A DNA stretch of 38,140 nt from Candidatus Oleincola secundus (GCA_018400815.1 JAGYLS010000011.1:1-38140), one strand, 5' to 3'; counted from the stretch's first letter, positions 1-38,140 are shown. Notes: generated by a model not told the origin, from the letters alone. Program-made: numbers and translations.

Positions 1-120
1 GAACCTCTAAAAGAGGTTTAGTTTTTTATGGAACGATCATATGTTTTTTTCTAGCTCCTTTCAGTATTATTGTACTCTTTATTCAACCTGAATCAATTTT
101 TTATGTTTTATACTAAAACC
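1..120 (-). repeat. Partial third copy of the hairpin-bounded intergenic repeat (right part, cut by the window edge)
   Basis: The reverse complement ends ...AAAAAACTAAACCTCTTTTAGAGGTTC, matching AAACCTTTTTAGGGGTTC (10541-10558) and AAGCCACTTTTAGAGGCTTC (32788-32807). It also shares AGGTT(G/A)AATAAAA and GAAA(G/A)GAGCT motifs with those copies. The 23-bp left hairpin is not seen. Confidence 0.6.
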
Positions 121-293
121 TGTTGATACTTTGGTAATTTTAAAATTATTGAGATTTATTATATATCTTAATTAACTTTTGTTCACTTCTACAGAAACTA
201 TAACACAGGCTCAATTATCTGCTATCCAAAAATAATAAACATTATGATACCATTCTAATATGTTTATGTTTTCACAAAAGATTTAAAAATTCC

Positions 294-323
294 TTGACAA
301 TACTTCAGGAGTATATTTATAAT
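294..323 (+). promoter_or_regulatory. sigma70/sigmaA-type promoter of the tetR-MMPL operon
   Basis: TTGACA (294-299), 18 nt spacer, TATAAT (318-323). The spacer contains the imperfect palindrome ATACTTCAGGAGTAT. Confidence 0.7.
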
Positions 324-380
324 AAAAAAGAAACTTAATATACTATAATAGTTTTTATATTTTATAATTTTGGTACATAT

Positions 381-980
381 ATGTTAAAAGACCAATATAA
401 TAATATTAGAAAAAGAATATTATCGGCTGCAAGGAAATCCTTCTTCAGTTTTGGTTATTCCAAAGTAACAATGGATGAATTGGCCATAGAGCTTCAAATG
501 AGTAAAAAAACTCTTTATCAATTCTTTAAAAGTAAAGATCGCTTACTGGAATCTGTTATTTATGATTTCTTCGGCGAATTTCAGGAGAAGATTGATCAAA
601 TCATAAAAGAAAAAAATGACAGTGGATTAGGTGTCCTAAAGCAATTCATGTCTTTGGTGCAATCACAAATTTCACAATTCAACATAAAGGCCTTTGAAGA
701 TATTCGTAAAAACAATCCAGATGCCTGGCAAGTCATTAGCTATCTTCGAGAAAAAATGATTAACAACCAATTAAGGGAATTACTTAAACAGGGTAAAAAA
801 GAAGGAACTGTGCGCAAGGATATTGACCTTGACATTATCGTCCTGGTCATTCTTAATACAGTGCAATCAATTGCAATTCCGGAAGTGATATCAAAATTTT
901 CCTATTCAACTGAAGAAGTCATTGAAATGCTTGCCAAACTCGTTATTTATGGTATCTCAAAATCAGAAAATATAGGTTAG
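381..980 (+). CDS. TetR/AcrR family transcriptional regulator
   Basis: N-terminal TetR HTH (ILSAARKSFFSFGYSKVTMDELAIELQMSKKTLYQFFKSKD); 199 aa. Confidence 0.93.
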   Translation: MLKDQYNNIRKRILSAARKSFFSFGYSKVTMDELAIELQMSKKTLYQFFKSKDRLLESVIYDFFGEFQEKIDQIIKEKNDSGLGVLKQFMSLVQSQISQFNIKAFEDIRKNNPDAWQVISYLREKMINNQLRELLKQGKKEGTVRKDIDLDIIVLVILNTVQSIAIPEVISKFSYSTEEVIEMLAKLVIYGISKSENIG

Positions 981-1057
981 TTTTTTGAAGAAAGAATGTT
1001 TACTTGAATATTTTTTTCTATCACAAAATATAAAGCATATGGGGGAAGTACGTATAG

Positions 1058-3844
1058 ATGGTGAAACAATTAGCTAAATTCATTACTACACATTCCAAAT
1101 TTATCATTGCCTTGGTTTTAGTTATAACTATATTAGGAATTACCCAGATTGGCAGTTTAAAAGTGGAAGATGATATTACTAAATACCTATCCGAAAATGA
1201 TCCAGAGATTCAATTTTATCAGAAAGTTTCAGAGAAATTTGGAAAATATGATGAAAATCTCACCCTGGTATCCCTTGAATATGATAATCTATTTGAACTT
1301 GACAATTTAAAAAACTTTAAACTAATTACTGAACAGCTAGAAAAATCTGACTATATAGTTTCAGTTAATTCATTTCTGAATATGCCAAAAATTATCGCTA
1401 CTGATTTTGGTATTGAAGTAAGAGAATTTGTTGAAGCTTTTCCTGAATCAGAAGAAGAGGCATTGGAATTAAAAAAAGCTGCTCTCGGAGATGACTTGAT
1501 AAAAGGTGCTTATTTGTCTTCAGACGGTCAAGTGGTTTTAGTTATGATAGAATCTCCGGATAATGTAAATGGAACTCTGTTAAGAAAAGATATAGAAAAT
1601 ATTATCAATAAATATAAAAAAAATATAAACCACATAGAAAGCTTCGGCATTCCTATTATGGAAGCACAAATCACTGAAATGGCTTTAAATAATATGTCCT
1701 TAGCTATTATAGCTGCAATTGTGATGCTAATTCTTCTTTATTATTGTTTTAGGAGTATCCAGGGAACTTTTTTACCGGTTTTAGTCGCTCTCCTAACCTC
1801 TTTTTGGCTATTGAGTTCAGTAGCATTATCAGGCAGAACAGTAACTATTGTTATATCTGCTATTCCGATTATCATGCTCTCTTTGGTAACTGCCTATGGG
1901 ATTCATTTTATCAGCAGATACTATGAGCAAAGACATTTTCTATCTCCCAGGGATGCAATTGAAAAGAGCATAGAATTTGTTTTTATCCCTATCATGATGA
2001 GTGCTTTAACTACTATGGCAGGATTTGCTTCTCTTGTTACGGCAGTAGTAAGACCAATGACTGAATTTGGTGTCTTTGCCACAATAGGTATCTTTGTAGC
2101 TTTTCTTTTAGTTATTTTTCTACTGGGAGCTCTTTTCAATCTCTTTACACCAAAGAAGGTACCTGATAATTTTTCTTATCATGCCAATGACCTGGTTACC
2201 AAAATTCTAAAGGTTATCGCCAGATCTATTATCAATAAAAGGTATTTGGTAATTGGATTTATTTTGACTGTGGTAATTTTCTCAATTATTTTTTCCTTCC
2301 AGGTTAAACCCGATTCTTCCATTGAAAGCAGACTGGGAGAAAACAACCCAATTACTAAAACGATGGATTACTTCAAAGAGAAATTCGGTGGTGTAGATTT
2401 CCTCTATGTTTACATAGAAGCAGATTATGTTAAACATCCTTATATTTTGAGGAACATTGATAAAATCCAAAATTATGCCAGACGACTCCCTTCCCTGGCA
2501 CAGCCATCTTCTATTACTACCTTTGTTGCTCAACTCAATGAGGCTATGGAAAATAAAAAGATTATTCCAGCCAATCCTGATAAGATCGATAACCTCTGGT
2601 TCTTTGCCGGAGATAATGAAAACATTAATTCTATGATTGCAAATCAGGATCAAAACACCATCTTGCAAATACGCTCTCGAGAAATGACTTCTCTGGCTGT
2701 AGATCAATCTATCAGAAAGATAGACCAATTTATCCAAAAACTCCCTAAACCTGTCAAGGAAGTAAATTTGAATCAATTAACAAACCAAGAAAAACAGCAG
2801 TACTATCCCTATATTGCTGAGGATATTGTCAGTTCCTGGCAGGCAAACGGTCTGAGTACTCATAATACAGAAGAGCTTAAGAAATTACTTATTGAAATTG
2901 CCGGTCTGCCTGATGAAGACTTTGTCCAACCAGAAGATGATTTTATAGAGGAAGTGATTATTCTATCAGCTTTGGAACTGGAAGATTTTGGTGTCTCAAC
3001 AACCGACATGCGGCCAATTATTGCAGAATACCTGGAAGTCTATCCTGAAGATGGTATTTTCATTGAGAGTTTAGGACAACATGAGATACTTGAAGAAGAT
3101 GCTGAGTACTTAAAAGAGGTTATTGACAGCTCCATTGCCATTGCCGCAGAGCGGGAGAGAATCTCATATGCTCAAATTGAAATTACCAAGATACTCGATC
3201 AGGAGCTAAGCAAGGAAGATGCAAATTATCTCTGGTATCTAACCGATGATTATGTTTATGTTCCTGATGCTGAGGGAGAAATCAATTTTTCTTACAGACT
3301 TACTGGAATTCCAGTTATTACAAACCAGGTCAACCAGAGTGTTTTTCAGGGGCAGATCAAAAGTATGCTTACTGCGTTTGTTTTAGTCTTTATATTGCTA
3401 ATTTTACAGTTTGGTTCTCTCTGGATCGGCCTTACTGCCATGATCCCGATTATTTTTACCATCTTAACCGCATTTGGTATAATGGGAGTCCTGGGTATTT
3501 CGCTTAACATAGGCACTATGATGGTCGCGAGTATTGCCATCGGGGCCGGAATTGATTACACAATTCATTTTATCAATCGTTATAAGCTGGAATTAAAAGA
3601 ATATGATCAGATCAAGGCCATGAAGGTTACCTTAACCGGTACAGGCAGAGCTATCGTCTTTAATTCTATTTCCGTAGCAGCGGGATTATTTGTCCTGGCT
3701 TTTTCTGAAATTAATATGATTTCAGAATTCGCCAAACTTATCGGAAGTGTGATGTTGATAAGCGTGGTCTATACCCTTTTGTTGCTACCATTATTATTAA
3801 AATTAGTAAAATTCAAGGAGGAGAAAAATGATAAACAAATCTAA
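1058..3844 (+). CDS. MMPL family (RND superfamily) transporter
   Basis: Two repeats of one TM, a large extracytoplasmic loop and a 5-TM bundle. Motifs MSALTTMAGFASL and GAGIDYTIHF. Confidence 0.9.
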   Translation: MVKQLAKFITTHSKFIIALVLVITILGITQIGSLKVEDDITKYLSENDPEIQFYQKVSEKFGKYDENLTLVSLEYDNLFELDNLKNFKLITEQLEKSDYIVSVNSFLNMPKIIATDFGIEVREFVEAFPESEEEALELKKAALGDDLIKGAYLSSDGQVVLVMIESPDNVNGTLLRKDIENIINKYKKNINHIESFGIPIMEAQITEMALNNMSLAIIAAIVMLILLYYCFRSIQGTFLPVLVALLTSFWLLSSVALSGRTVTIVISAIPIIMLSLVTAYGIHFISRYYEQRHFLSPRDAIEKSIEFVFIPIMMSALTTMAGFASLVTAVVRPMTEFGVFATIGIFVAFLLVIFLLGALFNLFTPKKVPDNFSYHANDLVTKILKVIARSIINKRYLVIGFILTVVIFSIIFSFQVKPDSSIESRLGENNPITKTMDYFKEKFGGVDFLYVYIEADYVKHPYILRNIDKIQNYARRLPSLAQPSSITTFVAQLNEAMENKKIIPANPDKIDNLWFFAGDNENINSMIANQDQNTILQIRSREMTSLAVDQSIRKIDQFIQKLPKPVKEVNLNQLTNQEKQQYYPYIAEDIVSSWQANGLSTHNTEELKKLLIEIAGLPDEDFVQPEDDFIEEVIILSALELEDFGVSTTDMRPIIAEYLEVYPEDGIFIESLGQHEILEEDAEYLKEVIDSSIAIAAERERISYAQIEITKILDQELSKEDANYLWYLTDDYVYVPDAEGEINFSYRLTGIPVITNQVNQSVFQGQIKSMLTAFVLVFILLILQFGSLWIGLTAMIPIIFTILTAFGIMGVLGISLNIGTMMVASIAIGAGIDYTIHFINRYKLELKEYDQIKAMKVTLTGTGRAIVFNSISVAAGLFVLAFSEINMISEFAKLIGSVMLISVVYTLLLLPLLLKLVKFKEEKNDKQI

Positions 3845-4613
3845 ATGTTTATTTCTTATTCTTATTACTTTAGTTCTATTGCTTGGTCTAAACTTCTCGA
3901 TCTGTGCTGCCCAACAGCTAACCGCTGATGAGATTATTGATAAGGTCAGAGAAAACCAGATGGACTATGAAAACAGCAAGACCCAGGCCGAAATGATTCT
4001 AATCGATGAGGACGGCAAACAGGAGACAAGAGAAATTATCATGTTTGAAAAAGAGGAAGAAGATGACAAAATCACTATGCTGATGCGCTTTCTCTCTCCC
4101 AAGTCAGTAGAAGGAGTAACCCTGTTAAGTATTGAAAACGGAGATAAAATTTATCTTTACATGCCCGCTTATCAAAAACCCCGGAGAATTGCCGGTTCCT
4201 CTAAACAGGAGAACTTTATGGGAACAGACTTCTCCTATGAAGATCTCAGCATGGATTACCAGAATGAAGAATACCATAAAGAATTACTGAAAGAAACCGA
4301 GGAACAATTTGTGTTGGAAGTGATTCCTGATGATGAAGACACTTCCTACAGCAAATTTGTACTCTACGTTAATAAGAAACAATTCTATGTAGAGAAAGTA
4401 GAATTCTATGACCTGGACGAACAGCTGGGTAAGACTCTGGTGATCAAAGAAGTAAAATTTGATGATGAGGGCAAATTCACACCCATGGAGATGGAGATGA
4501 ATGACATTATTGACAAACATCAAACCCAGATGAATATCAAAGAGATCGAATACAACCTGGATCTCTCAGACAGTTTCTTTACTATCCGCACCTTGCAGAA
4601 ACCAAGGTTGTAA
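3828..4613 (+). CDS. Outer membrane lipoprotein-sorting (LolA-like) protein
   Basis: Signal peptide; family motifs MRFLSPKSVEGVTLL, YLYMPAYQKPRRI and FMGTDFSYEDL. Overlaps the MMPL stop codon; RBS AAGGAG. Confidence 0.85.
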   Translation: MINKSKCLFLILITLVLLLGLNFSICAAQQLTADEIIDKVRENQMDYENSKTQAEMILIDEDGKQETREIIMFEKEEEDDKITMLMRFLSPKSVEGVTLLSIENGDKIYLYMPAYQKPRRIAGSSKQENFMGTDFSYEDLSMDYQNEEYHKELLKETEEQFVLEVIPDDEDTSYSKFVLYVNKKQFYVEKVEFYDLDEQLGKTLVIKEVKFDDEGKFTPMEMEMNDIIDKHQTQMNIKEIEYNLDLSDSFFTIRTLQKPRL

Positions 4614-4627
4614 TAACAGGAGGAATA

Positions 4628-5860
4628 TTGATGAATTCTAAATATTACCCAGGCATTCTCTTTTTGCTTAGCATAATGATACTGTGTACTCTACCGGGAC
4701 TGGCATTTGATACCTCACAGACATTAGAGTATGAGGGTTCCTATCTTCTCTCACAGCAGAGAATAAATCATACTCTCACATTCAATATTGACTATTTCCA
4801 GGAAATCACAGATGATATCTTTCTGGAAGGAGATCTGCTTGTACGAACCAGCAATAAAGAATATGCCCGTCCCTTTATGATCGGACCCAATGAACTCTAT
4901 CTCAGTGGCTACAACGTAATTGATAATCTAGACATCAAGGCAGGTAAAGTTATTACCCGCTGGGGGGCAGCTGACTTGTTCAGCCCCCTGGATAATTTTA
5001 ATCCTATGCCACCGGAGGCATCACTGAGCAAACAACCGGATAAGCTGGGTGCCTTGGGAATTAGTGCTACCTATTACCTGGATTACTCCACCTATCTCCA
5101 GGGAGTCTTGCTACCTAAGCTGAAGGTCACACCTTATCCTGATGAGTATCTGAAAGACAGCTACCTGGCAAACTATGGTGCTACTTTACAGGGTCCTGGT
5201 GTAGATAATGTGGTACTTACCTACCAAGAAGCGGAAAATATGGTCTGGGGACTGCGTTTAACTCACAGCTTCCCATCTTTTGATGCTGCTATCAGTTATT
5301 ATCGGGGTTACTACATGGACCCCTTCCCGGTCAGCCTGTCAGCCTCCTCGGGAGTTAATATGGAAATTACCCTGGGTTATCCGGCCAAACAGGTTCTCGG
5401 ACTGGAGTTTCAGGGAGAATTCCCCGGGATCGAAGGGGCAACCTTGCGAGGAGACCTGGCCTATATTATTCCACAGAGTTGGGAATTCCAGGGAGATACC
5501 ATGCTGGAAGAACCCTACCTACAGGCAGTGATCGGAGCAGACTATACCACTGATTCAAATCTGTACCTGAACGGTGGTTTTATTTATGGGCTCCCCTTTG
5601 AAAGAGGTAATAAATCCTCCCCTTACATCTATCTCAATGCCAAGCAGGAGATAGATGACAGTGACTTTACACCCTCCTATGCAGGCATCCTGAGTCTGAG
5701 CGATATGAGTATGGTAAACAACATTGGATTAGACTATCAGCTCACAGAAAGCGTAACGGCAACCATGTCTTATTCTTTCCTGTTGGGAGAAGAACAGTCC
5801 AAATTAGGTCAATTTAAGCGTTCTCAGGGTCTTTATTTCACACTGGAATGGCTGTTTTAA
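4628..5860 (+). CDS. Putative outer-membrane beta-barrel protein (DUF1302-like)
   Basis: Signal peptide, KAGKVITRWGAADLFSPLDNFNP motif, amphipathic beta-strands, and a C-terminal aromatic beta-signal (LYFTLEWLF). Confidence 0.65.
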   Translation: MMNSKYYPGILFLLSIMILCTLPGLAFDTSQTLEYEGSYLLSQQRINHTLTFNIDYFQEITDDIFLEGDLLVRTSNKEYARPFMIGPNELYLSGYNVIDNLDIKAGKVITRWGAADLFSPLDNFNPMPPEASLSKQPDKLGALGISATYYLDYSTYLQGVLLPKLKVTPYPDEYLKDSYLANYGATLQGPGVDNVVLTYQEAENMVWGLRLTHSFPSFDAAISYYRGYYMDPFPVSLSASSGVNMEITLGYPAKQVLGLEFQGEFPGIEGATLRGDLAYIIPQSWEFQGDTMLEEPYLQAVIGADYTTDSNLYLNGGFIYGLPFERGNKSSPYIYLNAKQEIDDSDFTPSYAGILSLSDMSMVNNIGLDYQLTESVTATMSYSFLLGEEQSKLGQFKRSQGLYFTLEWLF

Positions 5861-5925
5861 AGTAGTAAGCGTAGGAATTATCTAAGATATTTAAATCAAA
5901 GGCAGTCCTACGCTTTTGCAGTAAT

Positions 5926-6498
5926 TTATTTGATTAGTTCTTTCCCTACCGAAAATCCCTTGCCTAAAAATTTCCCTATAGAATAATATTCCCTTACTTC
6001 AGGAATATAGAAAACCGGCTCAAAATTACTCCCTAAAATTTTACTATTTTCGTCAAGCAAATTTTCATCGATTTTAATATCCATAATTTCTCCGATAAAT
6101 TCAGTGTGTAACCCAATCTCAATTTCATGAATTACTTTACATTCCAATATTATGGGAAATTCTTTTCCATATGGGGCATCGATAATATCACTCTTTACCG
6201 GCGTAATTCCGGTTTTTTCAAATTTATTGTATTCACGGCCTGATACAATACCATAAAAATCTGCCTCTTCTAAATGTTCCTTAAAAAGTATATTAACCGT
6301 AAAAGCCTTATGGGAGGCAATATTATTATAGGAATAAGTTGCCTTTCTTAAAGAGACATTAACACAGGGTGGCTTTGAACAGCATATTCCTCCCCAGGCA
6401 CAAGCCATTAAATTTGGTTGAAAATCTTTGTCATAACTCCCTACAATAAGTACCGGTACAGCAGCTAAAAATGGTTTTGCACCAATTGATTTCTTCAT
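5926..6498 (-). CDS. Flavin reductase family protein (DIM6/NTAB-like, flavoredoxin-like)
   Basis: Motifs PVLIVGSYD..PNLMACAWGG, FTVNI and LECKVIHEIEIGLHTEFIGEI; RBS AGGAGG. Confidence 0.9.
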   Translation of the reverse strand: MKKSIGAKPFLAAVPVLIVGSYDKDFQPNLMACAWGGICCSKPPCVNVSLRKATYSYNNIASHKAFTVNILFKEHLEEADFYGIVSGREYNKFEKTGITPVKSDIIDAPYGKEFPIILECKVIHEIEIGLHTEFIGEIMDIKIDENLLDENSKILGSNFEPVFYIPEVREYYSIGKFLGKGFSVGKELIK

Positions 6499-6682
6499 TG
6501 TATCCTCCTATTGCTTTCTTTAAAATTTTGTCTTTTTTATTTCTTGTATCTATGTTTATTTTAACAAAACCTAACTATTTATTCTACACCATTCTTCCCT
6601 GGTATGTTATAATATTTGGTGTCATTCATTTTGACAAATAAAATCCCAAAAATCTTTGATTTTTGTTAAAGGAGCTTAGCTA

Positions 6683-7855
6683 TTGAAAAACAATAAAGAC
6701 ATTCATCATATTTCGCTGGATGATAAAGATATTTTCTTAATCGGCACAGCGCATGTATCCAAAACAAGTGCTGAAACAGTAAAAACTTTCATCGAGGAAG
6801 AGAAACCTGATTCTGTTTGCGTTGAGCTCTGTTCATCGCGTTTTCAATCCATTACCAACCCGGATAAATGGAAAGAAATGGACATTATTACTATTATCAA
6901 ACAGAAAAGGTCTCTTCTTTTACTGGTTAATTTAATTCTTTCAGCTTTTCAAAAAAGGTTAGCACGTCAATTGGGTATAAATCCGGGACAGGAAATGATT
7001 CAGGCAATCCAATCAGCCAAAGAAAATAATATTAAACTCATTTTAGCTGATCGTGATATCCAGATAACTTTTACCAGAATCTGGAAAAAATTAAGTCTTT
7101 TTGGAAAATTACGTCTATTTTTTATGCTATTGCTAAGTATGTTCAATAAAGAAGAGATTTCGGAAGAAGAGATAGAAAAACTAAAATCTGAAGATATACT
7201 TACTGCCGCTTTACAGGATTTATCCACTTCATTCCCACGGCTAAAGAATACTTTGATTGATGAACGTGATCAATATCTGGCAGAAAAAATAAAAAATTCG
7301 CCCGGTAAAAAAATAGTAGCTGTAATAGGAGCAGGTCATGTTCCCGGAATTAAGCAGGAAATTTTCAAGACTCACAATATGAATGATTTAACTTATATTC
7401 CCAAAAGTGCTAACTGGACTAAATGGATTTTATGGGCAATTCCTATTGTAATTATACTTATTGTTATCTTAACTTTTACGATATCTCCTCCCAGTGGGTT
7501 TAATCAAATATTACATTGGCTTATATGGAATGGATCTCTTGCTGCACTGGGAACATTCATTGCAGCCGGTCATCCTTTTTCTATATTAACGGCTTTTCTG
7601 GTGGCTCCAATTAGTTCTTTGAACCCATTATTAGCTGCTGGCTGGTTTGCTGGAATTGTAGAAGCTTTAATTCGGAAACCAAAGGTTGATGATTTTGAAA
7701 AATTGGGAGATATGGTTACTTTTGGTGATTTCTTTCGAAACAGGGTTACCAAAATACTACTAATAGTGGCCCTGGCAAATCTAGGCAGCTCGCTGGGAAC
7801 TTTTATTGGCGGTGCCAAAGTAATTCAAATATTTATTGATACAATTTCATTATAA
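6683..7855 (+). CDS. TraB/PrgY/GumN family (pheromone-shutdown-like) membrane protein
   Basis: Motifs LIGTAHVS, VCVELC, PGQEM, LIDERDQYLA and VAVIGAGHVPGI, plus C-terminal TM helices. TTG start with AAGGAG RBS. Confidence 0.9.
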   Translation: MKNNKDIHHISLDDKDIFLIGTAHVSKTSAETVKTFIEEEKPDSVCVELCSSRFQSITNPDKWKEMDIITIIKQKRSLLLLVNLILSAFQKRLARQLGINPGQEMIQAIQSAKENNIKLILADRDIQITFTRIWKKLSLFGKLRLFFMLLLSMFNKEEISEEEIEKLKSEDILTAALQDLSTSFPRLKNTLIDERDQYLAEKIKNSPGKKIVAVIGAGHVPGIKQEIFKTHNMNDLTYIPKSANWTKWILWAIPIVIILIVILTFTISPPSGFNQILHWLIWNGSLAALGTFIAAGHPFSILTAFLVAPISSLNPLLAAGWFAGIVEALIRKPKVDDFEKLGDMVTFGDFFRNRVTKILLIVALANLGSSLGTFIGGAKVIQIFIDTISL

Positions 7856-7876
7856 TAAAGATTGCTATCTTTATTT

Positions 7877-7912
7877 AAAAAAGCTATTGCCTTGCAAGGC
7901 AATAGCTTTTTT
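7877..7912. terminator. Bidirectional intrinsic terminator
   Basis: Perfect 36-bp palindrome AAAAAAGCTATTGCCTTG/CAAGGCAATAGCTTTTTT between convergent genes, with T-tracts on both strands. Confidence 0.85.
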
Positions 7913-8006
7913 ATTTCCCGGGCAATTTAAAACAGCTAATTTGTTTCTAGTTCCCAACGAATCAAATCCATAAAAAAGCCTCCTTTTTATTTTATCTAAA
8001 TATGTT

Positions 8007-8420
8007 TTACATAAAATAATCAAGCAACATTCTTAATGAATTTTTAATCATGTTCATCTCTTCATCAGAAAAGTTTTTTTCAATATCCTGTTCCAATTGT
8101 TCGTGATTTTTATTAATCTCTCTTTTTACCTTCCACCCCTTATCGGATAATGTAATAGCTACTGTACGTCGATCTTGTATTTTTGTTTTGCGAATAAAAT
8201 AACCTTTTCGAACCAGATTATCAATCACACGACTGCTCCTTGATGGTGATATATCCATTGCCTTGGCCATTTCCTGGCAGGTCATTGCCTGTCCATTTTT
8301 TTGTGCCATGATACCTCTGTACTCGGCAATAGAAAGATTACAAATCATTTTCATATGTTCTTTATCAAGCACCCTATTCAACTTAAGTTTGACAATCAGA
8401 TTTAAAATATTTTCAGACAT
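8007..8420 (-). CDS. MarR family transcriptional regulator
   Basis: Winged HTH (MTCQEMAKAMDISPSRSSRVIDNLVRKGYF..DRRTVAITLSDKG). Start moved to the ATG at 8420, which has RBS TAAGGAT 6 nt upstream; the ORF track starts at 8447. Confidence 0.88.
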   Translation of the reverse strand: MSENILNLIVKLKLNRVLDKEHMKMICNLSIAEYRGIMAQKNGQAMTCQEMAKAMDISPSRSSRVIDNLVRKGYFIRKTKIQDRRTVAITLSDKGWKVKREINKNHEQLEQDIEKNFSDEEMNMIKNSLRMLLDYFM

Positions 8421-8434
8421 GTTTATATCCTTAC

Positions 8435-8510
8435 ATGTTAGTAACATTATATGCTATTAGCATATTATATTTTCTAATATTAATTATAGGAAAAATAATC
8501 GAATTGTCAA
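8435..8510 (-). promoter_or_regulatory. marR promoter with two tandem palindromic operators
   Basis: Minus-strand TTGACA (8510-8505), 16 nt spacer, TATAAT (8488-8483). Palindromes ATGTTA-G-TAACAT (8435-8447) and ATATGCTA-T-TAGCATAT (8449-8465) lie between the promoter and the RBS. Confidence 0.7.
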
Positions 8511-8553
8511 GAGTTTTTTATGACAATCTTTTTTATGACAATATGTGAATATT

Positions 8554-10197
8554 TTATGATAATCCTTTTGATTTTCTGTATCTTTGAATAAAATTATTTG
8601 TTGAACTATCGTGTCTAGGTGAAGATATATTTGCATTGTTGAGTTCAGGGAAAATTTTTGCTGCAAGATTTTTTCCTAACTCTACTCCCCATTGATCAAA
8701 AGAATTGATTTGCCAAATTACTCCCTCGGTAAATACACTATGTTCATATAAAGCCACCAATTTCCCCAGTGCTGCAGGAGTCAATTTATCCATTACAATC
8801 ATGCTGGAAGGGCGGTTTCCTTGAAAAATTCGATGCGGAATCAGTTTTTCGGGAATCTTCTCCTCTTCCGCTTCCTGCCGAGTCTTACCAAAAGCAAGTG
8901 CCTCTGCCTGAGCAAGAACATTAGCAATAAGCAAATCATGGTGATTATCTACTGGATTAAGGGATTCAGTAAAAGCAATAAAGTCACAGGGAACAAGTTT
9001 AGTCCCTTGATGGATCAATTGATAGAAAGAATGCTGACCATTAGTGCCGGGTTCACCCCAATAAACGGGTCCAGTTTGATAGGGCGTCTCTCTATTATCA
9101 ATGGTAATATGCTTACCGTTGCTCTCCATGGTAAGTTGTTGCAGATAAGCCGGAAAACGCTTCAAGTATTGCTCATAAGGCAATACTGCCACAGTCTGTG
9201 CTCCAAAAAAGTTATTGTACCAAATACCTAATAGACCAGATATTACCGGTATGTTTTTATGAAAAGGAACTTTTCTAAAGTGTTCGTCCATCTGATGAAA
9301 GCCATCAAGCATAGCGTGAAAATTCTCAGGACCAATAGCAATCATAGTTGAAAGCCCTATAGCGGAACATAAAGAATAGCGTCCCCCAACCCAATCCCAA
9401 AATTCAAACATATTCTCAGGTAGAATACCAAATTCTTTCACTTTAGGAATATTGGTTGAAACAGCCACAAAATGCTTGGCAATAGCATCTGTGTCTTTCA
9501 ATTCATGAATTATCCATTCTCTTGCCGTTTTGGCATTAGTCATGGTCTCCTGGGTATTAAAACTTTTCGAGGATACAATAAACAATGTTTCTTCGGGATC
9601 AAGATCACGAGTAGCTTCGACAAAATCAGTCGCATCAATATTGGAAATAAACCGAAAACATAATTCGCGATTACTGTAATAACGCAAAGCCTCATATGCC
9701 ATTACTGGACCCAGGTCAGAGCCTCCAATGCCTATATTAACTACATTACGCACCGATTTACCAGTATATCCTTTCCACTGCCCATTTCGCACTTTATTGG
9801 CGAGATTAGCCATTCTATCAAGAACATCATGAACTTTTGGCACAACATTTTCTCCGTCTACCATAATAGATTTTCCCTTTGGAGTACGTAAAGCAATATG
9901 TAAGGCAGCCCTGTCTTCAGTAATATTAATTTTTTCTCCCCGAAACATGTCATCAATATGAGTACGCAGCCCTGATTCTTCTGCCAATTGCCAGAGCAAT
10001 TGAAGGGTTTCATTGGTCACCCTATGTTTGGAGTAATCATAATATATACCGATATCTTCAACGGCCATCTGCTCCCCTCGTAAGGAATCTTCAGCAAAAA
10101 GCTCTCGTAAATGTAATTGTTTTACCTTTATATAATGATTTTTCAATAATCCCCATGCATGGTATTTATTATTCAGCCTATTGTTGTCTTTTATCAT
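8554..10197 (-). CDS. pgi: Glucose-6-phosphate isomerase
   Basis: Motifs [46 protein letters not shown] and [10 protein letters not shown]. Confidence 0.98.
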
Positions 10198-10353
10198 TGC
10201 TATCCTCCTTTTGATTTATCTCTTAATAGTACATCCAACATAAATACGGATAAGATGATAGATAATTATTATATTTATTTCTATTTTTATTTTAACAATT
10301 TTGAGTCGCTTTAGCTATATATTTTATCAATACTAAAATAATGAATTTTTCTT

Positions 10354-10593
10354 TCTTTATTTAACCATTACCACCTTCTAAGAAGGTGGTAATGGTTAAA
10401 TAAATTGGTTTTACCATAAAAAGATTAAGAGTAGCTTGATGACAATTTTTCAGCTGAAGTCCAAAGTTGGAAGTATTATTGCTTAGAAATATTATAGCTA
10501 TAGGTTAAATAAAAAATCGAAAGAAAAGAGCTAAAAAGTTAAACCTTTTTAGGGGTTCTTAAAGCCACCCGCTATGCGGGTGCGATATTTACT
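10354..10593 (+). mobile_element. Non-coding hairpin-bounded repeat, copy 1 (putative IS200/IS605-derived non-autonomous element)
   Basis: Perfect 23-bp hairpin at 10356-10404. The right end has 38 bp (10556-10593) identical to 32805-32842, including the stem CACCCGC-TAT-GCGGGTG. No ORF. The mobile-element assignment is inference. Confidence 0.6.
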
Positions 10594-10668
10594 TTTCACC
10601 TCTAAAATCATATCAATCGTATACAAAGATCTATAATAATTGCAGAATCATTTAATAAGATTTTTCTA

Positions 10669-10697
10669 TTGACGGAAACATATGTTTGCTTTATAAT
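10669..10697 (+). promoter_or_regulatory. lexA promoter with LexA-type operator in the spacer
   Basis: TTGACG (10669-10674), 17 nt spacer, TATAAT (10692-10697). The palindrome AAACATATGTTT (10676-10687) resembles the Gram-positive GAAC-N4-GTTC box. Confidence 0.85.
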
Positions 10698-10741
10698 AAA
10701 ATTACTCAGAGGCAATAAAAATTCATTGATAGGAAAATTTT

Positions 10742-11353
10742 ATGACTTATAACGAAGAAGTATTGACTAAAAAACAAAAGAAAGTACTTGAAGTTATTCG
10801 TATTAATATTCAGGAAACAGGTTATCCGCCAACAGTTCGGGAATTATGCAGGGCATTGGGAGTTCATTCATCTGCTACGGCTTTCAAATACCTGAAAATT
10901 CTGGAAAAGAAAGGCTACATCAGGCGAGAGAAAGAAAAAACAAGGGCCATTAAGCTAACACCGCAAATTCGAAACTTCCCTTTAGTCGGCAAAGTAGCCG
11001 CCGGAAACCCTCTATTGGCATTACAGGAATACACCGAAATTATTCCTGTACCGGAAGAGCTGGCCGGTAATACAGGCAGTTTCCTGGTTCAGGTTGAGGG
11101 GGACAGCATGATCGGTGATCACATCCTGAATGGAGATTATGTGATGATTAATCCTCAAAGTAATGCTGATAATGGAGATATTGTTATCGCCCTTGTCAAT
11201 CAGGAAGAAGTAACAGTCAAGCGATTCCATAAAAACAAAGACAAAATTAGTCTAATGCCCTCCAACCCGGCTTATCAGCCCATTATTACCCGGGATGTTG
11301 TCATCCTGGGCAAAGTAACGGGTATTATTCGCAGATTCAATGGGAGGAAATAA
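10742..11353 (+). CDS. lexA: SOS repressor LexA
   Basis: HTH GYPPTVRELC, Ala-Gly cleavage site VGKVAAG, catalytic Ser in GDSM and catalytic Lys in VTVKR. Confidence 0.95.
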   Translation: MTYNEEVLTKKQKKVLEVIRINIQETGYPPTVRELCRALGVHSSATAFKYLKILEKKGYIRREKEKTRAIKLTPQIRNFPLVGKVAAGNPLLALQEYTEIIPVPEELAGNTGSFLVQVEGDSMIGDHILNGDYVMINPQSNADNGDIVIALVNQEEVTVKRFHKNKDKISLMPSNPAYQPIITRDVVILGKVTGIIRRFNGRK

Positions 11354-11362
11354 GTAAAAATT

Positions 11363-12178
11363 ATGCTTTACATCGGAACTTCAGGTTTTAGTTACCAGGA
11401 CTGGATTGGTCCTTTTTATCCGGAAAATATTAAAAAAGGGAATATGCTTCATCTTTATGCCCAACAATTTAATACGGTGGAGATTAACTCCTCCTATTAT
11501 CGCATTCCACCGGCAGCTGTTTTCTATCACTTGCAGCGCAAGGTACCGGATAATTTTAAGTTCTCGGTAAAAGCCAACCGGGAAATGACTCACACCCGGG
11601 AGAACAATCAAGCAGTCTTCCAGGAATTTAAGACATCCTTACAGCCACTACTGGACAGCGGTAAATTAGGCTGTATTTTAGCTCAATTCCCCTACTCTTT
11701 TCATTACAATAGAAAAAACCGGGATTATCTTTACTATTTGAAAGAAAAAATGAATGAATTCCCCTTAATTGTTGAATTTCGCAATACTTACTGGATAAGA
11801 GAAGAAGTATTTGATTTTCTCAAAAAAAACGAAATAGGATTCTGTGCAGTAGATCAGCCCCCCTTAAAAGGGTTAATTCCCCCCATAGCAGAAACAACTT
11901 CTAATTTAGGTTATATCCGTTTTCACGGACGCAATAAAGAAAAATGGTGGCAGCACGAACAAGCTTATCAGCGCTATGATTATCTTTATTCCGAACAGGA
12001 ATTGAAGGAATGGGTACCAAAGATTACACGAATTAGCGCACAAACTACCAACCAGTATATTTTTATGAATAATCATTACAAAGGGAAAGCAACTAAAAAT
12101 GCTCTGATGCTAATGAAATTACTTCGGCAAGAAACTATACCGAATGAACTGACAAACAAAACAAGAGAAAATAAATAA
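11363..12178 (+). CDS. DUF72 domain protein (YecE/YunF-like)
   Basis: Motifs YIGTSGFSYQDW, FNTVEINSSYYRIP, FKFSVKA, LAQFPYSF, VEFRN, YIRFHGRN, YDYLYSEQELKEW and FMNNH. Confidence 0.93.
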   Translation: MLYIGTSGFSYQDWIGPFYPENIKKGNMLHLYAQQFNTVEINSSYYRIPPAAVFYHLQRKVPDNFKFSVKANREMTHTRENNQAVFQEFKTSLQPLLDSGKLGCILAQFPYSFHYNRKNRDYLYYLKEKMNEFPLIVEFRNTYWIREEVFDFLKKNEIGFCAVDQPPLKGLIPPIAETTSNLGYIRFHGRNKEKWWQHEQAYQRYDYLYSEQELKEWVPKITRISAQTTNQYIFMNNHYKGKATKNALMLMKLLRQETIPNELTNKTRENK

Positions 12179-12200
12179 TTATATTTTTTTCGCCGTTATG

Positions 12201-12214
12201 GCAAACATATGTTC
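12201..12214. promoter_or_regulatory. Second LexA-type operator, upstream of the dnaE RBS
   Basis: GCAAACATATGTTC. Its reverse complement GAACATATGTTTGC shares 13 contiguous bases with the lexA operator (AACATATGTTTGC). Confidence 0.75.
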
Positions 12215-12233
12215 ACTAAAGAAAGGAAAACAG

Positions 12234-14921
12234 ATGAGTTTCATCCATTTACACCTGCACTCTCAATACAGTTTGCAAAATGGGTTAGGAAATATTGAGC
12301 AGATTATAAACAAGGTCCTGGAATTAAAAATGAACTCCGTAGCACTAACTGATCATGACGGAATGTATGGGGCTATTGAATTTTATAAAAAATCTATTTC
12401 TGCAGGAATAAAACCAATTATTGGTTGTGAAATCCGGGTCAAAAGTAAATTTTTACCTGAACAGATAACTCACCTGGTGCTTCTGGCTCAAAACAATAGT
12501 GGATACCGCAATCTATGCCAATTAATTAGCCAGGCCCACCTATCCAATCCCCTGCAGATACCTGCTATTGACCGGGAAACAATCTCAGAATACTCTGAAG
12601 GACTTATTGTTCTCTCCGGGTGCCTGCAGGGAGAAATACCTCTACTTATTGCCCGAAAAAAATACCGGGAAGCAGAAAGAACTGCCTTGTGGTACAAAAA
12701 ACTATTCGGGACTGAAAATTTTTACCTGGAAATTTCCTTTCATGGCTTAGAACAAGAAAAATTAATTAATCAATATATTGTCGATTTGAGCAAAAAGTTA
12801 TCTATTCCCCTGGTAGCCACCAATAACGTTCATTACCCAGAAAAGGAACAGGCCCCTTTTCAAAATATGGTTAACAGTATTGCCAGTCAGAGCACCCGGA
12901 AATGCTTTCACTATAATTCCTTACCCAACAATCAGTATTATTTGAAATCATGCCGGGAAATGAAAGAGCTTTTCCCTCATTTGCCGGAAGCAATAAAAAA
13001 CACGGAAAAAATTGCCGGGAAATGTCAGCTGAAACTTGAATTAGGCAAAATTCGGCTACCCTCTTATCAGCCTCCTGGGTCCTATTCGGCTCCGGAATAC
13101 CTAGAGAAATTATGCCTGCAAGGCTTAAGAAAATATTATCCGGACCCTTCCAGCCAGGCTTTTTACCGTATGAAATATGAATTGCAAATTATTAACCAGA
13201 TGGGTTTTGCTGGCTATTTCTTGATTGTTAGAAATATTGTTCAATTTGCCAAACAGAATAATATTCCCGTCGGGCCGGGAAAAGGATCTGCAGCCGGTAG
13301 TTTAGTATCTTACCTGCTTAATATTACCGAAGTAGACCCGCTAAAATTTAAGCTATTCTTTGAAAGATTTTTAAATCCTCAACGCATTGACTTACCTGAC
13401 ATTGATATTGATTTCGGACAAATCGGCAGAGATAAAGTGATTGATTATATTTTTAAAAAATTCGGACGGGAACAGGTAACTCATGTCTGTACTATCAATA
13501 CTTATGCTGCCCGTTCTGCCGTACGGGATGTGGGCAGAGCCCTGGGATTTTCTTACCAGGAATTAAACAAAATTGCAAAAATGATGCCTTACTTTTCTTC
13601 ACCGGGAGTTATCAGTGCTTCTTTAAGACATTTGCCTGAACTAAAAAAGCTTTCTTATCAGAAAGAACCTTTTCGTTCCTTATTTTCTTATGCTCAATTT
13701 ATGGAAGGAAAACCACGTCATCTCTCAGTTCATGCCTCAGCCATGATTATTGCTAATCAGCCGCTAGCCAATCTCATTCCGCTGGAACTAAGCCCGGAAG
13801 GAGAAATCATCAGTCAATATGAAAAAGAAGGTATTAAGGATATGGGGCTATTAAAAATTGATATTTTGGGTTCTCGCAGCTTAACGGTAATCCAAAAAAC
13901 CCTACAGAATCTTGATAAAGATAAAATTGGCATAAATTTAAAAAATATACCCCTGGATGACGCACGAACTTTTTACACCCTGAAAAAAGGGAAAACTCTG
14001 GGTGTTTTTCAATTGGAAAGTTCAGGGATGGCTTCTTTATTAAAACAACTGTCACCATCCTGCCTGGAAGATTTGATTGCCGCTCTTTCTCTTTACCGTC
14101 CTGGACCTTGGGATAGCGGTATGACCAAGCAATACCTGGAAAGAAAGCATGGATACGCAAAAATAGAATACCCGCATGAACGGATAAAAGAAATACTAAA
14201 AGATACCTACGGAGTTATTCTCTACCAGGAACAGGTAATGCAGGTTGTCTCGGCCATCGCCGGGCTAAATCCAGGTGAAGCTGACCTTTTTCGCAGAGCA
14301 ATAAGTTCTCGATCACCTGTTATTATGGAAGAACAACGTGTTCTATTTTTAAAAAAATCTTCACAACAGGGACTTAATCGAGAAGAAGCCGAATATATAT
14401 TTAACCTGGTTGCCAAATTTGCCTATTACGGCTTTAATAAAGCACACAGTACCTCTTATGCATTTCTTTCTTATCTGACCTGTTATCTTAAAGTGCATTA
14501 TCCGGCACACTATCTTGCTGCCCTGCTTACCTATGGAATGGGCTATTATGACATGGATCGTTATATACAGGAAGCTCGCCGTTTTCAAGTCCGTATTTTA
14601 TCGCCTGATATGAATAAAAGTAATGCCGGTTTCTCTGTAGAGGGTAAAGCTATCCGAATAGGACTCTTAAGAGTAAAAGGCCTGGGCATTAAACAAATAG
14701 AACATATTTTAAAAACAAGGGACAAAGATGGCCCTTTTCTGTCTCTGCATGACTTTTGTACTAGAATTGATTCTGCTAGAATTACTCGTACTGTTATCGA
14801 AAACTTGATTAAAGTAGGTGCTTTTGATTTTATAGCATACCCTAGATCTGTATTGCTAAATATATTGCCGATTGTTCTAAAGGAAGTCAGAAAGGAGAAA
14901 AAACAATGTCAACTCTCATAA
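12234..14921 (+). CDS. dnaE: C-family DNA polymerase (DnaE-type alpha subunit; PHP + polymerase + HhH, no OB/CTD), probably accessory and error-prone
   Basis: PHP start FIHLHLHSQYS, catalytic PDIDIDF and KIDILG, plus GVFQLES, LYRPGP and YGFNKAHS. Start moved to the ATG at 12234 (RBS AAAGGA); the ORF track starts at 12198. Confidence 0.9.
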   Translation: MSFIHLHLHSQYSLQNGLGNIEQIINKVLELKMNSVALTDHDGMYGAIEFYKKSISAGIKPIIGCEIRVKSKFLPEQITHLVLLAQNNSGYRNLCQLISQAHLSNPLQIPAIDRETISEYSEGLIVLSGCLQGEIPLLIARKKYREAERTALWYKKLFGTENFYLEISFHGLEQEKLINQYIVDLSKKLSIPLVATNNVHYPEKEQAPFQNMVNSIASQSTRKCFHYNSLPNNQYYLKSCREMKELFPHLPEAIKNTEKIAGKCQLKLELGKIRLPSYQPPGSYSAPEYLEKLCLQGLRKYYPDPSSQAFYRMKYELQIINQMGFAGYFLIVRNIVQFAKQNNIPVGPGKGSAAGSLVSYLLNITEVDPLKFKLFFERFLNPQRIDLPDIDIDFGQIGRDKVIDYIFKKFGREQVTHVCTINTYAARSAVRDVGRALGFSYQELNKIAKMMPYFSSPGVISASLRHLPELKKLSYQKEPFRSLFSYAQFMEGKPRHLSVHASAMIIANQPLANLIPLELSPEGEIISQYEKEGIKDMGLLKIDILGSRSLTVIQKTLQNLDKDKIGINLKNIPLDDARTFYTLKKGKTLGVFQLESSGMASLLKQLSPSCLEDLIAALSLYRPGPWDSGMTKQYLERKHGYAKIEYPHERIKEILKDTYGVILYQEQVMQVVSAIAGLNPGEADLFRRAISSRSPVIMEEQRVLFLKKSSQQGLNREEAEYIFNLVAKFAYYGFNKAHSTSYAFLSYLTCYLKVHYPAHYLAALLTYGMGYYDMDRYIQEARRFQVRILSPDMNKSNAGFSVEGKAIRIGLLRVKGLGIKQIEHILKTRDKDGPFLSLHDFCTRIDSARITRTVIENLIKVGAFDFIAYPRSVLLNILPIVLKEVRKEKKQCQLS

Positions 14922-15409
14922 AATTTGAAACAAAAACCGTAGAGAACAATTTATTGCTTCAGGAAACTATCCCTGCCTACAACTTTTCTCCTTCTGCTAT
15001 TTTAAAGATAGAGAAGGAAATTTTAGGAATCTATCTCAGTGCTCATCCCCTTTCAATATACCGACAGAAAATAGCAAGACATTCATCACATAAATACCTC
15101 CCTATTAAAAGTCACCATATTGGCCAGCTGACTCCCGGTCGGCCTGTTTTGATTGGCGGTCTCCTGGTCCAAACCAGAAGGCAATTTACCAAACATCACG
15201 AAGTAATGGCTTTCCTGTTATTGGAAGATGAAACAGGTTTTTTTGAAGCTATTGCTTTCCCTGATATTTTTAATAAGTATTTTTCTTTATTTGTTAAAGA
15301 CGCACTACTCTTGATTCAAGGTAATACAAGCAACAAAAGTGGGGAAGAAAAAATAATCATACAGGAAATAAGCAATATTCACTCCTGTCTCGAGGGAAAT
15401 ACAGCATAG
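14906..15409 (+). CDS. DnaE C-terminal OB-fold module as a separate ORF
   Basis: EKEILGIYLSAHPL and MAFLLLEDETGFFEAIAFP match the DnaE OB region. It has its own RBS AGGAG (14893-14897) and overlaps dnaE by 16 nt. Confidence 0.8.
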   Translation: MSTLIKFETKTVENNLLLQETIPAYNFSPSAILKIEKEILGIYLSAHPLSIYRQKIARHSSHKYLPIKSHHIGQLTPGRPVLIGGLLVQTRRQFTKHHEVMAFLLLEDETGFFEAIAFPDIFNKYFSLFVKDALLLIQGNTSNKSGEEKIIIQEISNIHSCLEGNTA

Positions 15410-15415
15410 CTAAGT

Positions 15416-16639
15416 ATGGAAGGAAAGGAAATTCAAAAAATGCCTGCTCAAGAAAAACGTTCTATTATTCATCTTGATCTGGATGCTTTTTTTGCCTCGG
15501 TAGAACAACGAGACAATACCATATACCGGAATAAGCCACTTATTGTGGGTGGTAGATTGAACCAAAATGGCGAACTATCCCGCCGGGGGGTAGTTTGTGC
15601 TGCTTCTTATCAGGCCAGAAAATACGGTATTCATGCCGGTATGCCCATCTGGGAAGCACAACAGAAATGTCCTGAAGCGATATTTGCCCCAGCCCGGATT
15701 CGATATTACACTCTGGCTTCCCGGCAGTTCTTCCGGATATGTAGTGAATATACCCCTCTGATTGAACCTTTGAGTATCGATGAAGCCTTTTTGGATGTAA
15801 CGGGATGTAAATCATTATTCGGATCAGCAGAAGTAATTGCCCAAAAAATTAAAACCAGAGTCAACAAAGAACTACATTTGCCTGTTTCAGTAGGAATGGC
15901 TTCTAACAAATTCCTGGCTAAGATTGCTACCAATCTGGGTAAGCCGGATGGGTTCTTTGTCCTTTCCGATGATAAAGTTTCAGAAACCTTATCTGGCCTG
16001 TCCATCACTAAATTATGGGGAATTGGACAAAAAACAGCTGAAATATTAAATCGTTCCGGCATCTTTACGATAAAACAGTTAACTCAGATGCCGGATATTA
16101 TCCTGCAAGAAATATTGGGAGAAAATGGCAGCAAAATAAAACAATTAGCACAGGGTATTGACAACAGTCCGGTCTGTCCTATCGAAGAGGTTAAATCAAT
16201 CGGGCGAGAGATGACTTTCCCGGAAAATATTTCTAATAAGGATAAATTGATTAAAATTCTTCTGGGGCTCAGCCAGAATATTGGCTATACTGCGCGAAAA
16301 AGAGGATATTCAGGAAAGACAATTACCTTAAAAGTTCGTTTTCCTAATTTTAAAACCCTGCAAAAATCTGCTTCACTCCAACAGGCTACCAGTTTGGATG
16401 ATATTATCTTCCAGAAATCCAGAAATTTATTGGATTTAATAACTATCAAGCCACCGGGAATACGTTTGTTAGGGATTAAACTTTCTTCGCTGAAGCATGG
16501 TAAACAGCCAAAACAACTCAGTTTTTCCCAGGACCAGGTCCAAGAAGAAAAATGGGTTGCTCTGACTCAGTCAGTAGATAAAATCCGTGAAAAATATGGT
16601 AAATACCTTATTCAACGGGCATCACTTTTAAAAAAATAA
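15416..16639 (+). CDS. dinB: DNA polymerase IV (Y-family)
   Basis: Motifs IIHLDLDAFFASVEQ, AASYQARKYGI, SIDEAFLD, NKFLAKIA and LWGIG, plus a clamp-type motif QLSF near the C-terminus. Confidence 0.95.
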   Translation: MEGKEIQKMPAQEKRSIIHLDLDAFFASVEQRDNTIYRNKPLIVGGRLNQNGELSRRGVVCAASYQARKYGIHAGMPIWEAQQKCPEAIFAPARIRYYTLASRQFFRICSEYTPLIEPLSIDEAFLDVTGCKSLFGSAEVIAQKIKTRVNKELHLPVSVGMASNKFLAKIATNLGKPDGFFVLSDDKVSETLSGLSITKLWGIGQKTAEILNRSGIFTIKQLTQMPDIILQEILGENGSKIKQLAQGIDNSPVCPIEEVKSIGREMTFPENISNKDKLIKILLGLSQNIGYTARKRGYSGKTITLKVRFPNFKTLQKSASLQQATSLDDIIFQKSRNLLDLITIKPPGIRLLGIKLSSLKHGKQPKQLSFSQDQVQEEKWVALTQSVDKIREKYGKYLIQRASLLKK

Positions 16640-16655
16640 TATCATTTCTAAAAAG

Positions 16656-19244
16656 TCATAAATGAATCAGCTCAAACTGGGAACCTAAAGTAGGGTCTTT
16701 CCAGACTTCAATCCTCACCGGGAAAGCATCCTTGAGTAATGATAAATGAGTAATCACCAGTATTTTATCAAAATCATCCTGAATAGCATGAATAGCCTGA
16801 ATTAATTTTTGTAATCCATCCTCATCTTGTGTTCCAAAACCTTCATCAATCACAAGGGTCCTTAAGCGAGCTCCGGTTCGATAAGTCAATAATTTGGAAA
16901 GGGCAATCCGGATAGCAAAATCAATACGAAATGTTTCTCCACCACTATAAAGCTCATAAGGTCTAACACCCATATCATCATGAATTTTAATATCCAGGGT
17001 TTCCCTTATATCACCACTTTTTAATTCTTTCAAGGACTCCAGACTAATTGTTGTTCTTTCGCTGGACAGTTGTGATAAAATCACATTGGCTTCCTCTTCC
17101 AGTTCCGGAATAGCATTCTCAATTATCATAGATTGAATGCCATTTTTACCAAAAGCAGTATTTAGTTTTTGATAAATTTCTTTCTTGTGTAGCTGAAATT
17201 CTTTTTGTTTTCCGATTTTTTGTTCTTCTTTCTGGTATTCTTCTATTTTAGCTAATTTCTCCTGGCATGCTCCTTTTTTTTGGAAAAGTTGATTACAACT
17301 TTGCTGTAATTGATTAAATGATTCCTGCTGAGTCTGTAATGCTTTGTCCATTTCGGGCAATTCTTCCAAATTTTTAATAATCTCTTGATATTCCTTTTTC
17401 AATTTAATGATTTTGGCTTTTTTGTGTTCCAATTGATTATCTATTTCTGAATGTTCCTTTTCCAAATTAAGCATCGTTATTTTTGCTTCGGATAATTTCT
17501 CTTTCTGTAAAGGTGCTTCTTTAAAATGTTCTAATTCCCTGTTAATTCTAATGTATCTCTTATCATCATATTCTTGCTTCTGAATTTTTTTCTCAATTTC
17601 AGTTAACTGATTTCTTTCATTCCGGGCAAACAGTTTCTGACTAATCTGCTCTTGTTGATTTTTAATTTCCTGCATCAACTCTTCTGATTGCTCTTCTGCT
17701 TTTTGGCCTTCTTTAATCAAAAAAGAGAATGCAGTTAGCTTATTTTGAATTTCTTCTTTTTGTTTTAGCTCATTACGATTTTGCTTCCATTCCTGCTGCA
17801 GTATATTTTTCTTATTTGATAATTCTGTAACTTCTTCCATTAGATCCCTTATCTCATGATTTTTCAGGGCAATCTCTTTCTCCGTATTTTGCCTGATTAT
17901 TTTTATTTTTTGCTCATCCAAAGGAGATTGACATAATGGACAATTACCCTGTTTCCTCTGGCTGAGTAGGTCGATTTTTTCCTGATTTTTTTTTATTTCA
18001 TCCCTGAGTCTTTTTGCTTGATTATTTTTGCTTTCGATTTTTACATTCAATTGATTTCCTTCTTGCTGAATATGCTCTTGCCTTTTAATCAGTACATCAA
18101 GTCGTTCTATTTTTGATTTTAATTTTTGAATTTCCTTTTGCTGACTTGATAAAGAATTTACCTTTTCCCGTAGTTCGTGATATTGCTTTTTCTTCTGTTC
18201 TAATTGAACTAAAAGATTGCCCTTTACTTTTTCAATTTGTGCTTCCAATTCTCTTTTGACCTTGTCCAACTCCCGGTATTTCTGCATTAAACTTATCATA
18301 CGCTGATTCTCATTATATAAATTTTGATATTTATCATAATCAGCTAAAATCTGTTTTTCACGGGACAAGACTAACTGATAGTCTTTGATACTTTGCTCTA
18401 TTATCCTTTTTCTTCTTAGATATACCTGCAATTCTTTTTCATCTGAATTAATACGGGTTACCAGTTCTTTTTCTCTTTCCTGTTCATAATGCAATTTGTT
18501 CTTTTTCTTTTCTAATTTTTGTAAATATTCTCTTATTTGTTTAATTTTTAGGTTATTATTTCTCTCATTCTCCTGTATTGATCGAATCTCTTCTTCATGT
18601 GCACTTTTTTGGGCAATCTCCTGATTGATTTGTTCTAATCTGTTTTTTAAAGTTAATAGTTTCCCTTCCATTTCCCGTAAATGCTGTCGCGACAACACCG
18701 AAAGTGCTTCATAATGAGAAAGTCCAAGTACCTCGGATAAAATCTGTTTTCGCTCCCGGGCACTTTTCCGCGTAAATTCATCGACTCTTCCCTGCAAGAT
18801 AAAAGCAGAATTAATAAATGTCTCATAATCCATTCTTAACAATCGGTTAATTCTTTGCTGAGTTTGTCGAATAGAGGGAGAAGATAGGGAAATAAAAGCT
18901 GATTTTTTTTCCTCAAAAACCTGTAATTCCAATTCGGAATGATTTTTATTTTTTAACTTGGAAAATTTTCTGATAATACGGTAACGTTCGCCTTCCAGGT
19001 CAACAGTCAAATCAACCCACATTTGGTTTTCGCCTATTTTAAGCAATCCGCTGTCTGCTTTTCTATCCTGACTCGCTTTCCTGCCCTCACCCCAAATAGC
19101 CCAGGTTAATGCATCCAGCAAAGCTGATTTTCCCTGACCGTTTTTACCGGAAAGACAGGCAATGCTGAATTGAGTAAAATCAAGAGGAGGAACCTCTTCT
19201 CCATAACTCAAAAAGTTAAACATCTGTAATTTCACAGGTATCAT
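16656..19244 (-). CDS. sbcC: SbcC/Rad50-type SMC-family ATPase
   Basis: Walker A GKNGQGKS, Q-loop ILQG, zinc hook CPLC in the coiled coil, signature YSGGE, Walker B LVIDEGFG and H-loop VITH. Confidence 0.92.
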   Translation of the reverse strand: MIPVKLQMFNFLSYGEEVPPLDFTQFSIACLSGKNGQGKSALLDALTWAIWGEGRKASQDRKADSGLLKIGENQMWVDLTVDLEGERYRIIRKFSKLKNKNHSELELQVFEEKKSAFISLSSPSIRQTQQRINRLLRMDYETFINSAFILQGRVDEFTRKSARERKQILSEVLGLSHYEALSVLSRQHLREMEGKLLTLKNRLEQINQEIAQKSAHEEEIRSIQENERNNNLKIKQIREYLQKLEKKKNKLHYEQEREKELVTRINSDEKELQVYLRRKRIIEQSIKDYQLVLSREKQILADYDKYQNLYNENQRMISLMQKYRELDKVKRELEAQIEKVKGNLLVQLEQKKKQYHELREKVNSLSSQQKEIQKLKSKIERLDVLIKRQEHIQQEGNQLNVKIESKNNQAKRLRDEIKKNQEKIDLLSQRKQGNCPLCQSPLDEQKIKIIRQNTEKEIALKNHEIRDLMEEVTELSNKKNILQQEWKQNRNELKQKEEIQNKLTAFSFLIKEGQKAEEQSEELMQEIKNQQEQISQKLFARNERNQLTEIEKKIQKQEYDDKRYIRINRELEHFKEAPLQKEKLSEAKITMLNLEKEHSEIDNQLEHKKAKIIKLKKEYQEIIKNLEELPEMDKALQTQQESFNQLQQSCNQLFQKKGACQEKLAKIEEYQKEEQKIGKQKEFQLHKKEIYQKLNTAFGKNGIQSMIIENAIPELEEEANVILSQLSSERTTISLESLKELKSGDIRETLDIKIHDDMGVRPYELYSGGETFRIDFAIRIALSKLLTYRTGARLRTLVIDEGFGTQDEDGLQKLIQAIHAIQDDFDKILVITHLSLLKDAFPVRIEVWKDPTLGSQFELIHL

Positions 19245-20491
19245 ATTTCATAGCCTCCAAGAGATTCATTTGTATCTTTCAATTCTTGTTGGAGATTATG
19301 AGTATATTCCTTTAATTCCTTCTCCCAGGATTGCCAATCATGTAATTGTACATATTCTGATAGAGCAGAAAATATATCCATTTCCTCAGAAAGAGAACTC
19401 CTTCTGGTTCTTGATTTTCTTTGAACATTTCTGGTAATTCCGGTAACTAAAAAGGCTTCTCTTAATGCTTCGTTTATTTTTCTAAAGTCAAGCTTCTCTT
19501 CCTGATCCTCAGATATCTCATAATGTATACGGATGATAGCATCTTTCAAATCATATTTTTCAATCTCTTTAATAAACCTATCTGTTGGATTATCTGTTCC
19601 TCTAATTTTTACTTCAATGGTAAGCATCTTACGAGTCGGAAGTGAAATAAACTCATATTCAACTTTACCTTTCTTATCAATACTAGCAATACAAAACCCT
19701 TTATCTTCTTTTTCTTCACCAAAATTAATTCTTTCCATACTACCTGAATAAATAACAGGAAGTTTGCCGGAAAGGTTTAAATTCTGATATCGGTGAATAT
19801 GCCCCAGGGCTATGTAATCAAGGGGAGAATCGATAAAAAATTGAACCGGGATAACCGGGTCATTTCCTATTACAGCATAATTTTCAGAACCTGAAAATAA
19901 AGCTTCAGCAACTGTCAGATGGGCAGCCAGTATTTTTGGATATCGTAAATCCAGTTTAGCTATCAGATCTGTTATAGTTTTCATAAGACGTTTTTTTATT
20001 TTTTTATTAATTACATCTGTATCATCATTTCTATATTCATCTTTTTCAAGATACTGATTTCTGGTAGGCCAGGGAATCCCAATGACCTGGATAGGACCCT
20101 TAACAGTTTGCAAATTAATAAGACCAGGTTCAATAACAACATGAATATTGGGAATATTTAATGTCTGGAAAATATCCAAAGCACTGGCTCTACCATAAGT
20201 TAGGGGATTATCATGATTACCATTAATCAAGATAGTAGATATGCCGGCTTTACTTAACCGGTAAATTTGACTGGCAAATTCCCTTTGATGGGTTGGGCTG
20301 GGACTATTGTTTTTATAGGCATCACCGCAAAAAAGGGCAAAATCAACTTTTTCCTCAATAGCAATATCAATTGCCGTAGTTAAGGACTTTATAAAATCAT
20401 TTAAACGTGAGTGAAGACCGCTTTTACTATCAAAGCGCCCATAATTTTCTACTCCCAGGTGGATATCCGCAAAATGAAGAAATTTAATCAT
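19241..20491 (-). CDS. sbcD: SbcD/Mre11 nuclease subunit
   Basis: Metallophosphoesterase motifs HFADIHLG, GDAY, GNHD, YIALGHIH and YSGS. Overlaps sbcC by 4 nt. Confidence 0.92.
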   Translation of the reverse strand: MIKFLHFADIHLGVENYGRFDSKSGLHSRLNDFIKSLTTAIDIAIEEKVDFALFCGDAYKNNSPSPTHQREFASQIYRLSKAGISTILINGNHDNPLTYGRASALDIFQTLNIPNIHVVIEPGLINLQTVKGPIQVIGIPWPTRNQYLEKDEYRNDDTDVINKKIKKRLMKTITDLIAKLDLRYPKILAAHLTVAEALFSGSENYAVIGNDPVIPVQFFIDSPLDYIALGHIHRYQNLNLSGKLPVIYSGSMERINFGEEKEDKGFCIASIDKKGKVEYEFISLPTRKMLTIEVKIRGTDNPTDRFIKEIEKYDLKDAIIRIHYEISEDQEEKLDFRKINEALREAFLVTGITRNVQRKSRTRRSSLSEEMDIFSALSEYVQLHDWQSWEKELKEYTHNLQQELKDTNESLGGYEI

Positions 20492-20506
20492 AACCCTATC
20501 CTTGCT

Positions 20507-21271
20507 TTAAAAAATTAGGTCAATACCAATAGGACAGTGGTCAGAACCTGTTACCTCTGATTGAATGAAAGCTGACTTTAGATTGTCTTTCAAATTATTA
20601 CTAATAAAAAAATAATCAATTCTCCATCCAACGTTCCGTTCTCTAGCCCTAGTTTTGTAATCCCACCAACTATACTGCCCCGGTCCCGGATGAAAATGAC
20701 GGAATGTATCAATAAAGCCAAGTTTAATTAAACGATCAATCCATTCTCGCTCAATGGGAAGAAAGCCGGATATTTTTTCGTTTTCTTTAGGTCTGGCCAA
20801 ATCAATCTCCTGATGAGCAGTATTGACATCCCCGCAAATAACTATTTTCTTGCCCTCTCGGAGCAAATCAGCTATTCTCTTTAAAAATGTTTCATAATAA
20901 TCCATCTTATACTGTAATCTCTCCTTGGATGCCTTGCCATTCGGGAAATAAACATTGAATAAAATAATATCTTGGTATTCTGCTTCAATCAATCTACCTT
21001 CTTTGTCAAACCTTGGCAATCCCAATTCATAGGATACTTTCTCAGGTATAACTTTACTCCAAAGTGCCACCCCACTATACCCTTTTCGCTCAGCTTGTGC
21101 AAAATATCCATTGTAATCAGGTCTCTCTATAAGCTTTTTGGGCAATTGATCCAAATGAGATTTTGTCTCCTGAATACAGTACATATCTGCCTGTTCTGAA
21201 TCAAACCATTCTAAAAAATTTTTCTTATATATTGCCCTCAAACCATTTACATTCCACGATAATAAACGCAT
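20507..21271 (-). CDS. xth: Exodeoxyribonuclease III / AP endonuclease
   Basis: Motifs SWNVNGLRA, CIQETK, YFPNG, GDVNTAH, GWRIDYF and GSDHCP. Confidence 0.95.
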   Translation of the reverse strand: MRLLSWNVNGLRAIYKKNFLEWFDSEQADMYCIQETKSHLDQLPKKLIERPDYNGYFAQAERKGYSGVALWSKVIPEKVSYELGLPRFDKEGRLIEAEYQDIILFNVYFPNGKASKERLQYKMDYYETFLKRIADLLREGKKIVICGDVNTAHQEIDLARPKENEKISGFLPIEREWIDRLIKLGFIDTFRHFHPGPGQYSWWDYKTRARERNVGWRIDYFFISNNLKDNLKSAFIQSEVTGSDHCPIGIDLIF

Positions 21272-21311
21272 AAAACTATTCCTTCTATTTTTAAAAAGTA
21301 TTTTAAGAGTA

Positions 21312-22007
21312 CTAGGAATGACTTCCTTTGACTATTTCCACTCCCTTGCTTGCTCCAATACGAGTTGCACCTGCCTCTACCATTTTTAAAGCAGTTTCAT
21401 AATCTCTGATACCGCCGGCAGCTTTGATGCCCATATGATTTCCAACAATTCTTCGCATTAATTTAACATCTTTCACAGTGGCGCCACCACTTTGAAAACC
21501 TGTAGAAGTTTTTACAAAATGAGCTCCCGCTTCAACTGCAATCCGACAGCCAATTTCTTTTTCCTGGTCAGTTAACAGTGCTGTTTCCAAAATAACCTTA
21601 CAAATCAATCCCTTTACTGATCTCACTACTTCTTCAATGTCTTCTTTAACTTTCCGGTAATTATTATCCTTTAATGCAGAAATATTAATTACCATATCAA
21701 TCTCATCTGCTCCCTCTTTTGCTGCCTCTCTTGCCTCATAAGCTTTAACCCTGGACAAACTTGCACCTAACGGGAAACCAACGACAGCACATATTTTAAC
21801 CCCCGAATTGACTAGAAATGTTTTCGCTAAAGGTATAAAAGAAGAGTTAATGCAAACAGAGTAAAAATGATATTCCCGGGCTTCCTCGCAAAGAACTTCT
21901 ATTTGAATCCCCGTAGTATCCGGACGTAAAGCTGTATGATCAATAATTTGTGCAACATCTTTTTTGGCTAATATTTTTGCTGTTTCCACTGAAATTAATT
22001 CCGGCAT
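21312..22007 (-). CDS. deoC: Deoxyribose-phosphate aldolase
   Basis: Motifs IIDHTAL, VVGFPLG, GADEIDMV, KVILET, FVKTSTGF, KAAGGIR and GATRIGAS. Confidence 0.96.
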   Translation of the reverse strand: MPELISVETAKILAKKDVAQIIDHTALRPDTTGIQIEVLCEEAREYHFYSVCINSSFIPLAKTFLVNSGVKICAVVGFPLGASLSRVKAYEAREAAKEGADEIDMVINISALKDNNYRKVKEDIEEVVRSVKGLICKVILETALLTDQEKEIGCRIAVEAGAHFVKTSTGFQSGGATVKDVKLMRRIVGNHMGIKAAGGIRDYETALKMVEAGATRIGASKGVEIVKGSHS

Positions 22008-22048
22008 ATGTCCTCCTATAAGTCAATTTTAATAAAATAATTCTATTT

Positions 22049-22675
22049 TTACTTTGGTCTTAATTCTGCTGCAAAAGGTTTGCAAGTATTTTTATCTATC
22101 AACAATTTTATTCTATAACCGGATGAAACATAATTCTTTTTACTGGCACTTTCATGATTTGCAATTATAGTGTTATCAAATTTACATTTCCCTTTACAAT
22201 TACACTTAATCCATTTCCCCTCTTTTGAATAAACCGCAATATGTAAATATTTTGTTGGTATATCGGGGAACTTCTTGATTATTATAGGAACACTTTGAGC
22301 CACAATACGCTGCATAACTTTGTGGAACAGGTCATTCCCAATCTTTTTTTTAAAAGCAGAAAAAGTAGAATGAGCAGGCGTTTTGAGAAAATGATGGAAT
22401 CCACACAGTACACAATACTTGGTATTAAAACGTAACTTTTCGGCTAAATCCCGATTTGACTTTACTTCACCCAGATATATTAATAGTTGTGCTTTGAACA
22501 ATGAAACAGGGCTGTAAACTAATTCTTTTTTGCAATAATAATGGCCTTTAACCATGGAGTCTATAAAAGACCAATCAATCGACTCATAGATAATTTTAAG
22601 CGGGTCATTTTTTTTAATCTTTTTGTAGGCTTCATAAGTAGAAAATGAAAATTGTTGTTTTTCCTTTTTCTCCAT
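22049..22675 (-). CDS. Transposase N-terminal (DUF772/InsH_N-like) domain protein lacking a full DDE domain
   Basis: DPLKIIYESIDWSFI, YSPVSLFKAQLL..SNRDLAEKL and PAHSTFSAFKKKIG resemble IS5/IS1182-type N-termini. Only 208 aa; no terminal inverted repeats seen. Confidence 0.65.
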   Translation of the reverse strand: MEKKEKQQFSFSTYEAYKKIKKNDPLKIIYESIDWSFIDSMVKGHYYCKKELVYSPVSLFKAQLLIYLGEVKSNRDLAEKLRFNTKYCVLCGFHHFLKTPAHSTFSAFKKKIGNDLFHKVMQRIVAQSVPIIIKKFPDIPTKYLHIAVYSKEGKWIKCNCKGKCKFDNTIIANHESASKKNYVSSGYRIKLLIDKNTCKPFAAELRPK

Positions 22676-22726
22676 TAAATCAAATTTCCGTTAAAAGAGT
22701 TGCTTTTTATCTAAATATTTATTGTA

Positions 22727-24103
22727 CTAGAACCTTTTATTTCTCTTTCTTAAAAATGTTGGTATATCCAGATCTTCCTTATTTTTATAATTAGTGTTAG
22801 TGGTAAGATCTGACTCATCCGTATCAGCCGGTTTGTCATGGCTATAATTTTTATCTCTTGCTGGAATATCTTTTCTATTATCTGCACTATTATAATAGTC
22901 TAATTTTTCCTTTTTAATTTCCCTTTTATCATCCTCTTTTTCTATTTTTTCTTTAACTGTTTCAATTTTTTCAGAATAATCGGACATATATTTTTCGCAC
23001 TTTGTTGCAATGACAGTTACCCTAATTTCATCCTGCATACTTTCAGAAATAATGGCACCAAAAACAATATTAGCTTCATTTCCGGCAGCTTTTGAGACAA
23101 GATCAACAATTTCATTAATTTCATACAGGCTCATATCTAATCCGCCGGTTACATTAACCAATAATGAACTGGAACCTTTTATTGAAACCTCTAATAAAGA
23201 ACTTGAAATTGCTGCTTCGGCAGCAGTTGTGCCTTTGTTATTGCCTCTTCCCACACCAATTCCAACTAAGGCAAATCCGGCATCTTTAATAACCGCTCTA
23301 ACATCAGCCAAATCAAGATTAATTAATCCGGGAATAGTAATTAAATCAGCTATAGCTTGTACGGATTGCCTTAATACTCTATCGGTTATTTCAAAAGCTT
23401 CTTTTACTGAAGTATCCTTGCTTATCATGCTCAGTAACTGGTCGTTAGATATGGTAATTAAAGCATCAACTTGTTTCTTTAATTCTTCAATACCCTTTTC
23501 AGCCTGGACTATGCGCTTTTTCCCTTCAAAAGTAAAAGGACGGGTCACCACTCCGATAGTAAGCGCGCCTTCTCTTTTGGCAATCTCAGCAACAACAGGA
23601 GCAGCACCACTTCCGGTGCCTCCACCCATACCTGCAGTGATAAAGACAATATCTGCATCCTCCAAAACTTTGGAAATCATATTTCTGTCTTCTTCAGCCG
23701 CTTTTTTCCCGGTTTCAGGGTCACCGCCAGCACCCAGTCCACGTGTGGTTAATTTACCAATTTGGACCTTTTGACTTGCTTGAGATAATGAAAGTGCTTG
23801 TAAATCAGTATTAAGAGCGATTAATTTTAAACCATTGATACGATGATTAGCCATTTCTTCAATGGCATTATTTCCGCTTCCACCTATACCAATAACCTTT
23901 ATACTTACAAATTCTTCTATTTCCTGTTCTTCTTTAGGCGCTTCTTCTCTAATATTAATATTACGATCAATCAGGTTACCATTTCCGTTAATAGGTTTTT
24001 CCTCTTCTTGTTCTATTTTTACACCCTGAGAGGTATCTCTGATTAATTCCTGTTTATAATCCATAATTTTAGTAAAGCCGCGAGCTAATTTTTTCTTTTT
24101 CAA
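22727..24103 (-). CDS. ftsZ: Cell division protein FtsZ with ~65-aa N-terminal extension
   Basis: Motifs IKVIGIGG, GLGAGG, GMGGGTGSG, PFTFEG, T7 loop INLDLADV and C-terminal peptide DLDIPTFLRK. TTG start with GAGGTG RBS. Confidence 0.96.
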   Translation of the reverse strand: MKKKKLARGFTKIMDYKQELIRDTSQGVKIEQEEEKPINGNGNLIDRNINIREEAPKEEQEIEEFVSIKVIGIGGSGNNAIEEMANHRINGLKLIALNTDLQALSLSQASQKVQIGKLTTRGLGAGGDPETGKKAAEEDRNMISKVLEDADIVFITAGMGGGTGSGAAPVVAEIAKREGALTIGVVTRPFTFEGKKRIVQAEKGIEELKKQVDALITISNDQLLSMISKDTSVKEAFEITDRVLRQSVQAIADLITIPGLINLDLADVRAVIKDAGFALVGIGVGRGNNKGTTAAEAAISSSLLEVSIKGSSSLLVNVTGGLDMSLYEINEIVDLVSKAAGNEANIVFGAIISESMQDEIRVTVIATKCEKYMSDYSEKIETVKEKIEKEDDKREIKKEKLDYYNSADNRKDIPARDKNYSHDKPADTDESDLTTNTNYKNKEDLDIPTFLRKRNKRF

Positions 24104-24870
24104 AGGAAATCACCTCTTTGGCAAGTTCTGAATAATCTTCTGCCCCATGTGATTTGGGATTATAATAAATAATAGGAATACCCTGGCTAGTAGATTCTAT
24201 TCAGTGTTATATTTTTTTTCTAATAATGGTTCTAAAAACTCTTTCTTTAAAGAAATCTCTTGTTTCTTCAATTACTTCTTGAAATATTGCTTCTGATATC
24301 AGCTATGGTAACTAAAACATATATTTCAAGGATGATGTAAATTCTGATGAACAATTTTAATAGTTTCATAAACTCTTCAATGCCACGCAGCGCAAAATAA
24401 TGTGGTTGTATGGGGCAATGACCTCATGGGAAGCCTTTAATGCATTGGTGTTAATATCCCCAAGAGGAGGACAATCAATTATCACATAGTCAAAATTAAT
24501 TTTGCTATTTTGAATTCCAATGTTTAGAAAATCTTCTCTTCCGATTTGGTCAATCAATTTGTACTCAGCACTGGCAAAATCAATATTAGTTGGAGCAACA
24601 TATATGGGTTGCCCACTTGCCCATTTCTTTTAATTGTGACTACAACATCATCCAATTCAAGTTTATTGGGAGAACAGTCAGTTCTAATACATTAAGCATT
24701 GTTTTTATCAAGTTCATTAGGTTCGATTCCCAGACCAATTGTAGTATGTGCCTGGGGTCCATATCGACAAGTACTTTTTGCCATAGTCACTTAAGCAAGT
24801 TCCCAAATTAATTGATGTAGTGGTTTTGAAACACACCCACAGCACAGTTGGCTACTGAAAAAATCCGCAA
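24069..24870 (-). pseudogene. ParA/Soj family ATPase, multiply frameshifted (pseudogene or sequencing error)
   Basis: Manual translation across frames gives (M)RIFSVAN..KTTTSI..LGTCLSDYGKK..VDMDP..AHTTIGLGIEP..FDYVIIDCPP..NALKASHEVIAP..GAEDYSELAKEVISFE. TTG start with GGGGG RBS; the Walker A codons are garbled. Confidence 0.8.
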
Positions 24871-25407
24871 GCTTGTTACCCCCTAAACATAAAACAATAA
24901 CTCAAATTGTTAAATCAGCAGGAGCAGGATACTTAAAATAATTATATTATGCTATTCTTCCTGTTCTTTGCCGAATTTTACAAATATAATTTTTACAATA
25001 ATTTTTAAATCCACTATACTATTATATACATGATAGCATAATATTTATCTCTGTTTATTGTAATTATACATTATGATTATATCATGATATTTATTGGTAT
25101 GCCACAGGTAAATAATTAAAATTTATCTATAATCTTAATACTTTAGAATATATTTACCTTTTTTAACAGTCTTGACAAATGTATTTATCCAGAAAATTTT
25201 TTTTAAAAAGTTTTTTAATCAATATTGGAGTCTTCTTTCCTAATCAGCAGGAGAAATTATCCAATAATATTTGTACACTGACTATATTGTTAGAACAAGA
25301 TAAGCTATAATAAAAAATATCATTACTTTTAACAAATTAGTTGTCAGTATAATCTTTAATTATAATACTTTACTATATATAGACTTTCCTGTTTTTAAAA
25401 TATATAC

Positions 25408-25439
25408 TTGCCATTATTAGCTAGTACTAATAATGGCAA
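25408..25439. promoter_or_regulatory. 13-bp inverted repeat upstream of the acyl-CoA ligase (operator or leader hairpin)
   Basis: TTGCCATTATTAG-N6-CTAATAATGGCAA, about 40 nt before the ATG at 25481. Confidence 0.45.
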
Positions 25440-25480
25440 TTGCTAAATATAACACTTTCTGTAAACTCTGGAGGCTACTA

Positions 25481-27655
25481 ATGTCACTTAAAACCCTAAA
25501 TGAAATACTATTTCAAAGTGCAGATAAGTTTAAAGAAGAGACCTGCCTTTAAAGTAAAAGCATAAACAATTCGTGCCAATTAACTTCTCAGGAACTTTAT
25601 CAAAAGTCACCAATTTTTTGGAACAGGATTGCTGGAATTAGGAAACTTTAAAAAGGTAATCATATCGGACTAATATCCGAAAACCGTCTGGAATGGATTC
25701 TCAGTGATCTGGCTATAATCGGTATTATCAGTGCTGTGGATGTTCCTGCCAGCGGCAACGGGTTATACCAGAGATGTTGCCTTTAAATTAGAGCACTCTG
25801 ATTCTATTGCAAGCATTTTAGAAGGAAAAATATTAACAGAATTTTTAAAAAGTTTCCTCCGCTTTCCAATATTAAAACACTAATTCTGCTCGACCAGGTT
25901 AAAGTTTTTCCGATTCGCAAGAAAACCCTGAATGGGCTATATATTCCTTTTCAAGAGCAATGGAAAAATTGATAAGTATTCTATCAAAATATGCTCAATT
26001 ATCACCAATAATTCCAGTTATCTACTTTTATATCAGAAAATGCTAAGTTTTTAGAAAATTATGTAACAAAACAAGGAGAAGAGTTGGCCAAGCTTGAGCT
26101 TAAAAAATATCTCAGAATTGCAAAGAGAAAATTTTAGCAAAAAACACGAATAATTAAGCAAGGACAAGTGAAAATATTCCGGTTATTTGTTCTTTTACCA
26201 AGATTTACAATTTGGAAACAGTTGAGTAGAAAAAAGGTGACCACCGTTTTGTTGATATAGCTAAAAAGCTCAACCAGATGATCTGATTAGTATTATCTAT
26301 ACATCAGAGACTTCATCAGATCCCTAAGGAGTTATGTTAACTCACCGGAACACGTTATGCATAATGTTAATAATTTACCCAAAACAGTTGGCGAACCTAC
26401 ATGAAAGAGATCGTTTTCTTTCAGTTCTGCCATCATGGCATATCTATGAAAGAACAGTTGAATACTGTTCTATTGGTTTTTTGGTGCCTCTACGGCCTAC
26501 AGCAAACCCTTCAAACAAATATTATTGCCAGACCTCCTTTTGGAAAAACCTACAGTTTTGTGCACCGTTCCACGTATATGGAACAGTTTATATAAAGGCA
26601 TCATGAATAAAATAAAAAATGGAGGAAAGTTTCAGCAATGGATTTTCTTTAAGGGATTGGATATTGGCAAAAAATACAAACATGCTAAAAGAATGCTGGA
26701 TAATAGTTTGCCCCTTTTTGACCGTGACCAATACTCTTCACAGGAAATAAAAGAAGCAAAAAAAACTGTAAGCAATCTTTCCCTGCAATATGGATTAGTC
26801 AATAAACTAGCCTTTAAGAAAATCAGGGATATGCTTGGAGGTGAGGTAAAATTTGCTATAAGCGGTGGTGGGGCATTACAAGAGGATATTGATATTTTTC
26901 TTGATGCGGTTGATGTCTGTGTTTTAGAAGGATATGGCCTAACTGAAACTTCTCCTGTTATTGCAGGTAGATGTCAAAAAAAACCTATTATATTTACAGT
27001 AGGTGAACCAATTCCAAAAACAACTGTTAAAATTGTAGATAAAGAAAAAGATAATGTCATTATGCCTCATGGTCAAACGGGTATAGTTATGGTAAAAGGC
27101 GACCTGGTTATGAAGGGCTATTATAAAAATAAGAATAGGACTGCCCAGGTGCTCAAAGATGGATGGTTCAACACCGGAGATTTGGGTAAAAAAACCTATA
27201 ACGGTAAATATCTAAAAATAATCGGAAGAATTAAAGATACCATTGTCTTAAGAGGTGGAGAAAATGTAGAACCTCAGCCTCTGGAAGATAAATTAAAGGA
27301 AAGTCAATATATTAACATGGTTATCATAGTTGGACAGGACAAACCCAGGCTGGGTGCCTTGATTATCCCTGATTTTGAAGCATTAAAAGAATATGCCCAA
27401 AAGAATAATATTGCTTACCAAACTAAAAGAGATATAATATCTAAAAATGAAATTATATATCTTTTTCAAAAAGAACAAAAACGCTTAATATCCAGAGAAA
27501 ATGGATTTCAGCCTTATGAAACCGTAATTGGTATTGCTCTTCTTTCTGAAGAGTTTACCCATGAAAAGGATGAAATAACTGAGAGTCTAAAATTAAGAAG
27601 ATTTGTTATACACGAAAAATACCAACAAGAGATTGATCAGATATGCGGAAAATAA
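25481..27655 (+). pseudogene. Long-chain fatty acid-CoA ligase (AMP-binding), 5' half multiply frameshifted
   Basis: RBS GGAGG and ATG 25481 (MSLKTLNEILFQSADKF). Fragments GLISE.NRLEWILSDLAI, IIYTS..PKGVMLTHRN and FLSVLPSWHIYER are followed by an intact 3' ORF (26525-27655) with SGGGAL, EGYGLTETSP, VMKGYY, GWFNTGDLG and GENVEP. Confidence 0.85.
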
Positions 27656-27657
27656 AA

Positions 27658-27717
27658 AAATCGGTATGATTTAAAATATTAGTTAGTTAAGCTAATAAGC
27701 TAAAATCATACCGATTT
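27658..27717. terminator. Hairpin between convergent genes, probable bidirectional terminator
   Basis: Perfect 15-bp inverted repeat AAATCGGTATGATTT-N30-AAATCATACCGATTT. Confidence 0.6.
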
Positions 27718-27735
27718 ATAATTTTATATAACCTA

Positions 27736-29751
27736 CTATTCTGGCAAAATGATCTGCTGATAAGGATATATAAGATCAGGATTTTCAATTAGCCCCTGAT
27801 TGGCTTTAAATATTTTCGTCCAGGCAATACCTTCACTATATCTATCTCTAGCTATCGTCCACAAACAATCACCGCTTCTTACTTCATAGAACTGCGTATC
27901 TTCTTCTTTTTCCATAACTGCAATTTTGTCCTTCAATTCAACAACCTCAGCTTGCAATTTATCTATCTGGGCATGACAATTGTTAACATTGTTTTGAATA
28001 GCTTCTCTCTCCTCTATCAAAAAAACCAACTTATCCATCAATTCCTGCTTTTCTTCAAGAGAAAGGTTTTCCTGTTGATTTAACCTGGTCATTAGTTCAT
28101 TTACTGTTATTTCATACTCCTGAATTTTTTGAGCATATCTTTCAATATCCGATATTAGGGCAGCAATTTGTTCTTCCCTATCTTTAATCCTTGCCATTCT
28201 TTCCTGTTGTAACTCTACTTGAGCAGCTATTTCTTCTGTTAACAGGGCACTATCTATCTTAACTACTTCAATTTCTTCCTGATATTTTGCCAGTTGGTTT
28301 TTTAAGGAAGAAATAAGCTCTTTATTTTCTTGATTTTGCCTATTCCATTTATCCTCTTTTTCCACAACTACTTTCTCTAAAGTTTCTATCTCCTGCTGCA
28401 TCTCGGTAAATTGTTTAGCCGAAATAGCATCTTCTTTCTCTCTGGCAATAGCCATCTCTTTCTTTAGTTCTTCCATTTGATTTTGATATAAGCTTAGTTG
28501 ATCAAGCAATGCATTATATTCAGGCTGTTCAATCTCCAAACCTTTTTCTTCCAATTGTTGTTCTAATAATTCCATATTAGACTGTAACTGGTTAAAAGCA
28601 TTCTGATAAGATTTTTCTATTCCCTGAAAATGGGTAACTTCTTCTTTTAAGTCATTTATTTCAGATGAAAATTGTTCAATTTTTTCTCTTAAACTTTCCT
28701 TTAGGGTAACTTTTTCTGTTATGTCTTGTTTTAAAGACAACATCTCATTACCAATTTCTTTTAGGCTCGACTCATATTCTTGGACTTCTGTCTGGAGGCG
28801 GACAATTTTCTGTTTGCTATCCTCTTCCTTGTCCAACCATTCGCTTTCTTTTTCATGCAGAAGAACTTCTAATTTAGATTTTTCCTGTTTTAATTGGTCT
28901 AAACTGGTTTGAATTTCATCTAATATACCTTTTTGCTCTTCTATTACCATAACCTCATCCTGCAAGTCTACAATCTTTTCTTCATAATCGGATAATTGGT
29001 TTTGCAGTAGTTGATATTCCCTTTGAATTTGCTCTAATATAGAGTCTCTCCGTTCAATTTCTTCTTCCAATTCTTTCTTATTAACCTGTAATTGGCTTAT
29101 CTCTTGAACGCGAGCTTCATCATTCTGTTCCAGGGCTAATTTCTCCTGATGTGTAGAAATATTCTCTTTATAGTTGTTCATTTCTTGTTCCAAGCTTTTT
29201 CTTTTCAAAATTTCTGTATCCAAATATGTCTCTAATCCTGCTATTTTTTCATTTACTGAATTAATATCTAGTTTATATTTGCTAATTTCTTGCTGTAAAG
29301 AAGAAATGATTTCTTTATTCTCCATTTCTCTGGATTGCCATTGTTCTGCTTTTTCCTCTAAGAGAACTTCTAATTTAGATTTTTCCTGTCTTAATTGGTC
29401 TATGTTTTGTGATTCAATTCTATCTTTTTGCAGAGATTCTTCTAATTTTGCACGTAATTCCTGCAATTCTGCCTGATAACTGTTTAGCTGTTTTTGAATT
29501 TCATCATCCCTGTCTTCTATTAAATTATCCTCTGGAGTAATTTCCTCTTTTTCCTTTCTTTCTTTTATTTGTTCTTCCATTTGAGCAATAGCAGTTTCCT
29601 GTTGTTTAATCAGTTGGTCAGAATCTTCCAATAACACTTCTTTTTCAATTAAATCGTCCTGAATTTGGTTTAAACGGTCATAATTTAGATAAGCAAACCC
29701 TGCTACCACTAGAAAAAGGATAATCAAGATTACTGACATACTCTTTGACAT
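27736..29751 (-). CDS. Membrane-anchored long coiled-coil protein with C-terminal LysM domain
   Basis: N-terminal TM helix (VILIILFLVVAGFAYL), about 590 aa of E/K/Q/L heptads, and LysM YEVRSGDCLWTIA..WTKIFKAN..NPDLIYPYQ. Start at 29751 is favoured by RBS GGGAGG; the ORF track starts at 29790. Confidence 0.85.
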   Translation of the reverse strand: MSKSMSVILIILFLVVAGFAYLNYDRLNQIQDDLIEKEVLLEDSDQLIKQQETAIAQMEEQIKERKEKEEITPEDNLIEDRDDEIQKQLNSYQAELQELRAKLEESLQKDRIESQNIDQLRQEKSKLEVLLEEKAEQWQSREMENKEIISSLQQEISKYKLDINSVNEKIAGLETYLDTEILKRKSLEQEMNNYKENISTHQEKLALEQNDEARVQEISQLQVNKKELEEEIERRDSILEQIQREYQLLQNQLSDYEEKIVDLQDEVMVIEEQKGILDEIQTSLDQLKQEKSKLEVLLHEKESEWLDKEEDSKQKIVRLQTEVQEYESSLKEIGNEMLSLKQDITEKVTLKESLREKIEQFSSEINDLKEEVTHFQGIEKSYQNAFNQLQSNMELLEQQLEEKGLEIEQPEYNALLDQLSLYQNQMEELKKEMAIAREKEDAISAKQFTEMQQEIETLEKVVVEKEDKWNRQNQENKELISSLKNQLAKYQEEIEVVKIDSALLTEEIAAQVELQQERMARIKDREEQIAALISDIERYAQKIQEYEITVNELMTRLNQQENLSLEEKQELMDKLVFLIEEREAIQNNVNNCHAQIDKLQAEVVELKDKIAVMEKEEDTQFYEVRSGDCLWTIARDRYSEGIAWTKIFKANQGLIENPDLIYPYQQIILPE

Positions 29752-29973
29752 TATTTCCTCCCTGTTTATGCTGATTCCTTTTTGTTTCATTATATCTATT
29801 ATTTCTTATAACGGCAAATAATACTGTTAATATTTTCTCAGGATAAATCTTCTTATAACATTAGAAAAGACATTATTTTAGCTTGAAAGCCCAGATAGAA
29901 TTAACTATTTCTAAATAACTCTTGGATATTCATACTATTAATCTGGCAATTTCTTTATTGAATAATATCTTTC

Positions 29974-30002
29974 TTAACAAAAAGAAAATATACTGTTATA
30001 AT
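29974..30002 (+). promoter_or_regulatory. Promoter of the Lon-like protease gene
   Basis: TTAACA, 17 nt spacer, TATAAT, with an extended -10 TG (TGTTATAAT). Confidence 0.55.
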
Positions 30003-30100
30003 AAAGTAAATATTTTTATGAAATTAATTATATACCACATAGCACATCAAATAAAAGGAAAACAAAAAATATAAAATTAAAGATTATTTAAGGAGATAAA

Positions 30101-32563
30101 ATGAAATCTGGAAAAGTTATTTACCCCGAGGTCCCGGTTAAACAGCTTAGATGGTATTGTAATTTGGAAAAAGCTGACTTTGCCTCAACAGACGATCTTA
30201 AGCCTTGTAATAAAATACTCGGGCAGGAAAGAGCATTAAAGGCTTTAGAACTAGGTCTTGATATGGAATATCCGGGCTATAATCTTTTTATTACCGGAAA
30301 ATCCGGGACAGGTCGAAGCACAACCATTAAAAAATTATTAAAAGACAGAAAGAGAGAAAATGTTATTTTTGATGATAAATGCTATGTCCATAATTTTAAA
30401 GATCCTGATATGCCCAGAGCAATTAGCCTGCCTGCAGGACAGGGAAATCAATTTAAAAAAGATATGGAAAATCTGGTAAATACACTAAAAAAACACATTC
30501 CTTCCCTATTGGAAAGCGAAAAATACCAGAAAAGCAAAGATGCCATTACTGAAAATTTCAAGAATAAACAACATAGTCTTGTCAAAGAATTCGAGGATAA
30601 GGTAAAGTCAGAAAATTTTACTGTTGTTCAGGTACAAATTGGACCCTATACTAAACCGGACATCCTTCCGGTTATTAATAAAAAGCCAACTAATCTGGAA
30701 AATTTGGAAAACATGGTTGAAGAAGGCAAATTTTCTAGAGAAGAATTTGAAAAAATCAAGCAAAAACATCAGGAATTTAGTCGTGAAATTACTCAAATCT
30801 CTAAAAAGATTAATAATCTACAAAAAGATTTGAGCAAACAATTAAATGAATTAGAGAACAAGATGATTACACCTCTCGTAGAAGAGGAAACTGCAGAAAT
30901 ACAGAAAAAATACAAAAATAAATCTATTGATTCCTATCTAAATGAAGTGAAAAAAAATGTCTTGGAAAACATCAGCCGCTTTCAGGAAAAAAAAGAACAA
31001 GCCCCTGCTATTCCGGGATTAAAATTGCCCCAAGCCAAAGATACTTTTACCGACTATTCAGTTAATGTTTTAGTAGATAATTCCGATACACAATGTTCAC
31101 CTGTTATTATTGAAACACATCCTTCTTATAAAAATTTATTTGGTATAATTGAGAGGAGGATGGACCGAACCGGTCACTGGGTTACGGATTTCACCAAAAT
31201 AAAAGCTGGCTCATTGTTACGGGCAAATGGGGGGTTTCTTGTAGTAAATGCATTAGATTTACTTTTGGAACCTGGGGTCTGGCCGTCATTAAAGAGAACA
31301 TTGCTGAATCAAAAAATTGAACCCGAAACCTATGACCCCTTCCCTATGTTCAGCACATCTGCGCTCAAGCCGGAACCGATAGAATGTAATGTTAAAGTTA
31401 TTATGATTGGGGATCCTTTTATATATCAACTTCTTTATTTTAGAGATCAAGACTTTGAAAAGATTTTCAAAGTTAAAGCGGATTTTGATACAGTTACCGA
31501 AAACAATGCTCAAAATCTCTATCAATATGCCTGTTTTATTAAACAACTCTGTGAAAGAGAAAATTTGCAACCCTTTGACTATAGCGGAATTTCAGGAGTT
31601 ATTGAATATGCCGTAAGATTGGCAGGGAGGCAAAATAAAATATCGACTCATTTTAACAACCTGGTTGATTTACTGAGAGAGGCAAATTACTGGGCAAAAA
31701 GGGAAAATCAAAATACTATCCGGAAAAGGCATGTCAGCCAGGCAATCAAGGAAAGAATCGAGAGGTTGAACCTTATTGAAGAAAAAATTCAAGAGATGAT
31801 TGAACAAGGAACTTTGATGATTGACACCGAAGGTGCAGTAATTGGCCAGGTAAACGGCCTTTCGGTATATGACTTGGGTGAATATTCTTTTGGGAAACCC
31901 ACGCGAATCACTGCCAGAACTTCTATGGGCAGAGCTGGAATTATTAATATTGAGAGAGAAGCTGACTTAAGCGGTAAAACCCACAATAAAGGAATGCTTA
32001 TTTTAAGTGGCTATCTCAGGTCTAAATATGCCCAAGATAAACCATTAACAATTAGTGTCAGTATCTGTTTTGAACAATCTTATTCAGGAGTAGACGGAGA
32101 TAGTGCATCTTCAACCGAAGCCTATGCACTTATTTCGAGTATTGCTAACCTACCGCTAAGGCAGGATATTGCGGTTACCGGATCAATTAATCAAAAAGGT
32201 GAGATACAAGCCATAGGTGGTGTAAATCAAAAAATTGAGGGTTTTTACAGTGTCTGTAAAGCAAAAGGATTAACAGGAACACAGGGTGTTATAATTCCCG
32301 AGACAAACATTCCAGACCTTATGCTAAGAGAGGATATTGTGGAAGCTATCAAGGAAAAGAAATTTCATCTATACTCAGTAAAAACTATTGACCAGGGAAT
32401 TGAAATACTGACCGGAAGAAAAGCTGGAAAAAAACTTGAAAACGGTAAGTTTGAAAAAAACTCTGTTAATAATCTAGTTAACCAAAAACTGTTAGAATTT
32501 GCTATTAAATTGAAAGAATTCAGCGAAGAAAAAGAGGAAGAGCAACGTCAAAATCATAAATAG
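30101..32563 (+). CDS. Lon-like (LonC-type, peptidase S16) protease
   Basis: GQERAL, Walker-A-like GKSGTGRST, coiled-coil insert, AGSLLRANGG, GQVNGLSV, catalytic Ser FEQSYSGVDGDSAS and catalytic Lys GGVNQKIEGF. Confidence 0.92.
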   Translation: MKSGKVIYPEVPVKQLRWYCNLEKADFASTDDLKPCNKILGQERALKALELGLDMEYPGYNLFITGKSGTGRSTTIKKLLKDRKRENVIFDDKCYVHNFKDPDMPRAISLPAGQGNQFKKDMENLVNTLKKHIPSLLESEKYQKSKDAITENFKNKQHSLVKEFEDKVKSENFTVVQVQIGPYTKPDILPVINKKPTNLENLENMVEEGKFSREEFEKIKQKHQEFSREITQISKKINNLQKDLSKQLNELENKMITPLVEEETAEIQKKYKNKSIDSYLNEVKKNVLENISRFQEKKEQAPAIPGLKLPQAKDTFTDYSVNVLVDNSDTQCSPVIIETHPSYKNLFGIIERRMDRTGHWVTDFTKIKAGSLLRANGGFLVVNALDLLLEPGVWPSLKRTLLNQKIEPETYDPFPMFSTSALKPEPIECNVKVIMIGDPFIYQLLYFRDQDFEKIFKVKADFDTVTENNAQNLYQYACFIKQLCERENLQPFDYSGISGVIEYAVRLAGRQNKISTHFNNLVDLLREANYWAKRENQNTIRKRHVSQAIKERIERLNLIEEKIQEMIEQGTLMIDTEGAVIGQVNGLSVYDLGEYSFGKPTRITARTSMGRAGIINIEREADLSGKTHNKGMLILSGYLRSKYAQDKPLTISVSICFEQSYSGVDGDSASSTEAYALISSIANLPLRQDIAVTGSINQKGEIQAIGGVNQKIEGFYSVCKAKGLTGTQGVIIPETNIPDLMLREDIVEAIKEKKFHLYSVKTIDQGIEILTGRKAGKKLENGKFEKNSVNNLVNQKLLEFAIKLKEFSEEKEEEQRQNHK

Positions 32564-32586
32564 TAAGATATAATTTTTGAACTCTA

Positions 32587-32842
32587 TCTTTATTTAACCA
32601 TTACCACCTTCTTTGAAGGCGGTAATGGTTAAATAAAATGGTTTTACCATAAATATAAAGCTATACTAACTGAAATATTTTTACCTTAAATCCTAAATAG
32701 ACGAAAAATAGTATGAAAGGGCTCTTTTAAAAGATAGTCAAGAGATCAAGAGAAAAGAGCAGAGAAAAAACTGTCTAATAAAAACTTAAGCCACTTTTAG
32801 AGGCTTCTTAAAGCCACCCGCTATGCGGGTGCGATATTTACT
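32587..32842 (+). mobile_element. Non-coding hairpin-bounded repeat, copy 2
   Basis: 23-bp hairpin at 32589-32637 (one mismatch). The first ~65 nt are nearly identical to copy 1, the last 38 nt are identical, and the middle is diverged. Confidence 0.6.
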
Positions 32843-32903
32843 GTTATTTGGTTTTTTAGAAATTTTTATTTTTATCTTAAAAATATTTAGGGGGATATTT
32901 GTA

Positions 32904-34025
32904 ATGAAAATCACAGGAACAAAAGGAATCATGTCAGTATGTCTTCTCTTTTTTATCATTCTTCTATCAAGTTTTTCTGTTTTAGCAAACACAGATAACA
33001 ATGTCCAGTTAGAAGAACTTCTGCAGTCCATTATAGAAGAAAAAACTATCATACCAGATGCCTACACCTACATTAATGTAGGAAATTTCTTTATGAATCA
33101 GGAACTGTATCAACCAGCCCAGGAAGAATATAGAAAAGTATTAGAAATTGATTCCTCCAATACCATGGCATTGGTAAATCTAAGTTACGCTCTATTCAAG
33201 GCAGAAGAGTATAGCCAGGTCTTAAATATTTTAGATCAGCTGACTGCCAATGATACTGCTAATGCCTATGCCTATTATATTAAAGGCTTGGTATATAAAG
33301 AACAGAGAGAATTGGAAAAAGCTATTGAACAATACGAAAAAGTAGTTGAACTGATTCCTAATCACCAACAATTAAATGCTGAATTAGGACAGCTTTACCT
33401 TGATGACCACCAACTAATTAAGGCTAATGAAAGATTCGTTGAAATGGGGTATTCTCAACCTCGTCCTCGGATTATGGAAAAACTTATTGCTTATCAAGTT
33501 GATGCTTATTGCTATCTGCACTTAGGTAACTATTATCGTAATAACAATGAATTAGAAAAAGCCCAACAAGCTTATCAAAAAGCAACACAATTTGAAGATG
33601 ATAAAAGGTCAATTGCCCTGGCCTATTTCTATCAAGGAGAAATTGACCTAAAAAATCATCAGTACGATCGTGCAATCATTGAAAAAAAATTAGCCCAGAA
33701 AATATATCCTCTGGGAGACCATAACTTTAACTTTGATACCTTCGCGGAAGCTTTTATTGAAATAGGTGATATATATTATCATGAAGGCAACCTTCCAGAA
33801 GCCTTTAAACACTATGAACTAGCCAGCAATATGGCAAATGCTCAGGATATTTTAGCTCAAGCTCATTATAAGAAAGGCCTGACTTATTATCGAAATCAGG
33901 ATTATGAAAATGCACTAAGAGAAGCAGAAACTGCATTATCACTCAACCCTGATTATCTATCCGATAGACAAAGATTAATTGACTTGCTAATCGCTAACAG
34001 TTGGTCAAAAATAACTAAAAAATAA
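32904..34025 (+). CDS. Secreted tetratricopeptide repeat protein
   Basis: Multiple TPRs (AYYIKGLVY, AHYKKGLTYY) after a signal peptide. Start moved to the ATG at 32904 (RBS AGGGGG) because the track start at 32823 lies inside the repeat element. Confidence 0.85.
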   Translation: MKITGTKGIMSVCLLFFIILLSSFSVLANTDNNVQLEELLQSIIEEKTIIPDAYTYINVGNFFMNQELYQPAQEEYRKVLEIDSSNTMALVNLSYALFKAEEYSQVLNILDQLTANDTANAYAYYIKGLVYKEQRELEKAIEQYEKVVELIPNHQQLNAELGQLYLDDHQLIKANERFVEMGYSQPRPRIMEKLIAYQVDAYCYLHLGNYYRNNNELEKAQQAYQKATQFEDDKRSIALAYFYQGEIDLKNHQYDRAIIEKKLAQKIYPLGDHNFNFDTFAEAFIEIGDIYYHEGNLPEAFKHYELASNMANAQDILAQAHYKKGLTYYRNQDYENALREAETALSLNPDYLSDRQRLIDLLIANSWSKITKK

Positions 34026-34105
34026 AAAACAATTTAATGCTTTTGTTAATTAACTGATTATTTTAATATAAATCCCCTTAACAAATTTAGAGAGGAGATC
34101 TAAAA

Positions 34106-35150
34106 ATGAATGGAACACAATTTCTTAAAGGTTTAGCAATTATTCTTATCGGTGTTATTCTTTTATTAAACAATCTTAATATACTGGAATGGTCTGTCTG
34201 GTATAACATCTTTAGACTTTGGCCATTACTCCTGGTCAGTCTCGGAATTAGCTTAATCTTTAGAAGAAGACTTTCCTGGCTTGCTCCGCTGGTTATAGTG
34301 GCAGGAATTATCATCGGGGTTAGTGCCGGTTATATGGGTGTTGACCTTCACTTGGAAGGCAGGATAGTTACTGAAGTTGAAACATTTCAAAGGGAGGTTG
34401 AACTGGTCTCTGTAATCAAGGAAGTTGAACAGGAGCCTGAAGAAGACGCTGCTATGGAAGAAATTACAACAGAATCTGCTACTGAATCAACAGACGAAGA
34501 ACCCTCCTATGTCGATGAAGAAGAAGCTGTTGGAGAAGACACAGAAATGGTGCCCAGTGTAGAGAAAGTCAATCTCCACTTGAGTTATGATATCGGAGCT
34601 TTTAACCTTGAATTCCCTACTCCTCTGGTTTACCAATGTCAGGTAGCTACCGCTACCGCAATTTAAACCAATCGAAGATTATTCAATTTCAGACCATGAA
34701 GCTAATATTCACATATACCACAATTTTCTATCAGAACCAGGCAAACAATTTCGCAACCCTAAAAATCATATCGACTTAAAACTTAATAAAGAAATAATTT
34801 ATAATATTTTTCTTGAAACAGGCGCTACAACTATAGATTATGATTTATCCAAATTTAAAGTAGAGCAATTTACCATTAAAAGCGGGGCATCTGATATCAA
34901 CATTATTGCTCCGCAATATAATGGAGATATCAATATTAATTCCGGGGTATCTAAAATTGATATAACCATTCCAGCTAACGTAGGGGTTATCCTTCGTTTA
35001 GATACCGGAATAAGCATGAAAGAACTGGATAAAGACTTTCAAATACAGGAAAACAATACATACATTTCAAAAAATTATAATGACTCAGAATACCAACTAA
35101 ATATTAATGTCGATTCCGGGCTTTCTCAAATTAGTATCGATTATATGTAG
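34106..35150 (+). CDS. LiaF/DUF5668-like membrane protein with C-terminal beta-rich domain, broken by a frameshift near 34645-34660
   Basis: N-terminal GVILLLNNL..RLWPLLLVSLGISLIF TM domain. An open +1 frame continues QFKPIEDY..LETGATTIDYDLSKFKV..IKSGASDINI..INSGVSKIDI..VDSGLSQISIDYM to the TAG at 35148-35150. Confidence 0.75.
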
Positions 35151-35182
35151 TTAATCTTTTCATGTCTGCTGCCAATATAAAT

Positions 35183-35237
35183 AAGCAAGTGTTATGCTAT
35201 TAGCCAAGTATATAGGACGATAACATAACGCTTGCTT
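35183..35237. terminator. Hairpin between convergent genes, probable terminator
   Basis: AAGCAAGTGTTATGCTAT-N19-ATAACATAACGCTTGCTT, an 18-bp stem with two non-Watson-Crick positions. Confidence 0.55.
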
Positions 35238-35338
35238 TTATTGCTTAATTATTCTAACTATTTTAGTTAGATAATCATTCTATAACCTATAACTATTCTT
35301 TCTCTTTTTCAATAATTATTTTTCTGAAAAATCATTAT

Positions 35339-37936
35339 CTACTCTATCTTTTGAAATACTATTTCCTTTTTATTTTCATCAAATTCAACTTGGACATTAT
35401 CCTTTTCTTTAATCTTTCCTTCCAGCATTTGTAATGCCAGCGGATCCTGAACATATCGCTGGATGGTTCTTTTTAAAGGTCTGGCACCATATTGTGGATC
35501 AAACCCTCTCTCTGCAAGTACTTCTTTTGCTTCTGAAGTTACCTTTAACTTAATTTTCTTCTCTTCTAGGCGATTTTTAAGAATTTCCAGTTGAATATCA
35601 ACAATTTGGATAATCTGTTCTTTATTCAATCGATTAAAAGTAACAATTTCATCAACTCGGTTTAAGAATTCAGGCTTAAAATGATCCCTTAAAACCTGAT
35701 TGATTTGCCTGGTTATTTCTTCCTTGTTGGCTGAATTCATTTGATATATATATTCGCTACCAATATTAGATGTCATGATCAGAATAGCATTTTTAAAATT
35801 AACAACTCTACCCTGCCCATCAGTTAATCTTCCATCATCCATAATTTGCAGTAATATATTAAATACATCGTTATGTGCCTTTTCAATCTCATCAAATAGG
35901 ATTACCGAATAAGGCCGGCGTCTTACTACTTCTGTTAATTGTCCGCCTTCCTCATATCCAACATAACCAGGAGGTGCACCAATTAATCTTGCCACACTGT
36001 GTTTTTCCATATATTCAGACATATCAATTCTAATCAATGCATTCTCGTCATTAAAGAGAAATGCCGCCAGACTACGAGCTAGTTCAGTCTTGCCTACTCC
36101 CGTGGGACCCATAAATATAAAAGAACCTACCGGCCGATTAGGATCAGAAATTCCTACCCTGGAACGCCTTATGGCATTCGAAACAAGACTTACCGCCTCA
36201 TCTTGGCCTATAACTCTTTTCTTTAATTCTTCTTCCATGTGAATTAATTTTTCAGTTTCCCCTTCCATTAAACGACCTACGGGGATATGGGTCCATTTAG
36301 AGACAATTAGAGCAATATCCTCTTCAGTAATTTCCTCCTTAAGCATTCGAGAACTTTTCTGCAAAGAGGCAATTTTTGTATTATTTTCTTCTAATTGTTT
36401 TTCTAATTCCGGTATTCTACCATATTTTATCTCTGCAGCAAGATTTAAATCACCGCTTCTTTCTGCCTGTTCAGTTTCGGTTCTGGCTTTTTCCAGATCA
36501 CTTTTAATTTGGTTAATTCTTTGAATAATTTCTTTTTCGTGATTCCACCTGGACATTAGACTATTTTTTTGTTCTTTAAGATTACCTAATGTCTGATCAA
36601 TATTTTTTATTTTATCCCTGGCAACACTATCATTATCTTTTTTCAAAGCCTGCTTCTCAATCTGAAGTTGCATAATTTTTCTTTCGATTTCATCGATTTC
36701 AATAGGCATACTATCTATTTCCATGCGTAGCCCTGAAGCTGCTTCGTCAACCAGATCAATTGCTTTATCAGGTAGAAAACGATCGGTAATATAACGATTG
36801 GATAGTGTTGCTGCTGCGATTAATGCAGAATCCATTATTTTTACACCATGATGTACTTCATAACGTTCTTTTAATCCTCTTAATATAGCAATAGTATCCT
36901 CAACAGCCGGTTCTTTCACCAGTACCATCTGAAATCTTCTCTCCAAAGCTGCATCTTTTTCAATATGCTTGCGATATTCTTTTAATGTTGTAGCTCCGAT
37001 ACAATGCAGCTCACCTCGTGCCAAGGCAGGCTTTAACATATTAGAAGCATCTACAGCACCCTCGGCAGCTCCGGCACCAACCAGTGTATGCATCTCATCA
37101 ATAAATAAAATAATAGATCCTTCTGCCTTTTCTACTTCCTTTAAAACAGCCTTTAGTCGATCTTCAAATTCTCCCCTAAACTTTGCCCCGGCTACTAAAG
37201 CACTAATATCCAGGGCAATTACTTTCTTATTTTTTAACCCTTCGGGCACATCTCTACTTATTATTCTACGTGCTAAGCCCTCAACGATTGCTGTTTTCCC
37301 TACTCCAGGCTCTCCAATTAATACAGGATTATTCTTTGTTCTCCTTGACAACACCTGCATCACTCGTCTTATTTCATCATCTCTTCCAATAACCGGATCC
37401 AATTTTCCCTGTCTGGCTAACTGAGTTAGGTCACGAGAATATTTTTCCAGAGCCTGGTATTTGTCTTCTGGATTCTGATCTGTTATTCTTTGATTTCCTC
37501 TGATATTCATCAATGATTGATAGATATTGTCCCGATTAATGCCTTTTTCTTTGAAATATTGAGAAAAAGAACTTCCCTCCAGCTCGATTAAGGCAAGGAA
37601 TAAATGTTCCGTACTAATATATTCATCTTTTAGTTTAGCGGCTTCCTGAGTCGCTTTATTAAAAACTACATTTAATTCATTCCCGACATATTGGTTTGCC
37701 CCACCGCCAGAGACACTGGGGAGTTGTTTTAATTTATTCTCTAGAAATGATTCTAAATCATTAACATCTATCTCTAGTTTGCTTAAAACTGATGGTATAA
37801 TACCTTCCTTTTGATGAATCAAAGCCAGGAGCAAATGTTCGCTCTTGATTTCCTGTTGACTGTACTGTAAAGCCAATTGCTGTGCCTGACCAATGGCTTC
37901 CTGGGCTTTAACGGTAAATTTATCAAATTGCATCAT
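35339..37936 (-). CDS. clpB: Chaperone protein ClpB
   Basis: Clp N-domain, [13 protein letters not shown], Walker A motifs GEPGVGKT and GPTGVGKT, long M-domain coiled coil, [19 protein letters not shown] and YGARPLKR; 865 aa. Confidence 0.97.
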
Positions 37937-38140
37937 CTTTTATCTCCTTTCTATAGCAATATTACCATATTATTATTATACTGCTAGTGTCAATTATCCA
38001 AATATCGTAATAATATAATATAAAAATTTGTTGATTTTTATCCTTAAAATTATACAAAAGAAGATAAAATCACTCAGATAAGAATATTTCCTGGTGATTT
38101 TTAGTTAACAAATCTGTTGTTAAGTTTGCGTTACAGTGGA

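Follow-up and report, generated by a model that had tools for sequence, protein, structure and literature searches.

A candidate damage-response operon pairing a second DnaE polymerase with an intact DinB in uncultured Atribacterota

Introduction

To our knowledge, the error-prone C-family polymerases recognized so far are DnaE2 enzymes, accompanied by ImuA and ImuB or, according to a prediction of 2026, by active Y-family enzymes and RecA. Operons in which lexA is joined to dinB are also known, as in Geobacter. A stretch of DNA from Candidatus Oleincola secundus, an uncultured Atribacterota MAG (GCA_018400815.1, JAGYLS010000011.1:1-38140; the whole stretch of 38,140 nt is called the window here), raises the question of what a dnaE gene does when it stands, together with a DUF72 gene, between lexA and dinB. 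An earlier note on this DNA had proposed a distinct ImuA/ImuB-independent system. Here, we ask whether the polymerase is truly a second one, what kind of polymerase it is, and how firmly it belongs to the operon.

Results

Gene content and predicted control of the operon

The operon is encoded on the + strand throughout, in the order lexA, DUF72, dnaE core, OB and dinB. The five co-oriented genes with gaps of 9, 55, -16 and 6 nt described in the earlier note are reproduced exactly when dnaE begins at 12234, the start that we chose because it is implied by 895-aa homologues, while the ATG at 12198 would overlap box 2. Counted from the first letter of the window, the features are:

10669-10697, + strand: predicted sigma-70 promoter of the operon, TTGACG - 17 nt - TATAAT, with 11 of 12 consensus positions
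10675-10688, no strand assigned: LexA-type box 1, GAAACATATGTTTG, a palindrome within the promoter spacer of lexA
10742-11353, + strand: lexA (203 aa), TIGR00498 equivalog (204.7 bits, cut-off 110.95), with LexA_DNA_bind and Peptidase_S24 domains
11363-12178, + strand: DUF72 protein (271 aa) of a TIM-barrel family (PF01904, E 2.5e-67)
12202-12215, no strand assigned: LexA-type box 2, CAAACATATGTTCA, 18 nt upstream of the dnaE ATG
12234-14921 (alternative start 12198), + strand: core subunit of the dnaE paralog (895 aa), with PHP, pol3_alpha (palm/thumb/fingers), finger and HHH_6 ((HhH)2) domains
14891-14897, + strand: Shine-Dalgarno sequence AAAGGAG for the OB gene, inside the 3' end of dnaE
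14906-15409, + strand: separate OB-fold subunit (167 aa; PF01336) of the DnaE paralog, colinear with positions 933-1073 of the DnaE1 model
15416-16639, + strand: dinB (407 aa; NF002677, 340.9 bits, cut-off 256)

All five genes are under purifying selection (dN/dS 0.06-0.21), and the operon lexA is the only match to the lexA model in the host genome (2,021,837 bases, 86% complete, 6442 ORFs). Contigs from RNA libraries of three studies cover parts of all five genes, leaving some parts uncovered, and one of them bridges lexA and DUF72. Strand, ends and levels are unreadable from such contigs, depth cannot rank the genes, and this evidence is weak because DNA carry-over is not excluded. Directly downstream of the operon, on the opposite strand, lie sbcC, sbcD and an ExoIII-family gene.

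The product of lexA carries an S24 autopeptidase domain, and a palindromic predicted operator overlaps the promoter of its own gene. This promoter is the best-scoring site found by a consensus scan of positions 10200-17000, and its TTGAC...TA(T/C)A(A/C)T frame (spacer N17/18) recurs in all 20 upstream regions compared (the window and 19 loci), with the box 1 palindrome (A/G)AAC-N4-GTT(T/C) at the same place in every one; in one relative the box has the exact form CGAACATATGTTCA. The claim of two matching LexA-type boxes stands, the two being near-identical palindromes. Box 2, which ranks second among position weight matrix (PWM) matches genome-wide, follows DUF72 in 14 of 19 loci, the segment examined in the other five having ended before the box position. 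It is missing from clean dnaE-less operons, yet kept in the remnant of genome G025. A consensus scan of the box 2 region gave no + strand promoter or terminator. Box 2 is preceded by a conserved T-run.

In its strict form the box motif occurs just seven times in the 2,021,837 bases, twice in this operon and once ~108 nt ahead of a gene for an SF2 helicase. A looser pattern was not enriched in the window (3 found, 5.4 expected), and the support for the boxes therefore lies in their position and conservation, not in counts. The Gram-positive LexA box type is GAAC-N4-GTTC, and it is solely by likeness to this type and by position that we assign the boxes to LexA as candidate operators. For recA, the ~300 nt of upstream sequence examined contain no box, and its contig has no above-threshold PWM match; hence, the regulon looks very small.

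The second DnaE polymerase

A separate full-length DnaE1 (open frame of 1163 aa) was found elsewhere in the genome, on contig C210. The dnaE of the operon is therefore a second C-family polymerase, and the possibility that it is the only one in the genome is ruled out. Even without its OB part, the paralog core passes the DnaE1 equivalog model PRK05673 (1062.7 bits, cut-off 1002) and fails the model of the error-prone polymerase (DnaE2, NF004225; 662.1 bits, cut-off 939). These curated cut-offs agree with the DnaE1-like character read earlier from the GSAAGS motif, which is present, at an identity to ordinary DnaE1s of ~43-47%. None of the 88 paralogs, that of the window included, departs from the three polymerase aspartates.

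The claim of a degenerate PHP site was likewise borne out, and the change is one of Asp to Asn at metal ligands. The motif is canonical in all 27 other DnaEs and reads HHDHEHCNH in 86 of the 88 paralogs, so that the eighth ligand is Asn in these 86 and Asp in the 27; the window copy, HHNHEHCNH, is alone in having Asn also as the third ligand. PDB entry 3e0d differs from 2hpi at the same two positions. A published rule for the active PHP site, HHDHEH[C/H]DH, counts any deviation as 'inactive' (PMC12926913), and in a study of M. smegmatis a DnaE1 PHP Asp-to-Asn allele serves as proofreading-deficient (PMC11348249). A single Asp-to-Asn change need not abolish exonuclease activity, however, and eight of the nine ligands are retained in most of the clade.

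The canonical DnaE1 architecture, PHP-Pol-(HhH)2-OB-CTD with an internal clamp motif, is not that of the paralogs. They stop just past the OB fold, without the C-terminal (tau-binding) domain, and they have no internal QxxLF clamp motif, which is present in six of six aligned ordinary DnaEs.

The OB domain, which the earlier note had called detached, is indeed a separate ORF and aligns with the C-terminal part of paralogs in which it is fused. The two forms divide by family: the gene is truly split into core and OB in family f1, the form seen in the window, and the OB is fused in family f2. In all 12 f1 loci AAAGGAG(A/G) is followed by a start codon (11 ATG, 1 GTG), and the dnaE stop falls 13-44 nt past the OB start; the OB gene is translationally coupled to the dnaE core in this family. 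A sequencing or assembly error, or a programmed frameshift, is ruled out at the junction by the split, Shine-Dalgarno sequence and start found in 12 of 12 f1 loci, by an A-run at the junction that is not conserved among them, and by four DNA runs that revealed no indel there.

DUF72 and DinB

The DUF72 protein matches PF01904 at 227.5 bits (gathering threshold 25.3) and is homologous to solved TIM barrels, 1VPQ (TM1631, E 5.4e-59) and 1VPY (E 4e-28). For TM1631, published modelling proposes an endonuclease-IV-like, lesion-recognising enzyme (PMC3828134). Similarly, a further paper places DUF72 structurally near UV-damage endonuclease and reports it as enriched in the neighbourhood of polB2 and lexA (PMC11791011). 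We infer that the protein is a putative DNA-lesion endonuclease; in the literature on the family we found no demonstration of nuclease activity for any DUF72 protein.

DinB is the only Y-family protein encoded in the genome (sole PF00817 match). Its domains are IMS, IMS_C and IMS_HHH only, it scores above the DinB/Pol IV cut-off, and its catalytic carboxylates are conserved, DxD and DE both matching E. coli Pol IV (4ir1_F) in the alignment, in keeping with the claim of a catalytically intact enzyme. A QLSF clamp-type motif and a tail are kept in 18 of 18 complete orthologues. The tail, KWVALTQSVDKIREKYGKYLIQRASLL in the window, aligns without gaps to RecA residues 13-35, and it may resemble the RecA N-terminus, although the tests were mixed and two of three went against this reading. 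Among 5000 shuffles, the tail-RecA score was reached by one for the window, by 20-22 for two f2 tails and by 760 for one f1 tail. BLASTP of the tail returned no RecA N-terminus match, and a profile built from 18 tails failed to recover the RecA N-terminus among the 6442 ORFs of the genome and, run against RecA alone, matched residues 200-206.

Distribution of the operon and loss of the dnaE module

Gene order is conserved elsewhere, as the proposal of a cassette demanded: it is kept in 20 of 20 loci from two families of one order, of which 18 have all five genes and two end at contig edges. Operon-type DUF72 orthologues (at least 65% identity) occur in these two families, f1 and f2, only, and 34 genomes from the remaining families of the phylum gave no copy of the DnaE paralog. 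Among 80 genome-contig loci, the operon was common to four, all of them Atribacterota; in seven Rhizobium-type loci a dinB-like gene lies 3-5 kb away on the other strand, and 69 have dnaE only. In a search of 5.8 billion proteins, with scoring limited to the 8000 candidates that had most words in common with the query and listing to 120 of them, identity falls from 63% to 47% with no intermediates among the matches listed.

At least six relatives have the operon without the dnaE module, and in two more only deletion remnants of it are left, with dinB retained. The module is thus lost in at least eight relatives that keep dinB, and DinB and DUF72 therefore do not need it. The idea that DUF72 occupies the slot of ImuA has to be given up in this light: lexA-DUF72-dinB is the core operon, and box 2-dnaE-OB is an optional insert that has been lost repeatedly, an arrangement that is new here.

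Discussion

From its sequence features, the operon probably provides damage-induced lesion bypass or repair synthesis, with predicted self-repression by LexA at two operators. Cleavage of LexA after damage would derepress the operon. DinB on the sliding clamp, and perhaps also on RecA via its tail, would insert opposite lesions, and the DnaE paralog, presumably impaired in proofreading and without a tau contact, might extend from there or fill gaps outside the replisome. DUF72 would act as a nuclease on damaged DNA, and the dnaE module would be an optional add-on to the lexA-DUF72-dinB core. A bolder version, which we advance tentatively and regard as somewhat unlikely, is that a polymerase derived from DnaE1, not DnaE2, independently became an SOS-controlled, proofreading-impaired accessory by losing its clamp and tau contacts, and joined the lexA-DUF72-dinB operon as a detachable core plus OB extender. 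The operon would then be a second, convergent C-family/Y-family mutasome, with DUF72 as a lesion-nicking nuclease.

Other readings have to be weighed against lesion bypass. If the operon served an SOS-induced alternative excision repair, DUF72 would nick lesions in the manner of UVDE or endonuclease IV, and the patch would be refilled by the DnaE paralog or, where that is absent, by DinB. The constant association of DUF72 with lexA and dinB, while dnaE is optional, agrees with such a pathway, as do the modelling of its homologue TM1631, its structural likeness to UV-damage endonuclease and its reported surroundings, and the neighbouring sbcC, sbcD and ExoIII-family genes. Excision repair nevertheless seems unlikely to us, as DinB is a classic bypass enzyme, a patch-filling polymerase has no obvious need of an altered proofreading site, and the nuclease activity on which the pathway would depend lacks a demonstrated case in the DUF72 literature that we found. 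The notion that the second dnaE is a duplicate in the process of being lost, with no distinct role and with function resting on LexA, DUF72 and DinB, could appeal to the split gene in one family, to the losses and remnants described above, and to faster evolution of the OB part (58-69% identity) than of the core (75-90%). It is highly improbable, however, given the dN/dS of core (0.065-0.14) and OB (0.16-0.21), the invariant catalytic aspartates, many invariant columns in an alignment of 22 sequences with identities down to 63%, a junction that has kept its own Shine-Dalgarno sequence and start in every f1 locus, and a conserved box that belongs to the module itself.

A more specific challenge comes from a published survey. 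The paralog could be a member of DnaE2B, and the operon an ordinary DnaE2B-PolY-RecA module that the survey missed since it took complete genomes; its genome table has one Atribacterota genome, Atribacter laminatus, and, like DnaE2, the paralog has no C-terminal domain, has a changed PHP site and is paired with a Y-family enzyme (PMC12926913). In quick ML trees rooted on DnaE2, from a sampling without Bacteroidetes DnaE2B sequences, the paralog clade falls outside a clade of all sampled DnaE1s (SH-aLRT 100 with 52 rows and 99 with 28 rows), and in the 52-row tree it adjoins two sequences that are positive for the DnaE2 model at sub-threshold scores. Against this stand a DnaE1 HMM score above its cut-off and a DnaE2 score below its own, PHP changes confined to one or two of nine ligands, and, in the one AU test performed, a tree uniting the paralogs with Atribacterota DnaE1s that lies 37.9 log-likelihood units above the free quick search (p-AU 0.826). 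We consider DnaE2B membership quite unlikely.

The closest published analogue of the operon is nevertheless the DnaE2B-PolY-RecA module, predicted from co-localisation and AlphaFold with Bacteroidetes examples (Timinskas et al., NAR 2026, PMC12926913), and we regard the operon as a variant of such ImuA/ImuB-free modules. Both have a non-essential second C-family polymerase with a deviant PHP site, adjoining an active Y-family polymerase that carries a clamp motif and possibly a motif like the RecA N-terminus, in a genome without ImuA and ImuB. The operon differs in that it includes lexA and DUF72, in that its dnaE part is optional, has its own LexA-type box and is split into core and OB in one family, and, with DnaE2B compared by description, in that its polymerase passes the DnaE1 and fails the DnaE2 model. 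The proposal of a distinct ImuA/ImuB-independent system is thus upheld in part: the cassette is real and conserved, has LexA-type boxes and a second C-family polymerase, and no gene of ImuB or DnaE2 type turned up in the genome, which is 86% complete, but the idea of joining a C-family to an active Y-family polymerase had already been published as a prediction.

With ImuA-ImuB-DnaE2 (ImuC) the operon shares LexA-type control and the combination of a Y-family protein with a C-family polymerase. In both, this polymerase is an accessory one in addition to a replicative DnaE1, its PHP site departs from the active motif, and the tau-binding C-terminal domain is missing. The operon has DUF72 and no gene for the RecA-like ImuA, as claimed earlier: its five proteins give no match to families of the RecA type, and the RecA-family matches of the genome lie on other contigs. 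Its Y-family protein, unlike ImuB, keeps the catalytic residues and lacks an ImuB-C domain, and its polymerase is not DnaE2 by HMM. Compared with DnaE1/Pol III alpha (T. aquaticus 2HPI, E. coli 2HNH/5FKU, M. tuberculosis 7PU7), the domain order through OB, GSAAGS and the three aspartates are the same, whereas the paralog lacks the CTD and QxxLF, has the PHP Asp-to-Asn change and, in f1, a separate OB polypeptide, follows a LexA-type box and, to judge by its repeated loss, is dispensable. In linking lexA, dinB and DUF72 behind a LexA-type operator, the operon resembles lexA-dinB damage operons and the DUF72/lexA neighbourhoods near polB2 (PMC11791011). The dnaE-less lexA-DUF72-dinB variants are of this kind; the full operon is set apart by the box 2-dnaE-OB segment between DUF72 and dinB.

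A polymerase that still scores as DnaE1 thus shows the hallmarks of an accessory enzyme, namely SOS-type control, an altered PHP site and the loss of clamp and tau tails. Its fused, split and deleted natural forms constitute a comparative series on what OB and a second polymerase add to DinB, and the placement of the uncharacterised DUF72 in a small and sharply defined damage operon makes a role in DNA repair directly testable. The hosts are uncultured Atribacterota of the subsurface and sediments, in which little is known of mutagenesis and DNA-damage tolerance. One of the relatives, genome G013, has a third DnaE-like gene (33% identity) in the company of genes resembling DnaB, DnaG and RecA; it is unrelated to this operon and probably belongs to a replication module of a mobile element or phage.

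Organization of the operon

The cassette described in the earlier note, lexA-DUF72-dnaE-OB-dinB with two LexA-type boxes, is confirmed as a whole: the five genes, named by Pfam and NCBIfam models, are co-oriented, and their claimed intergenic gaps of 9, 55, -16 and 6 nt are matched exactly when the dnaE start is taken as 12234, a position implied by the 895-aa length of dnaE homologues in a large protein collection.

Features of the operon and its upstream region (window coordinates)
10675-10688: box 1, GAAACATATGTTTG, in the 17-nt spacer of TTGACG...TATAAT
10742-11353, + strand: lexA (TIGR00498, 204.7 bits against a cut-off of 110.95)
11363-12178, + strand: DUF72 gene (PF01904, E 2.5e-67)
12202-12215: box 2, CAAACATATGTTCA, 18 nt 5' of the dnaE ATG
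12198-14921, + strand: open reading frame of the dnaE core, implied start 12234 (PHP, pol3_alpha, finger and HHH_6 domains)
14906-15409, + strand: OB-fold gene, colinear with DnaE1 model positions 933-1073
15416-16639, + strand: dinB (NF002677, 340.9 bits against a cut-off of 256)

We consider it reasonably probable that this locus is a damage operon of the SOS type under its own control: LexA would repress the operon at the predicted operators, synthesis during bypass or repair would fall to an intact DinB together with a DnaE1-like polymerase (core plus OB) with impaired proofreading and no clamp or tau contacts, and lesions would be processed by DUF72. From LexA binding onward, we infer these steps. 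Purifying selection acts on each of the five genes (dN/dS 0.06-0.21), with the highest values in OB (0.16-0.21). RNA-library contigs from three studies (90-99% identity) span parts of all five genes, and a single 672-nt contig bridges lexA and DUF72; these contigs, in which strand, ends and levels are unreadable and DNA carry-over is possible, weakly suggest that the locus is transcribed.

Directly after the operon and convergent with it, the - strand (16656-21271) carries sbcC (AAA_23/SbcC Walker B), sbcD (Metallophos) and a gene for an endonuclease of the ExoIII family, which together with the operon form a local DNA-repair gene cluster. An open reading frame with a DUF772 transposase domain lies at 22049-22675 (- strand), flanked by ftsZ and a gene for a DeoC-family aldolase.

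Distribution and host polymerases

Searches of 86 genomes of the phylum Atribacterota detected the window-type paralog (the operon's second DnaE, at least 63% identity) in two families of one order, namely in 17 of the 22 f1 genomes and in 18 of the 30 f2 genomes, but in none of the 34 that belong to five other families; contig ends truncate it in two further f1 genomes. The operon-type DUF72 (at least 65% identity) and DinB (at least 57%) likewise occur, among the phylum genomes, in f1 and f2 only. In a 5.8-billion-protein collection, of which the 8000 candidates with most shared words were scored, identity to the paralog dropped from 63% to 47%, with nothing between, among the best 120 matches listed.

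Conservation of the gene order elsewhere, which the earlier note had left to be checked, was borne out by all 20 loci from 20 relatives, which keep the order lexA-DUF72-dnaE-(OB)-dinB (18 complete, two ended by the contig). Among 80 loci from a scan of genome contigs, the arrangement is shared by the four Atribacterota loci; seven Rhizobium-type loci have only a dinB-like gene some kb off, in the opposite orientation, and in 69 dnaE stands alone. A second DUF72 paralog, 42% identical to the operon copy, lies outside the operon on contig C90 of the same genome (10999-11712), and distant DUF72 genes are present in most Atribacterota genomes.

Besides the operon dnaE, the window's genome (86% complete, 2.02 Mb, 213 contigs) carries a second one on a different contig, whose open frame spans 1163 aa at 43% identity to the operon copy. 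The objection raised in advance, that the operon might encode the only C-family polymerase of the genome, thus fails, and the finding survives. The operon dinB is the one Y-family gene of this genome. An ordinary DnaE is present in all 41 relatives searched, at ~44% identity; its complete open frames measure 1160-1210 aa. One relative, G013, has a third, very divergent DnaE-like gene (1108 aa, 33% identity) in a region of contig C1 (locus L142, 2576-13021) shared with DnaB-like helicase, DnaG-like primase and RecA-like genes; this cluster probably serves a phage or some other mobile element as its replication module.

Predicted LexA sites

Box 1 lies within the best consensus promoter of the region (11 of 12 positions matched), and this promoter frame, together with an (A/G)AAC-N4-GTT(T/C) palindrome, recurs in 20 of 20 upstream regions, with the form CGAACATATGTTCA in one relative. 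Box 2 follows DUF72 in 14 of 19 loci, the extracted segments of the other five ending at or before the box position. The Gram-positive LexA operator is GAAC-N4-GTTC, and likeness to it, promoter position and conservation mark both boxes as predicted LexA sites. The strict motif has seven copies in the window's genome; a looser pattern shows no enrichment within the window, and no box was seen in ~300 nt upstream of recA.

One of these strict copies, the third-best LexA-type box of the genome, CAAACATATGTTCA, is located at ~6053 on contig C186, ~108 nt upstream of a gene (2982-5945, - strand) for a 987-aa SF2 (Ski2/Lhr-like) helicase with a C-terminal winged-helix-like end, a possible further member of the regulon. 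Right after the DUF72 stop and before box 2, a conserved T-run (TTATATTTTTTT or ATTATTTTTTTT) is found at 12180-12200 and at the same place in fetched loci L016-L035 of both families; it forms no clear terminator and no clear promoter. The spacer between box 2 and dnaE reaches 230-470 nt in several f2 loci (L029, L032, L033, L035) and contains GC-rich inverted repeats, e.g. GGGGTTCGATTCATCGAACCC, candidates for small repeat elements or for a leader structure.

The DnaE paralog

The paralog scored 1062.7 bits against the DnaE1 equivalog (cut-off 1002) and 662.1 bits against the DnaE2 model, below the cut-off of 939. Aligned to T. aquaticus Pol III alpha, it has GSAAGS and the catalytic aspartates of PDIDID and KIDILG, and the three polymerase aspartates are retained in 88 of 88 paralogs. 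The eighth of the nine PHP ligands is Asn in 86 of these 88 and Asp in all 27 other DnaEs, the aligned Asp being residue 226 in chain 7pu7_A; in the window's paralog alone, the third ligand is also Asn. These are the two positions at which PDB 3e0d differs from 2hpi, differences that we take to be engineered exonuclease-site changes. All six ordinary DnaEs aligned have a Q-x-x-L/F-F-type motif after (HhH)2 and a C-terminal domain of ~90 residues after the OB fold, both of which are absent from the aligned paralogs. According to a published criterion, deviation of any kind from HHDHEH[C/H]DH denotes an inactive PHP (PMC12926913), and an M. smegmatis DnaE1 allele with a PHP Asp-to-Asn change, which may lie in another column, has been used as proofreading-deficient (PMC11348249).

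The open frame of the paralog is ~900 aa in f1 and 1048-1080 aa in f2, and the gene is therefore split in the former and fused in the latter. In 12 of 12 f1 loci and in the window, an AAAGGAG(A/G) Shine-Dalgarno sequence lies ahead of the ATG (GTG once) of the OB gene, and the dnaE stop lies 13-44 nt past the OB start in the f1 loci. The window's A6 run at the junction is not conserved among the f1 loci, and four DNA runs from four studies, one of which may be the source sample, revealed no indel there; given the conserved Shine-Dalgarno sequence and start, we reject a sequencing error or slippery site, and dnaE/OB is a conserved, translationally coupled split gene. Compared with a same-genus relative (L036, 3185-3682), the OB gene (14906-15409) has a dS of 1.2 and 69% protein identity against 0.18-0.36 and 90-93% for its neighbours, a pattern suggestive of recombinational exchange of the OB segment.

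Operon variants, read from family-search coordinates and fetched regions, include a dnaE-less lexA-DUF72-dinB in one f1 genome (G004, 98% complete) and three f2 genomes (G022, G030, G038), where neither box 2 nor anything else lies between DUF72 and dinB. DUF72 is also directly followed by dinB in G033, in a view from the DUF72 end to dinB only, and in G076, from coordinates only. Remnants persist in G012, in which 34 dnaE codons are joined to the last 66 OB codons, and in G025, which retains box 2 and approximately the first 19 dnaE codons. Given these dnaE-less operons and remnants, box2-dnaE-OB behaves like a cassette set into a lexA-DUF72-dinB operon that is older than it, with at least two independent deletions.

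DinB and DUF72

Aligned with E. coli Pol IV, the operon's DinB retains its catalytic residues, DxD and DE, as well as the nucleotide-pocket FF. All 18 complete orthologues share a Q-L-(S/D/K)-(F/L) motif (QLSF in the window) and a conserved tail, KWVALTQSVDKIREKYGKYLIQRASLL. This tail was likened to the N-terminus of RecA of the same genome, ALKMAMENIEHRFGKGSIMKFS, with mixed outcome: a targeted local alignment placed it exactly on RecA residues 13-35, and in 5000 shuffles per tail the score was equalled or exceeded once for the window, 20-22 times for two f2 tails and 760 times for one f1 tail; BLASTP with the tail gave no match, and a profile of DinB tails did not recover the RecA N-terminus.

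The operon DUF72 is closely homologous to TM1631 (1VPQ, E 5.4e-59), proposed by modelling to be an endonuclease-IV-like lesion endonuclease (PMC3828134). A 2025 paper describes enrichment of DUF72 and lexA near polB2 and a DUF72 fold close to that of UV-damage endonuclease (PMC11791011).

Origin of the paralog and relation to known systems

The paralogs form one clade with a support of 100 and a long stem (0.65-0.67), for which two readings of origin remain, as the quick trees and a constrained tree of higher likelihood place it differently. Quick maximum-likelihood trees rooted on four DnaE2, and sampled without Bacteroidetes DnaE2B sequences, put the clade outside all sampled DnaE1, as an old or DnaE2B-like lineage would be, whereas a search constrained to unite the paralogs with Atribacterota DnaE1s came out 37.9 log-likelihood units above the free quick search (p-AU 0.826), as would fit a duplicate of the host lineage's DnaE1 that evolves fast.

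Among the matches listed for the literature on DUF72, LexA, Atribacter, DnaE1/DnaE2/DnaE3/PolC and PHP, the operon is undescribed. Rare DnaE1 variants with a truncation after the OB domain, and one case of a second DnaE1 copy, are noted in a survey of 2013/2014 (PMC3919608). The closest work ties DnaE2B polymerases in ImuA/ImuB-free genomes to an active PolY and RecA, and its genome table has one Atribacterota species, Atribacter laminatus, among the entries listed (Timinskas et al., 2026; PMC12926913). The Atribacterota operon would work like these DnaE2B-PolY-RecA modules; however, its paralog fails the DnaE2 HMM, and the operon further includes lexA, DUF72, an OB subunit split off from the core and a second predicted operator.
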